Source of the DNA: Cenarchaeum sp. | GTDB taxonomy: Archaea; Thermoproteota; Nitrososphaeria; Nitrososphaerales; Nitrosopumilaceae | Assembly: GCA_963692915.1 (NCBI GenBank) | Contig: OY843584.1 | Location: 1,408,001 to 1,472,000, forward strand | Reading direction: 5' to 3' | Length of the DNA stretch: 64,000 nucleotides | Part shown: one piece after another, positions 1 to 64,000 of the stretch | Position numbering within the stretch: position 1 is the first letter of the stretch | Layout of the letters: each line of letters opens with the position of its first letter | Notes under the pieces: generated by a model | What the model was told of the DNA's origin: nothing | Seen by the model: only the letters and a program-made list of their open reading frames with translations | Database searches by the model: none | Translations under genes and position numbers: made by a program

Positions 1-63
1 AATGTTGCGCTAAATACGTTTGTGAGCTCCCTTTAAAGAGGGCACGCGCGGCGGCGTGTCGGC

Positions 64-288
64 ATGAAGCCCGTGGCGTGCGCATACTGTGGGGATATGA
101 CTGATCTCCCATTCGAGTGCAGCTATTGCCGCGACCCTTTCTGCGCCGACCATCGCCTCCCCGAGGAGCACCGCTGCGTAAAGCTGCGCCAGATCCGCTC
201 TAGTCGCTTTGGCGAGCGTGGCGTCGTGCGCGATGCGCCCAAGGGGTCGCGTGGACTCGCGGGTCGCCTCTTTGGGCGACGGCGCTAG
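64..288 (+). CDS. AN1-type zinc finger protein
   Basis: CAYC...FECSYCRDPFCADHRLPEEHRC matches the AN1 Zn-finger pattern; TATA-like tttaaa upstream. Confidence 0.85.
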   Translation: MKPVACAYCGDMTDLPFECSYCRDPFCADHRLPEEHRCVKLRQIRSSRFGERGVVRDAPKGSRGLAGRLFGRRR

Positions 289-563
289 TACGACACGCGC
301 GATGGGTCAAGTGCGGCTCGACGCGCCTGGTATACGAGCGCGATGGCGAGCGCAACTAGAACGAGTGATGTGAGCCAGTGCGGCGTGGGCAGCGCAGTCA
401 CGTACGCGACTGCAAAGGCCACACACATGATGGCCTGTGTGGTTAGCTTTGTCCATTTGGGCGTGTGGATGAGGCGCCATACGCCCTCGATCACAAGTAG
501 CGCGACTGCCGGCCATGTCGCTAGGAGCAAAAAGTCGATGACATCGACGCCCGTGTGCGACAC
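285..563 (-). CDS. Small membrane protein (about 3 TM helices), unknown function
   Basis: 92-aa ORF with three hydrophobic segments, GTG start, stop overlaps the neighbouring stop. Confidence 0.7.
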   Translation of the reverse strand: MSHTGVDVIDFLLLATWPAVALLVIEGVWRLIHTPKWTKLTTQAIMCVAFAVAYVTALPTPHWLTSLVLVALAIALVYQARRAALDPSRVSY

Positions 564-601
564 GCGCGCGGGGCGCGCAGAACGCCTATTTGTTTTATGG
601 G

Positions 602-1174
602 CTAGGCCCCGTGCGCAAAGTCGCCCCAGCGCAGGCGGATCGCCGATCCCTGTGCCTCTAGCGTGACGGCGTTCTCGAGCGGGAGGCAGGCGACCTCGTG
701 CTCGCCGTATGGGCCGTACTGGCGAAGATCAGTGCCGACCAGCTCGTCTATGGGCTTGCGCGTCACGACGACTGCGAGCTTTTGGCGGTGGCGCTCGGAT
801 ATCGTCTCGAGTATCCGCGGCTTTCCCCCAAGGACCGCCGAGAGGACCGCCGAGCGGGCTTCGCGGGCCTCGTCCTCAAACCCGAGGGCGCGCTTTTCCT
901 CGTCTAGGAGGTTGACATAGTCTGGCGAGCCCGGCTCGGGCGACTTTGACATCCTTGTGTCGACTAGAAGGACTGCGAGTCCGGTGACTATGGAGAGGAG
1001 CGACTCTTGCATCCTTGCGGCCACGCCGTCATACTCCTCGGCGCGGAGGCGCGCGATGAGGCTCGAGGTGCGGCGGTACGTGTCGCCCTCGATCTCCTGG
1101 ACCGAGGGAGAGGCCATCTCGGCGGCGACTAGCGCGTGGAGCGCAACGGCGTCAGCGTGTCCCTCTGCTGCCAT
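602..1174 (-). CDS. DNA replication complex GINS family protein (Gins15-like)
   Basis: Helical N-domain ending NLLDEEK plus C-terminal beta domain ELVGTDLRQYGPY..EVACLPLENAVTL typical of archaeal Gins51/15; start placed at ATG 1174. Confidence 0.7.
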   Translation of the reverse strand: MAAEGHADAVALHALVAAEMASPSVQEIEGDTYRRTSSLIARLRAEEYDGVAARMQESLLSIVTGLAVLLVDTRMSKSPEPGSPDYVNLLDEEKRALGFEDEAREARSAVLSAVLGGKPRILETISERHRQKLAVVVTRKPIDELVGTDLRQYGPYGEHEVACLPLENAVTLEAQGSAIRLRWGDFAHGA

Positions 1175-1243
1175 GAGGGCGCGCGCAGTGGCGCCCAATC
1201 CTTAAATGTTAGCAGGCGGGGGGCCGAAGCCGAGGAGCAAGCG

Positions 1244-2701
1244 TTGCCTTATAGGGTTAGCCACGGAAAGCCAATACCAGTGGGTTATTCGCCCGACGAG
1301 GTTTTCTCAAAGATAAGCCACGACGGCATACGCTTCATCGACCTCCAGTTCACAAGCCTGCCGGGCCGCTTTCACCACACGACGATATCAGCAGACACGT
1401 TTACGCCCGAGCAGATGCGCGACGGCCTGCCAAAGCTTGACGGCTCGTCGATCGTCGGCTTTACCGAGATAGAGGACTCTGACCTCCTCCTAAAGCCGGA
1501 TCCCAACACGTACGCGACGATACCGTGGATGACTGAGAACAAGACGGCTCGCATGCTCTGCGACGTCTACTGGGGAATGGCCCGCGGACGCCTCTCGCGC
1601 GATCCTCGCGGCATTGCGCAAAAGGCCCAGGCCCATCTCGCCGCGCAGGGCTATGATAGCATGTGGGGGCCGGAAGTCGAGTTCTTTGTGTTCGACAAGG
1701 TGACATGGGACGTCCTAACCCCATACAAGGGTCAGTCATACTCGATAGAGTCAGTCGAGGCGCCGTGGAGCAGCAACGGCGCAGGATACCCGATGGGCCT
1801 ACAGGAGGGATACTATCCTAGCACGCCATCAGACACGCTCACGCCGTTTCGCAACGAGTGCGTCAACATGCTAAACCAGGACTTTGGCATACTGTGCGAC
1901 AACCACCACCACGAGGTCGCAACTGCCGGACAGTGCGAGATAGACATACGCTACGACTCGCTCACAAACTCGGCGGACTCGACGCAGACGTACAAGTTTG
2001 TAGTCAGGAATGTCGCCAAAAAGTACGGCAAGGTCGCAACGATGATGCCAAAGCCCGTCTCGATGGATGCCGGCTCGGGCATGCACACAAACGTCAGCCT
2101 CTGGAAGGACAAAAAGAACGCCTTCTTTGACAAGGACGATCCTGACGAGCTCAGCCAGCTCGGGCGCTACTTTTGCGGCGGAATCATAGACCACGCGCGT
2201 GCGCTCTCGGCGATAACGAACCCAACGACGAACTCGTACCATCGCCTAGTTCCCGGCTACGAGGCGCCAGTCTACATGGCGTGGAGCGGGAGCAACCGCT
2301 CGGCCATAGTCCGCATTCCAAAGCACTTCAAGGGCAAGGGGTACGCCTCGCTCAAGCGCCTCGAGTTCCGCGCGCCTGACCCGTCGGCCAACCCCTACCT
2401 AGTCTTCTCGGCCGTCCTCGCAGCGGGCCTAGATGGCATAAAGAAAAAGAAGGACCCCGGTGATGCGGTCCATGAGGACATATTCAAGATGACAAAGGCC
2501 GAGCGCGTAAAGCGTGGGATCGGCGTCCTGCCCTCAAGCCTCGGCGAGGCCATCGACGAGCTCGAGTCAGACCGCAAGTTCCTCAGCCCCATATTCACCG
2601 CCGACGTCATTGACGTCATAGTCGAGCTTGAAAAGCGTGACCAGCGCGAGGTCCTCATAAGGCCACACCCCTACGAGTTTGACCTCTACTTTGACGTCTA
2701 G
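1244..2701 (+). CDS. glnA: Glutamine synthetase type I
   Basis: DGSSI, GPEVEFF, HHHEVATAGQCEI, GSGMHTN, NRSA, RLEFRAPDPSANPYL motifs; TTG start 1244 inferred. Confidence 0.97.
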   Translation: MPYRVSHGKPIPVGYSPDEVFSKISHDGIRFIDLQFTSLPGRFHHTTISADTFTPEQMRDGLPKLDGSSIVGFTEIEDSDLLLKPDPNTYATIPWMTENKTARMLCDVYWGMARGRLSRDPRGIAQKAQAHLAAQGYDSMWGPEVEFFVFDKVTWDVLTPYKGQSYSIESVEAPWSSNGAGYPMGLQEGYYPSTPSDTLTPFRNECVNMLNQDFGILCDNHHHEVATAGQCEIDIRYDSLTNSADSTQTYKFVVRNVAKKYGKVATMMPKPVSMDAGSGMHTNVSLWKDKKNAFFDKDDPDELSQLGRYFCGGIIDHARALSAITNPTTNSYHRLVPGYEAPVYMAWSGSNRSAIVRIPKHFKGKGYASLKRLEFRAPDPSANPYLVFSAVLAAGLDGIKKKKDPGDAVHEDIFKMTKAERVKRGIGVLPSSLGEAIDELESDRKFLSPIFTADVIDVIVELEKRDQREVLIRPHPYEFDLYFDV

Positions 2702-2982
2702 ATGACGCCGGACATGACGAGTATCAGCGTAAACGAGGTCACGATTATCAGGAATCCTGTCACAAAGAGCGGCTTTGGCGACTTTGAGCTCGTCGAACGG
2801 TACACGGCAAGGCCGCCGAGCAGGCCCATAAAGAGAACGAGCACGCCGGCTATGACCTCGGCGAGCGAGCCGCCGCTAACAAACGGGTAAAAGACGCCAG
2901 AGAGCAGGGCAAAGAAGCCAATGAGATATGCGATCTTTATGCACGTAAGTGTGCGGCGTCCAAAGCTGGCCGTGTTGGCCAC
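2698..2982 (-). CDS. Small membrane protein, unknown function
   Basis: Three hydrophobic segments in the C-terminal part of ORF 2698..3144; GTG at 2982 just after the thermosome stop. Confidence 0.65.
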   Translation of the reverse strand: MANTASFGRRTLTCIKIAYLIGFFALLSGVFYPFVSGGSLAEVIAGVLVLFMGLLGGLAVYRSTSSKSPKPLFVTGFLIIVTSFTLILVMSGVI

Positions 2983-2993
2983 GTGCGCGTCAC

Positions 2994-4688
2994 TCACATC
3001 ATCCCGCCCATGTCGCCCATGCCACCCATACCGCCCATGCCTCCCATTCCGGGCATTCCACCCATGCCCCCTTCGGGGCCGCCGGGCGGCGGGCCGGCTG
3101 ACTTTGCGGTGGCCACAACGTCGTCGATGCGCAGTATCATGCATGCGGCCTCAGACGCGGCCGAGACGACCTGCATCTTTACTGCGAGGGGCTCGACTAT
3201 GTCACTTGACTTCATGTTTGCGATGCGCGCGCGCAGAACGTCGATGCCGGTCCACTTGTCGCCCTGCGTCTGCTTTGCGCGCAGCGAGGCAAGCGTGTCT
3301 ATCGGATCCATGCCGGCGTTCTCGGCTAGCGTGAGCGGTATGACCTCTAGTGCGTCAGCAAAGCGCTCGATTGCGAGCTGCTCTCGACCCTCGAGTGACT
3401 TTGCCCACGAGCGGAGGCGCGTGGCCGCGTACGTCTCAGGCGCGCCGCCGCCGGCGACGACGAAGGGCGACTGCATGACGTCCTTTACGACCATTATAGC
3501 GTCATGAACCGAGCGGTCGACCTCGTCGACTACGCGCTGCGAGCCGCCGCGCAGGAGGAGCGAGACGGACTTTGGGTGACGGCACCCCTCGATAAAGACC
3601 CACTTGTCCTCCTCGATCTTGCGCTCCTCGGCGAGGGCCGCCGAGCCCAGATCCTTCTCAAAGAGGTCATCGAGGTTTGTCACGATTCGCGCGCCAGTCG
3701 CACGCGAGAGCTTTGTCATGTCGCTCTCCTTTATCCGGCGAACTCCCATAATGCCGGCCTTTGCAAGATAGTGCTGGGCCATGTCGTCGATCGCCTTTTG
3801 GCAGAGCACGACGGTGGCGCCCGAGCCAATTATCTTGTCGACCATGCCCTTTAGCATCCTGTTCTCCTCGTCGAGGAACGCTTTCATCTGTTGCGGGTTT
3901 TGTATGTTGATCTTTGCGTCAGTCTCAGTCTTTGTGATCTCGAGCGCTGCGTTGATGAGGGCTATCTTTGCGTCCTTTATGCTGTCAGGCATGCCGGAGT
4001 GGACGACCTCCTTGTCAAGGATGACCCCCTCGACTATGGTCGAGTCGCCTATCGAGCCGCCGGCCTTTTTCTCCACCTTTATGTCGTCATCGTCCATCGT
4101 GTACGCGTCTCCCTCCTTTTCTGCGACGGCGAGTGCCGCCTTTACGACCATTGCGGCTAGCGCGTCAGAGTCCTTTCTGACGAGCTTTGTCTGCATTGAC
4201 GTCTTTGCGACCTTTGTGAGCATTGTCTTGTCACCGGCGCTCACATCCTCGGATATTTCGGCGAGGAGCTTTTTGGTCTTGGCCGCGGCCCTTCTGTATC
4301 CGTCAACGACTATGGTGGGATGAACGTTCTGGTTGAGGAGACCCTCGGCAGCCTCTAGGAGCCCACCGGCAAAGACGACGGCTGATGTCGTCCCGTCGCC
4401 GACCTCGTTGTCAGTCGTCTTTGCTATCTCGACGAGCATCTTTGCGGCCGGGTGCTGCACGTCTATCTCCTTTAGTATCGTCGCGCCGTCGTTCGTTATC
4501 GTGACGTCGCCTAGCGTGTCGACGAGCATCTTGTCCATGCCCCGTGGCCCGAGGCTAGTCGAGACTATCTCGGCGACTATCTTTGAGGCCTGGATGTTGT
4601 TCTTGTGCGCGTCACGACCCTTCGTCTCAGACGCACCGTCCTTTAACAGCACAACTGGCATGTTAGCCTTTGATGCCTGCACGCTCAT
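2994..4688 (-). CDS. ths: Thermosome (group II chaperonin) subunit
   Basis: [25 protein letters not shown] motifs; GGM-rich C-terminal tail. Confidence 0.97.
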
Positions 4689-4796
4689 GGGTGAGGGGCT
4701 TGAAATATACCTTTTAAACCTTGCTTGGATCCGAGGGTGGGCGCGGTGTTGGCCGGCGCGCAGATGTTTTAAATTGCGAGATATGCGCGCGTGCGC

Positions 4797-6161
4797 ATGG
4801 TGGCCACACGCAGGCGACCTGCCGCCAAGGCGGCCGGTTCGGGCAGCTCGACGGCAAAAAAGGCGTATATGCGCGTCTTTGGCTCCCTAAAGGACCACAG
4901 CCGCCTCTTCTCAGAGGCCATACCCCTCATAGCCAGCGAGAACATCCCCTCGCCGGCGGTGCGCGAGGCCCTCCTGTCAGACTTTGGAAACAGGTATGCC
5001 GAGGGGTGGCCCGGCGAGCGCGTCTATGCGGGGTGTGCGCATATCGACAAGGTCGAAGTCGAGTGCATGAGGCTTGCGAGGCGGCTGTTCAAGGCAGAGT
5101 TTGCCGACGTGAGGCCGATCTCTGGCGTCGTTGCAAACCTCGCGATATACTCGGCGTTTAGCGACCCCGGCGACACGATGATCGCCCCGTCGATACCGGC
5201 CGGCGGGCACATCTCGCACGGCAAGCGCGAGCACTCTGGGACAGCCGGCCTCGTCCACGGGCTCAACATCGAGTTTTACCCGTTTGACGCAGACGAGATG
5301 GCCATTGACGTTGATGCGACCAAAAAGAAGGTTCGTGCGCTAAAGCGTGACGGGCGCACGCCGAGGATGGCGATGCTCGGCGGATCGCTCTTCCTGTTCC
5401 CGCACCCCGTCGCCGAGCTCGCCGGATTCTTCAAGTCGCACAAGATGCACCTAAACTATGACGCCGCGCATGTCGCCGGCCTCATAGCCGGCGGCAAGTT
5501 TCAGGATCCGCTGCGTGAGGGTGCCGATACGATGACGATGAGCACGCACAAGACGCTCTTTGGGCCGCAGGGCGGGCTCGTCCTGGGCGCAGAGTCGCAC
5601 GGCGAGGCCATAAAGCGCGCCGTCTTTCCTGGCCTCACAAGCAGCCATCACATACACCACATGGCCGCCAAGGCCGTCGCGTTTGCCGAGACGATCGAGT
5701 TTGGGCGCGCATACGCCGCGCAGGTCGTCACCAACGCAAAGCGCCTCGCCGAGGAGCTCAGCTCGCTGGGCCTCTGCGTGCTCGGCGAGCGGCGCGGGTT
5801 TACGCAGTCACACCAGATAGCCGTCAACGTCTGGGAGTACGCCGATGGCGGGACCGTCGAGGCTGCCCTAGAGCGGGCCAACATCATAGTCAACAGGCAG
5901 CTCATACCGGGTGACATAAAGGCCGGCCGCAACTATATGCGCCCCGGCGGCATACGCCTGGGCGTCTCGGAGGTCACGCGCCTCGGCATGCGCGGCGGCG
6001 AGATGGCCGAGATTGCGCGGCTCATAAAGGCCGCCATTGTGGACGGGGGTGACGCGCGCAGGATTCGCACCGCCGCGCGCGAGTTGCGAAAGAACCACCA
6101 AAAGGCGAGGTACTGCTTTGACGGGCGCCTCGGCGCCTACGAGTATGTCAGGCTTCGCTAG
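4797..6161 (+). CDS. glyA: Serine hydroxymethyltransferase
   Basis: [38 protein letters not shown] (PLP lysine). Confidence 0.96.
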
Positions 6162-6170
6162 GCAGGCCCC

Positions 6171-9100
6171 CTACGCATAGTCGGCAAGGACGGTCTGGTC
6201 GCCGCTTGCGCTCCCAAAGACGAGGTCTATCTCGCTGGCCATCATGTAGATTCGCCCACGCAGATAGCTCCCGACGTCGTACGCGTCGACTAGGCGCGTG
6301 GCCATCTTTAGGTACTTTTCGACTGACGGGCGCGTTATCGTCGCGATGAGCTCGTTTGAGCAGTGCTTGCCGTTGACCGTGTTGATGCACTTGCGCGCAA
6401 GGGGCACGCGGCGGTACTTTGTGCCGCACTTTGTGCAGCGAAACTCCTGCGTCGCGTACGCGCGAAGGTTGCCCGTGAGGTCCGGAATGAGGTGGGTCGA
6501 TATCACGTTGGAGACGATCTCTGAGGTGTCGACGGCGTTTATGAGGTCGGCCACGCGTATCTGCATCTCTAGCTTTTCGTCCATCGAGTTTAGCGTAGAG
6601 TATGCGCTGCGGAGGCGCGATGTCACAAGGGACGTCGTCTCGTGGGTGAACGCATATCCCCCGTACTGGCTAGCCTTGCCGATGCGCGACTTTACCGTCT
6701 CGATGCACTTTACGTCAGTCGCCTTTGGGGCCTTGAGCGTCTCCTCAAAGAACTCGAGGGGCAGCGAGTCGACCACCTCGAGGTTATGGGCCTGGGACTG
6801 TGCCTCGTGCGGGAGGACGCGCGGCTGTATGAGGAGCGGCGCGTCCATGAGGCCCCCAATCCGGTCAGAGAGGAACTGGCGCGAAAAGTTGAGAAAGACG
6901 TCCATGAGCATCATCAGCGCGTCAGCATCGCCGTCAGCATCGCGCCTCTTGGCCGAGTGCCAGTTGGGCGTGCCGAGGCAGACATGCGTTGCCGCAAAGC
7001 CGACCACGCGCGTCACGATTCCCACCGACGTGTGCGGCGCGAGTCCGACGATGATGTGGCCGACGAGGTCGTCCTTGGTCTTTGCGCCATAATACGCCTT
7101 TGCGCCGTAGAGGCGCTCGAGCTCGGCGTCGACATACTGGCACGCCCTGAGGAGATAGTCAGCTGCGCCATCGGGTATGATCGCGTCCTGCGTGAACAGC
7201 TCGACTAGCTGTGAGGGCTCAGTCAGTGGCCTGCCCGACGTGTCCTTTTCGTAGCCGAGCTCCCTGAGGCGGGCCGGCGAGACGCCTGCCCACTCTGGCC
7301 TAAAGTGCGTCAGCGGCGCGTTTGTCGCCTCGTATCTCACGGTCCCGTCCTTGAAGGCGTTGAGGTCGTGGGCCTGCCGCAGGAGGCCCTTCTCTATGGG
7401 CTCGGCGACCTTGCCGTGGCCTGCGAGGCTAGTGACGCCCTTGAGGGGCTCGCGCGCCCTTGTCCGGACACGCTCCTGGGCCGCGGCGAGGACGCGCTTT
7501 AGCGGATAGCGCCTGTGCGCATGCGAGATCGTCTTGCGCTTGCAGCGCGAGCAGCGCTCCTCGTCAGTCTCCGTGCCGCAGCGGCCGCAGCGCCGCGTGA
7601 TCTTGGTCGCACCGCCGCACTCGCACCTCGTCGACACGGACGCCTCGCCGCACTCCTCGCACGTGCGGTTTGAGAGGTCCGCATAGAACTCTTCCTTGGC
7701 CACGGCGGCCTTTGCGATGCTGCGCGTCGGCCCGCCGTCATCACCGACCGGAAAGAGGACGTGGGCGGGGGGCTTCATCTTGCGCGCGGCGGCCTTTTCA
7801 GGCCGACCCATGCGTACGCCAACTGATGTCGAGAACTTTGGCCGGATCTCGATGCCCGATGCGGCCGTTATGGCCCCAATGACGCCGCCGGCAGCACCTG
7901 CGTCAGGGCGGCTCGAGAAGAGGAGAGCCTCAAAGATGTCGGCCTCATCGCCCTCCAGGACGCACCTTCCGTCGTCGTTCCTGTGCGGAACCGCAAGGCG
8001 CTCGAGGATCTTTTTTGCGGCCGGCCCGTACACGATGCGGCCCTCGGCGCGCGACTCGGGGGAGAGGAGCGTCTCAAGGCCCTCGACTGAGACGGCCTCC
8101 CAGTAGTGGAGGTATGCGGGATGGAGCGGCATGCCCGAGGAGCGCGAGATCTCCAGGGCCGCCTCGAGCGTCGGGCGGCCTGCGGCGAGTATTGGGCCGG
8201 CGGCCTCCTCGCCGAGCCTCTCGCGCAGCTCGGCGACCCACCACTCCTCGACGTATCCGGACGGGGGCATCTGCGCGCTGTTCTCGACAAAGTCGCCAAA
8301 GGAGACGAGAATGTCGCCGAGGTGGAGTATCTCGTCGATCTCGGTCTTTATTGACATACCGTGGGCCGCGTCGCGCACCTTGATGACATCGCCCCCCTTT
8401 AGGCGGACCGTCGGCGCCTCTATCGAGTCCACAAAGGCCACCGTGGCGCCCTTGCCGGGAACGTCCGTCTTTACCTGCGTGCCCACGGCTATCGCGTGGT
8501 CGAGTATCTCGGCGACGGCGGGGTGAAGGCCGACTGACGTAAAGCCCGTGTTGCACGCGCGCCCATAGCGGAGCCTAAAGCCGCCAAGCGTGTTGGGCTT
8601 TGAGAGAACGGGGCGGCCCGTGATGACCTCCCTCATGCGCTTCATCGCCGCCGTGTCGTCCTCGTCCTCGGCCCCGAGCTTTGCCTCTGCGCCCTTTAGC
8701 TCGCCAAGCCACTCCCAGCCCGAGATGCCATAGCGCTCGACCCTCTGGAGGAGCTTTTTGGAGCGGCCGATGAGCCCGTCGTTGAGCACGCGAAGCGCCC
8801 CGCCGCGCACGCGGTCAGTCTTTATGCGGGCCATGCCCTTGTGGTTGACGACCTCGTAAGAGTCCGTGTCCACGCCGTCGAGCTCGACGGGCAGGTTCGT
8901 TATCACCTTGACGATGTCCTCGTCGACTACGCGGTACTGAAAGTTGGAGGCCTCGCGCTCGTATATCCGGAGCTCCTCCACAAAGCGGCCCGACTCGTCA
9001 TCAAACGAGTTGGCCTTGTACTTTGCCAGGTTTGCCGCCTGTCTCACGTGATCCGCTATGAGCATCGTGACGGCCGACTCTGTGCCCCCGGCCGACCTCA

Positions 9101-9563
9101 TCGGGCCGGCGATCGAGAGTGAGAGGTATTCGGAGCCGTCTCTGTTCCTTTTTATGGAAATGTCGGCAATTCCTTGGAGCGGGGCGATCGTGACGCCCTC
9201 GGTCACCGTGGCCAGGCCCACACGTACGGCCCTGTCGAGGCGGTCTATGAGCTCCGAGCCCTCAGGCATGTGGCTTCCCAGGGCGATCTCGTGCGCTATG
9301 ATGAGGGCCGCGTGCTCCTTGCCCTTCTCGGCGAGGAGGCCCCTCAGGCGGTCAGCGACGTCAATGTCGAGCATCTTTGAGACGCGGTCGGCCAGGTCAT
9401 GGGCCAGGAGCGCATCTATCTTGGGCGTAGAGTCGGCCATGGAGTTTTTGGCCTCCCTGGCGTGGGCTAGTGCGCGATCGGTCTCGGCGACAAGGGAGTC
9501 ATAGTAGGCGCGGTAGTGGGGCGGCATCTCCGGACCGCCTAGTGAGACTGCCGTGCTAGGCAC
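6171..9563 (-). CDS. polC: DNA polymerase D large subunit (DP2)
   Basis: AGPMRSAGGT, GGFRLRYGR, RMGRPEKA, AKRRDADGDAD catalytic motif, Zn fingers; no intein evident. Confidence 0.97.
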   Translation of the reverse strand: MPSTAVSLGGPEMPPHYRAYYDSLVAETDRALAHAREAKNSMADSTPKIDALLAHDLADRVSKMLDIDVADRLRGLLAEKGKEHAALIIAHEIALGSHMPEGSELIDRLDRAVRVGLATVTEGVTIAPLQGIADISIKRNRDGSEYLSLSIAGPMRSAGGTESAVTMLIADHVRQAANLAKYKANSFDDESGRFVEELRIYEREASNFQYRVVDEDIVKVITNLPVELDGVDTDSYEVVNHKGMARIKTDRVRGGALRVLNDGLIGRSKKLLQRVERYGISGWEWLGELKGAEAKLGAEDEDDTAAMKRMREVITGRPVLSKPNTLGGFRLRYGRACNTGFTSVGLHPAVAEILDHAIAVGTQVKTDVPGKGATVAFVDSIEAPTVRLKGGDVIKVRDAAHGMSIKTEIDEILHLGDILVSFGDFVENSAQMPPSGYVEEWWVAELRERLGEEAAGPILAAGRPTLEAALEISRSSGMPLHPAYLHYWEAVSVEGLETLLSPESRAEGRIVYGPAAKKILERLAVPHRNDDGRCVLEGDEADIFEALLFSSRPDAGAAGGVIGAITAASGIEIRPKFSTSVGVRMGRPEKAAARKMKPPAHVLFPVGDDGGPTRSIAKAAVAKEEFYADLSNRTCEECGEASVSTRCECGGATKITRRCGRCGTETDEERCSRCKRKTISHAHRRYPLKRVLAAAQERVRTRAREPLKGVTSLAGHGKVAEPIEKGLLRQAHDLNAFKDGTVRYEATNAPLTHFRPEWAGVSPARLRELGYEKDTSGRPLTEPSQLVELFTQDAIIPDGAADYLLRACQYVDAELERLYGAKAYYGAKTKDDLVGHIIVGLAPHTSVGIVTRVVGFAATHVCLGTPNWHSAKRRDADGDADALMMLMDVFLNFSRQFLSDRIGGLMDAPLLIQPRVLPHEAQSQAHNLEVVDSLPLEFFEETLKAPKATDVKCIETVKSRIGKASQYGGYAFTHETTSLVTSRLRSAYSTLNSMDEKLEMQIRVADLINAVDTSEIVSNVISTHLIPDLTGNLRAYATQEFRCTKCGTKYRRVPLARKCINTVNGKHCSNELIATITRPSVEKYLKMATRLVDAYDVGSYLRGRIYMMASEIDLVFGSASGDQTVLADYA

Positions 9564-10323
9564 GCCTGCCCCCAGAGCCGAGCGCGCGGGCGATCGCCGA
9601 GAGGCGCCTCAGGCCCGATGCGCCAGAGCCCTCCAGGAGCGTCCCTATGACGAGGGCGTCGGCTCCGGCGTCGGCTAGCAGGCGCGCCGTCTTTGCGTCG
9701 CGGATGCCCCCGCCGACTATGATAATCCCGTCAAAGACCCCCCTGACGGCCTTGACCATCGAGGCCTCCACGCTCCTCTTGGCGCCTGATCCGGCCTCGA
9801 GATACACGAGGCGCATTCCCAGAAACTTGGCCGCTAGCGCGTATGCGGCAGCGATGCGAGGCTTGTCGTGGGGGATGCCTCGAGCCGAGCCGACAAACCA
9901 CGCAGACGTCCCCTCGCCCACGACGAGGTACGCCGTCGGCAGCGCCTCGAGGCCAAACTTTAGGACGCTCGGCGCGCCGAGGGCCTGGGCCTGCGTGATA
10001 AAGTAGGGGTTCTCCGAGTTCATCAGCGAGCTGAACAGTATCGCGTCGGCCTCTGGAACGACGCCGGTGACGTTGCCGGGAAAGAGGATGACGGGGATCT
10101 TTGTGGCCGCCTTTATGGAGCTGACCGTCTGCGCCATGCCCATCTGGTCCGTCGCCGAGGAGCCGCCCACGAGGATTGCCGAGGCGCCGAGGCGCTCGGC
10201 CTCCGAGGCCAGCCGTGCTGCCTCCTTGCCGTCAGAGGACTCCGAGTCGACTAGAACCAGGATCGCCGCGCGTGCGCGCTTGGCCTGCTCGCCAAGGTAT
10301 CGCTCGGTGCGCCCCACGGTCAT
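9556..10323 (-). CDS. Geranylgeranylglyceryl phosphate synthase
   Basis: ILVGGS, ILFPGN, YLEAGSGA, VGGGIR motifs; start MTVGRTE at 10323 (the longer track ORF runs into the IS). Confidence 0.92.
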   Translation of the reverse strand: MTVGRTERYLGEQAKRARAAILVLVDSESSDGKEAARLASEAERLGASAILVGGSSATDQMGMAQTVSSIKAATKIPVILFPGNVTGVVPEADAILFSSLMNSENPYFITQAQALGAPSVLKFGLEALPTAYLVVGEGTSAWFVGSARGIPHDKPRIAAAYALAAKFLGMRLVYLEAGSGAKRSVEASMVKAVRGVFDGIIIVGGGIRDAKTARLLADAGADALVIGTLLEGSGASGLRRLSAIARALGSGGRRA

Positions 10324-10375
10324 CGGCGCCGCGCCGTGGGGCTCTGCTTTAAAGTCTAATCCACCGCCCGTGGTA

Positions 10376-11471
10376 TGTGCCTTGTACGAAAAGTAGTAGA
10401 CTGGGCAGGAATGCTTGCCGGGCGCAGATCCGGGAGCCCCGGGGGCGCCCCGGGATCCGGCAGGCTGCCGAAACATACGTTTGGGGGGCTCCGCCGCCGG
10501 CGCGCCATGCCGGTCAGGAGGCTTGACGACAGGGCGCTCCGGTACGTGGCCAGGACGCTGGCGACGCGGAGCGCCGAGGAGGTGGCGCGCGAGCTGGGGA
10601 TCTCCAGGGCGTGGTCGTACAGGCTTCGCGCGCACTGCCGGCGCACCGGCGCGCCGCCGGAGCCGCGGCCGATGGGAAGGCCGCGCAGGGACGTCACCGA
10701 CGGCGAGGTGGCCGAGGTCCTCGGCGAGCACGCCGACCGGCCGGCCGGCGTCGTGCGCGTGGCCGAGGGGCTGCGCGGCAACAACTCAAAAATAACGTAC
10801 TGGTCGGTGTACCGCATCATGCTGGCGGAGGGGCTCGTCACGAGGTCGCGGGCGAAGTCGCGCAGGCGAAAGTGGGTCAGGTTCGAGCGCGCGCACTCCG
10901 GCGCGCTGTGGCACGTGGACTGGCACATAATGAAATACGGGCCACTTGCGGGCTCGCACCTCATAGTGTTCCTCGACGACGCGTCGCGGTGCGTCACGGG
11001 CTTTGGCGTGTTCGCCGAGGCCACGTCGGAAAACTCCGTGCTTGCGCTGCGAAAGGCGATCAGGATGTTTGGCGCGCCGGCGCAGATCCTCTCGGACCAC
11101 GGCACGCAGTTCACGGCAAGCCGGCGCGGCACGCCGAGCCGCAGCTGGACGCCGACGCTCTTCGAGCGGGAGCTGCTGGACCGCGACATAGCGCACCTCA
11201 TGGCGCGCGTCCGCCACCCCCAGACCAACGGCAAGGTCGAGAGGTTCTTCCAGACGCTCGAGACGGAGATCGGCCACTTTGGCGGGGTCCCCGAGTTCAT
11301 CGCGTACTACAACGAGAGGCGCCTCCACTTCGCCCTGGACATCAAGGGCGGCGAGACGCCCCTGCTGGCCTACAGGAGGCGCAGGGCCGACGGGCGGGTC
11401 CGGGCGGAGAACCCGAGGTGGATGGAGGTGGACTCGAATGAGTGAGTCTACTACTTTTCGTATAAAACACA
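10376..11471 (+). mobile_element. IS481-family insertion sequence, apparently intact
   Basis: 27-bp TIRs tgtgccttgtacgaaaagtagtagact (10376-10402) and agtctactacttttcgtataaaacaca (11445-11471), 3 mismatches, TGT...ACA ends; 12-bp direct repeat ccgcccgtggta at 10364-10375 and 11472-11483. Confidence 0.92.
10507..11445 (+). CDS. IS481-family DDE transposase (HTH + rve integrase core)
   Basis: N-terminal HTH VARELGISRAWSYR; DDE triad in WHVDWH, LSDHGTQF, HPQTNGKVERFF; YYNERRLH. Confidence 0.92.
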   Translation: MPVRRLDDRALRYVARTLATRSAEEVARELGISRAWSYRLRAHCRRTGAPPEPRPMGRPRRDVTDGEVAEVLGEHADRPAGVVRVAEGLRGNNSKITYWSVYRIMLAEGLVTRSRAKSRRRKWVRFERAHSGALWHVDWHIMKYGPLAGSHLIVFLDDASRCVTGFGVFAEATSENSVLALRKAIRMFGAPAQILSDHGTQFTASRRGTPSRSWTPTLFERELLDRDIAHLMARVRHPQTNGKVERFFQTLETEIGHFGGVPEFIAYYNERRLHFALDIKGGETPLLAYRRRRADGRVRAENPRWMEVDSNE

Positions 11472-11481
11472 CCGCCCGTGG

Positions 11482-11591
11482 TATGAGGCCAGCGCCTCTG
11501 CCAGTTCATGCCTAGACAGGCGCCGAAGTGGCAAGTAGATCGACAGAATGCGCCTATTTGGCCAAAAGGGGTGGGGGGTGCTGGCCTCATA
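11482..11591. mobile_element. 110-bp MITE-like element, copy 1
   Basis: TIRs tatgaggccagc / gctggcctcata; flanked by ccgcccgtgg at 11472-11481 and 11592-11601; interior homologous to 62335-62445. Confidence 0.8.
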
Positions 11592-11603
11592 CCGCCCGTG
11601 GGG

Positions 11604-11708
11604 CGCCCTGTACGAAGAGTAGGCTGGGTGCCTGCCTGGCGCAGATCCGGGGCTCCGTAAGGCCGCTGGGCGGGCAGGGCGCTGCCTTGTACGAAGAGTG
11701 GGCTGGGT
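11604..11708 (+). mobile_element. Two degenerate relics of the IS481 left end
   Basis: cgccctgtacgaagagtaggctggg...ggcgcagatccgggg and tgccttgtacgaagagtgggctggg resemble the IS left end tgtgccttgtacgaaaagtagtagactggg...ggcgcagatccggga. Confidence 0.65.
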
Positions 11709-11788
11709 GGGGGCTTTCCAGGCACGGTGTCCAGGATCGCCTTGCGTTCAACGTTTAATTGGCCCATGTCATACCGTTTTGTATAGCT

Positions 11789-12151
11789 ATGAGCGACCCC
11801 GAGTCACATGAGTTTAATGCCGTAATCAAGCATATTATACAAAAATCGCTGTTTACAGAGCGTCAAGTTCAAATTATTCTAAGACAGCGGCGACGCGCCG
11901 GGGTTGGTTTTGGCATAAGTAGAGGCGCGTATTACAGGCAGGCAAGCCAATCTAGGGACAAAATGGGGCGCCTCTACTATACGATCAGTCTTTTGTGGGG
12001 TCTTGGCGTTCTCGAGCCTCGTGACATTGATGTGATGTCTCATCTTGCAGAACAGATCAAAGGTCTCAAAGATAGTGATATTTTAGATGGTCGTGAGGAA
12101 GACATCACACAGGTACTTGACAAAATTGTCAGTCAGGCGTGCAATATGTGA
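11789..12151 (+). CDS. Origin-proximal hypothetical protein, probable HTH DNA-binding
   Basis: SLFTERQVQII...GISRGAYYRQ resembles a sigma-4/Tfx-like HTH; TATA-like tttaatt upstream. Confidence 0.7.
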   Translation: MSDPESHEFNAVIKHIIQKSLFTERQVQIILRQRRRAGVGFGISRGAYYRQASQSRDKMGRLYYTISLLWGLGVLEPRDIDVMSHLAEQIKGLKDSDILDGREEDITQVLDKIVSQACNM

Positions 12152-12899
12152 TATTGTGTATCACCCTAGCCACAAATATCGTGATTTTAAGGCGTGATGT
12201 AGTTGTCTAAATAGTGAATTTATGTTGTTCTATCACAATATATCACAGTGTGTTTGTGACTTGCCCATGCAGGTCGAGATTCCCGACCCCAACGTCCTTC
12301 TTGGGCTGGTCACGGCGTTTGTGATCGGCCTTTTAGTCATAATTATACTCAACAAGGTGCGTCCATACGTGAATTTGAGCCCAAGGGGCGACGGAGAGTG
12401 GCGCGCCTCGCGTATTGACGAGTACGAGCGCCAGTTGGTAGAGATGAAAATTCGTCTAGACGCAGCAGGTATTGGGAGTGTGGGTGGTGATGTGACTAGT
12501 ATATCACAAGATGTTGTGGGGACGGCAGAGTCCGGATTGGAGACTGCCGTGGTTGACCAAAACAAGGCTAAAACTACGCCTAAATCACCCCAACAACCAA
12601 CGCCGGTGGCTCAAGAGACCAATCACGTCACATATCACAACGCCACAGAGCAGGTGTTACATATGGTCACAACAAGTGCAAAAACATCACGTGATATTCA
12701 AGCCGCCCTGGGTAAGAGTAGGGAGCACACTGCCAGACTCCTCAAAAAACTCTATGATGAGGGACTTGTTGAAAGGAACGCAAAGTCGCGGCCATACACC
12801 TACTCTATCACGGAAAGTGGCCAAAGGCGGCTTGGATCTGCAGACGGTCGGTTATAGAGCCCCTGTGGTGATGTTGGTTGTGGGTTGTGGTGATGTTGG
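12032..12899. repeat. Dense dispersed array of GTGAT/ATCAC pentamers
   Basis: 20 copies counted by eye between 12032 and 12894, including palindrome atcacgtgat (12686-12695) and direct repeat tgtggtgatgttgg (12864, 12886). Confidence 0.75.
12267..12857 (+). CDS. Membrane-anchored winged-helix DNA-binding protein (TM helix - coiled coil - linker - wHTH)
   Basis: N-terminal VLLGLVTAFVIGLLVIIIL; RIDEYERQLVEMKIRLD coiled coil; C-terminal TSRDIQAALGKSREHTARLLKKLYDEGLVER..PYTYSITESG (MarR/TrmB-like wHTH). Confidence 0.8.
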   Translation: MQVEIPDPNVLLGLVTAFVIGLLVIIILNKVRPYVNLSPRGDGEWRASRIDEYERQLVEMKIRLDAAGIGSVGGDVTSISQDVVGTAESGLETAVVDQNKAKTTPKSPQQPTPVAQETNHVTYHNATEQVLHMVTTSAKTSRDIQAALGKSREHTARLLKKLYDEGLVERNAKSRPYTYSITESGQRRLGSADGRL

Positions 12900-12954
12900 G
12901 TTGTAATGCGCCCAGGCCGATATTTTGGGCTGTGAATTGGTGGAATTGTAGGCC

Positions 12955-13020
12955 ATTTTATTATTATTTAATAAAATAATAAATTATAATATATGAGTAT
13001 TAATGATATATATTGTCAAT
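12955..13020. promoter_or_regulatory. Extremely AT-rich tract (possible duplex-unwinding element and/or promoter of the AbrB-like gene)
   Basis: attttattattatttaataaaataataaattataatatatgagtattaatgatatatattg, almost all A/T in a GC-rich window. Confidence 0.6.
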
Positions 13021-13036
13021 GTTTGGGGGGTTGCGC

Positions 13037-13177
13037 GTGTTGGTCAAGATCACCGCAGCCGGAACCATCACGATTCCGAAGCAGATGAGGCGGTATATGG
13101 ATGTGCGCCGTGGTGACTATGTAAAGGTCGATCTAGAGGGAGATCGCCTGGTTGTCACTAAGGCCGTGGTGTCGTAG
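13037..13177 (+). CDS. AbrB/MazE/SpoVT-family DNA-binding microprotein (46 aa, absent from ORF track)
   Basis: Manual translation MLVKITAAGTITIPKQMRRYMDVRRGDYVKVDLEGDRLVVTKAVVS* fits the swapped-hairpin consensus. Confidence 0.85.
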   Translation: MLVKITAAGTITIPKQMRRYMDVRRGDYVKVDLEGDRLVVTKAVVS

Positions 13178-13571
13178 GTGGCAGGCGTTGTGGGAGGATG
13201 GCCCTGTCGGCGGCTCTGTATGACCACTCGCGGCCGTTTCGTGTGCGTGCCAGACGGCCCCTGTGCGTAAAACGCGCCAGATAGGTCGAGATCACGCTCA
13301 GTTTTATGGGTCGGTTATACTCGTCCTCATACTTTTCGAGTATTGTGGAGGAGGTAAATCGGCCTATTGGGTAGTTCCTCTCAACTGTGGCCCATATGCG
13401 GCCCCCCACACTGTCAGGCGTCTGGCCTTCTGGGGGCGCCTCGACGTCAATGAGATTCATGGTCTCAAACACCTTTAGGATCTTCTCCCTAGTGACTTTG
13501 CCAGTCACGGTCATGCGAAAAACGGCCCCCTCGTCGTCCTCAACGTCGATGGTCACCTTTCTCTTTGCCAT
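13158..13571 (-). CDS. Origin-proximal hypothetical protein with C-terminal winged helix
   Basis: FTSSTILEKYEDEY..PIKLSVISTYLARFTHRGRLARTRNGREWSYR; divergent from cdc6 across the origin. Confidence 0.75.
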   Translation of the reverse strand: MAKRKVTIDVEDDEGAVFRMTVTGKVTREKILKVFETMNLIDVEAPPEGQTPDSVGGRIWATVERNYPIGRFTSSTILEKYEDEYNRPIKLSVISTYLARFTHRGRLARTRNGREWSYRAADRAILPQRLPPTTPRP

Positions 13572-13722
13572 TGGGACACAGCCTGAAACCCCCCTTACAC
13601 TTGAAACGATCCGATCAGATTTGTTAACGTTATACGTTGTTAATGTTGCCTGCCTAGCCTAGGCATGGGGTGCCGTGGCCTGTTCACACACTGCCGCCAT
13701 GCCCACCCCCAAATATCCCACG

Positions 13723-13813
13723 AATTCACGCCTAGAGTGGAAATAAGGGGGTTAAAATGGGTTGTTAACGCGGTTAAGATGTAAATTCACGCCTAGAGTG
13801 GAAATAAGGGGGT
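13723..13813 (+). promoter_or_regulatory. Two ORB-like origin recognition boxes (30-bp exact direct repeat)
   Basis: aattcacgcctagagtggaaataagggggt at 13723-13752 and 13784-13813; GTGGAAA core plus G-string; upstream of cdc6. Confidence 0.85.
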
Positions 13814-13900
13814 CAAAACGGCCTTTTTGGACGTCTTGTTCACACAATCTTGACTGTGTGTGAACGTCGTCAGGCTTCACGCCTCGCCGACTCCTTCCAC

Positions 13901-14021
13901 AACCCACACACCACCATTTCCACTCCTTTTTCTTTCATTTTTTTTCTAAAAATACAAGATAGAGATGAGATGAAAGGCAAGAAAAGGAATGTTGTGGAGT
14001 GGAAGGGAAGGTGTGTGGGTT
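13901..14021. promoter_or_regulatory. Inverted ORB-like pair flanking an AT-rich spacer (probable oriC core)
   Basis: aacccacacaccaccatttccactcc (13901-13926) vs ggagtggaagggaaggtgtgtgggtt (13996-14021), 22/26 inverted match, enclosing a 69-bp T-rich then A-rich spacer. Confidence 0.75.
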
Positions 14022-14103
14022 TGGATCACTGAAACGATCCATGTTGTTAAATTAAGCTGGGGGATCATTTCAAGAGGTAGGGCTACGACCCCACGATCTC
14101 AAA

Positions 14104-15321
14104 ATGAGCACGACCACACTCGACCCCCTAGATCGCCTCTTAGAGGCCGCAGAGAGCGGGACTGCGATCATACGCAATAGGGAGGTTCTGCGGTCTGACT
14201 ATATGCCAAAGATGATCAGGCACCGCGACGAGGAGCAAGAGCTAGTCGCCCAGACGCTCCTTCCAATACTAAAGCGCGCCCGCCCCTCAAACCTCCTAGT
14301 CTATGGCCGCCCTGGAACTGGCAAGACACTCGTTGTGAGGCGCGTCCTTTTAAAAATACAAGAGAGGGCCGCAACTGGCGACTTTCCAATCAGGCTGGTG
14401 TATGCCAACTCCAAGAACGAGACGACAATGTATGCGCTTCTTGTTAGTTTTGGCCGCCAGCTGGGCCTTAATGAAAAAAGGATTCCCACCACAGGCCTCT
14501 CAATAAGCGAGGTCTTTAAACGCCTAATCAGCGAGATCAACAAGAGGTCGATTAACGCCGTGTTTGTGATTGACGAGATCGACCACCTCGCGCGCCTCAC
14601 CTCCAAATCCCACAAGGACATACTCTACCAGATGACCAGGGCCAACGAGCTCCTTGATGGCGGCTCGCTCACCCTTGTGGGCATATCCAACGACCTCGCC
14701 TTCAAGGATGGCCTGGATCCGCGCGTGATCAGCAGCCTGGGCGAGGAGGAGATCGTCTTTGCGAGCTATACAACCGATCAGATACGCCGCATATTAGAGG
14801 AGCGCATTACCGACGCCCTCATCGGCCCCAACACCGTCGAGGAGGCCGCACTCCACCTCTGCGCAGCAAAGGCCGGCAGCGAGCACGGCGACGCGCGCCG
14901 CGCCATCGACACACTTCGTGTGGCCGCCGAGGCCGCCGAACGAGCCGGCGCGTCGACAATATCCCAGGACCACGTTCTCACGGCGGCAGCAAAGATGGAG
15001 GAGAGAAAAGAGGTTGCCGCGCTGCGCTCCTACCCGCTCCACGAAAAGCTCCTCGTCATAGCCGTGATGAAGTCCAGTGGGGCCTCGACGGGGGAGATAT
15101 ACGCCGCGTACCGCGACCTCTGCAGGCGCACGGGCCAAAAGAACCTCACACAGAGGCGGGCCACGCAGATGCTTAGCGAGATAGAGATGTCCGGGATAGC
15201 CTCTGGCCGGATCACACACCAGGGCATGCACGGCCGAACCAAAAAATTCAAGCTACTCGTCGCCACCGAGACTGTCACCGAGGCGTTCGGTGAGGATCTT
15301 GCCCTCTCTGACCTGCTCTAG
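14104..15321 (+). CDS. cdc6: Orc1/Cdc6 replication initiator
   Basis: HRDEE, Walker A GRPGTGKT, Walker B VIDEID, GDARRAID, C-terminal winged helix. Confidence 0.96.
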   Translation: MSTTTLDPLDRLLEAAESGTAIIRNREVLRSDYMPKMIRHRDEEQELVAQTLLPILKRARPSNLLVYGRPGTGKTLVVRRVLLKIQERAATGDFPIRLVYANSKNETTMYALLVSFGRQLGLNEKRIPTTGLSISEVFKRLISEINKRSINAVFVIDEIDHLARLTSKSHKDILYQMTRANELLDGGSLTLVGISNDLAFKDGLDPRVISSLGEEEIVFASYTTDQIRRILEERITDALIGPNTVEEAALHLCAAKAGSEHGDARRAIDTLRVAAEAAERAGASTISQDHVLTAAAKMEERKEVAALRSYPLHEKLLVIAVMKSSGASTGEIYAAYRDLCRRTGQKNLTQRRATQMLSEIEMSGIASGRITHQGMHGRTKKFKLLVATETVTEAFGEDLALSDLL

Positions 15322-15349
15322 GCTGGCACCGCGCCACGCCGGCGCGACC

Positions 15350-16780
15350 CTACTCTAGCCCAAAGGCGCGCTGCTCGGCCTTTAGCGTTCTTAGGTTTAC
15401 GACTATGGCGCGGCCCACGGTGGGGCGAATGCCCTGGCTGGCCTGAAAGGACGTCTGTTTTTGCCACGTGCCCGAGTTGACCATAAGCACGCCCCTGTAC
15501 TGTTCGGCGCCGACGACGTGGACGTGGCCAGAGTGAAAGATGTCAGGCGCCTCCTCTATGACCATCATGTCTTCGGTCTCTGGCGCCACGGGCGTGCTCC
15601 CCCCATATATCGGGCAGAGGTGCCTTGCGCGCAGGAGGTACTTCATGGCGCCTGCGGGTCGGTCATAGCTGAGGCCCTGCGCGGACTTTACAATGTCATC
15701 GATGCTCTGCCCGTGATACATAAGGACGCGCACGCCGTTGAGGCTGACAGTGGCCGGATTGCCGACCATCCTGACGTTTGGGCGTCCCCACAAGCCAGGC
15801 GCGCACCCGCGGGGGATCGCCGGCTGGGGGAGCGCGCGCCTCCCCGGATCGTGGTTGCCCGGCGATATCACCACGTGCATGCGCTCGGGGATCTGCCCGA
15901 CGAGCTCGTCGAGGCGCGCGAGCTGCTCCTCGGCAGTCTGCAGCACGAGATCCCTGTCCTGACCGCGGTATATCCCAACACCATCAACGACATCGCCGCA
16001 CATGAGGACGTGCCCAACACGGCGCGCAGTCGGCTCATCACTAGACAGCCACGAGACGAGCCCATCAAAGGCGGCCTCGTCAAAGTTGCGGCTTCCGACG
16101 TGGAGGTCAGAGAGGAGAACCGCATAGACCTCTGATGCTGACACCCTCGGGCTGTGCCCCGAGACGTCGGGAATCGATATCTCGCGCGCAATCGGCCCGC
16201 CGTCCCTGCCGGCGACCACGCGAACCATGACAAACTGATCCGTGACGAGGGAGCCCGTCGTGGCCCGCGCCTCCTCGTCATACACTGCGAGCTCGAGGCT
16301 TCCGGTGGGGTCCTCGATGACTAGCCTGTCAGATTTGCCCGAGCCGGTTTTGCGCTCACTGACGAGGCCGCACGTGTGCGCACCGTCATCGATGCGACCC
16401 TCCTTTATGGCCGATATGCGCCTGAGCGACTTGCCCTCAGACCGGCGCGAGACGAGGGCCCGCATCTTTTCATACCTGCTCACAAAGAGCGCGCCGAACC
16501 CCCCGACACCCTCGCCTGAGGCGGTTCTTCCCGTGGGATCGCTTATCGTCTCGCAGATGGCCTCAAAGGGCTCGTCGATTGGCGCAACGCCGAGTGCGCC
16601 GGCCATGTCTACGCCGCTGATGGTTCGGTCGCCGCGCCTCTCCTTTCTCCGGACGACCTCGCGGATCGCGCGCTGGATCATTCCTGCGTCAGCTGACTCT
16701 AGGACGCGGATCGCATCAGGGTGAACCTGAAAGCCCCGCCTTAGGGCAAATTGGAGAACTGCTGCAATGTCGCCGCCCAC
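15350..16780 (-). CDS. polB: DNA polymerase D small subunit (DP1, proofreading exonuclease)
   Basis: SDLHVGS, GDVVDGVGIY, PGNHD, YHGQSIDD, HSGHVH, NSGTWQ; GTG start 16780 inferred. Confidence 0.94.
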   Translation of the reverse strand: MGGDIAAVLQFALRRGFQVHPDAIRVLESADAGMIQRAIREVVRRKERRGDRTISGVDMAGALGVAPIDEPFEAICETISDPTGRTASGEGVGGFGALFVSRYEKMRALVSRRSEGKSLRRISAIKEGRIDDGAHTCGLVSERKTGSGKSDRLVIEDPTGSLELAVYDEEARATTGSLVTDQFVMVRVVAGRDGGPIAREISIPDVSGHSPRVSASEVYAVLLSDLHVGSRNFDEAAFDGLVSWLSSDEPTARRVGHVLMCGDVVDGVGIYRGQDRDLVLQTAEEQLARLDELVGQIPERMHVVISPGNHDPGRRALPQPAIPRGCAPGLWGRPNVRMVGNPATVSLNGVRVLMYHGQSIDDIVKSAQGLSYDRPAGAMKYLLRARHLCPIYGGSTPVAPETEDMMVIEEAPDIFHSGHVHVVGAEQYRGVLMVNSGTWQKQTSFQASQGIRPTVGRAIVVNLRTLKAEQRAFGLE

Positions 16781-16874
16781 GAGCGGCTCGCCGGCGGGGT
16801 TTCTAATTAATCTGACCGCCGGGCCTGCGTGCATGCCGACTGCTTTATACCACGCCCGCGGCGACGGGCGGGGC

Positions 16875-17399
16875 ATGATACGGCTGTGGGCGTTCCTGGC
16901 AGCAACGGGGGCGTTCCTCGGCATGTACCTTGTGGGCTCCCTCGTCGAGCCCGCCGAGGCCGAAGCCGAGAGGTTCATGGAGGAGTTTGAGAGCCTCGTG
17001 GACGGAATCGACGCGCTTGGCATATTTGTGCACAATTCGATGCTCGCCGCGCCAATGTTCCTGCCCGGCCTGGGCCCGGCAGTCGGCCTCTATTCTGCGT
17101 GGTCCACGGGATACGCGTTTGCGGCGATCTCGATGAGCGTGCCGGCGGTGCAGGGCATTCCGGCCATAGCGATCCTTCTCACCCCCGTCGGCCTCATGGA
17201 GCTCGCCGCGTACTCGCTGGGCATGTCACGCGGCGCGCTCTTTGGCCTGGCCCTCCTGCGCTCAAGGCCCGCCCGCCCGCACCTCCGCATGGTGGCCATC
17301 GAGGGCGCCGTCGCCGCAGCGCTCCTGGCCGTCGCCGCAGTGGTGGAGCACGCCGCCATAACGGCCACGGGACTCGCCCCGTCGGCCGCATCAGTCTAG
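16875..17399 (+). CDS. SpoIIM-like membrane protein
   Basis: GIFVHN, TPVGLMELAAY, AAVVE motifs; several TM helices. Confidence 0.75.
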   Translation: MIRLWAFLAATGAFLGMYLVGSLVEPAEAEAERFMEEFESLVDGIDALGIFVHNSMLAAPMFLPGLGPAVGLYSAWSTGYAFAAISMSVPAVQGIPAIAILLTPVGLMELAAYSLGMSRGALFGLALLRSRPARPHLRMVAIEGAVAAALLAVAAVVEHAAITATGLAPSAASV

Positions 17400-17484
17400 G
17401 CCGCGCGTGGGCGTGCGTACTTTAACGCATTCACTCTAAAATAATTTGGAACCGTATTATAGTCAGCCCCCGCGAGCGTGAGCC

Positions 17485-18381
17485 ATGAACGCCACGTATG
17501 CGCTCCTAGGCGCCGCCGTCGCCCTCGCGCTGGCCTCGTGCTCTGGCGCCTCGGCTGCCCCGTCCGGCCCGATCTCCCTTGACGCCTCGGGGTATGCGGC
17601 CATAGACGGTGCCATTAGGGCAGTCTCGATGGACCTGGCGCTCTCGGCGCGTGATGACGGAACACTCTCGTCGGTGCGCGGGACGATCATGGTGGGCGAT
17701 GACGTGCTGAGCAGGCTGGATATCGACGGCTCATTCCTGCGCGAGGCTAGGTTCCTGCGCGTGTCAGGAACGGCCGAGGGGCAGGGAGACGCCGTTATGC
17801 TAAAGATGCTAGGCAGGCTCGCCGAAGAGCGGGGCAGGGACTCGGCATACCTCTTTACGGGAACGCTAGAGCGCAACGGCGCGGTGGGCAAGGCCGTCCT
17901 TGCCGCATCGCTCTCACAGCTTGCCGAGGCGGCCACGGGAATGACCGCGACGGCTGCGTCGGTGACCATACTGCCCAGTGCGCGCGTGCCCGGCGCGCCG
18001 CCGGGGAGCCTTGACGTCTCTACGGTACAGGCCACGCCGGGTCAGGTGCTGACCATATCCAACACGAGTGCCACAAAGCACCGGCTTGTGAGCGGCACGA
18101 TAAACGACTGGTTTTACGAGCGCGACGGCGATCCGCGCACATGCGCGCCAGACGGGACGCCAGACGTGGAAGTCGAGCGCGAGAACCGCAACCACACGTC
18201 TGCGGACGTTGTTACGAGCGACAGGTGCGACTTTACGCGCGACGGGCGCGTGGACGTGGAGATCGAGCCAGGCGAGTCGGCCAGCATACAGGTACAAGAC
18301 ACGGGAATATACCGCATGCTCGATCTGGACTCGCCGTGGATTCAGCTGACCGCCGTCTCAGTCGCCTTGCCACCGCGCTGA
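17485..18381 (+). CDS. Secreted protein with C-terminal cupredoxin-like domain
   Basis: Signal peptide; VQATPGQVLTISN...HRLVSG and IEPGESASI..DTGIY...PWI pattern. Confidence 0.65.
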   Translation: MNATYALLGAAVALALASCSGASAAPSGPISLDASGYAAIDGAIRAVSMDLALSARDDGTLSSVRGTIMVGDDVLSRLDIDGSFLREARFLRVSGTAEGQGDAVMLKMLGRLAEERGRDSAYLFTGTLERNGAVGKAVLAASLSQLAEAATGMTATAASVTILPSARVPGAPPGSLDVSTVQATPGQVLTISNTSATKHRLVSGTINDWFYERDGDPRTCAPDGTPDVEVERENRNHTSADVVTSDRCDFTRDGRVDVEIEPGESASIQVQDTGIYRMLDLDSPWIQLTAVSVALPPR

Positions 18382-19580
18382 TCGTCCCACTGCCAGCGGT
18401 AGTTCATGTAAGAGTCGTCCTCATGGTCGCCGAACACCATGACTAGGTGCCCGGAGAACTCCTTGCCGAGGAGATCCTCGACATTGCCGTCAAAGGAGCG
18501 CTCGCTGGACAGCGTGAGGTTCTCGTACACGCGCACGCGTATGGACGCCGTGGGCAGGCCGCCCTCGCGCAGGTAGCGCGCCGCGTCAGCAGGCATGAAC
18601 TCGAGGTCGGGCCGCCTGGGCCACGGGCGCGGAACGAGCACGACGCACTCGCCGTCGATGAGGGCCTTTTTGAGCTCGACCTTTTTGCGCTCTATGGAGG
18701 ACGTCACGTGCATCGAGATGATGCGGCAGCGATCGAGGGGAACGCGCGCGCGCGCGGCGGCGACCTGGATTGCGCTGATGCCCGGCACGACGGTGACCCC
18801 GCCAAAGACCTCGGCGAGCCGGTCGACGACTTCAGACTCTGAAAAGCTTGCATCGCCGGTGAAAAGGACACCGACGCTCCTCGCCGTACCGCCGGCGACC
18901 TCGCCGTACACGTCCTCCTGGTTCCCCATGGTCACCTCGCGCACGTCCTTTTTGCCAAGGAGCGACTCTGCTGTGCGCAACGCGCCTGAATACCCCACAA
19001 TGACATCGCACGCGGCGATCGCCTCGGCGGCCGCCCGCGTCATCATCTCGGGCGCACCCGGCCCGACGCCTATTGCATATGCGGCAATGCGCGCAGGCTC
19101 GCCGGAGCGTTCCCTGACAAAGGCGACGAGGGGTTCCCAGTCAACCCGCATGTACTTTGAGGGGTCCTTTGCGGGATACTTTACCCAGTCAAGAACGACG
19201 GAGAACCGGCGCTTCTCGGTCTTGCCGCCGCGCCTGTAGGCGAGGCGCAGCACGCTGCCCCAGGCCTTCTCCTCCCAGTCCGCACTGAGCACGTCGCGAA
19301 GCGGAATCTCGTCGTTCTTTTCGTTCTCTAGGTCACGCGCGAGCTCGGCCTCGTCGTACCCGTCATGCCTGATCATCACGTCAGGCGACTTTAGCAGCGA
19401 GACGGCCTGCCTCTGCACGACGGCCTGCCACCACCTCATCTTTGCCTCCGTCTTGTGGACAAACATGATGTGCTTGTCAGTCAGGATCAGCATGCCCTCA
19501 CGGCCGCCAACGGCTATCCGCCTGTCGGCCTCGCGCCAGATCGAGACAACGTGCGCGCGTATCTGCTCACCCTCCTCCAT
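18342..19580 (-). CDS. cbiE: Fusion: N-terminal hypothetical (PH-like) domain + CbiE-type precorrin methyltransferase
   Basis: C-terminal IGVGPG, DVIVGY, TGDASFSE, VVPGISAIQVAAA, YENLT; preceded in frame by ~160 aa starting MEEGEQ. Confidence 0.8.
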   Translation of the reverse strand: MEEGEQIRAHVVSIWREADRRIAVGGREGMLILTDKHIMFVHKTEAKMRWWQAVVQRQAVSLLKSPDVMIRHDGYDEAELARDLENEKNDEIPLRDVLSADWEEKAWGSVLRLAYRRGGKTEKRRFSVVLDWVKYPAKDPSKYMRVDWEPLVAFVRERSGEPARIAAYAIGVGPGAPEMMTRAAAEAIAACDVIVGYSGALRTAESLLGKKDVREVTMGNQEDVYGEVAGGTARSVGVLFTGDASFSESEVVDRLAEVFGGVTVVPGISAIQVAAARARVPLDRCRIISMHVTSSIERKKVELKKALIDGECVVLVPRPWPRRPDLEFMPADAARYLREGGLPTASIRVRVYENLTLSSERSFDGNVEDLLGKEFSGHLVMVFGDHEDDSYMNYRWQWDDQRGGKATETAVS

Positions 19581-19707
19581 GTGGGCTCGCCGGCTGACCC
19601 GTGGCGTTAAAAACCATATAGCAGGTTCTGCGCCCCGGCAGCACCGCCGCACAACGGGGCCCGATCCGTGCGATTGGCTTTTATTCAAGCGCAACGGGGC
19701 GGCACGC

Positions 19708-21543
19708 GTGCGTGCCACGGCCGTGATCCTGATCGCAGCGCTCATTGTGGGTGCTGGCGCCCCGGCAGCCTATGCGCAGGGCGACGGGATGGCCATCGAC
19801 GTCGAGCCGGCGATGGGCGGCGAGATGGCCGTGGAGGTTGAGCCGGCGATGGGCGGCGAGATGGCCGTGGAGGTTGAGCCGGCGATGGGCGGCGAGATGG
19901 CCGTGGAGGTTGAGCCGGCGATGGGCGGCGAGATGGCCGTGGAGGTTGAGCCGGCGATGGGCGGCGAGATGGCCGTGGAGGTTGAGCCGGCGATGGGCGG
20001 CGAGATGGCAATGGACGACGAGAACCTTGTGGTCATCGAGACTGTGGCCGGCACGTTCACGATCGAGCTATTTGACGAGGACGCGCCAAACCACGCCGCA
20101 AACTTTAGGGCACTTGCGGACTCGGGCTATTACAACGGAACGCTCTTTCACAGGATCATTCCAGGATTTATGATCCAGGGCGGAGACGACAACACGATAG
20201 ACGGTGACTCGTCGACGTGGGGCCAGGGCGGGGCGGCCTTTGGGCCCGAAGAGTCGGTGGCAGCCGAGTTTAACGACATTCGACACATGCGCGGAATCGT
20301 CTCCATGGCGCGCTCTGCGAGCCCTGATAGCGCCGGCTCGCAGTTCTTTATAGTGCATGACCAGGCGACGTTCCTTGATGGCCAGTACACCGCATTTGGG
20401 AGGGTTGTGACCGCAGACAGCCTAGACGCGCTAGACGCGATCGCCGCCCTAGAGACGGCCTCGTCTGACCAGCCGGTAAACCCCGAGGACGCAAGGGTGC
20501 TCGGCGCGTACACGATCATGCGCTCAGAGGCCGACGAGCTGCTCGAGCTGGGGGCGCCGGAGCGACTAGCCGAGGACGCGGAAAGCGAGGACATGACAGC
20601 CGAGGAGCCCTCGCTTATAGATCCCATAACGCTTGAGGACGGCGTATACACCAACAAAAAGCTCGGCGTGTCCTTTGAGCCGCCAGAGGGCTGGAACGTC
20701 ACAGAGCTCCCGACTCCAAAGCAGAGCCCCAATGTCCCGGACATTGTGGTGGTCGGGCCCGCAGACGACAACCTGCCGCCCGTCATATCAGTGGACATAC
20801 AGTATATGGGAGACAGGACGCTTGATGCGTACATTGAGACGCGCAACGAGTCGCGCGCCGCGGCGATCGAGTCCGGCGAACTCGTCCTTGATGACCCCGA
20901 GGAGATCGAGCTTAACGGGCGCATGGCGATGAGCCAGGACGCGACGGGGACGTTTGTCACCAACGACGGCGAGGAGCAAGTCGCCTTTAGGGAGGTCATA
21001 TTTGAGTCAGGCGACAAGTTCTATGGGCTCACCTACATGAGCACGAGCGCGGGCTATGATGCCGGCCTTGGCCTGTTCGAGGAGACGCTTGAAACGTTCA
21101 TGACGTCCTCTGAGATGCCTACTGATGCCGAGGCCGAGGCTGATGCCGACGCCGAGGAGATGACATCAGAGCCAGAGGGCGGCGGGTGCCTCATTGCGAC
21201 TGCCGCATACGGCACGGAGATGGCCCACGAGGTCCAGATCCTGCGCGAGACGCGCGACTCTGTCCTCGGTACTGCGACAGGCTCGGCGTTCATGTCGGCC
21301 TTTAACGGCGTATACTATGCGTTCTCGCCGACGGTGGCTGACTGGGAGCACGAGAGCCCCGAGTTTCGCGCCTTCGTGAGGGTCCTCATCACGCCGATGG
21401 TCGCCTCGCTGTCGATAATGTCAGCCGCCGGCGATGACGCCTCGGACATCGGCGTCGCCTCGCTAGGAGCCCTCGTTATCGCGCTCAACGTCGGCATGTA
21501 CGTCGCCGCACCGGCGGCCATAGCCTGGCGCCTCAGACGCTAG
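19708..21543 (+). CDS. Exported cyclophilin-type PPIase with N-terminal repeats, PsbP-like domain and CFI-box-CTERM anchor
   Basis: Signal peptide; FHRIIPGFMIQGG, SMAR, SAGSQFFI, LDGQYTAFG; C-terminal GGGCLIATAAYG...LRETRD plus TM helix. Confidence 0.88.
   Translation: MRATAVILIAALIVGAGAPAAYAQGDGMAIDVEPAMGGEMAVEVEPAMGGEMAVEVEPAMGGEMAVEVEPAMGGEMAVEVEPAMGGEMAVEVEPAMGGEMAMDDENLVVIETVAGTFTIELFDEDAPNHAANFRALADSGYYNGTLFHRIIPGFMIQGGDDNTIDGDSSTWGQGGAAFGPEESVAAEFNDIRHMRGIVSMARSASPDSAGSQFFIVHDQATFLDGQYTAFGRVVTADSLDALDAIAALETASSDQPVNPEDARVLGAYTIMRSEADELLELGAPERLAEDAESEDMTAEEPSLIDPITLEDGVYTNKKLGVSFEPPEGWNVTELPTPKQSPNVPDIVVVGPADDNLPPVISVDIQYMGDRTLDAYIETRNESRAAAIESGELVLDDPEEIELNGRMAMSQDATGTFVTNDGEEQVAFREVIFESGDKFYGLTYMSTSAGYDAGLGLFEETLETFMTSSEMPTDAEAEADADAEEMTSEPEGGGCLIATAAYGTEMAHEVQILRETRDSVLGTATGSAFMSAFNGVYYAFSPTVADWEHESPEFRAFVRVLITPMVASLSIMSAAGDDASDIGVASLGALVIALNVGMYVAAPAAIAWRLRR
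19801..20016 (+). repeat. 36-bp tandem repeat x6 encoding VEPAMGGEMAVE
   Basis: Unit gttgagccggcgatgggcggcgagatggccgtggag; four exact internal copies, first and last slightly varied. Confidence 0.97.
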
Positions 21544-21554
21544 GACGAGCGCCC

Positions 21555-22088
21555 ATGCGCTCGCCGCACATCATCGCGCCGGCCATCGCCTTTGCGGTTC
21601 TCATCGTGACTGTGAGCTGGGGCTGGCTTGCCGAGGACGTGCGCCCCCCGTGCGCCGGAAGCGACGAGGCGTCGATGTGTTGGCAGGGCCGCATTACGCG
21701 CATAGTGGACGGTGACACGCTAGACGTTGACGGCGCACGCATAAGGCTCGTGCTAGTCGACGCGCCGGAGCTTGGCGAGGCGGGTTACGACGAGGCGACT
21801 GCAAGACTCGCCGAGCTGTGCCCAGTCGGCGCGCGCGCCGCAGTCGACGTCGATGATGCGCAGCCAGATGGCAGCCATGGACGCGCCATTGCGACAGTCG
21901 CCTGCGAGGCCAACGGCGCCGCCGTCATCGCCAACGCTGAAATGATAGACGGGGGGCACGCCGGCATTTATGCACGATTTTGCGACATCTCCGAGTTTGC
22001 CACCGGCACAGAGGCGGGGTCAGGCTGGGCGCACGAGGCGTGCTCGCCACTTCCCCCGACCCTACAGCCTCTCTTGCCCCTGTCCTGA
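21555..22088 (+). CDS. Thermonuclease (SNase-like) family protein, membrane-anchored or exported
   Basis: RIVDGDTL, IRLVLVDAPE, HGRAIA, NAEMI..GHA. Confidence 0.85.
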   Translation: MRSPHIIAPAIAFAVLIVTVSWGWLAEDVRPPCAGSDEASMCWQGRITRIVDGDTLDVDGARIRLVLVDAPELGEAGYDEATARLAELCPVGARAAVDVDDAQPDGSHGRAIATVACEANGAAVIANAEMIDGGHAGIYARFCDISEFATGTEAGSGWAHEACSPLPPTLQPLLPLS

Positions 22089-22727
22089 TGAGCGCATGAT
22101 ATCATATGCACGCGCCGCATCGCGCTCGTTGAGTATCACCATGACAGCATCATGGCCAAAGAACGCGTTGACGAGCTCAATGCCCTCGTTATGGAGAATC
22201 TCTGTAACATAGGAGACTATATCCGAGTGCGTGTGCTCCCTTGGCACGGTGATCGTTATCTTTGCGAGCTGGCGGCTCAGGCGCCCCCCGTCGCCGCCTC
22301 CGCCCAAAAGGTCACGCGCCGCCTCCGCATCCTCCGTTATCACGCTAAACGTGTCGGCGAGCCTAAAGTACTCATAGTCGTCGGTGATCTCGGCTAGCTT
22401 GCTGAGAACCGAAAACGGATCCCTGTGAAAGTCGCGCATCGAAAAGCTCACTCCTAGCATGCCGTCAGTCAGCGAGAGGCGCGCCCCTCTGAGGGCGTCG
22501 TTCTCCTCCTCCCCCTCACTCTCAAACGAGTCGGCATAGCGCTTTATGGCCACGACGACCGTGTTGATGTTGGCCGGCGTGCCGGTGAGCCTCTCGACGC
22601 CCGGCCGTATGCGGGCGGCCAGGGCAGTATAGTTGGCGATTCCCAGCTTGACACAGTCATACAGCGAGCGATTGTGCGTGATTACCTCCCTGACAGCGTC
22701 ATGTACCGAGACTCCGGGCGCCTTCAT
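22062..22727 (-). CDS. ACT-domain regulatory protein
   Basis: IANYTALAARI, VVVAIKRY N-domain and C-terminal ACT-like fold. Confidence 0.75.
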   Translation of the reverse strand: MKAPGVSVHDAVREVITHNRSLYDCVKLGIANYTALAARIRPGVERLTGTPANINTVVVAIKRYADSFESEGEEENDALRGARLSLTDGMLGVSFSMRDFHRDPFSVLSKLAEITDDYEYFRLADTFSVITEDAEAARDLLGGGGDGGRLSRQLAKITITVPREHTHSDIVSYVTEILHNEGIELVNAFFGHDAVMVILNERDAARAYDIMRSSGQGQERL

Positions 22728-22800
22728 GGAGGCAATAATGACCTATCTCCTTTATTAGTCTATCACAACAAGGCCATGCAAACGGCGATTATTTTATATT

Positions 22801-22818
22801 ATGTCATACATATGACAT
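22801..22818. promoter_or_regulatory. Palindromic operator candidate between TATA box and hsp20 start
   Basis: atgtcata-ca-tatgacat, perfect 8-bp arms, directly after ttttatatt. Confidence 0.65.
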
Positions 22819-22824
22819 CAAGTA

Positions 22825-23298
22825 ATGAAAAGCGAGATGGAGCGCCTCTTTGAGAGCCTCTTCGGGCCCACTATGGGCACGGGGTTCCAGGGAGGCCACG
22901 AGGCCTGCTCGCCCGGCTCGGTCTGCTATGGGTACACCATGGCAGTCGGTCCGGATGGCAGGCCGGTCATCAAGGAGTTCGGCAGCGAAGGCGCGACCCC
23001 CGAGAACGGTGCACGTGAGCCCCTAGTGGACACGATCACCAACGAAAAGGAGGGAACCGCCAAGCTCGTAGCCGAGATGCCTGGGGTGGAGCGCAGCGAC
23101 ATTGGCGTGTCTGTGGATGACAGGCGCGTCAGTATCGAGGCAGAGCACGGCGACAAAAGGTACAGCGTCGCCGTCCCCCTCAAGCGCAAGGTCGTAAAGG
23201 ACTCCGCGAAGGCAACATACAAGAACGGCATACTGGAAGTAACCTTCCGGCTAGCAGAGGGTGAGAAGCCCCGCGGCCGAAAGGTGGAGGTCCAGTAG
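22825..23298 (+). CDS. hsp20: Small heat shock protein
   Basis: YGYTMAVGPDGRP, REPLVD, AEMPGV, ATYKNGILEV. Confidence 0.93.
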   Translation: MKSEMERLFESLFGPTMGTGFQGGHEACSPGSVCYGYTMAVGPDGRPVIKEFGSEGATPENGAREPLVDTITNEKEGTAKLVAEMPGVERSDIGVSVDDRRVSIEAEHGDKRYSVAVPLKRKVVKDSAKATYKNGILEVTFRLAEGEKPRGRKVEVQ

Positions 23299-23300
23299 CC

Positions 23301-23312
23301 CTTCTTTTTTTT
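23301..23312 (+). terminator. Oligo-T tract after hsp20 (possible partial terminator)
   Basis: cttctttttttt just after the stop codon. Confidence 0.5.
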
Positions 23313-23323
23313 ATGGTGAGTGA

Positions 23324-25480
<2,157 letters not shown>

Positions 25481-25507
25481 ATCACGCGCGCCGCGCCGCG
25501 CCGACCG

Positions 25508-26614
25508 GTGGCTCGGAGCAACTATGACATACTCGGCCTCGAGGAGGGCGCTGACGAGAGGGAGGTTCAGCGCGCATTTCGCCGCCTCGCGCTGCGCTAC
25601 CACTCTGATCGCGGGGGCGATGAGGAGCGCTTTAAGGAGATAAAGCGCGCGTATGACGACCTTCGCGCAGGCCACGCGCGCCAGACGATCCCACCGGGGG
25701 CGGGCGTGGATGACAGCATCGAGTCGGCCAGGCGAAACACGGCCCTTGCGCGCGAGGTCACAAGAGAGATGCGCGAGGCCGAATCGTGGGCAGCAACGCT
25801 TGTCGCCTCGGCTGCCACGGGCACGCGCCTCTTTGGCTCAAAGTCCCTCGGCGAGGTCGAGCTTGAGCGCAGGGCAAACGGCGTCCTCTCGATAAAGGGC
25901 AACGTCATGGCCGGAACGATGCGCTACGCCGGCCCGATAACGGTGAGCGGGGCGATCACGAGCCCAACGCACGGTGCCGAGCCCACTGCGATAACTGCGA
26001 CTGTGGGGAACTTTATGATCCCCGGTGCTGTCGCCAACCGCTACAGGATTGAGAACGGCGCCATGATCACCGCCGAGAACGGCAACATTGCGGCAGGCAA
26101 CGTCTTTGGAAAAAAACGGCGCATCGGAGACGCCGAGGGCAGAGTCGGCGTCTATAGCGTGACAGAGTACAGGACAAGGCTCTTGGCCCCCAACGGGACG
26201 ATAACGGCCAACAATGCGTCAGGAACCGTCGAGCTTCGCGCACTGCGCGTGGAGGCCAACAACCTCCAGGACGACGTGATCGTCTCGGCGCGCGACATTG
26301 TCGTCCGGGGCAACTCGGTCACGCATGACGTCACGTTTCACGTTGGCGAGGGCGGCACGCTGCGATTTATGGAGGCCGGCTCGATACTTGGCCTGAGTGA
26401 TGACGCGACTGTCTCACTGGGTGATGGCCGCTCGCTGAGCCTGCGCGAGCTAAAGGTCAAAAAGATACGCGATATCGACGGCGCGAGACGGGATGCGGGG
26501 GAGGCGACACTGGTCGGCGCGGGTCACGTCATCACGCGCGCGACGCTCGAGGCCCTCGTCGGCGGCGAGTCGCTCGGATCACGCCTGCGGGGCCTGACGC
26601 GCAGGCGCCGCTAG
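25508..26614 (+). CDS. J-domain protein with beta-rich C-terminal region
   Basis: NYDILGL, AFRRLALRYHSDRGGDEERFKEIKRAY. Confidence 0.8.
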   Translation: MARSNYDILGLEEGADEREVQRAFRRLALRYHSDRGGDEERFKEIKRAYDDLRAGHARQTIPPGAGVDDSIESARRNTALAREVTREMREAESWAATLVASAATGTRLFGSKSLGEVELERRANGVLSIKGNVMAGTMRYAGPITVSGAITSPTHGAEPTAITATVGNFMIPGAVANRYRIENGAMITAENGNIAAGNVFGKKRRIGDAEGRVGVYSVTEYRTRLLAPNGTITANNASGTVELRALRVEANNLQDDVIVSARDIVVRGNSVTHDVTFHVGEGGTLRFMEAGSILGLSDDATVSLGDGRSLSLRELKVKKIRDIDGARRDAGEATLVGAGHVITRATLEALVGGESLGSRLRGLTRRRR

Positions 26615-26643
26615 ACGCAGATAAATGAAAAAAGCCTTTCGGC

Positions 26644-26943
26644 TTATTGTATGAGCTCGTCCCAGCCTTTCACAAAGACGGAGTTCTTGTAGAGAGGCAC
26701 TGGCTGGCCGACGGTGAAGTCCATCGGACGCATCCAGAAGATGGCCTTCGTCGGGCACACGCCTATGCATGCGCCATCCGAAATGCATCTCTCAGGATAG
26801 AAGACGAACGCTTTGCCCCTCTTCCACCCCTCTACTGGTTTTACACGCAGGACATCAGGTCCGAGCGTTGTGCATATTTCCACGCATAGAGCGCATCCAA
26901 TACACATCTGCTCGCTGATATCCGGCAGGATTGCCACTGGCAT
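26644..26943 (-). CDS. 4Fe-4S dicluster ferredoxin
   Basis: CIGCALCVEIC and CISDGACIGVCP. Confidence 0.92.
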   Translation of the reverse strand: MPVAILPDISEQMCIGCALCVEICTTLGPDVLRVKPVEGWKRGKAFVFYPERCISDGACIGVCPTKAIFWMRPMDFTVGQPVPLYKNSVFVKGWDELIQ

Positions 26944-27015
26944 TACGATGCCAGCGCGCGGCGTAGTTAATATAACTTGCCCATATTCCCCAAATTATAA
27001 CGACGTTAGCGCGGC

Positions 27016-27585
27016 TCATAACACCGTTTGAGGCCTGCCTGCCATCCCGCCCTCGAGGACCTCAGGATGCGCCTCGCCGTCGGCCCCCGCATGAACCCAG
27101 ACCCACGTCGCATCGGCCCCCAGGGCCGTGACGCGCCTGCCCATGGGCACGAGTGCCCAGCCCGCCGAGTCTGGCCTGGCCATGCACGCCACGACGAGCG
27201 ACGCGCCAGACCGCCTAGCCATCGAAGCGAGCATCATGAGCGACGAGTTGACGGCCATCGTCTCGTGCGCGGCGCACGCGCGGTGCATGCCGTTTAGCGA
27301 GTCGATTACGACGAGGCACGAGCCGCGCGAGGCACGCGAGATTGCAGTGGCCATCGTCTCCCTGACGCGGCCTGCGGGGCAGACTGCCTCAACGCGCCGT
27401 GCACGCCCGAGTATGCCGGAGGCGACGTGGCCAGAGTACATTAGGTCAAAGTCAACATACAGGACATCGCGCCCCGCCTCGCCCACCGTTGCGCCGAGGA
27501 TCGCCGCCTTTGCGAGGGGCTCGTCATACATGAGAACGGCGACCTCGCCGGCCCGAACGGCGATGCCTCCACGGTTTTTATCCAT
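27016..27585 (-). CDS. RecA/RadB-fold-like hypothetical protein lacking Walker A
   Basis: VLYVDFD and LVVIDSLNG motifs; start uncertain. Confidence 0.6.
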   Translation of the reverse strand: MDKNRGGIAVRAGEVAVLMYDEPLAKAAILGATVGEAGRDVLYVDFDLMYSGHVASGILGRARRVEAVCPAGRVRETMATAISRASRGSCLVVIDSLNGMHRACAAHETMAVNSSLMMLASMARRSGASLVVACMARPDSAGWALVPMGRRVTALGADATWVWVHAGADGEAHPEVLEGGMAGRPQTVL

Positions 27586-27614
27586 GCGCCACGCGCGCGC
27601 GGGCCGGCATAATA

Positions 27615-28763
27615 ATGGAGACCCCACAATCCCCAAGGGACGGCTTTGCGCACGGCGGGCGCGCATACCTCAACAACGCCTCCGTCTCGCTCCAGCCCCT
27701 AGAGTCCATACGCGCAATGGCCGACTTTGCCACACAGTACTCCTCGATGGGTCCGGACTCGCTGGCCTCGGAGCCCTTTGTCAAGGAGACGCTTCGCTCG
27801 GCGCGCGAGTCGATCGCCACAGTCATCGCCTGCGAGCGCGACGAGGTCGTCCTGACGCAGAGCACTACTGATGGCATCAACATGGTCGCCGGCGGGCTAG
27901 ACTTTGGGCCGGACTCGAACATTGTCATACGCGGCGGCGCGCACGAGCACCACTCCAACTATTACGCGTGGCTGCGCCTCGCGCCGCGAGTCGAGGTTCG
28001 CAGCGCGCCAATCGACGAGCATGGCAGGCTTGAGGACGGCGCGCTTGACTCGCTAGTGGACTCGAACACGGCCCTCGTCGCGCTAAGCCATGCGCTCTAC
28101 AACACTGGTGCGATCCTGCCGATCGAGGAGATCGGCTCGGAGCTGCGCTCGCGCGGAATCCCGTTCCTAGTTGATGCCGCGCAGACTGTCGGATGCATCG
28201 GCGAGCTTGACGTGCACAAAATGTCATGCGACTTTATGTCCTTTAACGGCTCAAAATGGCTCTGCGGCCCGATGGGCACGGGCGTCTTTTACTGTCGGCG
28301 CGGCTCGGAGGATCTCCTCACGCCGCTCGCCGTTGGCGGCGAGTCGGCGATGGTCCACGAGGGCACGATCGTGAACCGCGCGTCGCCGGACAGGTTCCAG
28401 GCGGGGTTTCGCAACTATGCCGGAGTCGCCGGAATGGATGCGGCCGTGCGCCACCTCGCCTCCCACGGCCTCGCGCACATTCACGACACGGCATCCTCGC
28501 TTGCGACACGCCTGCGCGAGGCCATACGCGAGATCCCCGGCGCGACAGTCTATGGGCCGCCTGAGGCCGATGAGCGCACAAGCATAGTGCCCTTTACGCT
28601 TGACGCGCATGATCCCAAAGACATTGTGCGGCGCCTCGAGTCGCGCGGAATGATCCTGGCGGTTCGGGAGATTCTAGACAAGCGCGTTGTGCGCGCATCG
28701 CCGCACTATTTCAACACCAATGAAGAGATCGACGCGCTCGTCGATGCACTAGCAACGCTATGA
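27615..28763 (+). CDS. Class V aminotransferase / cysteine desulfurase-like protein
   Basis: YLNNAS, STTDGIN, EHHSN, VDAAQTVG, GSKWLCGPMGTG, RASPHYFN. Confidence 0.88.
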   Translation: METPQSPRDGFAHGGRAYLNNASVSLQPLESIRAMADFATQYSSMGPDSLASEPFVKETLRSARESIATVIACERDEVVLTQSTTDGINMVAGGLDFGPDSNIVIRGGAHEHHSNYYAWLRLAPRVEVRSAPIDEHGRLEDGALDSLVDSNTALVALSHALYNTGAILPIEEIGSELRSRGIPFLVDAAQTVGCIGELDVHKMSCDFMSFNGSKWLCGPMGTGVFYCRRGSEDLLTPLAVGGESAMVHEGTIVNRASPDRFQAGFRNYAGVAGMDAAVRHLASHGLAHIHDTASSLATRLREAIREIPGATVYGPPEADERTSIVPFTLDAHDPKDIVRRLESRGMILAVREILDKRVVRASPHYFNTNEEIDALVDALATL

Positions 28764-29021
28764 CTAGGAGCCCTGCTCCTCTATTACCATCATCGTGAGC
28801 GTCGACTGAACCCTGTTTATGCGCCTCACCTTGTTGGTGATTATGGATCGCAGGCGAGCCGCGTCATCCGAGGAGAGGCGCAGGACGATGTCATACACGC
28901 CATAGACCCCCTGCATCTCGTACTCTATTCCCTCCTCGCCACCAAGACCCTCCTTGAGGGCCGCGATTATCGACTCATCAGAGCCGTGCTCCGAGTTGAT
29001 CAGCACAAAGGACACTGGCAT
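28764..29021 (-). CDS. Lrp/AsnC ligand-binding (RAM) domain protein
   Basis: SFVLINSE, GVYGVYDIV, VRRINRVQSTLTMMV. Confidence 0.85.
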   Translation of the reverse strand: MPVSFVLINSEHGSDESIIAALKEGLGGEEGIEYEMQGVYGVYDIVLRLSSDDAARLRSIITNKVRRINRVQSTLTMMVIEEQGS

Positions 29022-29142
29022 GGTCGAGGTGGGGGGCGGATCGCTATTTAATCCTTGGCTGGTTCGCCGACCACGCCGTGCGCCGGGATCGCCGCACGGC
29101 GCCCCCAAAAGAGATAAAACGCGCGCCGTGACCGAGCGCACC

Positions 29143-30501
29143 ATGGAACAACTCGCCGATGCGCCGGGGCGCTCAGACCATGAGAACGGTGTTGAGATGG
29201 CACGACTAGGCAACCACAAGGAGGCCGCCGAATGCTTTGCGCGGGCCGTCGAGGCCGACGAATCCAACGCCGAGGCTCACCGCCTATGCGGCACGTCACT
29301 CAACGAGCTGAGGCGCCACGAGGAGGCCATACTCCACTTTGATGCCGCACTCGCCGCAGACGAGACGCTCCTCGTCGCGCTCAACGACAAGGGGTACGCG
29401 CTCTCGCGCCTCAACCGCCACGAGGAGGCCATGGAATGCTATGACAGGGCAATCGAGCTCGGCCTTGACACGCACGCGACCCACGACAACCGCGGCTATT
29501 CGCTCTCAAAGGTCGACCGCCACGAGGATGCCATAAAGTCATTTGAGATCGCAATCGAGCGTGACAGCACGCACGCCGGAACGTACAACAGGCGCGGCTA
29601 CTCGCTCTCCGTTCTGGGCCGCCACGAGGAGGCCATCGAGTCATTTGACATCGCGATCTCCACTGATCCAAACCACGCGGGTTCGCACAGCAACCGCGGC
29701 CATGCGCTATCTCGCCTCAACCGCCACGAGGAGGCCATAGAGGCATTTAATCGCGCGATCGAGATCAGCCCGCGACACTCTGGCACGTTCAACAACCGCG
29801 GCCACGCCCTCGCCGTTCTGGGCCGCCATGCCGAGGCCGTCGACTCGTTTGACCGCGCAATAGCGCTCGGCTCGGCGCATGCCGGCACGCTAAACAACAA
29901 GGGCCACTCGCTCTCAAAGCTCGGACGCTACGAGGAGTCACTAGAGTGCTATGACGACGCAATCGCAAAGCGCCCGCGCCACGCCGGCATACTCAACAAC
30001 CGCGGCTTTACGCTCGCGCGCCTCGGCCGCCACGAGGAGGCCGTCGAATGCTTTGACGCAGCTCTCGCCGCCGGAACGCCGCACCTCGGCACGCTAAACA
30101 ACAAGGGCAGGTCGCTCTCGCGCCTCGGCGACTATGAGGGCGCACTCGCGTGCTTTGATCTCGCCCTAAAGGCATCACCGGACAACTATCACGCCAACAA
30201 CAACAAGGCCCACGTGCTCGCGCGCCTCGGCCGCCACGAGGACGCCATCGTGTCATTTGACGCGGCCATAGAGTCAAACCCGCGTGACCACAGCGCGCAC
30301 AACGGCAAGGGACACTCGCTCTCAAAGCTCGGCCGCCACGAGGAGGCCGCCGAGTGCTACATGCGCGTCATCGAGGTGCGCGATGACGACTATGTCGCGC
30401 ACAGCAGCCTCGCAAGAACGTTCTCCATTCTCGGCAGGGCCGAGGAGGCCTCGCACCACGAGGAGCGGGCCACCGAGCTCGACCCCACGAGGGGCGGCTA
30501 G
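29143..30501 (+). CDS. Tetratricopeptide repeat protein (about 12 repeats)
   Basis: 34-aa periodic NNxG.SL..LGRHEEA...FD.A repeats. Confidence 0.92.
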   Translation: MEQLADAPGRSDHENGVEMARLGNHKEAAECFARAVEADESNAEAHRLCGTSLNELRRHEEAILHFDAALAADETLLVALNDKGYALSRLNRHEEAMECYDRAIELGLDTHATHDNRGYSLSKVDRHEDAIKSFEIAIERDSTHAGTYNRRGYSLSVLGRHEEAIESFDIAISTDPNHAGSHSNRGHALSRLNRHEEAIEAFNRAIEISPRHSGTFNNRGHALAVLGRHAEAVDSFDRAIALGSAHAGTLNNKGHSLSKLGRYEESLECYDDAIAKRPRHAGILNNRGFTLARLGRHEEAVECFDAALAAGTPHLGTLNNKGRSLSRLGDYEGALACFDLALKASPDNYHANNNKAHVLARLGRHEDAIVSFDAAIESNPRDHSAHNGKGHSLSKLGRHEEAAECYMRVIEVRDDDYVAHSSLARTFSILGRAEEASHHEERATELDPTRGG

Positions 30502-30509
30502 GTCACGCG

Positions 30510-31157
30510 ATGCGTCGACGCGCAGTCATTGACCTGACGATGCGCATCTCCTCGCGCCTTCCGGCCTTTCCGGGCTCGCCGCCGGTCCACGTGATACAGT
30601 GGGCCTCACCAGACACTGACGGGTACTCACTCGAGCTAGTCGCGATGAGCACGCACACGGGCACGCACATTGATGCGCCATACCACTTTGATGCCCATGG
30701 GGCCAGGGTTGATGACATTGCGCCCTCGCGCCTAGTCGGGCCGGCCCGCCTCATGCGCGCGCCAAAGCGGCGGGGTCGGTGCGTCAGTGCTGCCGAGATC
30801 GAGTCATTTGAGCAGGCACACGGAAGGCTCGAGCGCGCCTCGCGCCTCGTCATCGAGACGCAATGGAGCTCGCATCCCGGCCCGCGATACTTTGAGCGCA
30901 GTCCGGGCCTGGACGCCGATGCCGCACGCCTCCTTGCGCGCCGCCGCGTCGGCATGGTCGGAATCGACTCGCCTAGCATCGATGCGGGCGATTCAGAGTC
31001 GTTTCTTGCTCACAAGAGCCTTGCGCGCGCCGGCGCAGTCATAGTCGAGAACCTCTGTAACCTGCACCGCATCAGCGAGCCCGCATTTGAGATCGCGGTC
31101 CTGCCCCTCCTCCTTGCGCGCGCTTCAGGCGCACCTGCGCGCGCAGTCGCGCTCTAG
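30510..31157 (+). CDS. Cyclase / kynurenine formamidase family metal hydrolase
   Basis: HTGTHIDAPYH, GIDSPSID, IVENL, GAPARAVA. Confidence 0.9.
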   Translation: MRRRAVIDLTMRISSRLPAFPGSPPVHVIQWASPDTDGYSLELVAMSTHTGTHIDAPYHFDAHGARVDDIAPSRLVGPARLMRAPKRRGRCVSAAEIESFEQAHGRLERASRLVIETQWSSHPGPRYFERSPGLDADAARLLARRRVGMVGIDSPSIDAGDSESFLAHKSLARAGAVIVENLCNLHRISEPAFEIAVLPLLLARASGAPARAVAL

Positions 31158-32209
31158 CGCAGGACCCTGAGTCGAGTCGGCGCATACGACGACGCCGGCG
31201 TACCATGTATGGGAATGGCCTCTCCGCACGAGCACGTGTTGCCCTCGCCGAGGCGCCACTCCTCTATCGAGAACGCGCCCCTCCTGACTGCGATCTCGCC
31301 GCACGACGCGCAGTACGTGTGCTCTAGGGCGTGACCGCCCACGTTGCCGACATACGCGTAGCGCAGGCCGACGTCTACAGCTATGGCGTGGTGCGCCTCT
31401 AGCGTGGCCACCGGCGTCGGCGGAACGTCGCGCATCTTGTAGTCTGGATGAAACGCCAAAAAGTGGATAGGCGTGTCAGCCCCGAGCTCGTCGTGGACAA
31501 ACTCGCAGAGGCGCCTGCAGTGCCCTGCGTCATCGCCGATGCCGGGCACCACCAGGTCAGTAATCTCGATATGGATGCCCGTCGTGTCCCTTATGCGCAG
31601 CAGCGTCTCAAAGATCGGCGCGGGGTCTGGCACGCCGATGTGTTTTCTCATGAACTCTGGCTCTGCGTTCCCCTTGAAGTCCACGGTGATGCAGTCGAGG
31701 AACTCGCGCATCATGGCGACTGACTGTGGCGTGTCATACCCGTTGGAGACGAACGCGTTGTAGAGGCCGCGCCTGTGGGCCTCGATGCCGCAGTCGCGCG
31801 CAAACTCGATGAATATTGACGGCTCGTTGTACGTGTATGCAATCCCGTCAGCGCCGGCGGCGAGTGCGGCATCGGCGACCTCTGATGGGGACATGTGGAT
31901 GCCCTCAACCTTTCGCCTCTGGCTAATGTCGTGGTTTTGGCAGTACGAGCACAGCCAGTTGCACCCCGCCGTCGCTATCGAGTAGACGCGCGAGCCGGGA
32001 CGATAGTGCGTCACGGGCTTTTTCTCGATTGGGTCGACGTGGCCTGCCATGACGCGGCCGTACACGTGCAAGTCGAGCTCGCCGCCGACGTTTCCGCGCA
32101 CGCCGCACAGGCCGTCCTGCCCGTCGCCAAGCTCACAGTACCTTGCGCACGCCGTGCACCTGACGCGCTGGCCTTCGAGCCGGTCATAGAGAAGACCCTC
32201 GCCGCGCAT
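31154..32209 (-). CDS. AmmeMemoRadiSam system radical SAM enzyme
   Basis: CTACARYC, DPIEKKP, GCNWLCSYCQN, YTYNEP, YAYVGN. Confidence 0.9.
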   Translation of the reverse strand: MRGEGLLYDRLEGQRVRCTACARYCELGDGQDGLCGVRGNVGGELDLHVYGRVMAGHVDPIEKKPVTHYRPGSRVYSIATAGCNWLCSYCQNHDISQRRKVEGIHMSPSEVADAALAAGADGIAYTYNEPSIFIEFARDCGIEAHRRGLYNAFVSNGYDTPQSVAMMREFLDCITVDFKGNAEPEFMRKHIGVPDPAPIFETLLRIRDTTGIHIEITDLVVPGIGDDAGHCRRLCEFVHDELGADTPIHFLAFHPDYKMRDVPPTPVATLEAHHAIAVDVGLRYAYVGNVGGHALEHTYCASCGEIAVRRGAFSIEEWRLGEGNTCSCGEAIPIHGTPASSYAPTRLRVLR

Positions 32210-32332
32210 GGAGCGCGTGTGCGCACCGCCCACTAATATTTGGGAGCTGTGTGCGTGGGTACGAGGTCAACCGGGTGATCTGCAAGAGGGCACGTGGATC
32301 ACAGGCGAGTTGAAGACTCTAACTCGCGCCTT

Positions 32333-34855
32333 TTACTCTGTTGGCGGTTCGCGCTGTGGTGGTGGTGGAGGAGGCGGCGGCGGAGGCAACACCCACGCGT
32401 CTGACGTCTGCCCTGCCCCAGTCTCCGCATACACGGGATGCCGAACGTCGGCAAATCTGATGATGGAAGGCTCTTTGTCCGTTGCGCCCTCGTCCCCCAC
32501 ATACGTCAGCGTGATCGTCCTGCCATCTACACGCACGTCAGTAACGTTCCAGCCGTCTGAGAGCCTGTAAAACCCGGCATATTCTATATACGGATCCAGC
32601 TCTGTGTCATACGTCAACGTAATCGTATCTGGATCCACGTGGTCAGTTGAAACAAGCGCTGGCTCAACGAGCCTTATCTCAATGTGTGGCACGGAGGACG
32701 GGCTTGCCTGACTGGGGATGCTTGGCGGTGGTGTGGGGCTACTTAGATCCACCGCATGAATCAGGCGAACAACACGTTCATTATACATAAGATACTCTTC
32801 AGTCATAAACTTGGTGTCCTCAATGTGACGTATTGTGTATATCGGATACGTGTATAGGCTTGATCCCGCGGTCTCAGTCCTTGGAATGGAAACTAGGCCT
32901 AGGTACGTGTTGTTTGGCGCGTTGGTCTCTGCATCAATTGCGACATTGTATACCGCAAACTCCATGCGTGCCGCAGAGTGCCTGGGGACATAGAGCTTTC
33001 CATCTGCATACTCAAACGGATTTCCATACGTGTCACAGCACCTCGGCTCGGCTATTATGGTGGTCTTTTTTGTTTCCGTGTCATAGTGCCGTATTGTTCC
33101 AGTCAGATTCTTGGAGTCATCACGCACAGTGTGCTCTATGAACAAACTGCGACCATCATCAGACACCACAACACGAGGCCATATCCACCATGATCCCGTG
33201 TTTGGCAGCGTTACTGTATCAAGCTTGTTTCCGCTAGTGCCGTCGTACACGTAGATGTTTTTGTGGGTTCCCTCGGGGAAGGGAGCAACGTATATGCGCT
33301 CTGCCGTTCCGTGCTCTGACGTCTCTATGCTGTCAGGCAGTATATACAGCGAGTCAAGATCGCTTATAGTGTGCATGGGACTGCTCCAGCTAGTTGCGTT
33401 GTATGTGCTTACGCGGTCATTCTGATACACCACAAGCTTGTCTCCCAGCGAGTCTAGTATGACTCCTCGCCGGTGCGCGGTGCTTGGGAGCTGTAGGGAG
33501 CCTAGCGTACTAGGCGCCGTGTCCTCATGATCATCGTACACATGAACCGTCTTTTTGTTGTCGCCTACCACAAACCTCTTGTCCGTGGGACTTTCGTCCA
33601 TCGCGGCGACTGATATGCCATACCATTGATGGCTGTTTACAATTCTTCGAACCAGCGACCCGTCAGTGGAATTTAGCACAAACACCTCCGAGTCATACCA
33701 GCCGGGCACAACGAGCAGGTCGTCTGGCAGGACAGCCACGTCAGCGACGCCCACGACGCCGACATACTGGACGTCAGCAAACGTCCATAGTATGCGGTTG
33801 GATGTTGGCGTCTCAGTAGCTCCTACAGTAACCGTCTGAGTGGCCGACGCAGAGTTGCTAGAGCTATCCGTGGCAGTCCATGTCACGGTTGTAGTTCCCA
33901 CGGGAAACTGATCAGGCGCGTTGTCCGTGACCTCTAGCGTTGGATCGCCCCAGTCAAAGACTATTGGATTGCCCAGGTGCGCCGTTGATGCCGCCGCAGA
34001 AGTTGAGGATTTTATGGACACGTCCTGCGGCGCGAATATGCTCGGCGCCGTGGTGTCTTGCATAACGACGCTCTGCCGTATGCTGGCAGAATTTCCAAGA
34101 TTGTCAGTGGCCGTCCACGTGACCGTGCGCCGGTCGCCGACTGCCATGTACCTCACATTGGGGGTTATCGTAACCTCCGTGTCGGCGTTGTCGGTTGCAG
34201 TTACGGAAAAGTTCTTGGCAATAAGCTTGGTGTATGGGCCGCGCGCCTCTGCGGTAAAGCTTGTGGGAACAGTAGAGTCAAACACGGGCGCCACCTTGTC
34301 GGTGATTTCTATGGAAAATGTCCTGCTTACGGAATTACCCCGCGCGTCCGTGGCCGTGCACGCAAAGTTCTTTGGGGGAGCGGCCGGAAGAGTTGCGGGC
34401 ACATTACAGGACACGGTCACCGGAGGGCTGACAGAATCGGTCCCAGACGCGCTGCCGTACTCTGTGCTAGAGACGGGCGTCTGCGGCCCCGCTGCGGCCT
34501 TTGTGAACGAGCTAGGAACCGTCAGCGTAGGCGCACTAGTGTCATTTACCAGCACCACGCGCGTCGTTGCCGACCAGTTGCCACCGCTGTCCGTCGCGTT
34601 TACCACAATCTTGTGCAGCCCTATCCCAAGCGTTGCCGGAATCGCCTCAGTCGACGTTACGCTCGTGCCCGCGTCAGTGGCAGTCGATGGCGTGCACTTT
34701 GATGCAGTGGGCGTGTTTGCGCCAGCCGCCTCTATAAAGCACCACGCCGCCGTTATGGTGGGAGGAGTTGTGTCAGCCGGAACTGCGGATGTGTCATGTG
34801 TGCTAGTACCAACCATAACTACCGCCAAAATAACGGCCATTACGAGTGTCGGCAT
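32333..34855 (-). CDS. Exported surface protein: HYR-like repeats + beta-propeller + C-terminal SwmB-like Ig domain
   Basis: Signal peptide, repeated DTTAP...VTWTATD units, Pro-rich linkers; start ATG 34855 inferred. Confidence 0.8.
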   Translation of the reverse strand: MPTLVMAVILAVVMVGTSTHDTSAVPADTTPPTITAAWCFIEAAGANTPTASKCTPSTATDAGTSVTSTEAIPATLGIGLHKIVVNATDSGGNWSATTRVVLVNDTSAPTLTVPSSFTKAAAGPQTPVSSTEYGSASGTDSVSPPVTVSCNVPATLPAAPPKNFACTATDARGNSVSRTFSIEITDKVAPVFDSTVPTSFTAEARGPYTKLIAKNFSVTATDNADTEVTITPNVRYMAVGDRRTVTWTATDNLGNSASIRQSVVMQDTTAPSIFAPQDVSIKSSTSAAASTAHLGNPIVFDWGDPTLEVTDNAPDQFPVGTTTVTWTATDSSSNSASATQTVTVGATETPTSNRILWTFADVQYVGVVGVADVAVLPDDLLVVPGWYDSEVFVLNSTDGSLVRRIVNSHQWYGISVAAMDESPTDKRFVVGDNKKTVHVYDDHEDTAPSTLGSLQLPSTAHRRGVILDSLGDKLVVYQNDRVSTYNATSWSSPMHTISDLDSLYILPDSIETSEHGTAERIYVAPFPEGTHKNIYVYDGTSGNKLDTVTLPNTGSWWIWPRVVVSDDGRSLFIEHTVRDDSKNLTGTIRHYDTETKKTTIIAEPRCCDTYGNPFEYADGKLYVPRHSAARMEFAVYNVAIDAETNAPNNTYLGLVSIPRTETAGSSLYTYPIYTIRHIEDTKFMTEEYLMYNERVVRLIHAVDLSSPTPPPSIPSQASPSSVPHIEIRLVEPALVSTDHVDPDTITLTYDTELDPYIEYAGFYRLSDGWNVTDVRVDGRTITLTYVGDEGATDKEPSIIRFADVRHPVYAETGAGQTSDAWVLPPPPPPPPPPQREPPTE

Positions 34856-34955
34856 GAGCAGTTTGGCACGGGTGGCAGTATTGAATGGCCACGCGGTTTT
34901 TGGTGGGGCGGGGTTATGTGGGCAATCCCCGTCAGTGTGACTTAGCGGCATGCGT

Positions 34956-37367
34956 CTAATAATACCCAATGTCCCCAATCAGCTCCACGCCGGGCGTGGC
35001 GTTCGGCGTGCCAGAGCTCGGGCTGCCCGCGTAAGTGAGCGTAATGACAGAGCCGTTCACATCAGCGCTCACCACCTCAAGGCCGACATCGACCATGACA
35101 AAGTCGCTAATGTCAACTACAAACGGCTCGATGGTCACACCATAGGTCAGCTTTATCTTGTCGGGTGAGACATATTGCGTCGAGGTCAGCGCCGGCTCGA
35201 CTCTGATCTTGGGCACTATGGGGGTCGTCACAGGCGCTGCGCTTGCGGCATTGCTACTGCCGCTGTCATCAATAGGAATCGAGGGAGCCTGACTTGTGCC
35301 GGGGGGTGACGAGGGGGCTGGAGACGGAGGCTGGGGGTGCGGCGGCGTTGGGTCGAGTCCTCGTAGGTCTAGTATGTGAACACGCGTCATCTCCTCGGAC
35401 GTTGTGGGGTTTTCAAGATACTCCGAAACGGCAACTCTGCCTTCTGGCAACGACTCGACGGCAAAACCAAAGTGGGTCACCTCATATCCGGTCGGAGGAG
35501 CCGCCTTGTTTACAAACGAGTCTCGATGCGCGAGTTTTGTGGGATCAAAGGCCGTTAACGTGCCGCCGCCACGAACCCAAACATTCCCGGCGTAGAGCAG
35601 CCTGCCATCAAGGTCAAACGCCGTGCCAAATCCCGCGTTACAGCACGCAGGTGAGCTGACCGAGCTCGATGCGGCACCTGTGGCCGCATAGCGGTGAATC
35701 TTGCCGGCTGTGCCCGGAGTTGTGCTGGGTCTTGGCTCTCCCACGTACAGGTGTCCATCACCACCCACCCGCACCTGTTCCTCCCCAAAGAGAGTTCGTG
35801 TGGTCGAGCCGCTAAGCAGCTTTGTTGGGGTGGGAACCGCAGAGTCGCTGGTGGTTGCAGTCACGTCATACTTGTAGACGACTCCCTTGGTCGTTCCGTC
35901 CGCACGCGAGCTGACATATGCAGTCTCCGTCGTTCCGTCATCGTGAGCCGCGACCCTCACACCAAACTGATCCCTGGCGGCCGGGGTTGGATTTGGTATC
36001 TCGTACAGCTTTGTGCCCGAGGAGTCAAACACGTATGCCTTGCCCAGGGCGATCTTTGTGCCCTCCTTGTACATTGGAGCCCCTATGACAAGCTTGTCGC
36101 CCATGGCCGCTAGCGACGCCCCGAACTGATCCTTGCCCACAACGGTGACCATAGAGTCTCCGCTAGTAGTCGTCATCGTGTTGGGGTTCGTTATCGTGTG
36201 CCGCAGGGCTCGCGTGGCTGCATCGTATACAAAGACCGCGCCCTCGTTGACGTTGTATCCCTTGGCGCCGACTGCAAGGAGGTTGTTTGAGGAACCAAAC
36301 ACCGCCAATGACGTGCCAAAGTACTGGTTCGCCGCTGTTCCGTGGTATATGGTGGGAACCGCCGTGATGATCGACTTGGTGTTATATACCCTGACTGCTC
36401 CCGAGTTCGCCGCTCTCGTTGAGTCATGCTCGTCACCGACAAAGAGGAGCGGCCCATATGATGCGAGGCTAGAACCAAACCGGGTTCCCGTAACTCCGGC
36501 ATCGGGGAGTATCTCCTCCCTTGATGCGGGTAACACATACACCGACTGTATGCACGTACCGTCGTTGCCGTTGGAGTCTTCCGCAGTCCACACGACTGAC
36601 GTCACCCCAACAGGAAATTTGCCGTTGGTGGCCGCGGTGGCAGAGTTGTTGGTGGCAGTAGTTATGGAACCGTCAACAACATCGTGGACGGTGGGTTTCC
36701 CGAGAGGAACAGATGTGACAGTCACCGGCTCTGCGCTCTTTATTCGCACGTCTGACGGACATGTGAGTGTGGGCCCCGTCATGTCTGTCAGTGTAACCTT
36801 TTGGGTGGCTAGTGAAGAAAGACTCGCCCCATCCGTGGCATTCCAGACGATCGTGCATATGCTTGACTCTGTGTATGACTTGGTTTTGACCGGCGGCCAA
36901 CAAGAGGAATCGTACTCGACAGTTATCTCTTCACCAACAGACACGTTGTCAACGACCGTTATCGTAAATGGTGTGGATGGAGACAATTCATCTACTAGGT
37001 GCGGGGTCACATCAACGGTCATATGTTCAAGAGGCGGCAAGATCGGAGCCGTCAGATCACGGACAATGAGTGTCTGCGTTTTTGAGACTGGGCGGCCTGA
37101 GGCGTCCTTGCCAGTCCATACCAGCTTGTGCGTTCCAACCTCAAATGATTCTGGAAGCGGTTGCGCAGAGTCAAGTGTGACACCTACAGTAGTTACTTTG
37201 CTGCTACAATGCGCCCTGGTGACCTTTGTGGTTGCCCCCTCGGCGTTCTTTATGCACGCCTCGGTCATAATCTCTGGGGTGGTCGTTGTCATGGCAGACG
37301 CGTGAGTATGAACCGCAACGCCAACGAGGGCCGCAACGAGGCCAAGGGACACCATCATAACCGCCAT
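34956..37367 (-). CDS. Exported surface protein: HYR-like repeats + FG-GAP beta-propeller + C-terminal SwmB-like domain
   Basis: FGSSLA/FGTSLA/FGASLA, VGAKGY, IGAP, GAVFVY repeats; VVWTAED; start ATG 37367 inferred. Confidence 0.82.
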   Translation of the reverse strand: MAVMMVSLGLVAALVGVAVHTHASAMTTTTPEIMTEACIKNAEGATTKVTRAHCSSKVTTVGVTLDSAQPLPESFEVGTHKLVWTGKDASGRPVSKTQTLIVRDLTAPILPPLEHMTVDVTPHLVDELSPSTPFTITVVDNVSVGEEITVEYDSSCWPPVKTKSYTESSICTIVWNATDGASLSSLATQKVTLTDMTGPTLTCPSDVRIKSAEPVTVTSVPLGKPTVHDVVDGSITTATNNSATAATNGKFPVGVTSVVWTAEDSNGNDGTCIQSVYVLPASREEILPDAGVTGTRFGSSLASYGPLLFVGDEHDSTRAANSGAVRVYNTKSIITAVPTIYHGTAANQYFGTSLAVFGSSNNLLAVGAKGYNVNEGAVFVYDAATRALRHTITNPNTMTTTSGDSMVTVVGKDQFGASLAAMGDKLVIGAPMYKEGTKIALGKAYVFDSSGTKLYEIPNPTPAARDQFGVRVAAHDDGTTETAYVSSRADGTTKGVVYKYDVTATTSDSAVPTPTKLLSGSTTRTLFGEEQVRVGGDGHLYVGEPRPSTTPGTAGKIHRYAATGAASSSVSSPACCNAGFGTAFDLDGRLLYAGNVWVRGGGTLTAFDPTKLAHRDSFVNKAAPPTGYEVTHFGFAVESLPEGRVAVSEYLENPTTSEEMTRVHILDLRGLDPTPPHPQPPSPAPSSPPGTSQAPSIPIDDSGSSNAASAAPVTTPIVPKIRVEPALTSTQYVSPDKIKLTYGVTIEPFVVDISDFVMVDVGLEVVSADVNGSVITLTYAGSPSSGTPNATPGVELIGDIGYY

Positions 37368-37482
37368 GCTATGCCGCCCGCTCTTCAACGAGGGGGCGCC
37401 CAACGTAGTTATTATTAACACTACTGCCCATTTTTGCCTGTGCACGAAGCGCATTTTAAATATTTTTAAATAAGATTACCCT

Positions 37483-40400
37483 GTGACGCCCACCATGAAA
37501 AATGTGCTGCTGGTCATAGCGGCCGCCTCGCTTGCGCTAGTGCCGCTACTCTCCCCACTTATCCACGCAACCCCCCCCGCGGTTCCATGCGACTATGAGT
37601 GCATGTGGCCCATAGGCCTGTATGATATCCCGGACTCCGCAAAGGTCGGAACTCCGATCACGGTGTCATATACATATGCGTGGGAGGGGATCTTGAACGG
37701 CATAGCTGTCAACACGGACACGTGGGATCTCCCCCCGGGATATCACCCATGGCCAGAAGAGTGGGGAGAGCCGACACGGCCTCTCCAGTACATTGGCAGC
37801 ACGGCTACCATGGTGCTCCCGGACGGGATCGACGTGGTTGATTGGGAGACGCGTGGGTTTGAAAGGTCAAAGCTGTGGACTGATCAGTATGGACGCACAA
37901 CGTACATGTACACGAGAATCAACGCATATGCGCCTGGAACCACCAATTCCAGTATCGAGCTTGTGGTTAGGACAGATGCCAAGATCTACCCAAACGACGA
38001 TGTGATCATCGATCTTGGGGTGCGTAGAGAAAAATGGGCTGATCCCACAGTGTTTGTGAATCATAGTGGTGGTGCGCTGACATTCTCAGCAGACGAAGCC
38101 GCGATTGCTGCAGGAGCCTCTGAATCGTTCCAGCAACGAGACATCCACCGCCTCCCAGATTCGTCCTTTGATCCATTGGAAGACGAGGAGCTCTCTGGCG
38201 AGGCCAAACGCGCAATAGTGGAATTTCTGCTAGATCAGGCCGATGCCGGAGCTGTTGTGGGGGAGTCTGGCGTTCCTGATTTTGCAAGGGCGCAGGTTGC
38301 AGAACACGCTAAAGGGTCCGGCGTGGGAGGACAGGCCGACGGGGAACAATTCACATACGCGTACGGCTACTTTAGGGCGCAGGATCGGGGTCAGGGCGCC
38401 GGAGTTGAGGCAGCCAAACTCTCTGCGGCCACTGACGTCAAGGTGTGCATTTATGATCAGGCCGCCGACAGGTCAATATCTCTGCTCTTGCACAACGGGG
38501 AGCCGGCATGCTCCCGCGTGGACTCTGACGGTTTCTATGGGATTGCCGTTCCCCGCAGTGATCCTGACGACGACGACACGGGGATCGACATTGTGCCCGT
38601 ATTTTCACTAGATCATGGAAAAGTGCGTGCTCTGACTCCTCGAGGAACCACAATGTCGGTAAGCGGGCTGGTAACCGAGAATGTGAATGGCGCTGTGGTC
38701 TCCCTTGGTGAGCACAGCGTTAGAACTCCACTGGGAGACACAAGACAGTTTGCAGTAATGCGCTGGATGTATGATGATGTGCTGGAGGCCTACGGATACT
38801 TTAAGGACACGTTTGGCTATGACGCGCCACCAGTAACTTTACAAAGGGGATCTTCTGCGTTTTATGTTCTTAGTAACAGTCAAATCACCTTACAAACCGG
38901 ACTTCCTAGACCACATGCGGTCGCCACACAAACCATCGTCTTGCACGAATATGGTCATCACATTATGAACCACGTTTACGATAATGGGATCCCCTCCACC
39001 CCACTTTGTAGTCCGCACACCCCCAGATTAGCATCAAGTCCATCATGCGCATGGTCTGAGGGCTGGGCCAGCTTCGTCGCGGCGTTAGTAGAGGATTCTC
39101 CCCGGTACAATATCTCCTTTGGGGCAGACGACAACCACTTTAACTGGGAAACCCAAGAGAGGCATTCCCGTACGAACATCGAACCACCCACAGGATCACT
39201 GTTTATCGGGAATTACTACAGGGGACAGGACGGGGAAGGGAGCGTGACGGCCATCTTGTGGGACATCTATGATGACGGGAACGAGCGAGGTGACAACATA
39301 GCTGGCGGCGCCCAAGACATCTGGACAGCATTTGCGGATGACCGGGACGCGGGCGAGGCGTTTGAGGCTGTGAATATACATGACTTTTACGACGACTGGA
39401 TTGAAAATGGAGGACAGAATTTAGATAGTGTGTTTACCATAAACGGCGTAGATCCGACTGGCACGTACTCGCCACCGTCATTGACCCTCTCTGTGGAGCG
39501 CAGTGGGTCAATGCGGACAGGTGACAATTCGAGATATGCCAAGGTCGGCGACACAGTAATCGCGACTCTTGATCTTGGGGGTTCCGTCACTATGGGCACA
39601 ACTCCCACGGCGTCTGTCCTGGGCGGCGCGCGGGAAAACATGGTACCTGGCACCGGGGCAGCGCGGAGCACGTGGACTACACGCGGAACTGTTGGCGATG
39701 ACGCGCATAATGGATCTTCGCCCGTTACTATTCTCGCCACGGCTCCCGGCATTGCCTTGGCCTCTACCAACGCCGTCAGTCATGACGATGAATCAGACAC
39801 TGTGAGTCTTGCGCTTGCTCGTGTGCCTACAAGTGGGACGTACGAGATAACGGCGCGCGGAACCATCGCAGATTCGGAGGGCACTAGCATCGGTTCTGAC
39901 ACATTACGCAGGTTTGAGTGGAACGCAGCAAATCCCCGTATTGAAAGAACTGCCATATCGCCTGACGGGCAAGAGATAACATTTTCATTTAGTGAGGGAC
40001 TTGATGCAGAAACAGTCTTTCCCCGCAGCTTTCGTGCTTTTGACAGGTTTGATGCGGTTGACATTGTACATCCCGACGGGTCAGACACAGTAAAGATTCA
40101 ACTCTCCGAGCCACTGATCGACGGTTTGTATATTATAGACCCCCTTACATCCATAGCTGACACACAAGGACACAGAATTGATGGTGGGTCGGCCGAGCGG
40201 ATATTATGGGATCCACAAGCGCCCACATTCGAACACGTCACCATATCCCCAGACGGCAGAACTGTTACAATTACAATGAGTAAACAGATTACACTAACAA
40301 TTAACAATATAATTCGTGATTCTGACTTGCCAAGCCATAGAAAGTCACCCCCCTTTTCGACGGGAACAACACACACCATATCGCTGGCTTCCCCCCCGGC

Positions 40401-43400
40401 CCCTGGCACTTATGAAATTACGGTGCATGGGGCACCTTCTCCCTCCAGGGCTCCCACACTTAGCCAAACGCGCTCATTCACGTACAACCCCTCCGGGCCC
40501 ACTTTTGATTACGTTACGGCGTCGCCTGACGGACGGACGCTCACACTGACGTTCAGCGAGGGGCTTGATGGCGACACGGTGACGCGAGATCGCTTTATGC
40601 TGGGATCAGGCATGTCGCTGGCCAGCGCAAGCCCCATTGTGCACGTTGACGGCTCTTCAACGGTGACGTTAAAGCTGGCCGCCGCGCCCGCGTCTGATGG
40701 AACATATTTTATAACTGCCAAGAGCACCATACGTGGTTCTGACGGCGGCTCGCTCGGCTCTGACCAGACGCGCAAGCTCGTGTGGAATCCCAAAGCCCCC
40801 ACGTTTGACCGCGTTGAGGTATCTTCTGATGGCAGAAAAGTCAAAGCAATCTTTAGTGAGGGTATTGATACCACATTTGTCAACACGCGTTACATAGAAC
40901 GATCACCTAGCTTGGCGCTGACCCGCACAAACCCCATAGAGCACACGCAAGGCTCTAACACAGTCACGTTCAATCTTGCCCAGACGTTGACGGGAGGTCC
41001 ACATTTCATAAGGGCCACACAGCAAATTGCCGATCTCACCGGTCTTCATATGACCACAACGCAGGAGCGTCAATTCACATTTGACGCGGCGGCTCCGGTC
41101 TTTGAGTCAGTCAGGGCGTCAGCTGACGGTCAGACGCTTACGTTGACGTTCAGCGAGGGCCTAGACACACGGACGGTGACCACCTGCGACACGGAACGAC
41201 AAGGCACGACATGCCCCCAAACCCGCCTGACTTCTGAAAGAACCTACGTCCCATCGATAACAACGGGCAACTTTGTGCTGCCCGCCGACTTGGCCTTCGC
41301 TAGGAGCCAAATAGGCTTGCAGTCGGTACTCCACGCAGACGGAAGTTCCACGGTCACCATCAGGCTATCGGCCGCGCCCTCGACTGGAGGCACGTACGAG
41401 ATAACGGCAAAGTCTGGCATCAAGGACACGACGAACGTTCCGCTCAGCTCTGACACGACGCGTTCGTTCACGTGGAATCCGGGCGTCCCGGCGCTAGAGT
41501 CAGCGTCAATGTCATCAAACGGCAAAACTCTCAAGCTGACATTCAGCGAGGGTCTTGACACCGATACTGTCACTGCGTCTAACTTTTTGCTGCCCTCAGA
41601 GAACACGCCGTTGCTTATCACAGAACAGGTAGCCAATAGCGAAATAGTCGTGGACACGGTTGCTCCTCGCTTGCTTGACGCGCTCTTCACGTCTACAGAG
41701 TCGGTGAGGCTGGAGTTCAGCGAACCCCTCGATGCCCTGACGGTCAAGCCGACGGCGTTTGGCGTCACGCGCGAGGGAGCCACAATCACCACCACACCGT
41801 CATACACGGCGGGCACGAGGGTAGTCACCCTTGACCTGTCGCCTGCAGTCACACCAGGCATCGCGCACACAATGCACGTAAAGGCCGGCCTCACTGACAG
41901 GGCAGGAAACCCGGTGGCCACCACGACAGAAACCCTGACGTCCCCGTCCACAGCCAACGAGGCGCCCATGTTTGAGGTAATACAAACAAGCCATTACATA
42001 GTCATCACGTTCAGTGAGGATGTTCGTGTTATAGAAGACCAAGAATTGGACTGGCGTGATTGGGCTGAGATCTTTGAAGGCGAACCTATCTCAAGACCAA
42101 GAGGCCACTTTGTTGATCTTGCCAACCGAAGAATTGTGCTGGATGATCGATTTTTTCCAAACACAAGTTTTGCGTTTTCTCCATACGTCGGAGACTCTCC
42201 CAAGATTGAGGATCTCTCAGGTTATGACATGCCTGTAGGAACCAAGATCAACAACCCGTCATTAGAGATATTTCCATCGATTTTTGCAGAGGCCTATGAC
42301 GAGGGCATAGTTAGAATAGAGTTTGATGAGAGTATCACCCGCACGATAGGGTATTCCCCCCGGGATATCAGTGCCGTAAGCGGCCGCACGGAAACGTCAG
42401 AGTGGGAGATTAACGGCGTGCAGGCCACCGCTATCATGGATAGCATAGATGGTGATATGAAACAAACTCTGAACGTGATGGAGATGACCCGCTTTTTTCT
42501 AAAGCATGGAGTAACGGGACTCGGGGGAACCCTACAGGTGGAATATCTTGGGCCCGGGGAAGGCAGCACCAACTCACTAACGAATTCTGACATGAACGCG
42601 CTTGCGCCTGTAAAGGTCACTAGTATAGACCGCATACCCAACGCCTTTACCGCAGGAGAGTTTTTGGACAGCAAGCGGATCAGGCTCACTGCCGCAAAGG
42701 CGATCGACGCACGCCTCGCAGACCACCTGCAAGTACCAAACATGCCATCTACCTTGATTCCCACCGACAGCCCACTCACGGCGATCCTGCGCCTAGAAGA
42801 TGACGCGCGGGACGGGTGCATATTTACCGTCAACCTCGCCTTTCCCCTAAATGACGAAGACGAAGACTATTATCCAGACTTTAGGATAAACGGCGGAACC
42901 AACAAGGTCACCTACACGGACACGCACGCGCCAATGATGGTCTCGGCCACGTCCACGAGCGGCACGACGACTGAGGTGCGCTTTAACGAGCCAGTCTCGT
43001 TCGGCGCGTCGCCGACGCTCGCACAGCACAGGGGCCACTGGGAGATCACTGACGCCGGCACGGACAAGGAGATCTCGGCGGTGGCCGTGAGGGCAGGCAG
43101 CCCGTCAGTCGTGGAGATCACGCACGCGCCGCTGGCGCGCACGGACTCCACGCCGACAGTCGCATACAGCGGCGGGGCAGACGACGACGCGCGCATCCGC
43201 GACACGCGCGCATCGCCCTGCACCACCACCGACAGCACGCCAAAGAACAAGCTGGGCACTGACGGCGAGGTCGTCGCGTCTGACGGCGCGGCGCCGGGGG
43301 CCGCGGTGTCGGCCGCAGTCTCCCGAAACGGGGAGCCAAAGTCCGGCACCAACGCACAGTGGGCAAGGGCAGGCGACACGATCACCGTGTCGCTGGACAT

Positions 43401-44280
43401 GGACGAGGCGGGCAGGCCGACGTCCCCGCCGCGCCTGGCGTCAGGCGGAACCAACACGGGAATGACATCCGGCATGGCATCAGACATGTGGTCAGGCGAG
43501 CGCACCGTGGCGTCTGACGAAACCCAGGGGCCGCTCGCCTTCACCATAACTGCGCTAGACGCGGCGGCCAATCTCGGGGTCTTTACGCACGCCGGCGCGA
43601 GCACAAACGCCATGGTGGACACCGTGGCGCCCGGCGTGAGCGGCGCAACGACTACTGGCCCGGCGACGACGCGCGTGACGCTCTCCGAGGGCGCCTGGGG
43701 AGTCGTGAGGGCGGCTGACTGGGTCGTCGGGGAGGCCGCGGGCACCGGCGTCGCCGTTGGGGAGGGAAGCGTGTTCACGCCGACGATCACCATGTCAGGC
43801 GGCACGGCGTTCACGCTACAGCACGCGATCCTGGCTGACACGGCCGCCGTGCCCACCGTGGCGTACAGGCCGCCGGGATCACCCGTTGCCGGGCCTGTGG
43901 GCGGCCCTGACGCGGCTCCGGGGCCGGGTCCTGCGCCAGACACGACTCCGCCGCCGCCAGCCCCGCCTGCGGAGCCTGACCCGCCAGCAGCCGGCATAGA
44001 GTTTGACATCGGGGGCCTTGACGGCGCGACGGTAAGGGCAGGCGAGGTGCGCTCGTTTGACGTCAGTGTCACGCGCGTGGATGGAGGAGGATTTGCGATA
44101 ATACTCCTCTCCGGCCAGCCGGACTTTGTGACCGTGCAGAACACGGACATCAACGAGGCCAAGATAACAGTAGACGCGTCACACGAGTCCGCAACGGCCG
44201 GCGCCCACACGTTCACCGTGATGGCCGCCACGGGATCCAGTCCGGCCTCCAAGAGCGCCACGATAACTGTGACCTCCTAG
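37483..44280 (+). CDS. Giant exported protein: HEXXH zinc-metallopeptidase domain + many Ig-like (Big_5/SwmB-like) repeats
   Basis: 2265 aa; signal peptide; LHEYGHH, AWSEGWASF, EGSVTAILWD; repeated S.DG.TLTLTFSEGLD units; Pro-rich linker. Confidence 0.85.
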   Translation: MTPTMKNVLLVIAAASLALVPLLSPLIHATPPAVPCDYECMWPIGLYDIPDSAKVGTPITVSYTYAWEGILNGIAVNTDTWDLPPGYHPWPEEWGEPTRPLQYIGSTATMVLPDGIDVVDWETRGFERSKLWTDQYGRTTYMYTRINAYAPGTTNSSIELVVRTDAKIYPNDDVIIDLGVRREKWADPTVFVNHSGGALTFSADEAAIAAGASESFQQRDIHRLPDSSFDPLEDEELSGEAKRAIVEFLLDQADAGAVVGESGVPDFARAQVAEHAKGSGVGGQADGEQFTYAYGYFRAQDRGQGAGVEAAKLSAATDVKVCIYDQAADRSISLLLHNGEPACSRVDSDGFYGIAVPRSDPDDDDTGIDIVPVFSLDHGKVRALTPRGTTMSVSGLVTENVNGAVVSLGEHSVRTPLGDTRQFAVMRWMYDDVLEAYGYFKDTFGYDAPPVTLQRGSSAFYVLSNSQITLQTGLPRPHAVATQTIVLHEYGHHIMNHVYDNGIPSTPLCSPHTPRLASSPSCAWSEGWASFVAALVEDSPRYNISFGADDNHFNWETQERHSRTNIEPPTGSLFIGNYYRGQDGEGSVTAILWDIYDDGNERGDNIAGGAQDIWTAFADDRDAGEAFEAVNIHDFYDDWIENGGQNLDSVFTINGVDPTGTYSPPSLTLSVERSGSMRTGDNSRYAKVGDTVIATLDLGGSVTMGTTPTASVLGGARENMVPGTGAARSTWTTRGTVGDDAHNGSSPVTILATAPGIALASTNAVSHDDESDTVSLALARVPTSGTYEITARGTIADSEGTSIGSDTLRRFEWNAANPRIERTAISPDGQEITFSFSEGLDAETVFPRSFRAFDRFDAVDIVHPDGSDTVKIQLSEPLIDGLYIIDPLTSIADTQGHRIDGGSAERILWDPQAPTFEHVTISPDGRTVTITMSKQITLTINNIIRDSDLPSHRKSPPFSTGTTHTISLASPPAPGTYEITVHGAPSPSRAPTLSQTRSFTYNPSGPTFDYVTASPDGRTLTLTFSEGLDGDTVTRDRFMLGSGMSLASASPIVHVDGSSTVTLKLAAAPASDGTYFITAKSTIRGSDGGSLGSDQTRKLVWNPKAPTFDRVEVSSDGRKVKAIFSEGIDTTFVNTRYIERSPSLALTRTNPIEHTQGSNTVTFNLAQTLTGGPHFIRATQQIADLTGLHMTTTQERQFTFDAAAPVFESVRASADGQTLTLTFSEGLDTRTVTTCDTERQGTTCPQTRLTSERTYVPSITTGNFVLPADLAFARSQIGLQSVLHADGSSTVTIRLSAAPSTGGTYEITAKSGIKDTTNVPLSSDTTRSFTWNPGVPALESASMSSNGKTLKLTFSEGLDTDTVTASNFLLPSENTPLLITEQVANSEIVVDTVAPRLLDALFTSTESVRLEFSEPLDALTVKPTAFGVTREGATITTTPSYTAGTRVVTLDLSPAVTPGIAHTMHVKAGLTDRAGNPVATTTETLTSPSTANEAPMFEVIQTSHYIVITFSEDVRVIEDQELDWRDWAEIFEGEPISRPRGHFVDLANRRIVLDDRFFPNTSFAFSPYVGDSPKIEDLSGYDMPVGTKINNPSLEIFPSIFAEAYDEGIVRIEFDESITRTIGYSPRDISAVSGRTETSEWEINGVQATAIMDSIDGDMKQTLNVMEMTRFFLKHGVTGLGGTLQVEYLGPGEGSTNSLTNSDMNALAPVKVTSIDRIPNAFTAGEFLDSKRIRLTAAKAIDARLADHLQVPNMPSTLIPTDSPLTAILRLEDDARDGCIFTVNLAFPLNDEDEDYYPDFRINGGTNKVTYTDTHAPMMVSATSTSGTTTEVRFNEPVSFGASPTLAQHRGHWEITDAGTDKEISAVAVRAGSPSVVEITHAPLARTDSTPTVAYSGGADDDARIRDTRASPCTTTDSTPKNKLGTDGEVVASDGAAPGAAVSAAVSRNGEPKSGTNAQWARAGDTITVSLDMDEAGRPTSPPRLASGGTNTGMTSGMASDMWSGERTVASDETQGPLAFTITALDAAANLGVFTHAGASTNAMVDTVAPGVSGATTTGPATTRVTLSEGAWGVVRAADWVVGEAAGTGVAVGEGSVFTPTITMSGGTAFTLQHAILADTAAVPTVAYRPPGSPVAGPVGGPDAAPGPGPAPDTTPPPPAPPAEPDPPAAGIEFDIGGLDGATVRAGEVRSFDVSVTRVDGGGFAIILLSGQPDFVTVQNTDINEAKITVDASHESATAGAHTFTVMAATGSSPASKSATITVTS

Positions 44281-44299
44281 CACACGCACCACCGCGGAG

Positions 44300-44355
44300 A
44301 GCGGGTCGGCAGGATGCCCCCATTTGACCAAGTGGGCAGGAGCGCCAACTCGTGC
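44300..44355. mobile_element. Degenerate right-half relic of the 110-bp MITE
   Basis: ggtcggcaggatgcccccatttgaccaagtgggcaggag vs MITE copy 2 gatcgacaggatacgcctatttggccaaatgagcaggag: 31/39 identical by eye, mostly transitions. Confidence 0.6.
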
Positions 44356-44390
44356 CCAAAACTCGGATTACAGTTATTAAACACTAGGTC

Positions 44391-45212
44391 GTGCAAGGTG
44401 TGTTGTCGCCGGGCATGATCACGCTGATAGTCCTTGCCGCCGCACTGGCGTCTGTGGGCGTCATGGCAACCCCCACGGTGTCCGCAGCCGACCTGCTCTC
44501 GCCGACCATCATGACATCATGGTGCTTTATCGAGGCGACTGGCGCTAGCACCCCAACGTCATCATGCACACCCTCGACTGCCACTGACGCAGGCGCGAGC
44601 ATAACCCCGACTGAGACGATCCCGGCAACCCTTGAGCTGGGCCTGCACAAGGTCTTGGTAAACGCGACGGACAGCAGCGGCAACTGGGCCGCCACGACGC
44701 GCGCAATACTCGTTGCGGACACAACGCCGCCGACGTGCACCTCGGTGAGATACCCTGTATATGTCGAGGCGCGCGCTCCGCTGACTGCGATACTTCCGCA
44801 AGATGCAAAAATCGCCCCAGCTGACACGGCTAGCACCCTCGACGAGCTGCATCTGAGCACCAACGCCAGGCCGCTGCAAGTTGACCAGGGGCGCACCGTG
44901 CTCTGGACCGTGGAGGACAGGGCAGGCAACACGGCCAAATGCACGCAGCGCATAATCGTGCTTGACACGACACCGCCGTCATTCCCCGACACAATCCCGC
45001 CCATCATACACCCCTCGGCGGTGCCCGTGAGCGTGTCATCAGTCCCCCTCGTGCCGCCTGCGGCGACTGACATTGCGGATCCGATCCTGGCCATATACCA
45101 CGAGGAGACCGGAATGTTTGAGCTCGGCGTGAACACGGTCACGTGGTTGGCCATCGACGCGTCGGTAAACGTCGCCACGGCAACGCAAAAGGTCATAGTG
45201 CAGGCCCCCTAG
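44391..45212 (+). CDS. HYR-like domain exported protein, short paralog of the N-terminus of 32333..34855
   Basis: Shared WCFIEA.GA.TPT, CTPSTATDAG, GLHK..VNATDS.GNW segments. Confidence 0.75.
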   Translation: MQGVLSPGMITLIVLAAALASVGVMATPTVSAADLLSPTIMTSWCFIEATGASTPTSSCTPSTATDAGASITPTETIPATLELGLHKVLVNATDSSGNWAATTRAILVADTTPPTCTSVRYPVYVEARAPLTAILPQDAKIAPADTASTLDELHLSTNARPLQVDQGRTVLWTVEDRAGNTAKCTQRIIVLDTTPPSFPDTIPPIIHPSAVPVSVSSVPLVPPAATDIADPILAIYHEETGMFELGVNTVTWLAIDASVNVATATQKVIVQAP

Positions 45213-45372
45213 CTCGGGTATCCGGCCATGTCGTAGGCAGGCGATGCGGCGATCCCGTGACTGGCCGCCACCACTCCTGCAGGGCGCCCGTGCAGACATG
45301 ACCGGCCACCGTGCCCTGGGCTTCCCCACGGGGCCGCAATGCTAAAAACCACCACGATCGTGCGTGCCGCGC

Positions 45373-45879
45373 ATGAGCAGGCCGGGAAACGCATGGAGGA
45401 AGGTTCGCGGGCGAGTCACGGGGCGGCCGGCGAACTTTTCGTGGGTCGTGCCTGACGCGTTTGCCGGCTCGGCGGCCCCAATGTCGCGCACAGAGCTAGA
45501 CTGGATTCTCGCGCAGGGCGTAGAGTCCATAATCACAATGACCGAAGACGCCCTTCCCCCCGAGTGGACCAAGGATCTCGGCGCGTACCTTCACGTGCCC
45601 ACGCCAGACCTTCAGGCGCCAGAGATGGAGGGCATAGAGCGCGCAGTCGACTTTGCGCACAATGCAATATCCTCCAAGGGCCGCGTCATGGTCCACTGTG
45701 CGGCCGGCATGGGCAGGGCCGGCACGATACTCGCATGCTATCTAGTAAGGCATCACGGACTCGGCGCAGACGAGGCGATCGCCAGGATTCGCGCCGAGAG
45801 GCCGGGCTCGATACAGTCAAGCCCGCAAGAGAACGTCATACGCATGTACGAGAGGCGCGTGCGCGCTACTCGGGCCTAG
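45373..45879 (+). CDS. Dual-specificity protein phosphatase
   Basis: NFSWV, VHCAAGMGRAGT (HCX5R), RPGSIQ. Confidence 0.92.
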   Translation: MSRPGNAWRKVRGRVTGRPANFSWVVPDAFAGSAAPMSRTELDWILAQGVESIITMTEDALPPEWTKDLGAYLHVPTPDLQAPEMEGIERAVDFAHNAISSKGRVMVHCAAGMGRAGTILACYLVRHHGLGADEAIARIRAERPGSIQSSPQENVIRMYERRVRATRA

Positions 45880-46021
45880 ACTCCGAGACGAGCCGGCCGT
45901 CCAGACCAACACGCACGGACATGCTGGATCCGTCGCCAAACGTTAGCGTGATGCCGCCACTAGAGTCAGGATCCTCGACCTTTACGAGATCCTTCATGCG
46001 TATGCCGTCAAACTTTGCCAT
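45866..46021 (-). CDS. 51-aa microprotein, paralog of 46029..46181 (absent from ORF track)
   Basis: MAKFDGIRMKDLVKVEDPDSSGGITLTFGDGSSMSVRVGLDGRLVSESRPE*. Confidence 0.75.
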   Translation of the reverse strand: MAKFDGIRMKDLVKVEDPDSSGGITLTFGDGSSMSVRVGLDGRLVSESRPE

Positions 46022-46028
46022 ACGCCAA

Positions 46029-46181
46029 TCACTCTGGTATCGAGACGGTGTCGAGCTTGTCGCCGTCGGCCTTGATAAAGAGAAACCTATTGTCCTTGAA
46101 TATTATGGTGATTCCGCCCTCCTTGTCAGGCTCCTCGACCTCAAGAACCGGCTGGCCGAGCAGGCCGTCATACTTTGCCAT
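46029..46181 (-). CDS. 50-aa microprotein (absent from ORF track)
   Basis: MAKYDGLLGQPVLEVEEPDKEGGITIIFKDNRFLFIKADGDKLDTVSIPE*; TATA-like tataagg upstream on the minus strand. Confidence 0.78.
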   Translation of the reverse strand: MAKYDGLLGQPVLEVEEPDKEGGITIIFKDNRFLFIKADGDKLDTVSIPE

Positions 46182-46217
46182 CGTCGCGCGAGAGTCTCCG
46201 GCACTCCCCTTATATCC

Positions 46218-46736
46218 CTATATGGTGAGCGTCCCGCTCACGCTGGCCTTGTGGCTCTCGGCCTCCGTATACTCGTGCTTTTGCCAGGAGACCCAGATGT
46301 CAGCAGTCACCTTGTGCGTGCCGGCCCCGAGCGTGGCCGGATCAAAGGCTATGCGCTCCTCAAAGTCGAGGAGCTCTGACCTGACGCCCTCGACGCTGAG
46401 CGCGATGAACGGCTCAAAGTTCTTTGCGACCTGGACCCATATGCGGCGGTCCTTCATGGGGTTTACGAGCTTTGGGTTGCGCGTCCAGAATATGGCCGCC
46501 TTGCGGTACGACTCGACCTCGCGGCCGATCGTGCGCTTTCGCGCCCCGCCCGTGTGGAGCCTCACGCCATAGCGTATCTTGAAGACGTTGTCATGGGCCT
46601 CGTACGCGCGCTCCCAGCCCTCCTCGCCAAAGGCCTCGCGCAGCGTGCCGGCGACTGCAAAGGAGACAGTCGCGGCGGCCTCGCCGTCTGCTGCCCCCTC
46701 GATCTTCGCGCCGTCTATGCGGCTAGGTCCTCCCAT
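46218..46736 (-). CDS. Hypothetical protein
   Basis: 172-aa ORF with host-like codon usage, divergent from rpoL. Confidence 0.7.
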   Translation of the reverse strand: MGGPSRIDGAKIEGAADGEAAATVSFAVAGTLREAFGEEGWERAYEAHDNVFKIRYGVRLHTGGARKRTIGREVESYRKAAIFWTRNPKLVNPMKDRRIWVQVAKNFEPFIALSVEGVRSELLDFEERIAFDPATLGAGTHKVTADIWVSWQKHEYTEAESHKASVSGTLTI

Positions 46737-46781
46737 GCGTCTCCATGGTATTTATAGCCGCAATATGTGCCTTTTGCGGTA

Positions 46782-47057
46782 ATGGGGGTTCAGGTGCTCA
46801 GCTCGACTTCGCGCGAGATCAACGTCTCGCTCACGAGCTCCGACATTGGCACGCTATACGTCATACAGCGCGAGCTCCTAAAGAGCCCGTCAGTCGACTT
46901 TGCCGGCGTCATCGTAAAGCACCCGCTCACCAACGAGTGCTGGATGCGCGTGAGCTCTTCAAAGGGCAGTCCCGTCTCCGAGATGGAGCGCGCCACTACA
47001 GCAGCCCTAAAGACTGCCGCCGAGATCAGGGCGGCCCTTGCGCCAAGGGCGGGATAG
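46782..47057 (+). CDS. rpoL: RNA polymerase subunit L (Rpo11)
   Basis: VDFAGVIVKHPL motif, size, synteny with tfs and PCNA. Confidence 0.8.
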   Translation: MGVQVLSSTSREINVSLTSSDIGTLYVIQRELLKSPSVDFAGVIVKHPLTNECWMRVSSSKGSPVSEMERATTAALKTAAEIRAALAPRAG

Positions 47058-47062
47058 GCGCA

Positions 47063-47377
47063 ATGAAGTTCTGCCCAAAGTGCGATGTTCGGCTCAAAAA
47101 GGGTGCAGACGGCCTAGAGTGCCCAAAGTGCGGCCACGTGGATCATGATGCGCCCCCTGCGCCCGAGCCTGCCCAGTCGCTCTCTTCGCAGTCAACATTC
47201 AAGGTTCTCGACGAGCCTGACGCGCCGGGCACCGAGTCAACGATCGAAAAAGAGTGCGACAAGTGCGGCAACGGCGAGGCAGTCTGGTGGATGCTCCAGA
47301 CGCGCAGCGCAGACGAGCCGACGACGCAGTTTTACCGCTGCACAAAGTGCGGCTATACGTGGCGCGACTATTCATAG
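47063..47377 (+). CDS. tfs: Transcription factor S (TFS/RpoM)
   Basis: MKFCPKC, QTRSADEPTTQFYRCTKCGYTWR. Confidence 0.95.
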   Translation: MKFCPKCDVRLKKGADGLECPKCGHVDHDAPPAPEPAQSLSSQSTFKVLDEPDAPGTESTIEKECDKCGNGEAVWWMLQTRSADEPTTQFYRCTKCGYTWRDYS

Positions 47378-47380
47378 TGG

Positions 47381-47780
47381 CTAGGGCGCTATAGTGACGG
47401 TGACTGACCTTGTTGCGGGATCGGATCCCGCGGCTGCCATCACAACGAACGTGTGATCACCTGTTGTTGCCGACGCGTGCGTCGCGTCGACAGTTATTGT
47501 TGCCCTGTTAATACCCGTGTTCTGCACGGTCACAAAGTCCGGCTGGCCGGAGAGGAGTAATCGCAAACAGCCTCCGCAACGGCCATGTCAGAAAGGGCTG
47601 CGTGCCTGAGCATAAGACCCAACTTGCCTGACATCACCATCGAGGGGGCAGACCCGGAATCCCCCGTCATGGCAACGCCCGTGGCCTCTACCTCACCAAC
47701 GACCAGTCAGTCACCCCCATGACTCCCGGGGCGTACTCGGAGAGCACCACACGCGTTGTCGCCGAACTGCCAGCTTGCGC
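47381..47780 (-). pseudogene. Degraded relic of the 3' end of a giant surface-protein gene
   Basis: LLSGQPDFVTVQNT.IN.A.ITVDA.H.SAT.G.HTF.VMAA.GS.PA matches the last domain of 37483..44280; upstream DNA resembles 43640-43800 with frameshifts and a deletion. Confidence 0.8.
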
Positions 47781-47948
47781 CTTGATCGTCGGCGGCATCA
47801 TGCCTATTCTGGCGATCGACGACTCATCGCCGTCATACCTGTCAGCTTGGACGTTTGCAACAATTGGGTCGCATAGCCGCGTTCCCGGAAATGCCCCAAA
47901 AGGCGCGGTAACCTTTAAAACGCCACGTCAGGCGCGTGCGGCCTGAAA

Positions 47949-48692
47949 TTGGCGCTAAAGGCTACTACTGTGGGCGCAGAGGACATAAAGGCGATAATCT
48001 CGGCCGTCTCGACGCTCGTCGAGGAGGCCACGTTCGTGGCAAACTCTGAAGGCATCACGTTTCGCGGGATGGATCCCTCGCACGTCGCGCTAATCGACAT
48101 CACGTGGCCAAACTCGGCGTTTGAAAAGTACAGCTGTGACAGCGAGGTGAGGTTTGGCGTAAAGATCGACGAGCTTTCAAAGCTCGTAAAGCGAGCCGCA
48201 AAAAAGGACACGATCGAGATAACGACGGTCGACTCGATGCTCGGCGTAAAGATCGGGACGGCCAAAAAGTACAAGATACGCCTCATCGAGACCTCTGAGA
48301 ACGAGACGCCGCTGCCCAACATATCGTATGACGCAAAGCTGGCCATGGAGGTCTCCACCTTTGAAAAGACGCTCGGCGACATTGACGTGCTAGCAGACTA
48401 TGTCACCATAACGACGGACGGCAAAAAGTCCGAGTTTGCCGGCAAGGGCGAGGCCGGCGAGGTGACCGTAGAGGTCGCCGACGGTGACGAGGGCGTTCAC
48501 GAGCTGGGAACAAAGGAAAAGTCATCGGCCACGTACAGCCTCGAGTACCTCCTTCCCATAGTAAAGGCAGTCGGCTCGGCCGCACAGGACGTAAAGTGCG
48601 AATACTCGACGGCAAAGCCGCTGCGCATGGAGTTTCGAGTCTCCAATATAGGCCGCATCCACTTTTACCTTGCCCCGCGCGTTGACAGTTAA
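47949..48692 (+). CDS. pcn: PCNA sliding clamp
   Basis: MDPSHVALID, YSLEYL, FYLAPRV. Confidence 0.96.
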   Translation: MALKATTVGAEDIKAIISAVSTLVEEATFVANSEGITFRGMDPSHVALIDITWPNSAFEKYSCDSEVRFGVKIDELSKLVKRAAKKDTIEITTVDSMLGVKIGTAKKYKIRLIETSENETPLPNISYDAKLAMEVSTFEKTLGDIDVLADYVTITTDGKKSEFAGKGEAGEVTVEVADGDEGVHELGTKEKSSATYSLEYLLPIVKAVGSAAQDVKCEYSTAKPLRMEFRVSNIGRIHFYLAPRVDS

Positions 48693-48728
48693 CGCATTTA
48701 AGGACGCGCGATCCCGAGGCGACCCAAC

Positions 48729-50198
48729 ATGAGGCTAGTCATAAAGCACGACGGCGCATCGATCTCCGACGGGCCGTGCATCACGCGGGCAGCAGGAGCC
48801 GTTGCCGCAGCCGCCCGCGCCTCGCGCGCAGCGCCGCAGGGCACGATTGCAGTCTGCTCGGCAGTCGGCACGACGACTGACTCGCTAGTCGAGCTGGTTA
48901 GGCGCGCCGCGCGCGGCGATGCGGCCGGAGCCAACTCTATCGTCGGCGAGATAGCCGAGACGCACAAAAAGATCGCGCGCAGGACGCTGCCCGACGAGTC
49001 GGCCAGGGCACGCCTCATGACTGAGCTCGACTCGGACATTGGCGAGCTCGCCGGCCTTGCCGACGGCGTCACGCGCCTCGGCGACGTGACACGGCGATCA
49101 ACGGACTACCTCCTCTCCTTTGGCGAGCGCCTCGCAGTCAAGGTCTTTGCGCACGCGCTCGCCTCGACTGGAACCAGGGCAGTCGCGATGACCGGAGGCG
49201 AGGCCGGAATACTGACTGACTCAAACTTTGGCGAGGCGCGCCCGCTCATGGACACGACGCGCCTCCGCGTCGCAAGGGCGCTGGGATCGCACCTCGGCGA
49301 GGGCACGGTTCCGGTCATAGGCGGGTTTGCCGGAGTCGACCAGCACGGCCACACTACGACGCTCGGGAGGGGAGGATCAGACTATACGGCGACGATCATC
49401 GCCGCGTGCGCAGATGCTGATGAGGTCTGGATGATCAACGAGTCCGGGGGACTGATGAGCGCGGATCCCGAGATTGTGCGCGATGCCGCACCAGTCGCCT
49501 CTGTCTCATACGTCGAGGCCATGGAGATGTCAACGTTTGGGGCCAGGCAGATGCACCCAAAGACATTCGAGCCGCTCATCGGGACGCGCATACGCATGGT
49601 CATAGCGCGGGCCGCACCGGCCGGACAGCCGGCGCGGGCCGGCAGGCGGGGCATCGCGCGGCACGTGGACATGCCCTCGGCGACGGGGGTGAGCGCGAGC
49701 TCGGCGCGCACGATAAAGTGCGCAAGCTCGCTGCGCCACAACGCGCTAATCGACATACGCGGGGGCAGCATGGTCGGCGAGCCGGGAACAGCAGCACGCA
49801 TATTCGGCGCGCTCGCCGACGAGGGCGTCAACATAATGATGATCTCGCAAAACCCGTCCGAGTCAAGCATCACAGTCGTCGTAAAGAGGGCCGACCTGGA
49901 CCGCGCGGTCCACACGCTTGAGATAAACCTCCTTGGGGCCACGATAAAGAGCCTCGACGTGGTCCCAAACGTCGCCATAGTCGCCCTCGTGGGCTCGGGC
50001 ATGAAGGGCACGATCGGCGTGGCCGCCAGGGCGCTAGGCGCAGTCTCAAAAAGGCGCGTCAACATACTGATGATCACGCAGGGCTCCTCGGAGCTAAACC
50101 TCGCGTTTGCCGTAAAGGAGGCCGACTCGCGCGCCGCGGTCCGCGCCCTCCATGCCGAGTTTGGCCTCGGGCGCCGCCAGGGGGGTGCTCGAAGATGA
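48729..50198 (+). CDS. lysC: Aspartate kinase
   Basis: SFGERL, TTLGRGGSDYTA, SADP, two C-terminal ACT domains; N-terminal KFGG motif reads KHDG. Confidence 0.9.
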   Translation: MRLVIKHDGASISDGPCITRAAGAVAAAARASRAAPQGTIAVCSAVGTTTDSLVELVRRAARGDAAGANSIVGEIAETHKKIARRTLPDESARARLMTELDSDIGELAGLADGVTRLGDVTRRSTDYLLSFGERLAVKVFAHALASTGTRAVAMTGGEAGILTDSNFGEARPLMDTTRLRVARALGSHLGEGTVPVIGGFAGVDQHGHTTTLGRGGSDYTATIIAACADADEVWMINESGGLMSADPEIVRDAAPVASVSYVEAMEMSTFGARQMHPKTFEPLIGTRIRMVIARAAPAGQPARAGRRGIARHVDMPSATGVSASSARTIKCASSLRHNALIDIRGGSMVGEPGTAARIFGALADEGVNIMMISQNPSESSITVVVKRADLDRAVHTLEINLLGATIKSLDVVPNVAIVALVGSGMKGTIGVAARALGAVSKRRVNILMITQGSSELNLAFAVKEADSRAAVRALHAEFGLGRRQGGARR

Positions 50199-51937
50199 CG
50201 CGGGCCCTGCCCATCATGCTCCTCGTGGCCCTCGCCCTGGCCGGCGCAATGGCTGCCGAGGCCGACGCGCTAGCGGCGCGCAAGCTCCACTTTACGTCGA
50301 CCTATACGTCATACGCCCTTGACGTTCGCGCACAGGGTGATGAGATGGTCGCCATGGTCCTGCCGCCTAGCGCCGGCACCGTGTATGTGGGCTCGATCAC
50401 GTACACGGCAAGCTCGCCGCTGCGCATCGTCGTTCTCCACGCCCTCGACGGGCCGGCCGCCGGACAGCCGGCATGGGAGATACCGGGCCAGGACACGTAT
50501 GCGGCGTCATACCTGGGAGCCAACGCAACATCGGGATCCTTTGCGTTCGTCGGCACGGCCGTCCTCCTCCACTCCGCAGAGCCAGACGCGTTCGTCGCGA
50601 CTGCGAGCGTGGATGCCTTTGCGCGCGGCGCGCCCGCCGAGATCAGAGTTGAGAGGATCGAGGTCATCGAGGCCGAGCAGCCCGTCGAGCTCGTGCGCGC
50701 CGAGGTTCCAGTCACGCTGCCGCTCCACGAGGGCATCCTCGATGACGAGCGCGTCCTGTACACGATAACTGACTCTAGTGACGAGGATCTCGCCGACGAG
50801 CTGACCGGAAAGCAAGAGTGGCCAGTCTCCTTTGCGCCGCCGCTAGCGGCCCTCCTCGAGCCCACAGAGGGCGCCGGAACCCACGAGCCAAACAGGATTC
50901 ACGTGTTTCGCAACGGCGTAAAGGGCGAGGGGCTTGAGGGGTATCAGGTGGAGGTCTTTGGCGTCGCCCCGGGTGACGGCGCATACACGCCGGCAAGCTC
51001 GCTCGTGTACGTCGAGTGGAAGCGCAACCTAAACCCCGAGATTCTCGTCTCCATTGAGGAGATCGAGCAGGCCGTCACGGACTCGCGCATCTCCCTAGAG
51101 GAGGCCGGCATTGTGCTAAACGTCCCGCAGGTCTCCTGGCCCGGCGGCGCGCTCCCTCTTGAGGCGCCCGGCGAGCCGGATAGCGCCGACGCCGAGATGG
51201 CGCTTGACGACGGCGGCGACGCACAGGACGAAGACGCGGAGTCTCCTGGAGCCGAAGAGTCCGGCGAGGAGGCAAGCGAGGATGACGCAGGCGAAGGCGA
51301 CGCAGGCGCCAAAGAGGACGCCGAGATGGCCGAGGATGAGGGCGATGTGGCCGCAGGCGACGGCGACGCAGGCGATGACGCCAACGGCGCCGGAGAGGCA
51401 GTGGACGAGGAGGACTCGGGCGCCAACGGAGAGCCAGACGCCAAGGCCCTGGACATCGACGTGCCAGAGGCATACCAGGCAAGCGAGGTCAACGTCGAGG
51501 AGATGACGGCCACGTTCATCGCGCGACGCGCGTGGGGGCCTGACGGCCAGACGATATACCACATCATGGCAGGCGCCACGCCGTCCGGACCGGCCCGCGT
51601 GACTGGCACGGCGGACTCGCACGGAATGCAAAACTATACGGCAACGCCGGCTGTTGCGGACCTTTATTATTTCAGGGGCGGCCTCAAGGGTGACGGCGCG
51701 CTAGGCTCGCAGCCAAGCGTCGCTGGCGTGGCGCCGGGAACCGACGAGTACACGCCGCTCTGGCGCGTGCACGTCGTAGAGTGGGCAGACGAGAATGACG
51801 CCGCAATAGTGGAGACACGCGATGACATTGACCACCTTGTCGCAGAAGAGGCCATAACCGTGAGCGCAGCACGGCCGCTCGGGCATGACCTCGTTGTCAA
51901 CGCGCCAGTGATAGACCCGTTCTGGTCAAAAGAGTAG
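50195..51937 (+). CDS. Exported protein with duplicated YTP-motif domains and long acidic linker
   Basis: Signal peptide; two similar halves (F.NG.KG.G..G.Q..V..VAPG...YTP); D/E/G/A-rich insert. Confidence 0.75.
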   Translation: MTRALPIMLLVALALAGAMAAEADALAARKLHFTSTYTSYALDVRAQGDEMVAMVLPPSAGTVYVGSITYTASSPLRIVVLHALDGPAAGQPAWEIPGQDTYAASYLGANATSGSFAFVGTAVLLHSAEPDAFVATASVDAFARGAPAEIRVERIEVIEAEQPVELVRAEVPVTLPLHEGILDDERVLYTITDSSDEDLADELTGKQEWPVSFAPPLAALLEPTEGAGTHEPNRIHVFRNGVKGEGLEGYQVEVFGVAPGDGAYTPASSLVYVEWKRNLNPEILVSIEEIEQAVTDSRISLEEAGIVLNVPQVSWPGGALPLEAPGEPDSADAEMALDDGGDAQDEDAESPGAEESGEEASEDDAGEGDAGAKEDAEMAEDEGDVAAGDGDAGDDANGAGEAVDEEDSGANGEPDAKALDIDVPEAYQASEVNVEEMTATFIARRAWGPDGQTIYHIMAGATPSGPARVTGTADSHGMQNYTATPAVADLYYFRGGLKGDGALGSQPSVAGVAPGTDEYTPLWRVHVVEWADENDAAIVETRDDIDHLVAEEAITVSAARPLGHDLVVNAPVIDPFWSKE

Positions 51938-52010
51938 GCGCGTCTTGCACACTGGATGATTGTAAAAAAAAGCAGGGGTGTGCGGCAAGCCACACACCCC
52001 CAGTTTGGAT

Positions 52011-52823
52011 TTAAGGAACGTGTGCAGAGTATGCTCTGTAATAGATCTCCTCTGCTCGCTTCTCGAGGGGCTGCATCTGCTCCTCAAAGTCGTCCCGTTG
52101 TTCGTCAGTCAGTTCTGGCATGCCTAGTCCGGCCGCGTCCATGATCGCCTCGTTCTGCCTGTCAAGCTCGTCTAGCTTGTCATAGAGCGCGTCGATCTGT
52201 GCGTATATGGCGTCGTAGCGGTGCTCTAGCGGCGCAAGCCTCGCGCCAAGCGTGAACTCTTGGACTACGGTGGGAGCCTGATCGTCAATTCCAAACGATC
52301 TGGCTATGTCCTCGGCTTCTGCGCCTATCTTCTTAAGCTCGGCTGCATCCTCTGCGCTCATGCCCGCATTAGAGTCGCCATAAACCTGGCTCATCCTCTC
52401 CTGCTCGGTATCCATGTGCTCGGCGATTGCGCTAATCTGCGCTTCGCTGAGCTGTGGGGGTGCTGCGTCGAACTCGGCAAGAAGTGCGTCATACCTGGCG
52501 TTGAGCACGTCGACATCCTCGGCGTCTGCGTCGCCGTTGGATGCGGCGACGTAACCCGCAAAGATTGGCTCTGCGCGCTCGAGTAGCCTGCTGGCCTCTT
52601 CCTCAGTCAGGCTCGGGACGCTGACCCCGATGCCTTCGAGGACCGCCTCGCGCTCTGACTCGATTGCCTCGATCTCGGCGAACAACCTGGCCTCCTCGGC
52701 CCCGTCGCCCATGTGGTTCCAGCCGCCCATTGCCCATGCGGGCAGGCCGGTGGCGCCTACGGCGACGAGTCCGGCGACTGCCAGGACTGCCACAACTGCT
52801 GCATTTCTGCGTGTGTGATTCAT
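52011..52823 (-). CDS. Exported acidic helical protein, unknown function
   Basis: Signal peptide with RR; internally repeated P.L(T/S)E.Q...L helical units. Confidence 0.7.
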   Translation of the reverse strand: MNHTRRNAAVVAVLAVAGLVAVGATGLPAWAMGGWNHMGDGAEEARLFAEIEAIESEREAVLEGIGVSVPSLTEEEASRLLERAEPIFAGYVAASNGDADAEDVDVLNARYDALLAEFDAAPPQLSEAQISAIAEHMDTEQERMSQVYGDSNAGMSAEDAAELKKIGAEAEDIARSFGIDDQAPTVVQEFTLGARLAPLEHRYDAIYAQIDALYDKLDELDRQNEAIMDAAGLGMPELTDEQRDDFEEQMQPLEKRAEEIYYRAYSAHVP

Positions 52824-53123
52824 TGTGTATAGTATAGGAGTACTAGTATATCAATGTGCCCTGCCGCTTGCGGCATGGCTGTGCTGGGCCGTTTGGGGGC
52901 TCTGGGCGCTCTGGCGAGGCTGGACGGCCCACCCAAGTCACAAATTTGGCACGGCCTCCGGCCTTCATCGCCAACACTGCCGCTCTTCCACACACCTATA
53001 GATATTAAAAACAAAACAAGCTGGATTTTTGTCATGGCACCTATTACAACGTCCGGCATTATCATCAACACGCCAATCGTGATTGAAAGCATAAGCAGCA
53101 CGAGCGTTCATGCGCCAGTCTAT

Positions 53124-53753
53124 TCATTCTACTTTGAAAAATCTTGCCTTTTGCAGCTCATCACAGATTTTTTCTATTTGCGATTTTGGAAATTTGTATT
53201 TGATGCGCCCTGCATGACCAATTAGATCTTTGACCGGCACGGAGTCATTCTTGTGCAAGTACACAAGTGTGCTTGCAACCTCCAACCAACCTACATCATT
53301 GTGTTGTTTTGCAAATTCTAAAAATTGCTCCTTTTCAATCCAATCTTTTAAGCCGCCATCTGGAGTGTCTTTTATATCTTGAATCCTGTAATAGTCATTT
53401 GCGAGTTCGGGCGAATATGGTCCATATATGTAGAGTGTATGCAAATAGCGAAATTCCAGACCAAAACATCGCTGTGCGAAATACGTGAACTTTTGTATTT
53501 TTATTCGTGTCTCTAGCTTGGATTTTCGTGGGTTGGTTCCACAGTCAATTAGATTGTTAGAATAGAGCAATTTCAAGAATGGCCCTATTCTGATGTCTGC
53601 CTTTCTAGCTAGATACTCGTCATAGAGACCTTGATACGACTTGTCAATGGCCGTCGGCCTTGTGGCAGTGTCTGGGCTACGGTGTTTCGCGGTTATGTCC
53701 TTCGACGTGAGGTGTAGCGCTGTGCGCACCCGCATACCTATATGCTCGCCCAT
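53124..53753 (-). CDS. YwgA/Panacea(SocA)-like antitoxin-type protein, low GC
   Basis: RIKIQKFTYFAQ...YIYGPYSPELA...WLEVASTLVYL motif set; AT-rich codon usage. Confidence 0.6.
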   Translation of the reverse strand: MGEHIGMRVRTALHLTSKDITAKHRSPDTATRPTAIDKSYQGLYDEYLARKADIRIGPFLKLLYSNNLIDCGTNPRKSKLETRIKIQKFTYFAQRCFGLEFRYLHTLYIYGPYSPELANDYYRIQDIKDTPDGGLKDWIEKEQFLEFAKQHNDVGWLEVASTLVYLHKNDSVPVKDLIGHAGRIKYKFPKSQIEKICDELQKARFFKVE

Positions 53754-54323
53754 CACAAAGCAAGTCAAAGTCCTATCATAATTTAAGTATTTAATTGAAC
53801 TTCAGATTTTCATGCATAGTTGTGCACAGTCTGAACAGAACTTGTGTTCTTAGCTACAGCACCCGATCATCTTGCGTGCTGTACCACGAACTCGGTCCTG
53901 GGACTTTGATGCCAAAAGCCCTAGAGCCCAAGCTGTCCAAACGATGCCATTGAGAACTTGATGAGCGCCACAGCATAATCTCACTTACACACACCTGTCT
54001 AGCACAGGGCTCGCCACATTCGAGACTGCGCGTAGTAAATGAATCGGGGTCGTACCACTTGACTATGGCGCGAATCATTGATCTTACGACTAGATTTCTT
54101 CAAATAATTTATTAAGTACACTGCACGATGCCTGATTCATGGTGTAGCCGGTCTGATGGCTATCCTAGGGCGGCGGGCGCGGCTGTAGAGCTGTACCGCC
54201 GTTCCGCACCCAAAACGACAAGATTGTGCAGCCTGCTCCCAGACCTTTTGTGGGGGCGGGTCAATGATCGCGCGTTGGACGCCGGGAACCGGTTATAAGC
54301 GGCGACGCAGGGCCGCCCACGCG

Positions 54324-55112
54324 TTGGCAGGCACGCTATACATCGTCGGCGTCGGACCGGGTCACCACGATCACATGACCTTTGGCGCAAGGCGCGCAAT
54401 CGAGCAGAGCGACACGATTGTGGGGTACGAGACGTACGTCAACCTCGTCGCGGACCTCATCGACGGCAAGGACGTCTACCGCTATGCGATGACACAAGAG
54501 GTCGAGCGCGCGCGCCAGTGCATAGAGCTTGCCAGGTCGGGCAGGACAGTCTCACTAGTCTCAAGCGGTGACCCTGGAATCTACGGCATGGCGGGCCTCA
54601 TATACGAGACGCTAGTCGAACAGGGCTGGAAGTCCGGTGACGACCCACACGTCGAGATACTCCCCGGAGTCTCGGCCCTCAACTCTTGTGCGTCGATCGT
54701 CGGCTCGCCGCTAATGACTGACTTTGCCGTGATAAGCATGAGCGACCTCCTCGTCCCGTGGGAGATAATACTAAAGCGCGCCGAGGCCGCCGCACGTGGG
54801 GACTTTGTGATCGTTATCTACAACCCGTCAAGCAAAAAGCGCATACACCAGCTGCGTGACACGCGCGAGCTCCTCCTCAAATATAGATCCGCAGACACGC
54901 CAGTCGCAATAGTAAAGGGCGCATACCGCGAAAGCGAGTCCGTCGTCCTCACGGATCTCGGATCCATGGAACGCCACGCAGACAAGCTCGGCATGATAAG
55001 CACGGTCATCGTGGGCAACTCCTCGACGTACCGCCACGGCGACCTGATGATCAACCCGCGCGGATACCGCTCAAAGTACTCGCTAAACCCCGACGCGCCG
55101 GCTAGCCCATGA
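54324..55112 (+). CDS. cbiH: Precorrin-3B C17-methyltransferase
   Basis: VGVGPG, SSGDPGIYGMAG, SMSDLLVPW, YNPSSKKR, NPRGY. Confidence 0.94.
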   Translation: MAGTLYIVGVGPGHHDHMTFGARRAIEQSDTIVGYETYVNLVADLIDGKDVYRYAMTQEVERARQCIELARSGRTVSLVSSGDPGIYGMAGLIYETLVEQGWKSGDDPHVEILPGVSALNSCASIVGSPLMTDFAVISMSDLLVPWEIILKRAEAAARGDFVIVIYNPSSKKRIHQLRDTRELLLKYRSADTPVAIVKGAYRESESVVLTDLGSMERHADKLGMISTVIVGNSSTYRHGDLMINPRGYRSKYSLNPDAPASP

Positions 55113-56142
55113 TGATCGAGCGCGTCTCGTCATCCACCTTTAGCGCATCGCGAATCGGAGAGACGATCCTGACTATGGCCTCGGCAACGCCGGCCTTTAG
55201 GTCAGACGGGTGGAGCGCTCCGGACGCATAGTCGTCCTCGAGCTCGCCATACGTCGCATACGAGACATTGCCGCCAAACTTTTCGGCGCGCTCCACCTGC
55301 AGGCTTGCGCCGTCGCGAAGCACGATGTGGCGCGCAATGGCCAGCGGCGCATTGCCCTCAGTCACGCGCGCCTCGCACCACGCGCGCTTTAGCTTTGAGC
55401 GTATCGTCTCATCAGGGTCATGCATAAAGATGCCCGAGTCCGGTGCGGACTTTGACATCTTGGCTGCGGCCCCGCCGCCGCCAGCCGAGCCGCCCGGACC
55501 GCCAAGTCCTGGCAGGAGCGCCTGGTGGACAGAGACGGGAACCTTCCAGCCGAGGCGCGGAAAGGCCTCGCGCACGAGCATGTGTATCTTGCGCTGGTCC
55601 ATTCCGGCGTGCGCGATGTCGATGTCAAGGGAGTGGATGTCAACTGCCTGCATGGGGGGATAGAGGAGCTTTGCGAGGTCGACGCTGTCTGACTCTGCCC
55701 TGCCCATTATCGTGAGCGTTCTCATCGCGCGCGGCAGGCTCACGTGCCTTGAGAGGCGCGCGACGTCATGCCAATAGCCATCAGTCCTGGAATAGAGCTC
55801 GCTCCCCGTGACTATCTCGGCGTTCGGGCAGACCAGCGCAAACGCGTCAGCATAATAGCGAGACACGCGCGATATCGACTCAATGTCGCCGTCGAGCTTG
55901 TCATTTAGCAACGTGTGCCAGTCGGCAAGAAAGACGGTGCAGTGGCATCCGGCTGCCGCAAAGTCGTTTATCTTGTATCCCGTGCTCAGGAGGCTGCCGA
56001 GGTGGAGGAATCCGGAGACCTCGAGGCCGATATAGTGGCGCGGCGAGTCGTTGGTCTCTAGGAGCGCCTCGAGCTCGGCGTGCGTGACTGTCTCCTCGGT
56101 CGGCGCGCGCTCGATGAGCGCGAGCCTCTCCTGCACGTCCAT
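55102..56142 (-). CDS. tyrS: Tyrosine--tRNA ligase
   Basis: YIGLEVSGFLHLG, LYPPMQAVD, GMDQRKIH, KMSKS, LHPSDLK. Confidence 0.95.
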   Translation of the reverse strand: MDVQERLALIERAPTEETVTHAELEALLETNDSPRHYIGLEVSGFLHLGSLLSTGYKINDFAAAGCHCTVFLADWHTLLNDKLDGDIESISRVSRYYADAFALVCPNAEIVTGSELYSRTDGYWHDVARLSRHVSLPRAMRTLTIMGRAESDSVDLAKLLYPPMQAVDIHSLDIDIAHAGMDQRKIHMLVREAFPRLGWKVPVSVHQALLPGLGGPGGSAGGGGAAAKMSKSAPDSGIFMHDPDETIRSKLKRAWCEARVTEGNAPLAIARHIVLRDGASLQVERAEKFGGNVSYATYGELEDDYASGALHPSDLKAGVAEAIVRIVSPIRDALKVDDETRSIIMG

Positions 56143-56175
56143 GCGCAACGCGCACAAGGGCGTGCGCCTATAAGC

Positions 56176-56763
56176 CTACCCCGTGGCGGGCTTGCGCGGC
56201 CGCGTGCTCAGGTACAGCGCATGGGCCGAGACGATAAACGCCGCGAGAAACGACTTTGTCGCAAATATCAGGTTCCACGGCCTGCCGGGATCCGGATACG
56301 CGACATATAGCGAGTCAATGTCCGGAACCGTGCCGTTGATTACACCGGCGGCTATCTTTGCGTTGAGGACCGTGAATGACCAGAGCGTCTCATACAGGCA
56401 GATTGCCGCAAAGCCGACTAGCATGAGCTGCAGGAGCGCCATTCTGCGCCCGCCTATCTTGCCGGACACGGTTCGCCTCCACCCAATCCTCGTCACGCAG
56501 TACCACCCGATAATCGAGGAGAAGAAGAGCCATGTTGAGAGCTTGGCAAAGTTCTCAAAGGGAACCTCCGTTGAGACGAGGACCTCGCCGAGCACATAGT
56601 AGCCGGTTCGCGCCCACTCGTCGTACATTGCGGCCATCCCGTATATGGCGATCGAGCCCATCATGGCCATGCAGATGTAAAAGATGACAAGGTATACGGC
56701 ATATCCGGGATCCCCGCGCTCAAGGTGCTCGCCGGCTGACATCGCGCGTTGCGCCGGTGGCAT
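56176..56763 (-). CDS. Membrane protein, unknown function
   Basis: Four hydrophobic segments; YP...PWNLIFATK motif. Confidence 0.72.
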   Translation of the reverse strand: MPPAQRAMSAGEHLERGDPGYAVYLVIFYICMAMMGSIAIYGMAAMYDEWARTGYYVLGEVLVSTEVPFENFAKLSTWLFFSSIIGWYCVTRIGWRRTVSGKIGGRRMALLQLMLVGFAAICLYETLWSFTVLNAKIAAGVINGTVPDIDSLYVAYPDPGRPWNLIFATKSFLAAFIVSAHALYLSTRPRKPATG

Positions 56764-56779
56764 GGGTATAAAGCGGCTT

Positions 56780-57136
56780 CTAGTAGCCGTCCTTTTGGCG
56801 CCTGACGTTTATGCCGTGCTTTCGCTCATACTCATCGAGGACATCCTGCGGCGTCATGCCGAGCTCGATGGCGGCCTGGACCACAAAGTGCCACACGTCT
56901 ATGAGCTCCTCGCGCGCGGCAGCCTCGTCAAACTCACCGCGGGCCTTCCACCACTTCCAGCTCGTCGTGCGCTGGAGCTCGACGGCCTCGTGTATCATTG
57001 CTATGCACAGCGCAGATATGCGCTCCTCGCGCCCCTTTGGGTAGCGCGTCGCGTCCATCATGCCGGCGAGCTCGCGCTGTATGCGAAATATGCGCCCAAG
57101 TGAGTCCTCGCGGCTAGAATCCGGTGATTCGCCCAT
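56780..57136 (-). CDS. Dimeric (all-alpha) dUTPase family protein
   Basis: EAVEL...WKWWK, EELIDVWHF, K..IN.RRQ..GY. Confidence 0.88.
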   Translation of the reverse strand: MGESPDSSREDSLGRIFRIQRELAGMMDATRYPKGREERISALCIAMIHEAVELQRTTSWKWWKARGEFDEAAAREELIDVWHFVVQAAIELGMTPQDVLDEYERKHGINVRRQKDGY

Positions 57137-58007
57137 ACTCCCTCATCCTTGACTCTATCCTGGCCCGCGATGTGGCCGAGAGCGCGCGCACGCCATGGGC
57201 CTCCACGGTGATCGATCCCACGACGTTGCCGTACGCCACAGCGCGCCTCATCGCCGTTATGCCCGTCCTCCCGCCGTCCTCGAGATATCCCATGACCGCA
57301 CCGGCAAACGAGTCGCCGGCACCGGTGGGATCCACAAGCTTGCGCGTCGGGAATGCCGGATACGGATAGACATCGCCGCCGTGGTAGAGGAGCGCGCCGT
57401 GCTCGTCCTTTTTGATAATGACAAATGTCGCGCCCCACGAGGCGATCTTTTTTGCGCAGCGCACGAGATCATGCTCGTGCGTGAGGAGTCGGGCCTCCTC
57501 GGCGTTGATGACAGTCGCATCAGTCTCACGGATCATGCGCACGACGGCGCGCTTTTTTGTGCGTATCCAGAGGTCTATCGTGTCACACATTGAAAAGCGA
57601 GGCCGCTCAAAGTCGCCTAGCACGCCGACGTTTTGCACAGGATTGTTGGTCGCAAGGTAGACGTAGCGGCTGCGCCTGTACGCCTCTGGCACCCTCACGC
57701 GCCTGCCGGCGCTCACGCCGAGATCAACCTTTAGCGTCTTGCGCGACTCGAGGTGGCGGCCATACCTCGCATCAAACCGGAACGTCCTGCCCTCGCGCAG
57801 CTCAATGCCGGCGAGGTCAACGCGCCGGCCAAGCTCGCGCGTATAGCGGGCCGGAAAGTCGCTCCCAGTCGTCCCAACAAGGCCCGTCTTGGCAAAGTGG
57901 CTTGCCGCAAGCGCGGCATATGCGGCCGAGCCTCCAAGTATGTCAGTGTTCACCCTCCCGTGGGTTCTTATCGTGTCAAGCGAGACGGATCCAAACACCG
58001 CTAGCAT
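57114..58007 (-). CDS. PfkB family carbohydrate kinase
   Basis: LGGSAAY, N..EA, DPTGAGDSFAG. Confidence 0.92.
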   Translation of the reverse strand: MLAVFGSVSLDTIRTHGRVNTDILGGSAAYAALAASHFAKTGLVGTTGSDFPARYTRELGRRVDLAGIELREGRTFRFDARYGRHLESRKTLKVDLGVSAGRRVRVPEAYRRSRYVYLATNNPVQNVGVLGDFERPRFSMCDTIDLWIRTKKRAVVRMIRETDATVINAEEARLLTHEHDLVRCAKKIASWGATFVIIKKDEHGALLYHGGDVYPYPAFPTRKLVDPTGAGDSFAGAVMGYLEDGGRTGITAMRRAVAYGNVVGSITVEAHGVRALSATSRARIESRMREYGRITGF

Positions 58008-58021
58008 GGTAGGCCGACGCG

Positions 58022-58468
58022 CTATGCCCCGTGTATAAACCCGCCCACAGTGTCATACTCGAAGGGTATCGATATGGACGCAAAGAGCACGTCATATGCC
58101 GTCACGCCCACGATCCTCACGCTAGAGCTCCCCTGCGAGGCGCCTGCCTCGACGAGGTACTCGCCGCCGACTGTGGCGCTTCCCATGGCCGGCATGACAA
58201 AGGGCTCTATCGTGCCGCTTCCGATGTCACGCCCGCCCTCGACTACGACAAAGTCGGTCTTGCCGACTGCGATCGGGAGGATTGTGGGGTTCTCGACGGC
58301 GACGGTCAGCGCATACGTCGAGCCGGCCTCGCCGCTCTCGACGAGCTCGCTGCCGGCCACGCTCACAGATATGCCCGTGGCCGCAACGTACTGCCAGCCC
58401 CCAAACGCGCCTAGCGTGATTATGGCCATAATGGCCACCCTTCTGCGACTTGGCCGCTCCATGCCCAA
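58022..58468 (-). CDS. LEA_2-like membrane-anchored protein
   Basis: N-terminal TM helix then VENPT motif and beta-rich body. Confidence 0.65.
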   Translation of the reverse strand: MGMERPSRRRVAIMAIITLGAFGGWQYVAATGISVSVAGSELVESGEAGSTYALTVAVENPTILPIAVGKTDFVVVEGGRDIGSGTIEPFVMPAMGSATVGGEYLVEAGASQGSSSVRIVGVTAYDVLFASISIPFEYDTVGGFIHGA

Positions 58469-58574
58469 TGGTTCCTTTTTGCCTTTTTAACTGCGGTGTG
58501 CATAAAATTTGATCTCAACTCGGATCTCATTAGAGCCGCCGACCTTAAATCAACTCGGGGATGGTGCGTGGGGC

Positions 58575-59036
58575 ATGGCAAAGCTAAAGGTCAGGGCCGG
58601 CGAGTCTGAAGTCGAGATAGACTCGCGCGACTTTTACGTTGACAATGACACCGTAGCCGAGGTTATCGACCTCGTCAGGACGCACCTGCCCGAGGCCGAC
58701 CGCGGCGAGGGCGCCACCACCGACGCGCTTGACTCCCTCGAGGAGGCCGAGGTCTCCGAGCCCGAGCTGCCCGACGGTGAGCCGGCCACTGCCACCGAGC
58801 CTGTCGCCCTTGCGCGCCGCGAGGACATTCGGAGAAACATCTCGGCACTCCAGGAGACAGAGTTCTTTGAGGAGCCGCGCACGGCATCAGATACCGTCGA
58901 GCGCCTGCGTGAGCGCGGGTGGGGCGCAAGCCTCCTTGACGTCTCAAAAGAGCTCGCAAGAATGTCTGCTGAGCGACTAATCCGCGTCAACTCGCGCGAC
59001 AGGCGCAACTATTACTCTGTCGCCCTGGCGCGCTAG
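58575..59036 (+). CDS. Hypothetical protein with C-terminal winged helix
   Basis: FFEEPRTASDTVERLRERGW...LDVSKELARM. Confidence 0.7.
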   Translation: MAKLKVRAGESEVEIDSRDFYVDNDTVAEVIDLVRTHLPEADRGEGATTDALDSLEEAEVSEPELPDGEPATATEPVALARREDIRRNISALQETEFFEEPRTASDTVERLRERGWGASLLDVSKELARMSAERLIRVNSRDRRNYYSVALAR

Positions 59037-59218
59037 GCAGAATGCCCGCACGCCTTGCACGACTCGAACACGTCGCCCTCTAGATGGTCAAAGTGCGCCC
59101 CACAGTCTGCGCACGTGTGGTGCATGTCGCGATCGCCGTCCGCATGAACCTCGCCGAGCTCGCGCGCATCAAGGCTCGTCGAGCCGCACCTTATGCAGTG
59201 GCACCCGCACGAGGCCAC
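59033..59218 (-). CDS. Small Cys/His-rich zinc-binding protein
   Basis: CIRC, HTCADC, HFDH, CKAC. Confidence 0.7.
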   Translation of the reverse strand: MASCGCHCIRCGSTSLDARELGEVHADGDRDMHHTCADCGAHFDHLEGDVFESCKACGHSA

Positions 59219-60163
59219 CTAGCGCACCCTTTGGCGCCGGCGCGCCCAGACTGCGATCGCGACGCCTAGCCCGGCAGCACCGGCCACAATGGCCGCAACG
59301 CCGGCCGTAATGTCAGGCGCCGCGTCTGCGCCCATGCCGCCACCTGCCGCATCGCCACCAAATATGTTGAGCGTTCCAGACGACGCGCCGCGAATCTGCA
59401 GCCAAGAGTGGGTCATGTTCTCGATTCCGACGCTTGCCACAAGCCTGCGCTCGTTCCCATACGCCTCATAGGGGCCGTCCATGAGCGACTTTGGGATCGC
59501 AACGTCGACATAGACCACGTCATCAGCATCAAGCTCCATGCTTATCGCGTTGGCATTGGCGTCAAAGCCGGCGTCGGCGATTCCCGCAACTGTCCGGACC
59601 TCGATGCGCTCGCCGTCATCGTCGTCTGGCGGCGTGTACGAGTAGATGCGCTCGTCTCCGCCATACTCTATCTCCGCATAGCACCCGTGACACAGAAACC
59701 TCCCGTTATCAAAGTCGACTGCGGCCCCGTTGATGTACGCGCGCGCAACTCCCTGCGGCATCACAAAGAGCGTCTCGGTCGGATACGAGTACTTCCATGA
59801 CGTGTACGTCCCGTCCATGGACAGTGCGCCCACAAGGTCATACTCGACTATGGTGTTTGAGGCAGGGTCAAATATCGTCACGCCAAACCCGCCGTCATGC
59901 GTCGATATCGCGTGATCGACCTCGTTTCCGGCCCCGTCAGTCATCCGTATGTTCTCATGCGCGCCCTCGACGCTGACTAGGGTCACCGGCCCATCGTTGC
60001 GCCTCACCTCGTGGAGGACATGGGCCGAGCCGCCCTCGCCGATCGTCACCTCTAGCCTCTCGTGGATCGCATCCTCGCCAACTATAAGCTGCGCTAGTGC
60101 GGCAGGCGTAATTGCGCAGAGCGCAACTAGCGCGACGGCGGCGCTAGTCTGCCACGCGCACAC
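59219..60163 (-). CDS. Exported protein with C-terminal TM anchor
   Basis: Signal peptide, CHGC motif, C-terminal hydrophobic helix followed by basic tail. Confidence 0.72.
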   Translation of the reverse strand: MCAWQTSAAVALVALCAITPAALAQLIVGEDAIHERLEVTIGEGGSAHVLHEVRRNDGPVTLVSVEGAHENIRMTDGAGNEVDHAISTHDGGFGVTIFDPASNTIVEYDLVGALSMDGTYTSWKYSYPTETLFVMPQGVARAYINGAAVDFDNGRFLCHGCYAEIEYGGDERIYSYTPPDDDDGERIEVRTVAGIADAGFDANANAISMELDADDVVYVDVAIPKSLMDGPYEAYGNERRLVASVGIENMTHSWLQIRGASSGTLNIFGGDAAGGGMGADAAPDITAGVAAIVAGAAGLGVAIAVWARRRQRVR

Positions 60164-60623
60164 TCTCGATCTTTGCCTCCTCTAGCGGACAGTCGCGCTC
60201 GTCGCGCTTTAGGCCCACTATGCGGTCGGCGACCTCGATTCCAGAGGTCACCTCGCCAAAGGCAGTATACTGGCCATTGAGATGCATGCTGTCACTCGTG
60301 ACTATAAAGAACTGCGAGCCGGCGCTGTCGGGGTCCGAGGAGCGGGCCATCGAGACGACGCCTCGCACGTGTGCCTTTGGGTTGAACTCGGCCTTGATCG
60401 AGTATCCGGGCCCACCGGTCCCCCATGTGGCCCTGTTGCCCCCCTTTGTGTTGGGGTCGCCGCCCTGTATCATAAAGCCTGGTATGACCCTGTGGAAGAG
60501 CGTTCCGTCATAGAACGAGTCGCGCGCGAGCTTTGCAAAGTTCCTCACAGTCTCAGGCGCTATGTCGGGGAGGAGCCTTATGGTCATCGCGCCTAGATTC
60601 GTCGTTATTGTCGCCTCTGCCAA
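60144..60623 (-). CDS. Cytoplasmic cyclophilin-type peptidyl-prolyl isomerase
   Basis: FHRVIPGFMIQGGDP, SMARS, SAGSQFFI, LNGQYTAFG. Confidence 0.95.
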   Translation of the reverse strand: MAEATITTNLGAMTIRLLPDIAPETVRNFAKLARDSFYDGTLFHRVIPGFMIQGGDPNTKGGNRATWGTGGPGYSIKAEFNPKAHVRGVVSMARSSDPDSAGSQFFIVTSDSMHLNGQYTAFGEVTSGIEVADRIVGLKRDERDCPLEEAKIESVRVAD

Positions 60624-60833
60624 CGATCCGCGCGCCGCATATGTTGCAATATAGCCTTTTGGGAGGATGTGGGCGCCATGTGACGTGGCGGCCTTGCGTG
60701 ATCCGCCTCCCGGAGGGAGAATCCTCGCCGAGCCTGAGGTGACATATTAAACCTGTCGTGCGCGTGATCAATTTTTGTTAAAGTGCGCAGACTGAAAATA
60801 ATGTTATATATCCCCAGAGTCCGGCGCACCGCG

Positions 60834-61061
60834 TTGAATCGCACAAACCAGAATTCTGTCATAAAGGAAGCGATTAACACATACCTCGAGAACGGCATAA
60901 AGGACAAGCAGGACATATACACGCGCGTAGTCGTCGACCTTGGCGTTCCGCGACCCACGGTCCGGCGCGTCGCACGCGACCTGCGCAACGAGCTCCTTCG
61001 CAAGATCGAGACCCTCCAGGACGAGATATCGACTGCCGAGGGCAACAGCCGCTCCAAATAG
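60834..61061 (+). CDS. Small probable DNA-binding protein
   Basis: IYTRVVVDLGVPRPTVRRVARDL HTH-like; ttatata ~25 bp upstream of TTG; T-tract after stop. Confidence 0.7.
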   Translation: MNRTNQNSVIKEAINTYLENGIKDKQDIYTRVVVDLGVPRPTVRRVARDLRNELLRKIETLQDEISTAEGNSRSK

Positions 61062-61203
61062 GCCACCAGGCCATTTTTTCATTTTTAGGCGTGAGCAGCG
61101 GCGCGTGCTCGCCCCGTAGGGTGCATGGGCGTGGGCTCCTGACCCGCCCGCACGCGACGGTCAGGCACGCAATCAACCCTTAAAAATGGCATATGGGCAC
61201 TGA

Positions 61204-61350
61204 ATGATGTTGTCAGAAAAGAGCGAGACCAAAAAGCACGTGATGACACAGGCCGAAGCAGAGGCAAAGCTCGACAAACTGGACATAACGGCACCACTAT
61301 ACGCCAGCAGGGAAAAGAGGTACGATCCGTTTGAGGAAGACTCCCAATGA
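61204..61350 (+). CDS. 48-aa hypothetical microprotein (absent from ORF track)
   Basis: MMLSEKSETKKHVMTQAEAEAKLDKLDITAPLYASREKRYDPFEEDSQ*; cttaaaaat ~25 bp upstream. Confidence 0.5.
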   Translation: MMLSEKSETKKHVMTQAEAEAKLDKLDITAPLYASREKRYDPFEEDSQ

Positions 61351-61423
61351 TCCCCCTGACACGCAGGACAGCCTCTAAGGGCAATAATGATTATAAACGG
61401 CCACCTGTGGGCGCGTGACGCAC

Positions 61424-61663
61424 ATGGGGTACCTGTACAACCACCTCGCGACAGTCGTGTGCGGCGTGTTCGCCGGCGTGCTTAGCCTGCTCTGGGCATT
61501 ACTCGTCCCACCGTATCCCGCCCTCCACTTTGTCTTTCTCATGGCCGTGCCGATAATGTGGTTTCTCGTCCTGACGTGCTGGCTCGCCCAAAAGAGCACT
61601 GACTATATGCACGCCACGCATGAGTCACCCGAGCAGCAGCGCTATACGAGCGCGGCGATCTAG
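61424..61663 (+). CDS. Small two-TM membrane protein
   Basis: Two hydrophobic helices; ttataaa TATA upstream. Confidence 0.7.
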   Translation: MGYLYNHLATVVCGVFAGVLSLLWALLVPPYPALHFVFLMAVPIMWFLVLTCWLAQKSTDYMHATHESPEQQRYTSAAI

Positions 61664-61766
61664 TGCGAGCATCCACAGCCGCACGATTCGCCGTGGGCAG
61701 TCTTGCATGACGGGCAGCTCTGCGCTCCGCCAAGGTGACACTTGCACGCGCACTCGTCCATGAGCC

Positions 61767-62285
61767 TCACCGTGTCTTGGAGGCCAGCGCAATCGTGTCG
61801 TCGACCATCTCAGTCACGCGCGCCGTCGTCTCGGCGTCTGGTCCGGAGTCACTGATCTTGTCGGCGGTGACATAGACGGCCTTTGGGTTTGCTATAACGC
61901 GAAAGTACGAGAGGAGCTGCGTGAGAAGCGTCTGCACGTCAGTAAAGCCGATCTCACCGGAGGCAACGATGGTCATGCCGGCAACCTTGCCGGGGGTCTT
62001 TTTGTAGTCGATATACTCAAAGAGGTTCTTTAGCGCCGAGCTAAAGAACGAGTTGTATATCGGCGTGCCAATTATCCAGACGTCAGCCTCCGTTATTGCC
62101 GCCGCCGCGCGCATGGTCGCCTCGCCGTACGCCTCGCCGGGCCCGCGATAGCAGTCTATCGAGCCGTCTGCCATGTTGATGAATGTCGTGTCTGCTGACT
62201 TTGAGGCATGCTCGTGGGCGATGCGCATGACGTGCTGCGTTCTTGCGCCCTTTCGTGGACTAGCCGATATGACTACGACCTTCAT
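61767..62285 (-). CDS. NADPH-dependent FMN reductase family protein
   Basis: ISASPRKGART, GTPIYNSFFSSALKNLFE. Confidence 0.9.
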   Translation of the reverse strand: MKVVVISASPRKGARTQHVMRIAHEHASKSADTTFINMADGSIDCYRGPGEAYGEATMRAAAAITEADVWIIGTPIYNSFFSSALKNLFEYIDYKKTPGKVAGMTIVASGEIGFTDVQTLLTQLLSYFRVIANPKAVYVTADKISDSGPDAETTARVTEMVDDTIALASKTR

Positions 62286-62334
62286 GTGTCGTGCCCACCC
62301 ACGCGGCATATTTAATGTTCTGTGCGGTTCGCAG

Positions 62335-62445
62335 TATGAGGTCAGCACCCCTGGCCTGTTCATGTCCAGACAGGCGCCAAAATGGCAAGCAGATCGACAG
62401 GATACGCCTATTTGGCCAAATGAGCAGGAGGGCGCTGACCTCATA
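62335..62445. mobile_element. 111-bp MITE-like element, copy 2
   Basis: TIRs tatgaggtcagc / gctgacctcata; eroded flanking repeat cggttcgcag / cggctcgcgc; interior homologous to 11482-11591. Confidence 0.8.
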
Positions 62446-62537
62446 CGGCTCGCGCCGATCCGGACGCCTCCATCTAGCTAGAATGGCACCGTGGAGCGCG
62501 TTCAAGCTTTAAATCAACCTCTGCGCGCGGTTCTGCG

Positions 62538-64000
62538 TTGAGCCGGACTCGCCTGACATCAGCACTCGCCGCAGCGCTCCTAGTCGCGATAGTTCCGGCC
62601 GCGCATGCCGAGCTTGACTGGCCAGAAAAGGTAGAGCTCGGTGCTGCCCTCTATGAGATTCGCGGTCACCTCGATGCCGTTGAGACCAACCTGGGCGGCT
62701 CATTTGGCTCGTTTGCCTCCGAGTCGTTCATGGCCGAGGCGCAGCACGCCGTAGCGCACGCGGGGCATCCGATCGCCGAGGTCTACCCCGCGATATCGCC
62801 AACTGTTCGCGAGATCGACTCGGTAGTTGATGACACGCTCAGGGACGCACTAGAGAAGCTCAACGCGCGCGTCGGGCAGGGCGTTACATCATACTCTGAG
62901 ATCGCCGATGAGCTCTCGACGGCAAGGTGGGCAGTCGACATGGTTCAGACCGCTACGCTAGGCGTCGACTCGCCTAATGACCCCGCACTCAACGCCGCCA
63001 TCGCCGCACAGCTCATCGAGCTCTCGACTGACGAGTATGACGAGGCCATACTCGACTCGCGTGTAGAGTATGTAGTCGAGCTGCAAGACGCGTACGCGTT
63101 TCTTGACGTGGCCCACATGGATATCCTCCGAGGCGCCACGTTCATGGACTATTCGGCGACGCAGCAGATCGAGTACGATGACGCATTTCTCGCGTTCTAT
63201 GAGGTATATGACAACCGCGCCGACCCCGCGCGCTCAGCAGAGATGGCATCTGCGCTATCTGCCAAGCTTGTCTCAACGTTTGCAGAGTCAGACGGCATGA
63301 TGGGCATGACAGACATGACCGATATGACCGACAAGGACTCAAAGATGCCAATGCAGGCAGATTATGCCGAGTCAGTGGCGAGAATTGCAGTGATAAGGGA
63401 TCTGCTCGATAAGGCAAAATACGAGTACAATGCGGGCAACACCGATATGGCCGCCGACCTTGTAAAGCAGGCGTACATTGACGAGTTCGAGTACGTCGAG
63501 TCTGATCTTGATGCCGTAGGCCAGCCGGAACTCCGCGAAAAGATAGAGACGATGCTTCGTGACACGATCCTGTCGTCAATTCGCGCCGGTGGTGATGATG
63601 CCCCGCCAATGATAGACACAGTCGTAGGGGATCTCGAGGTGGCTCGCGTCGCGCTGACCGGAGAGGGCCAGCCCATGACGACATCAGAGTCAGAGGGCGG
63701 CGGATGCCTCATTGCGACAGCCGCATACGGCACGGAGATGGCCCACGAGGTCCAGGCCCTGCGCGAGACGCGTGACTCTGTCCTCGGCACCGCCACAGGC
63801 TCGGCGTTCATGTCGGCCTTTAACGGCGTATACTATGCGTTCTCGCCAACAGTGGCTGACTGGGAGCGCGAGAGCCCCGAGTTTCGCGCCCTCGTGAGGG
63901 CACTCATCACGCCGATGGTCGCCTCGCTGTCGATAATGTCAGTCGCTGGCGATGACGCCTCGGACATCGGCGTCGCCTCGCTAGGCGCCCTCGTTATCGC
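62538..64000 (+). CDS. Exported helical, probably metal-binding protein with CFI-box-CTERM anchor (runs off window end; absent from ORF track)
   Basis: Open frame from TTG 62538: signal peptide MSRTRLTSALAAALLVAIVPAAHA, EIRGHL, HAGHPIAEVY, AYIDEFEYVE, then GGGCLIATAAYG. Confidence 0.82.
   Translation, partial: MSRTRLTSALAAALLVAIVPAAHAELDWPEKVELGAALYEIRGHLDAVETNLGGSFGSFASESFMAEAQHAVAHAGHPIAEVYPAISPTVREIDSVVDDTLRDALEKLNARVGQGVTSYSEIADELSTARWAVDMVQTATLGVDSPNDPALNAAIAAQLIELSTDEYDEAILDSRVEYVVELQDAYAFLDVAHMDILRGATFMDYSATQQIEYDDAFLAFYEVYDNRADPARSAEMASALSAKLVSTFAESDGMMGMTDMTDMTDKDSKMPMQADYAESVARIAVIRDLLDKAKYEYNAGNTDMAADLVKQAYIDEFEYVESDLDAVGQPELREKIETMLRDTILSSIRAGGDDAPPMIDTVVGDLEVARVALTGEGQPMTTSESEGGGCLIATAAYGTEMAHEVQALRETRDSVLGTATGSAFMSAFNGVYYAFSPTVADWERESPEFRALVRALITPMVASLSIMSVAGDDASDIGVASLGALVI

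Follow-up and report, generated by a model that had tools for sequence, protein, structure and literature searches.

A cassette of four small genes (g1 to g4) beside the predicted replication origin of a Cenarchaeum sp. is old, conserved and uncharacterised, and it can be tested as a candidate tether of the origin region to the membrane. Tentatively, we favour a reading in which g1, g2 and an array of short DNA motifs form a DNA-binding unit that is anchored in the membrane, binds its own DNA and stays near the origin. Transcriptional control alone is almost as probable: g1–g4 would then be ordinary local regulators of themselves and maybe of g4, cdc6 or the GGGP synthase gene, with the anchor serving for sequestration or proteolytic release and the array as operators. 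The names carried by homologues in the sources seen, throughout ‘transcriptional regulator’, ‘HTH’ or ‘hypothetical’, favour this second reading. A literature search, in which Pelve et al. 2013 (reportedly the original origin-mapping paper for N. maritimus) was covered through reviews and supplementary files lay outside the scope, found no paper describing these genes.

The stretch of DNA analysed, here called the window, comprises 64,000 nt (positions 1,408,001–1,472,000, forward strand, of contig OY843584.1, assembly GCA_963692915.1). A first-pass annotation of the letters had noticed four small genes beside ORB repeats and cdc6, and the ORF list bears this out: the cassette spans 11789–13571, adjoins the ORB repeats and orc1/cdc6, and contains all four genes (Table 1). 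The second winged-helix gene, listed at 13571, is real (g4), this position being the start of a minus-strand gene. The block had also been described as lower in GC than its flanks, and so it is, at 0.49 compared to 0.66 and 0.65. GC at third codon positions (GC3) is 0.45 in g1, versus 0.73–0.90 for flanking genes in the window. In five high-GC relatives and the window itself, GC3 of g1 and g2 lies 15–37 points under that of the flanks, a drop absent from 15 low-GC loci. Replication genes surround the cassette, with GINS51, both PolD subunits and cdc6 all inside 17 kb. The first gene, g1, is divergent from PcrB (the GGGP synthase gene), while g4 is transcribed away from oriC, divergent from cdc6, and its 3′ end overlaps that of g3 by 20 bp. 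An IS481-family element with 27-nt inverted repeats, present in seven identical copies in the genome, abuts the cassette; 18 of 20 close loci lack it here and have a PcrB–g1 gap of ∼100–360 bp, the exception besides the window being same-genus G001.

Table 1. Features of the cassette and the adjoining origin region, in window coordinates
Feature	Position	Strand	Description	Basis
g1	11789–12151	+	120 aa, family unassigned, possible N-terminal HTH	ORF list
Array	12032–12896		13 GTGATRT / AYATCAC sites, both orientations	Motif count
g1–g2 spacer	12152–12266	+	36% GC	Spacers of 21 loci compared
g2	12267–12857	+	196 aa, predicted single-pass membrane protein	Pfam, alignment A1, hydropathy
g2–g3 spacer	12858–13036		GTGGTGATGTTGG.TTGTGG segment twice (12862–12905), then 76-bp tract of 16% GC (12940–13015)	
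g3	13037–13177	+	46-aa AbrB/SpoVT-type microprotein	Pfam, NCBIfam
g4	13158–13571	−	137 aa, N-terminal β-hairpin and helix, C-terminal winged helix (modelled)	AF2, Foldseek
Two direct ORB-type repeats, 38 nt	13723–13760, 13784–13821	+	95% identical, each with AGTGGAAATAAGGGGG	
Inverted ORB-like arms, 26 nt	13901–13926 / 13996–14021		Flank 69-bp tract of 26% GC	
orc1/cdc6 initiator gene	14104–15321	+	TIGR02928, 340 bits versus 181; Cdc6_C and lid domains	

The 38-mer of the two direct repeats has no further copy anywhere in the genome, and under a strict pattern a mini-ORB is found at the corresponding position in 15 of 21 loci, paired in 10 of them. The tract between the inverted arms is a candidate unwinding element. 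In Rfam searches of 11400–14200, the inverted ORB arms alone gave matches, to hairpins scoring below threshold. The cumulative GC skew of the whole genome reaches its maximum at kb 1434, ∼11–14 kb from the locus (kb 1420–1423). Direct and inverted ORBs, an AT-rich tract, an adjacent orc1/cdc6 and a nearby GC-skew extreme, the sequence marks of an archaeal oriC, all occur together here. For N. maritimus, a single mapped origin is reported (PMC4010727).

The membrane anchor is a predicted feature of g2. This protein begins with an acidic tail of nine residues, followed by a TM helix (∼10–28) and a basic stretch; a conserved helix (RIDEYERQLVEMKIRLDA) comes next, and a variable linker joins it to the C-terminal wHTH domain. 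The segment after the basic stretch, conserved and helix-like in alignment A1, occupies the spot where a coiled coil had been noted. The wHTH domain belongs to Pfam HTH_27 (residues 129–185, 29.1 bits versus a cut-off of 22.2), with the match spanning profile positions 7–68 of 68; it is of the MarR/TrmB/ArsR type, and A1 shows no variation in its recognition helix or wing. A single hydrophobic 19-aa window (residues 10–28) has a KD mean of 3.19, and such a window is found in 20/20 A1 sequences (KD mean 2.0–3.4). In 19 of these 20, the tail before the helix has a net charge of −1 to −4; over the 15 residues that follow, the charge is +1 to +5, also in 19/20. By hydropathy and charge (positive-inside) rules, on which the call is based, this pattern matches a signal anchor rather than a signal peptide subject to cleavage. 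From the acidic tail we infer that g2 is not cleaved in this way. Conservation of an uncleaved N-terminal helix had been set beforehand as a test, and on sequence the tethering idea survived it. An ATG at 12222 was rejected as the g2 start, as orthologues start at the position matching 12267.

How far do these features distinguish an anchored device from a regulator? Just 6–11 residues of g2 lie outside the membrane in A1, so g2 is without a sensor domain there, which argues against an ordinary regulator. On the other side, the MarR/TrmB/ArsR-type domain suits a regulator, MarR/TrmB-type winged helices being mostly ordinary transcription factors. Among distant homologues, the TM anchor is present in 20/27, and 7/27 have no TM helix; the existence of these soluble forms likewise favours regulation. 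No fused or longer forms of g2 were found (weak evidence), and PDB profile searches with g1, g2 and g4 gave a best E of 0.36.

DNA-binding folds had been ascribed to all four proteins. For g2 and g3 this agrees with Pfam matches above cut-off and for g4 with AF2 and Foldseek, while the HTH of g1 is without a profile match and has weak leads only. Always directly upstream of g2, g1 has orthologues in 20/20 close loci, 8/10 class-level genomes and 12/18 phylum-level loci, with no Pfam, NCBIfam or PDB-profile match. Its similarity to the start of the g2 wHTH domain is weak (hhalign probability 17.6%). In the Atlas, stored g1 and g4 homologues fall in their own Nitrososphaerota clusters only, besides one weak lead (0.81) from a g1 homologue to a cluster with Sigma70_r4 in 14% of its members.

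The microprotein g3 matches MazE/AbrB PF04014 (34.0 bits versus 24.7) and TIGR01439 (37.8 versus 28.3). It occurs in 16/20 close loci and is absent from all 11 + 18 distant ones, a gene gained later and observed in the close family alone. As for a type II antitoxin role, the neighbours of g3 are g2 and g4, and Pfam and NCBIfam searches of the four proteins found no toxin family (PIN, MazF, Doc). Because there is no toxin gene, we reject a toxin–antitoxin pair.

For g4, all Pfam matches are sub-threshold (PaaX, 19.5 versus 24.8; Penicillinase_R, 15.2 versus 22.6), and weak Penicillinase_R matches recur in 19/20 orthologues (best E 5.9e-4). Its AF2 model has a mean pLDDT of 74, with averages of 81–93 for 10-residue blocks across residues 51–120. 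Foldseek related the model to winged helices of the ArsR/MarR/BlaI type (best E 2.1e-3, probability 1.00), none at E ≤ 0.001. The protein falls outside the BlaI/MecI/CopY (Penicillinase_R) family, scoring below the cut-off and having its winged helix at the C terminus in the model. A search for longer forms returned one 356-aa match without domains (weak evidence). The likeness of g4 to ArsR/BlaI-type repressors and the AbrB type of g3 both speak for local regulation.

A dense motif array had been reported to overlap the block, and it is there: between 12032 and 12896, GTGATRT, a motif chosen from the cassette region itself, occurs 13 times, compared to 1.6 expected and a maximum of 6 in 200 shuffles. 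This is the densest GTGATRT cluster in the 1.64-Mb genome, the next 900-bp window holding 4. The choice of motif from the region counts against the membrane-anchored unit, as does the finding that, with any motif allowed, 104/3654 tiles reach 13 or more with some low-complexity word (CGCGCGC-type, homopolymers, other GC-rich words or periodic tandem repeats). The array extends from the 3′ half of g1 across the g1–g2 spacer and g2 into the beginning of the g2–g3 spacer, where a TRF row spans 12872–12904; its first six sites are spaced by 43, 27, 46, 46 and 46 bp. In the g1-to-cdc6 stretch of 21 loci, GTGATRT counts were above all 200 shuffles in 14, equal to the largest in 5 and below it in 2. 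The sites keep their places across genera, at synonymous codon positions too; those at relative positions 244 and 287 and at the g2 start are shared in 13/21, 16/21 and 13/21 loci, respectively. Outside the AOA order, GTGAT is weakly or not enriched (2 versus 1.3 in L034; 4 versus 4.0 in L056), which weighs against the membrane-anchored unit, and we reject GTGAT as a class-wide motif.

Could the array be a pure by-product of amino-acid conservation? In g1, certain codons are fixed (GTG at V82 in 15/15, GTG at V92 in 14/14, AGT at S96 in 10/10), and the stop codon is TGA in 15/17 sequences. Codon choice in g1 points to selection on the DNA itself, in a test inflated by relatedness (41/121 columns at p < 0.01), and the by-product idea is on this ground only partly rejected. 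Thirteen sites over 865 bp, mostly coding and retained where codons are synonymous, exceed what a promoter requires, an argument against ordinary regulation.

The g1–g2 spacer holds a conserved ∼45-bp element, TGTGAA..TC.ATCACRATAAATCAC, which ends ∼25–30 bp before the g2 start codon, and a 17-bp palindrome, GTGATAttgtgTATCAC, lies at 12148–12164. We infer that the element acts as promoter for a leaderless g2 transcript. Array sites are densest over this putative promoter, where the palindrome also lies, and the conserved element adjoins a TATA-like sequence. Such an arrangement is expected of simple autoregulation and argues against the membrane-anchored unit. Paired half-sites total 11, 22 and 4 genome-wide, about chance level, with one of each at the cassette; the counts elsewhere in the genome give no sign of a dispersed regulon. 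With no second cluster in the genome and paired sites not in excess outside this locus, no regulon is visible, and this counts against the regulator reading.

We then come to the conservation of the locus. The order PcrB–g1–g2–g4–oriC–cdc6 is identical in 20/20 close loci. The class-level set comprised 98 genomes with a g2 homologue, 7 of them not evaluable, leaving 91. In 71/98, the distance from g2 to a downstream cdc6 on the same strand is at most 2.2 kb, and 7 more show this arrangement across the record start; in 12 others g2 lies 2.2–12 kb away and in 1 within 2.2 kb in another orientation. The linkage to cdc6/oriC asked for by the first-pass annotation was therefore seen in 78/91 evaluable genomes. 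Beyond the order, 7/10 genomes from other orders keep the full arrangement, and at the phylum level cdc6 lies within 5 kb in 10/18 loci. Conservation runs from cultured Nitrosopumilus and Nitrosocosmicus relatives to Bathyarchaeia-type genomes; the cassette recurs in relatives with Bathyarchaeia and Brockarchaeota protein names, four Bathyarchaeia-type loci having it beside a HerA-like DNA ATPase. Conserved across class and phylum, it is not special to this lineage, contrary to what the first-pass annotation implied. A class-wide neighbourhood of oriC is not needed by a diffusible factor, and in this respect the data speak against ordinary regulators.

In some genomes g1–g2 lie 8–59 kb from oriC. 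There, the array travels with g1–g2 and not with oriC (8 sites in G022, 12 in G011 and 7 in G021), and in G022 the g4–oriC–cdc6 stretch has a single site. The earlier proposal that the array lies in and around the gene of the TM-wHTH protein is thus upheld, as it overlies g2 and moves with it. Rearrangements always break between g2 and g4: in G022 and G011, g4–oriC–cdc6–PolD-S stay together, as do PolD-L–PcrB–g1–g2, so that g4 remains beside oriC and cdc6 when g1–g2 move. These breaks favour another explanation, namely that two unrelated units, g4 as an accessory of the origin or initiator and g1–g2 as a self-regulating pair, are held together by inertia, rearrangement being low among essential replication genes (PolD-L, GGGPS, cdc6, PolD-S). 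It draws further support from family f22, in which g4 adjoins cdc6 and g2 was detected in 0/8 genomes, and from a Caldiarchaeum-named relative with g1–g2 and no g4 nearby. However, g2 and g4 are adjacent and convergent even in Methanomethylicia-named genomes, where the pair lies 115–193 kb from the best cdc6 match (L048, L050, L051, L057, L059). Because the pair stays adjacent with cdc6 so far away, these data argue for a functional link of g2 and g4 that is independent of the origin. The order is also kept across orders and classes where other flanking genes vary, and we consider inertia improbable. The same distances, together with the TM-less forms (7/27), indicate that neither the anchor nor origin proximity is essential to the g2 family.

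Horizontal acquisition of a low-GC island, as a toxin–antitoxin or mobile cassette, would fit the GC content, the abutting IS481 element and the best Pfam name of g3 (‘MazE antitoxin’), but it is hardly credible and we reject it, as it is contradicted by the synteny in 20/20 close loci and beyond, by the fall of identity to relatives in the same order for g2 (96, 62, 54, ∼40%) and cdc6 (99, 82, 70, ∼65%), by the four proteins matching no toxin-type family, and by the absence of the IS481 element from most close loci.

According to the membrane-anchored reading, the cassette would be an origin-flanking, vertically inherited module of two sub-units, g1–g2 with the array and g4. The winged helix of g2 would bind the array, which covers the putative g2 promoter as well as the coding sequences of g1 and g2, either by itself or together with g1, and probably as a dimer on inverted site pairs. 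We propose that g2 is anchored by its N terminus and exposes its DNA-binding domain to the cytoplasm, so that the membrane would hold the protein–DNA complex in place. Since the distance from the cassette to oriC is kept at ∼1–60 kb, origin-proximal DNA would thereby be held at the envelope, which may serve positioning and segregation or control of initiation. The array sites would also autoregulate g2, and g4 is probably co-regulated with the initiator, since the ORB intergenic region is common to g4 and orc1/cdc6. What the sequence data show is the gene architecture, the TM anchor, the winged helix, an array unique in the genome, conserved site positions and deep synteny; these, with the movement of the array alongside g1–g2, the lack of any sign of a dispersed regulon and the replication genes nearby, speak for this reading. 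The identity of the array binder, the membrane topology, the dimerisation and all downstream effects are here deduced from sequence and context. The tether interpretation of the first-pass annotation therefore stands in part: cdc6 linkage, helix conservation and the array over g2 agree with it, whereas the TM-less homologues, the placement of g1–g2 up to 59 kb off and the lack of lineage specificity do not.

A bolder version, which we regard as unlikely, would make g1–g2–g4 an ancient origin-anchoring or partition device of archaea without ParAB and SegAB. Here g2 would be RacA and DivIVA in one polypeptide, forming a phased (46-bp) complex on a centromere-like array over its own gene and pinning the origin region to the membrane, with g4, co-regulated with Orc1/Cdc6 via the ORB region, coupling it to initiation. 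Relatives with Nitrososphaeria, Bathyarchaeia, Brockarchaeota and Caldiarchaeum names would share the device.

Ammonia oxidisers are very abundant in sea and soil. To our knowledge, it is not known how chromosomes are positioned and separated in archaea without ParAB or SegAB, these organisms included, nor how initiation is linked to the envelope and the cell cycle. The cassette offers three expressible proteins and a defined 0.9-kb DNA target, making the tether question directly testable. Even if its products are plain regulators, its phylum-wide oriC neighbourhood is a useful marker of archaeal origin regions, and a coding sequence with synonymous sites that resist a genome-wide GC shift is a second.

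Uncharacterised genes beside an orc/cdc6-linked origin have been noticed before, in the haloarchaeal OapA/B/C (now ArvA/B/C), a small GTPase, DUF2073 and DUF2072 (PMC10927574). OapA was at first linked to replication by origin proximity alone and then shown to drive vesicle formation, no replication function being assignable (PMC10927574). The proteins are unrelated to those of the cassette; the case may nonetheless be taken as a warning against inferring function from origin proximity alone. In sequence, g2 (HTH_27) and g3 (PF04014/TIGR01439) match the MarR/TrmB/ArsR and AbrB/SpoVT families above cut-offs, and the g4 model superposes on ArsR/SmtB/BlaI-type domains. Unlike in BlaI, the winged helix of g4 is C-terminal, behind a small β–α domain. 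We know of no MarR/TrmB/ArsR or AbrB member with an N-terminal TM anchor and a self-covering array beside oriC.

Membrane-bound one-component transcription factors, such as those of the ToxR/CadC type and archaeal ArnR, have an N-terminal DNA-binding domain and a sensor beyond the membrane. With a wHTH/HTH domain tethered by a TM helix, they are the nearest model for g2 as a regulator; however, the domain order of g2 is reversed and its outer part very short, which sets it apart from the ToxR/CadC type. ParB–parS, Noc and archaeal SegB use centromere-like site clusters near origins, and Noc touches the membrane by an amphipathic helix. Like them, g2 is proposed to be a site-specific binder whose sites overlap or adjoin its own gene close to the origin, but its membrane contact would be a TM helix and not an amphipathic one. 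Pfam identified no ParA/SegA-type ATPase among 13 flanking ORFs, and the RacA, ParB, Noc and SegB families were not among Pfam or NCBIfam matches of the four proteins at E ≤ 1. In B. subtilis, RacA and DivIVA anchor the origin region during sporulation, RacA having an N-terminal MerR-like HTH and reaching the membrane via DivIVA. The wHTH domain of g2 is instead C-terminal and MarR/TrmB-like, the protein has a predicted TM helix of its own, and its putative sites are confined to a 0.9-kb stretch over its own gene and are not spread origin-wide. In combining a DNA-binding domain with a coiled-coil or helical spacer, membrane attachment and a cluster of short sites near the origin, RacA is nevertheless the nearest model for g2 as a tether.

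The genome carrying the window is a single contig of 1.64 Mb with a GC content of 59%. The four small genes g1–g4 and the adjoining origin are bracketed by the two PolD genes, and the same order is seen in L046 and L061, two loci with Bathyarchaeia or Brockarchaeota names. GINS51, the PolD large subunit and, at 14104–17035, orc1/cdc6 with the PolD small subunit all lie within 17 kb. Farther from the cassette are GINS51, glutamine synthetase, a thermosome subunit, SHMT, a SpoIIM-like membrane protein and CDC48. An IS481-family insertion (transposase gene 10375–11445; inverted ends 89% complementary) occupies the spacer shared by g1 and the GGGP synthase gene, ~80 bp upstream of the latter. Because the genome contains seven identical full-length copies of this element, including this one, as well as three diverged copies, the element is apparently active. 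Just downstream of it lie two solo copies of its end sequence (11588–11620 and 11683–11709). Several 2-kb windows of the genome have only 31–37% GC (kb 1244–1246, 1522–1527, 1315–1316, 146–149 and 88–89), and these are probably foreign islands.

Features of the origin region, with positions in the window
Feature	Position	Strand	Remarks
GINS51	602–1198		
PolD large subunit	6171–9563	-	
GGGP synthase (PcrB)	about 9556–10296	-	
IS481-family element	10376–11471		27-nt inverted ends
g1	11789–12151	+	
GTGATRT array	12032–12896	both orientations	13 sites
g2	12267–12857	+	
g3	13037–13177	+	
g4	13158–13571	-	
Spacer g4–orc1/cdc6			532 bp; contains ORB-type repeats
38-nt direct repeats	13723–13821		two, at 13723 and 13784
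Candidate unwinding element	13927–13995		26% GC
orc1/cdc6	14104–15321	+	
PolD small subunit	15350–17035	-	

We accept the spacer between g4 and orc1/cdc6 as oriC, in agreement with the first-pass annotation, which had put an origin beside the cassette. In addition to the 38-nt ORB-type repeats, which have no further copy anywhere in the genome, the spacer contains a 26-nt inverted pair on both sides of a 69-bp tract of 26% GC. Of 21 orthologous loci, 15 have a mini-ORB pattern at the equivalent relative position. Cumulative GC skew of the genome is maximal at kb 1434 and minimal at kb 639, and the locus, at kb 1420–1423, is near the maximum. According to a review (PMC4010727), a single origin has been mapped in N. 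maritimus. Fragments of the outer half of the ORB (AGGCGTGA; GTGAATT/AATTCAC) are present within the g1–g3 block as well (12190–12197, 12214, 12369 and 12932), where AATTCAC is found five times and AGGCGTGA four times, against 0.33 expected for each; hence Orc1/Cdc6 might also touch this block. The g2–g3 spacer (12862–13015) contains a twice-repeated GTGGTGATGTTGG.TTGTGG segment followed by 76 bp with a GC content of just 16%, which is lower than that of the candidate unwinding element. These 76 bp might serve as the promoter of g3 or as another site of easy melting.

DNA-binding folds had been proposed for all four gene products, and this holds for three of them. The winged helix of g2 (residues 129–185) scores above the Pfam cut-off for HTH_27 (29.1 versus 22.2 bits), g3 is an AbrB/SpoVT-type domain that exceeds both curated cut-offs (Pfam and NCBIfam), and the assignment of g4 comes from its AF2 model (mean pLDDT 74; 10-residue blocks within 51–120 average 81–93), which shows a β-hairpin and helix followed by a winged helix. 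In Foldseek, the g4 winged helix aligns with NolR, SqrR, SmtB, ArsR, BlaI and similar repressors, with a best E value of 2.1e-3 and no match at E ≤ 0.001; weak matches to Penicillinase_R are seen in 19 of 20 g4 orthologues. By contrast, g1 has no family match in Pfam, NCBIfam or a PDB profile search. The only pointers to a possible HTH-like nature are an hhalign match between g1 residues 8–41 and the beginning of the winged helix in g2 (probability 17.6%) and a weak Atlas lead.

Alignment of 20 g2 orthologues reveals four conserved parts: a short acidic N-terminal tail, mostly MLVEIPD; a single strongly hydrophobic helix; a basic stretch leading into a conserved helix, (E)RLEYYE.QLIDMKIRLDALE; and, beyond a variable linker, the winged helix, with its recognition helix and wing invariant. 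The N-terminal helix is conserved as anticipated, with a single 19-residue window (KD mean 2.0–3.4) in all 20 sequences. The preceding tail is acidic in 19 of 20 sequences and the 15 residues after the helix are net basic in 19 of 20, from which, by the positive-inside rule, we infer that the N terminus is outside and the DNA-binding domain cytoplasmic.

The four-gene block was correctly described as lower in GC than its flanks (0.49 versus 0.66 and 0.65). The drop is located at synonymous sites: GC3 is 0.45 for g1, 0.53 for g2, 0.68 for g3 and 0.66 for g4, compared to 0.73–0.90 for PolD-L, PcrB, cdc6, PolD-S and the IS transposase gene. In five other high-GC relatives (L013–L016 and L021), GC3 of g1 and g2 is lowered by 15–37 points, while in 15 low-GC relatives there is no such depression and both genes equal their flanks. 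Thus, the block is not foreign DNA, and its synonymous positions withstand the genome's drift in GC.

A dense motif array overlapping the block is likewise evident. The array has 13 copies of GTGATRT (AYATCAC when read on the opposite strand); 200 shuffles of the region with local base composition preserved gave an expected count of 1.6 and a largest count of 6. Genome-wide there are 376 sites (0.23 per kb), and the array is the densest 900-bp window, the next best having four. The first six sites are spaced by 43, 27, 46, 46 and 46 bp, the four at 12102, 12148, 12194 and 12240 (stretch 12102–12246) thus being exactly 46 bp apart; inverted pairs of sites are found at 12148 (GTGATAttgtgTATCAC) and 12686 (ATCACGTGAT). 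If the choice of word is left free among 7-mers that have one two-fold position, a count of at least 13 is reached in 104 of 3654 genome tiles, with words that are CGCGCGC-type (overlapping offsets counted), homopolymers, other GC-rich words or periodic tandem repeats. This control weakens the raw statistic, and comparison across genomes is the stronger evidence.

When the motif is counted from g1 to cdc6 at each of the 21 orthologous loci, the number is greater than in all shuffles at 14 loci, equal to the shuffled maximum at five, and below it at two. Relative site positions are conserved, at 244 in 13, 287 in 16 and 360 in 9 of the 21 loci, and 13 loci have a site immediately at the start codon of g2. 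Spacings of 43–46 bp, or sums of these, recur in the other loci at positions 244, 287, 360, ∼403 and ∼487. Codons of g1 that form sites are fixed (V82 GTG, 15/15; V92 GTG, 14/14; S96 AGT, 10/10), and the g1 stop codon is TGA in 15 of 17 sequences. This codon-choice test is inflated by relatedness, as P < 0.01 was obtained in 41 of 121 columns. The g1–g2 spacer contains a conserved element of ∼45 bp, ending in ATCACRATAAATCAC 25–30 bp upstream of the g2 start, which we take as the putative promoter of a leaderless g2 transcript.

Linkage to cdc6 had been named as the main test of the original proposal, and it is borne out. A g2 homologue is present in 39 of 41 relatives (the close ones with Nitrosopumilus and Nitrosocosmicus names); the order PcrB, g1, g2, g4, cdc6 is identical in all 20 loci fetched, and g3 is found in 16. 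Of 121 genomes sampled across the class, 98 contain g2. In 71 of these, cdc6 follows g2 on the same strand at a distance of up to 2.2 kb; g2 lies at the end of a record that begins with cdc6 in 7, within 2.2 kb in another orientation in 1, at 2.2–12 kb in 12 (11 of them in one family) and on a separate contig in 5; cdc6 was not found in the other 2. Among 10 genomes from other taxonomic orders, the arrangement g1-g2-g4-oriC-cdc6 is kept in seven, and of the remaining three, one has all genes reordered, one g2 alone nearby, and one g4 alone. In one family of the class (f23; locus L037 of genome G071, 1927–5496), genes for KdpA and a P-type ATPase (potassium transport) and ribosomal protein L21e lie between cdc6 and g2, and g1 and g4 were undetected with the profiles used.

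The cassette turns out to be much older and more widely distributed than first supposed, with matches in 88 of 151 genomes of a phylum-wide sample. Eighteen loci fetched from this sample include g1 in 12, g4 in 14 and cdc6 within 5 kb in 10; source names of identical proteins at distant loci are Bathyarchaeia, Brockarchaeota, Caldiarchaeum and Methanomethylicia. Of 27 more distant g2 homologues, 20 have the TM helix, which is absent from Methanomethylicia-type and Brockarchaeota-type forms; in Bathyarchaeia-type forms the helical segment is ∼130 residues long. Four loci whose proteins have Bathyarchaeia names (L044, 5539–8077; L045; L055; L058) carry, between g2 and g4, a HerA-like ATPase (Pfam DUF87, E 2.4e-8) and a conserved 339-residue protein of no known family, an insertion that adjoins oriC and cdc6.

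Three rearranged genomes provide a natural REARRANGEMENTS. In G022, 59 kb separate PolD-L-PcrB-g1-g2 from g4-oriC-cdc6-PolD-S; in G011, 7 kb are inserted between g2 and g4; and G021 has the block in inverted orientation, with no g4 found. GTGATRT sites remain with g1–g2 in each case (8, 12 and 7, respectively), and the fetched g4-oriC-cdc6 stretch of G022 has one. Thus, the array belongs to g1–g2 rather than to the origin proper, and the break in the block falls between g2 and g4. Genomes with TM-less g2 forms have a g2–g4 pair 115–193 kb from the best cdc6 match, and g1–g2 of a Caldiarchaeum-type genome is 15 kb from it.

Together, g1, g2 and the array over their own promoter and coding sequence form a self-contained unit, apparently under selection at the DNA level. 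The unit encodes a winged-helix protein that has a predicted membrane anchor but lacks a sensor domain, and it has stayed next to, or at least near, oriC for a very long time. The genome has no second GTGATRT cluster and no excess of paired half-sites elsewhere; no dispersed regulon is thus apparent, and any output would have to be local. For a membrane-anchored protein bound to its own locus, the simplest such output would be where that locus is positioned, and we therefore tentatively rank first the idea that g2 binds the array over its own gene and holds origin-proximal DNA at the membrane. This proposal survives every test that sequence allows; it is unproven, and we regard it as plausible rather than probable. 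Only a little less likely is the reading as plain regulators, which is favoured by the domain types, by the dense sites at the promoter, by homologues that lack the TM helix and by the precedent of haloarchaeal OapA, an origin-adjacent protein that proved to make vesicles (PMC10927574). It is unlikely that g4 and g1–g2 are unrelated units kept together in a rarely rearranging island of replication genes: the break points fit, but g2–g4 pairs persisting far from cdc6 do not. A foreign or toxin–antitoxin origin is excluded by synteny and the absence of a toxin gene.

Source names of the homologues are 'hypothetical', 'winged helix DNA-binding', 'MarR/ArsR/BlaI family' or 'membrane protein' throughout, and full-text literature searches found no paper on g1–g4 or on origin–membrane attachment in these archaea. 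Pfam and NCBIfam failed to place the cassette proteins in the RacA, ParB, Noc or SegB families. In terms of function, the nearest models are RacA–DivIVA, ParB–parS, Noc and SegB.

Follow-up and report, generated by a model that had tools for sequence, protein, structure and literature searches.

The DNA analysed here carries an array of 20 short GTGAT/ATCAC sites that is real, unique in its genome, conserved over deep divergence and imposed on the choice of codons. The array is linked to a cassette of two small genes, called geneA and geneB below, and nearly always to the replication origin oriC and the initiator gene orc1. In our judgement there is an even chance that the ca 15–20 putative tGTGATdT sites over the cassette form an operator that may also serve as a centromere-like or origin-anchoring complex. 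The window, that is, the whole stretch analysed, comprises 64,000 nt (contig OY843584.1 of assembly GCA_963692915.1, positions 1,408,001–1,472,000 of the forward strand), and all coordinates of the array are window positions. The features of the locus are collected in Table 1.

Table 1. Features at and around the GTGAT/ATCAC array, in window positions.
Feature	Position	Strand	Basis or remark
geneA, 120 aa, 4 sites	11789..12151	+	orthologue alignment; structure model; TGA stop inside GTGAT
GTGAT/ATCAC array, 20 sites	12032..12899	.	regex scan; genome-wide maximum; consensus tGTGATdT
geneA–geneB spacer, 5 sites, incl. 10-bp-spaced pair ATCACaatatATCACa (12232, 12242)	12152..12266	.	14-spacer alignment
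geneB, 196 aa, 9 sites	12267..12857 (ORF open from ATG 12222)	+	HTH_27; structure model
14-nt direct repeats TGTGGTGATGTTGG x2, 22 bp apart, one site each	12864..12899	+	genus-specific; 300-bp downstream counts
AT-rich stretch between geneB and AbrB-like gene	12940..13012	.	strongly AT-rich; genome 59% GC
AbrB/MazE-fold small DNA-binding protein, 54 aa	13013..13177	+	MazE_antitoxin 33.3 bits; NCBIfam AbrB domain 37 bits
137-aa protein, weak C-terminal winged-helix signal	13158..13571	-	weak PaaX/Penicillinase_R hits
Two direct ORB-type boxes AATTCACGCCTAGAGTGGAAATAAGGGGGT, 61 bp apart	13723..13821	+	repeat search
Inverted ORB-like pair GGAGTGGAA...GGTGTGTGGGTT around 69-nt AT-rich element	13901..14021	.	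kept in relatives
orc1/cdc6 initiator gene	14104..15321	+	Pfam Cdc6_C, Cdc6_lid, AAA hits

The array and its motif

The original prediction had listed 20 positions, and a regex scan of 12032–12899 returned the same 20, with zero missing and zero extra. Its details were likewise recovered, namely the palindrome ATCACGTGAT at 12686, which is the sole palindrome in the array, the 10-bp-spaced TATCACA pair at 12231/12241, and the two 14-mers spaced by 22 bp, at 12864 and 12886. Sites had been placed inside both ORFs and between them. Both genes and the spacer indeed bear them (one of the geneA sites lies across the TGA stop, and 2 further sites are downstream of geneB), but those at 12232 and 12242 belong to the promoter and not to coding sequence, because the start of geneB, judged from aligned orthologues, is probably ATG 12267 rather than 12222.

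About 2 sites had been expected by chance. The mean over 5000 mononucleotide shuffles of the array is 1.74 (max 7); with 3000 dinucleotide-preserving shuffles the mean is 2.79 (max 10). The whole genome has 3266 sites in 1,644,826 bp, that is, a mean of 1.72 per 868 bp, and the array is its single maximum, with 20 per 868 bp. The following non-overlapping peaks have 10, 9, 9 and 8 sites, and no other genomic locus is thus close in density. Of the seven small clusters in the genome, defined by 4 or more sites within 120 bp, this locus has the two with most sites (9 and 5); in this genome (G000) the locus is a GC dip, or low-GC patch.

We have also examined two alternatives at the genome level. 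The next-best cluster (C1:1251791, 10 sites) was rejected as a second binding locus, since few of its sites fit the tGTGATdT flanks; it lies on a DNA-methyltransferase-like ORF, and 4 of its 10 sites read GTGATC/GATCAC. A KOPS-like polar word used throughout the genome was rejected as well, since GTGAT is not skewed between the replichores (848/828 and 821/769). For the 8-mer TGTGATDT, of which the genome has just 114 copies, the counts do reverse from one replichore to the other (47/20 vs 15/32). Within 100 kb on either side of the origin, the locus itself excluded, there is no excess of the extended motif, with 9 copies observed vs 13 expected.

According to a logo of 405 sites, taken from 29 orthologous loci, the motif is an asymmetric 5–8-mer, tGTGATdT. 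The base preceding GTGAT is T in 56% of the sites and G in only 8%, and for ATCAC the following base is A in 56% and the preceding base G in only 3%. Neighbouring sites in G000 are 5–166 bp apart, and the commonest spacings over the 29 loci are 9–13, 20–23 and 29–30 bp, not 7 bp. In 54 loci of the family the sites fall into two arms. On the left, between −200 and +200 relative to the geneA stop, sense-strand GTGAT reaches 4.0 sites per 100 bp; on the right, between +400 and +600, ATCAC reaches 2.4. The flanks have ca 0–0.2 sites per 100 bp, apart from one bin (−800) with 0.46. The conserved sites in geneA and most of the spacer are all GTGAT on the sense strand; an ATCAC pair stands upstream of geneB, and within geneB the N-terminal part has GTGAT and the C-terminal part ATCAC.

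Codon choice and conservation of the array

When the synonymous codons of geneB in G000 are shuffled, 3.5 sites are expected vs 11 observed, and none of 1000 shuffles reaches the observed number. The same procedure gives 169 sites vs 66.4 for 29 orthologues of geneB and 106 vs 59.8 for 24 orthologues of geneA, and a null based on genome codon usage, applied to the AT-rich orthologues, gives 94 vs 26.7 for geneB and 63 vs 18.8 for geneA. The geneA of G000 taken alone is not significant (4 vs 2.4; 292 of 2000 draws reach the observed number). At the peptide positions compatible with the motif, the motif is present in 67 out of 142 for geneA (16.5 expected) and 94 out of 194 for geneB (26.3 expected), while the control gene orc1, with 28 out of 179 (24.3 expected), has no bias. 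The codon choice in geneA and geneB is thus biased ca 3.5–4 times towards the motif, and the enrichment survives mononucleotide, dinucleotide and synonymous-codon shuffles. The earlier suggestion that linker peptides are dictated by the motif fits these codon tests, and the linker sites are peculiar to the genus.

It should be pointed out that protein and DNA constraints are entangled here, because some of the counted sites fall on peptides that are themselves conserved (D-V-I-S, S-V-I, S-D-V, L-I-T, T-S-R-D and S-I-T-E); the palindrome, for example, sits in the geneB codons for T-S-R-D. The within-gene synonymous null is also raised already, to 2–4 sites per gene.

Of the first 30 orthologous loci, 25 have 11 or more sites per 868 bp, at GC contents of 0.23–0.60, and all of 30 further family loci bear the array (12–19 sites, median 17). 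The arrays span loci of 20–60% GC, and the low-GC relatives bear the same array. Loci of f15, f9 and f4, which are further families of the order, have 12–14 sites, and the array is also found in some families outside the class (14 sites in f27 and 12 in f41). In unbiased k-mer scans ATCAC is the top 5-mer, and it is still so in the sparse-array families of the order (71 vs 22.2). The relative G007 has 18 sites per 868 bp at the locus, vs a maximum of 6 in 11 blocks of 20 kb, and 7 of its 10 genome-wide GTGAT triplets are within the locus. One family (f21) has orc1 adjoining the cassette and zero array.

Since the enrichment withstands the shuffles, no other locus is equally dense and the orthologous loci carry the motif, there is good support for the array as a feature under selection at the DNA level. 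To this extent the original prediction of a protein-binding array running through coding sequence stands, while its label of centromere-like or nucleoid-organising is one that we only infer.

As to its position, geneB lies 0.8–2.1 kb from orc1 in 30 of the 33 relatives that have both genes on one contig, and the cassette is also near orc1 in some families outside the class. In two relatives they are separated: in G022 the cassette retains 18 sites at a distance of 59 kb from orc1, and in G011 it is 8 kb away with 17 sites. The array therefore follows the genes and not the origin when the two part, which fits a plain autoregulation at least equally well.

The cassette genes and the origin neighbourhood

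The model of geneA is all-helical (pLDDT 80); in it, the N-terminal half resembles an HTH of the sigma-70 region 4 or LuxR kind and the C-terminal half a helical hairpin. The VIA Z values are 6.7 for the EsrB DNA-binding domain, 6.0 for EnfR and ca 5 for sigma region 4, which is below the safe level of the tool for helical models. A Foldseek search of the model against the PDB gave nothing at E <= 0.001 (best match E = 2.2), a profile search against the sequences of solved structures gave only one match, at chance level (E = 0.13), and a Pfam scan of 24 geneA members gave zero hits. One geneA cluster of a protein atlas has Sigma70_r4 on 14% of its members, with a score of 0.84. The gene is present in all 114 sampled family genomes, and of 33 pattern matches to geneA relatives in viral contigs none was confirmed. 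Its stop codon is spanned by GTGAT in 17 of 24 orthologues, and TGA is used in 21 of the 24.

The spacer between the two genes has the highest site density of all parts, with 83 sites in 2530 bp over 24 loci. An alignment of 14 spacers shows that the ATCAC-N5-ATCAC pair upstream of geneB is conserved and that the start codon of geneB is within GTGATG in 11 of them. The ATCACaatatATCACa pair is probably an operator at the geneB promoter.

The model of geneB consists of a TM helix (residues 8–31), a coiled-coil helix (43–66), a disordered linker (71–120) and a winged helix (126–193), and the protein is accordingly predicted to be a single-pass membrane-anchored DNA binder. Pfam PF13463 (HTH_27) matches residues 144–200 of the long geneB ORF with 28.9 bits, vs a cut-off of 22.2. 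The gene was found in 39 of 41 relatives, and its 3399 homologues are named only "winged helix/MarR". The predicted complex of geneA with the cytoplasmic part of geneB has a score of 0.00, which counts neither way. We have also considered naming the protein that reads the sites from the covariation of its helix with array density. Within the class, dense arrays accompany the geneA helix type GAYYRQ..QSR.K, f21 with its different helix has none, and the geneB helix SREH..R is invariant. Outside the class, however, the arrays of f27 and f41 coexist with the other geneA helix type. The approach is thus suggestive within the class and contradicted outside it.

Between the cassette and orc1 are two further small genes, of which the AbrB-like one occurs in 19 of 30 loci, and these all belong to family f1, while the one for the 137-aa protein was matched by tblastn in 28 of the 30 and also in many loci at the level of class and phylum. 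The origin recognition box (ORB) that forms the direct pair of Table 1 recurs at most 700 bp upstream of orc1 in 21 of the 25 loci examined, and the 69-nt AT-rich element between the inverted boxes is the probable unwinding element of oriC. The orc1/cdc6 gene is the single match in the whole genome, and the cumulative GC skew peaks in the 10-kb bin with this locus. The cassette is ca 1 kb from oriC and orc1/cdc6, and the GTGAT sites are 0.8–1.9 kb from the ORBs.

The array is not the origin itself, as canonical ORBs and an unwinding element are present separately at 13723–14021; the ORB core GAGTGGAAA with its G-string occurs there and is absent from the GTGAT array. A mobile element or foreign low-GC island was also rejected, as the cassette is syntenic with orc1 across the order. 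An rve transposase is located near the locus, at 10375–11445. Scans of the window for tRNAs and Rfam families found nothing, the ORFs of window positions 9556–15321 have zero Pfam hits to a ParA/MinD-type ATPase, and no ParB-type family turned up when geneA, geneB, the AbrB-like protein and the 137-aa protein were compared with Pfam.

Interpretation and comparison with known systems

We infer that the GTGAT sites are bound by a protein encoded in the cassette, and either the HTH protein geneA or the winged-helix protein geneB would be the one that reads them. The sites at the geneB promoter, the geneA stop and the geneB start would then be operators through which the cassette regulates itself, and an array filled over its ca 850 bp would become a large nucleoprotein complex some 1 kb from oriC. 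With its TM helix, coiled coil and flexible linker of ca 50 residues, geneB could fasten this complex, and hence the origin region, to the membrane of the cell; it would then be a centromere-like device or an origin anchor. The proximity of the origin, together with two gene products of putative DNA-binding type, one of them predicted to be membrane-anchored, makes the centromere-like or nucleoid-organising idea more plausible; the original prediction mentions neither point.

A simpler scenario, which we regard as somewhat unlikely, is that the array is purely an operator that auto-represses or times geneA and geneB, perhaps also their neighbours, and that its adjacency to oriC is inherited synteny. 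The best-conserved sites do stand at landmarks (the ATCAC pair 5′ of geneB, the geneB start and the geneA stop), the array stays with the genes when these are displaced from orc1 (G022, G011), and the rest of the origin region has no excess of the motif. Among archaeal HTH regulators, binding to the regulator's own promoter is common; EnfR, a solved fold match of geneA, is described in PMC10570040 as a repressor of this kind. For such a role, however, a few promoter sites suffice, and ca 15–20 of them over 850 bp, in two coding sequences and against codon preference, are unneeded. Plain repression would also leave the membrane anchor and the long linker of geneB unexplained, and the cassette is kept near orc1 in most relatives and in some families outside the class. 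It is improbable, in our view, that the array is instead a replication-control element, bound by Orc1/Cdc6 or another initiation factor, or titrating or sequestering it. Analogues of such an element are the datA/DARS clusters of DnaA boxes and the GATC/SeqA cluster of E. coli oriC. The distance of ca 1 kb to the ORB/DUE core and the sole orc1 gene is in line with this proposal, as is the reported occupancy of several kb around oriC by Pyrococcus Cdc6/Orc1 (PMC1904270). The sites, however, are without the ORB core, which has its own separate conserved arrangement, the array in G022 moves with geneA and geneB and not with orc1 and the ORBs, and f21 has orc1 beside the cassette and yet no array.

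The sense-strand GTGAT of all conserved sites in geneA and most of the spacer could point to a signal in the RNA, where GUGAU/AUCAC would be read by an RNA-binding protein or pair with the 3′ tail of 16S rRNA. The anti-Shine-Dalgarno sequence of this tail is ...AUCACC..., with which GGTGAT would pair. However, the base found before GTGAT is mostly T and rarely G, the opposite of what such pairing needs, both orientations occur within the would-be single transcript, and the window has no match to an Rfam family, which makes this explanation highly improbable. That the array has no function at all, being a by-product of amino-acid sequences, local low GC or chance, is barely credible. Several sites do ride on conserved peptides, the synonymous null is already raised, and the locus is low in GC in G000; but every type of shuffle falls short of the observed count, the codon bias of geneA and geneB is missing in orc1, the density is highest in the non-coding spacer, and the array persists from 20% to 60% GC.

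A broader version of the anchoring proposal is rather doubtful but worth stating, namely that the cassette is an unrecognised archaeal centromere and origin anchor, widespread in lineages of Thermoproteota without SegAB/ParABS. The tGTGATdT array would be the centromere, coated by a cassette protein, geneB would tether newly replicated origin regions to the membrane, and cell growth or Cdv-mediated division would then part the sister chromosomes. If true, the system would be ancient: ammonia-oxidising archaea would have it in common with other classes of the phylum, and its place beside oriC/orc1 would have been kept throughout. Leaving aside a paper outside our coverage that reportedly mapped the N. 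maritimus replication origin, the literature that we searched on thaumarchaeal origins, cdc6 and segregation does not describe the array or the cassette, and among the listed papers that combine GTGAT with Thaumarchaeota, judged by title and abstract, there are primer-type or unrelated matches only.

Ammonia-oxidising archaea are among the most abundant microbes of oceans and soils. For archaea that have a single chromosome copy, little is known of how origins are positioned and segregated (PMC5120986, "Outstanding Questions"). The locus is a testable candidate here, with a defined cis element, two small uncharacterised proteins, one of them predicted to be membrane-anchored, and a fixed position beside the single origin; its conservation extends over more than 100 genomes and past the limits of the class. 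As an operator and nothing more, it would still be an unusually clear example of a DNA signal that has prevailed for very long over the choice of codons in the two genes it overlaps, and it would delimit the regulon of a core transcription factor, so far unannotated, of ammonia-oxidising archaea. Together with the ORBs, the array provides a compact oriC marker for new genomes of the group.

Bacterial parS sites lie inside or beside parB/spo0J, near oriC. As in ParB–parS, the proposed arrangement is an origin-proximal cis site in or beside the gene of its presumed binder, nucleating a large complex (PMC5120986). In those systems parS is a 16-bp palindrome in few copies, whereas the GTGAT motif is asymmetric and in many, and ParB has a ParB/Srx CTPase domain and requires ParA, which the cassette lacks. 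In archaea, SegB of the SegAB system and the winged-helix protein AspA of the AspA–ParBA system bind sites just upstream of their own operons, which according to the authors are possibly centromeres, operators or both, and AspA spreads over more than 200 bp; the putative sites here similarly adjoin the genes of a presumed archaeal binder. These systems have one or two palindromes (23 bp for AspA) and include a ParA-type ATPase, and PMC5120986, from which this description is taken, reports them only for Crenarchaea and Euryarchaea. The array is also like ORBs and mini-ORBs in being a cluster of short repeats at an origin beside orc1/cdc6 (PMC4010727); ORBs, however, consist of the core GAGTGGAAA and a G-string around an AT-rich element, and the GTGAT sites have neither feature.

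Closer in motif is the omega protein of pSM19035, for which PMC9499535 describes arrays of WATCACW heptads, in both orientations, that are operator and centromere at once. Both cases have a non-palindromic ATCAC core with A/T-biased flanks, many copies in both orientations, and sites overlapping the promoters of their own genes. The heptads of omega are contiguous (7–10 in a row, with at least 4 gapless needed), whereas the GTGAT sites are scattered irregularly over ca 850 bp, mostly in coding sequence. Moreover, omega is a ribbon-helix-helix protein, while geneA is modelled as an HTH and geneB as a winged helix, and pSM19035 is a plasmid of Firmicutes, while the GTGAT array is on an archaeal chromosome with no ParA partner in the cassette. 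The shared ATCAC core is probably a coincidence.

For the proposed function, a comparable architecture is that of S. aureus RicO, in which a DNA-binding domain is joined to a coiled coil and a membrane helix; RicO binds origin-proximal sites and thereby ties the origins to the membrane (bioRxiv 10.64898/2026.03.06.710092). RicO has nine 18-bp sites over ca 700 kb, compared to one 0.85-kb cluster of 5–8-bp sites here, and its membrane element is a C-terminal amphipathic helix, while that of geneB is modelled as an N-terminal transmembrane helix. Binding and phenotype are measured for RicO, whereas for geneB both are proposed. The model of geneB does, however, combine the same three kinds of element in reversed order, and as for RicO and ricS the sites are confined to the origin-proximal region, where the proposed outcome would be the anchoring of the origin for segregation.

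The array and its surroundings in the source genome

The original prediction placed 20 GTGAT/ATCAC pentamers between window positions 12032 and 12899, and a regular-expression scan finds all 20 exactly there, together with the predicted palindrome (ATCACGTGAT at 12686), the 10-bp-spaced TATCACA pair (12231/12241) and the 14-mer TGTGGTGATGTTGG at 12864 and 12886, 22 bp apart. Shuffling of the 868-bp array yields 1.74 ± 1.31 sites (maximum 7; 5000 mononucleotide shuffles) or 2.79 ± 1.65 (maximum 10; 3000 dinucleotide-preserving shuffles), compared to the 20 observed. The source genome, a single contig of 1,644,826 bp and 59.4% GC in which the window is C1:1408001-1472000, holds 3266 such sites, on average 1.72 per 868 bp. 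The array is its sole maximum with 20 per 868 bp, the next non-overlapping peaks having 10, 9, 9 and 8. The oriented context GTGAT[AG]T is found at 13 of the 20 sites and 376 times genome-wide.

The second-densest cluster (C1:1251697-1252542, 10 per 868 bp) sits on an ORF with an SPPY motif, typical of N4/N6 DNA methyltransferases; GATC is contained in four of its ten sites, which read GTGATC/GATCAC.

The array overlaps two genes, geneA and geneB, together called the cassette. No Pfam or NCBIfam family matched geneA, its clusters are named only 'hypothetical protein', and a Foldseek search of its AlphaFold model (pLDDT 80, five helices) against the PDB gave no match at E ≤ 0.001. In the model, residues 19-79 superpose on helix-turn-helix domains of the LuxR/sigma-70 region 4 type with modest Z values (6.7 for the EsrB DNA-binding domain, 6.0 for the archaeal repressor EnfR, ca 5 for several sigma region 4 domains), and residues 76-120 form a helical hairpin. 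GeneB, whose probable start comes from alignment with orthologues, matches the Pfam winged helix HTH_27 (28.9 bits, threshold 22.2) and has 3399 detectable homologues, none named more specifically than 'winged helix DNA-binding protein' or 'MarR family'. In the geneB model, a transmembrane helix (8-31) is followed by a long helix (43-66), a disordered linker (71-120) and the winged helix (126-193). Basic residues flanking a membrane helix mark the cytoplasmic side (the positive-inside rule), and since such residues directly follow the geneB helix, the DNA-binding domain is predicted to be in the cytoplasm. All four small proteins of the locus (geneA, geneB, AbrB-like and 137-aa) are candidate DNA binders.

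Features of the locus, in window coordinates
Feature	Position	Description
rve-type (IS-like) integrase ORF	10375-11445	In DNA of very high GC, directly upstream of the cassette
Two 26-nt direct repeats	11605-11709	After the rve ORF; 79 bp apart, 92% identical
geneA	11789-12151	120 aa; overlapped by the array
geneB	ORF open from 12222	196 aa from ATG 12267 (probable start); overlapped by the array
AT-rich stretch	12940-13012	Downstream of geneB
AbrB-fold gene	13013-13177	After the AT-rich stretch
G/C-string pair TGTTTGGGGGGTT / AACCCCCCTTACA	13020-13032 and 13587-13599	Inverted; brackets the AbrB-like and 137-aa genes
137-aa gene	13158-13571	Divergent; weak winged-helix signal
oriC	13723-14021	
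Two direct 38-nt repeats	13723-13760, 13784-13821	Each with an ORB-type box; boxes 61 bp apart
Inverted ORB-like pair ending in GGTGTGTGGG	13901-13926 / 13996-14021	Around a 69-nt AT-rich element
orc1/cdc6	14104-15321	Initiator gene

The rve ORF and the repeats following it suggest that a mobile element has inserted beside the origin-proximal cassette in this genome.

The adjacent oriC was judged to be a complete, textbook archaeal origin, with origin recognition boxes (ORBs) and an AT-rich element just upstream of orc1/cdc6, the single Cdc6_C match in the whole genome. Cumulative GC skew has its maximum in the 10-kb bin holding the locus and its minimum near 630 kb. Should this be where replication starts, the leading strand would be rich in C, the reverse of the usual bacterial convention. 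The strand preference of the 8-mer TGTGATDT flips between the replichores (47/20 vs 15/32). From the positions of the origin elements, the array lies 0.8-1.9 kb to one side of oriC and is distinct from the ORB set. The inverted G/C-string pair may represent extra mini-ORB-like elements. According to reviews (PMC4010727; PMC5333045; PMC4164010), the typical archaeal origin has ORBs on either side of an AT-rich element and adjoins orc1/cdc6, and a single origin is present on the one thaumarchaeal chromosome that has been mapped.

The cassette and origin (12000-14000) form a low-GC patch of 46-51%, compared to 59% for the genome and 61-69% for the flanks. This locus seems to have resisted the drift of the lineage to high GC, as DNA-level constraint on many positions would lead one to expect. 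Two further kilobases of the window, 53001-54000 and 43001-44000, are also outliers in composition, one with 43% and one with 72% GC.

Anatomy of the array and selection on the DNA word

The motif derived from 405 sites at 29 loci is tGTGATdT, with T before the word in 56% of cases, C after it in only 3%, and then T in 58%. GeneA has six conserved positions, all of them sense-strand GTGAT (D-V-I/M-S, S-V-I, S-D-V/I, x-V-I, x-V-I-D and the stop codon). Two sense-strand positions are conserved in the geneB membrane helix (E-V-I-L and G-V-I-L), and those in the winged helix are mostly ATCAC (L-I-T, T-S-R, Q-I-T, H-T-S-R, S-I-T-E), an R-D-I position being the other half of the palindrome. Averaged over 54 loci of the source family, sense GTGAT between -200 and +200 of the geneA stop amounts to 1.0, 4.0, 1.6 and 2.3 per 100 bp, while ATCAC amounts to 0.9, 0.9 and 0.6 just past the stop and 0.6, 2.4 and 0.3 at +400 to +600; the flanks have ca 0-0.2, with one bin (-800) at 0.46. 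These profiles describe two arms, for the most part opposite in polarity, on either side of the variable geneB linker. Neighbour spacings cluster at 9-13, 20-23, 29-30 and 40-43 bp, which hints at helical phasing, but we give these peaks little weight, because the counts repeat inherited positions and multiples of three. The source genome and its genus have extra sites in the geneB linker (DVTSISQDVV, NHVTYHN) and the downstream 14-mers, which other genera lack, meaning that sites turn over while the array persists.

The original prediction proposed a codon-preserving shuffle as a check, and the geneB enrichment withstands it: the source gene has 11 sites compared to 3.5 in synonymous shuffles (0/1000 reach 11), and 29 orthologues have 169 compared to 66.4. 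For geneA, 24 orthologues give 106 vs 59.8, while the source gene alone is not significant (4 vs 2.4; 160/1000 shuffles reach 4). Since every gene keeps its own codon pool in these shuffles, the null is a conservative one. With genome-wide codon usage the values are 9 vs 1.95 for the source geneB (0/2000), 4 vs 2.4 for its geneA (292/2000) and 7 vs 2.05 for geneA of the relative G007 (0/1000). For all AT-rich orthologues, with codons drawn from G007 usage as a stand-in, they are 94 vs 26.7 for geneB (17 genes) and 63 vs 18.8 for geneA (14 genes). In G007, GTG makes up only 11% of valine and CGT 12% of arginine codons, yet these are the codons found at the conserved V-I and T-S-R-D positions.

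The cleanest control counts only peptide positions able to encode GTGAT/ATCAC. The word is carried at 67 of 142 such positions in geneA (16.5 expected) and 94 of 194 in geneB (26.3 expected), compared to 28 of 179 in orc1 of the same genomes (24.3 expected). The spacers between geneA and geneB contain 83 sites in 2530 bp (24 loci), or ca 3.3 per 100 bp where the background is near 0.2, and close with a conserved block, aaagtgtgaaattatgttgttc-ATCAC-aataa-ATCAC-a. Of 24 geneA orthologues, 21 terminate with TGA, and in 17 the stop falls within a GTGAT; GTGATG contains the geneB start codon in 11 of the 14 spacers aligned. The non-coding sites lead to the same conclusion as the codon tests, namely that the word is imposed at the DNA level and does not arise as a by-product of the two proteins.

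Conservation of the cassette and candidate reader proteins

Among 41 genomes, that is, the source genome and 40 relatives, geneB was found in 39 and orc1 in 38. By coordinate subtraction, the two are 0.8-2.1 kb apart in 30 of the 33 relatives that have both on one contig, the exceptions being G011 (8.0 kb), G021 (4.4 kb) and G022 (59 kb), and the pair straddles the numbering start in two further complete genomes. The displaced cassettes keep their arrays, with 17 sites in G011 (L069), 18 in G021 (L060) and 18 in G022 (L050, L022). In G022 the ORBs remained upstream of orc1 while cassette and array moved away; the AbrB-like and 137-aa genes were looked for at its cassette locus and neither was found. 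The ORB core of the source genome recurs in the 700 bp preceding orc1 at 21 of the 25 loci inspected. The oriC layout of direct ORBs, inverted pair and AT-rich element recurs in most relatives.

The array is retained at orthologous loci, also in low-GC genomes: 25 of 30 geneB-centred loci (GC 0.23-0.60) have at least 11 sites in their best 868 bp, and the other five have 5, 5, 5, 7 and 9. Thirty further loci of the source family have 12-19 (median 17). Other families of the order range from dense (12-16 in f15, f9 and f4; 11 in f2) to sparser arrays (9 in f6; 6-8 in f5, f7, f11, f13 and f14; 3-5 in f10, f12, f16 and f17). Family f19, of a different order, has 14, 11 and 9, and in f21 seven loci have 4-7 sites and the ATCAC signal is absent. 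At locus L128 (G144) the cassette is at the extreme end of a 2.74-Mb contig, so that its count of 6 cannot be read as absence, as the array may run on across the numbering start.

Unbiased k-mer counting over the 30 loci gives ATCAC/GTGAT as the commonest 5-mer, above AAAAA in mostly AT-rich genomes, and ATCACA as the commonest 6-mer; ATCAC/GTGAT is also the top over-represented 5-mer in most single loci. Counted in a fixed frame, ATCAC occurs 144 times vs 19.2 expected in nine loci of the source family, 134 vs 21.3 in ten dense-array loci of other families, and 71 vs 22.2, still the top word, in eleven sparse-array loci. In G007, none of eleven 20-kb blocks spread across the genome exceeds 6 sites per 868 bp, compared to 18 at its own locus. 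Triplets of GTGAT (three in one orientation within 30-bp gaps) number, in the locus and the whole genome, 7/10 in G007, 3/5 in G005, 3/11 in G016, 1/2 in the source genome and 0/8 in G038.

As for the protein that reads the sites, the AbrB-like gene was found at 19 of 30 loci, only within the source family, and arrays occur without it, while the 137-aa gene is present also at loci without arrays. At 20 of 20 class-level loci geneA and geneB are neighbours. Dense arrays within the class co-occur with a geneA helix G-A-Y-Y-R-Q..Q-S-R-x-K and sparse ones with G-S-F-x-R-T-L..Q-A..N; f21, without an array, has ..I-T-x-x-R-G, and the geneB helix S-R-E-H-x-x-R is unchanged throughout. This covariation suggested geneA as the reader, but it breaks down outside the class. 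There, with one locus taken from each of 20 other families of the phylum, ATCAC is the top 5-mer in f27 (14 sites) and f41 (12) and gives a weaker signal in f36 (9), f62 (8) and f56 (8), all five having 'S-F-N-R-T-L'-type geneA helices; the remaining loci have 0-6 sites. GeneB is downstream on the same strand in 12 of the 20, and orc1 adjoins in at least five, f27 and f41 included. The outside-class arrays indicate that the cassette and its word predate the class.

Possible roles and relation to known systems

We consider it very likely that the array is a selected, DNA-level protein-binding array. A cassette-encoded protein would bind the sites, those at the geneB promoter, the geneB start and the geneA stop acting as operators, and the filled array would form a larger nucleoprotein complex. 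Such a complex is suggested by the retention, in spite of codon preference, of ca 15-20 sites within two genes, a feature that also speaks against the array being an operator only. This simpler alternative agrees with the array staying with its genes where orc1 synteny is broken, as a plain autoregulatory array would, and we regard it as possible, though doubtful. The combined reading, operator plus origin complex, has in our judgement about an even chance.

The centromere-like, nucleoid-organising role of the original prediction gains from the position of the array at oriC and from the geneB membrane anchor, and loses from the absence of a partition ATPase in the cassette. An origin-organising or anchoring function is attractive given this anchor, the geneB coiled coil and ca 50-residue linker, and the near-invariant position ca 1 kb from oriC. 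It is weakened by the lack of motif enrichment elsewhere near the origin and by the array following its genes where orc1 synteny is broken. That the array is a replication-control element appears unlikely, and an RNA-level signal, or an array without function, would each be quite improbable.

Full-text literature searches turned up no account of either the array or the cassette. Omega/WATCACW arrays (PMC9499535) combine operator and centromere in one and are a precedent for the proposed dual role, RicO/ricS (bioRxiv 10.64898/2026.03.06.710092) offers one for tying origins to the membrane, and the sites of SegB and AspA, which lie upstream of the operons encoding them (PMC5120986), offer one for sites at own genes. 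As a kind of element, clusters of short binding sites serving as operator and centromere at once, or placed at an origin, are already known; novelty lies in the proteins, in the word being written through two genes, in the membrane anchor and in the lineage.
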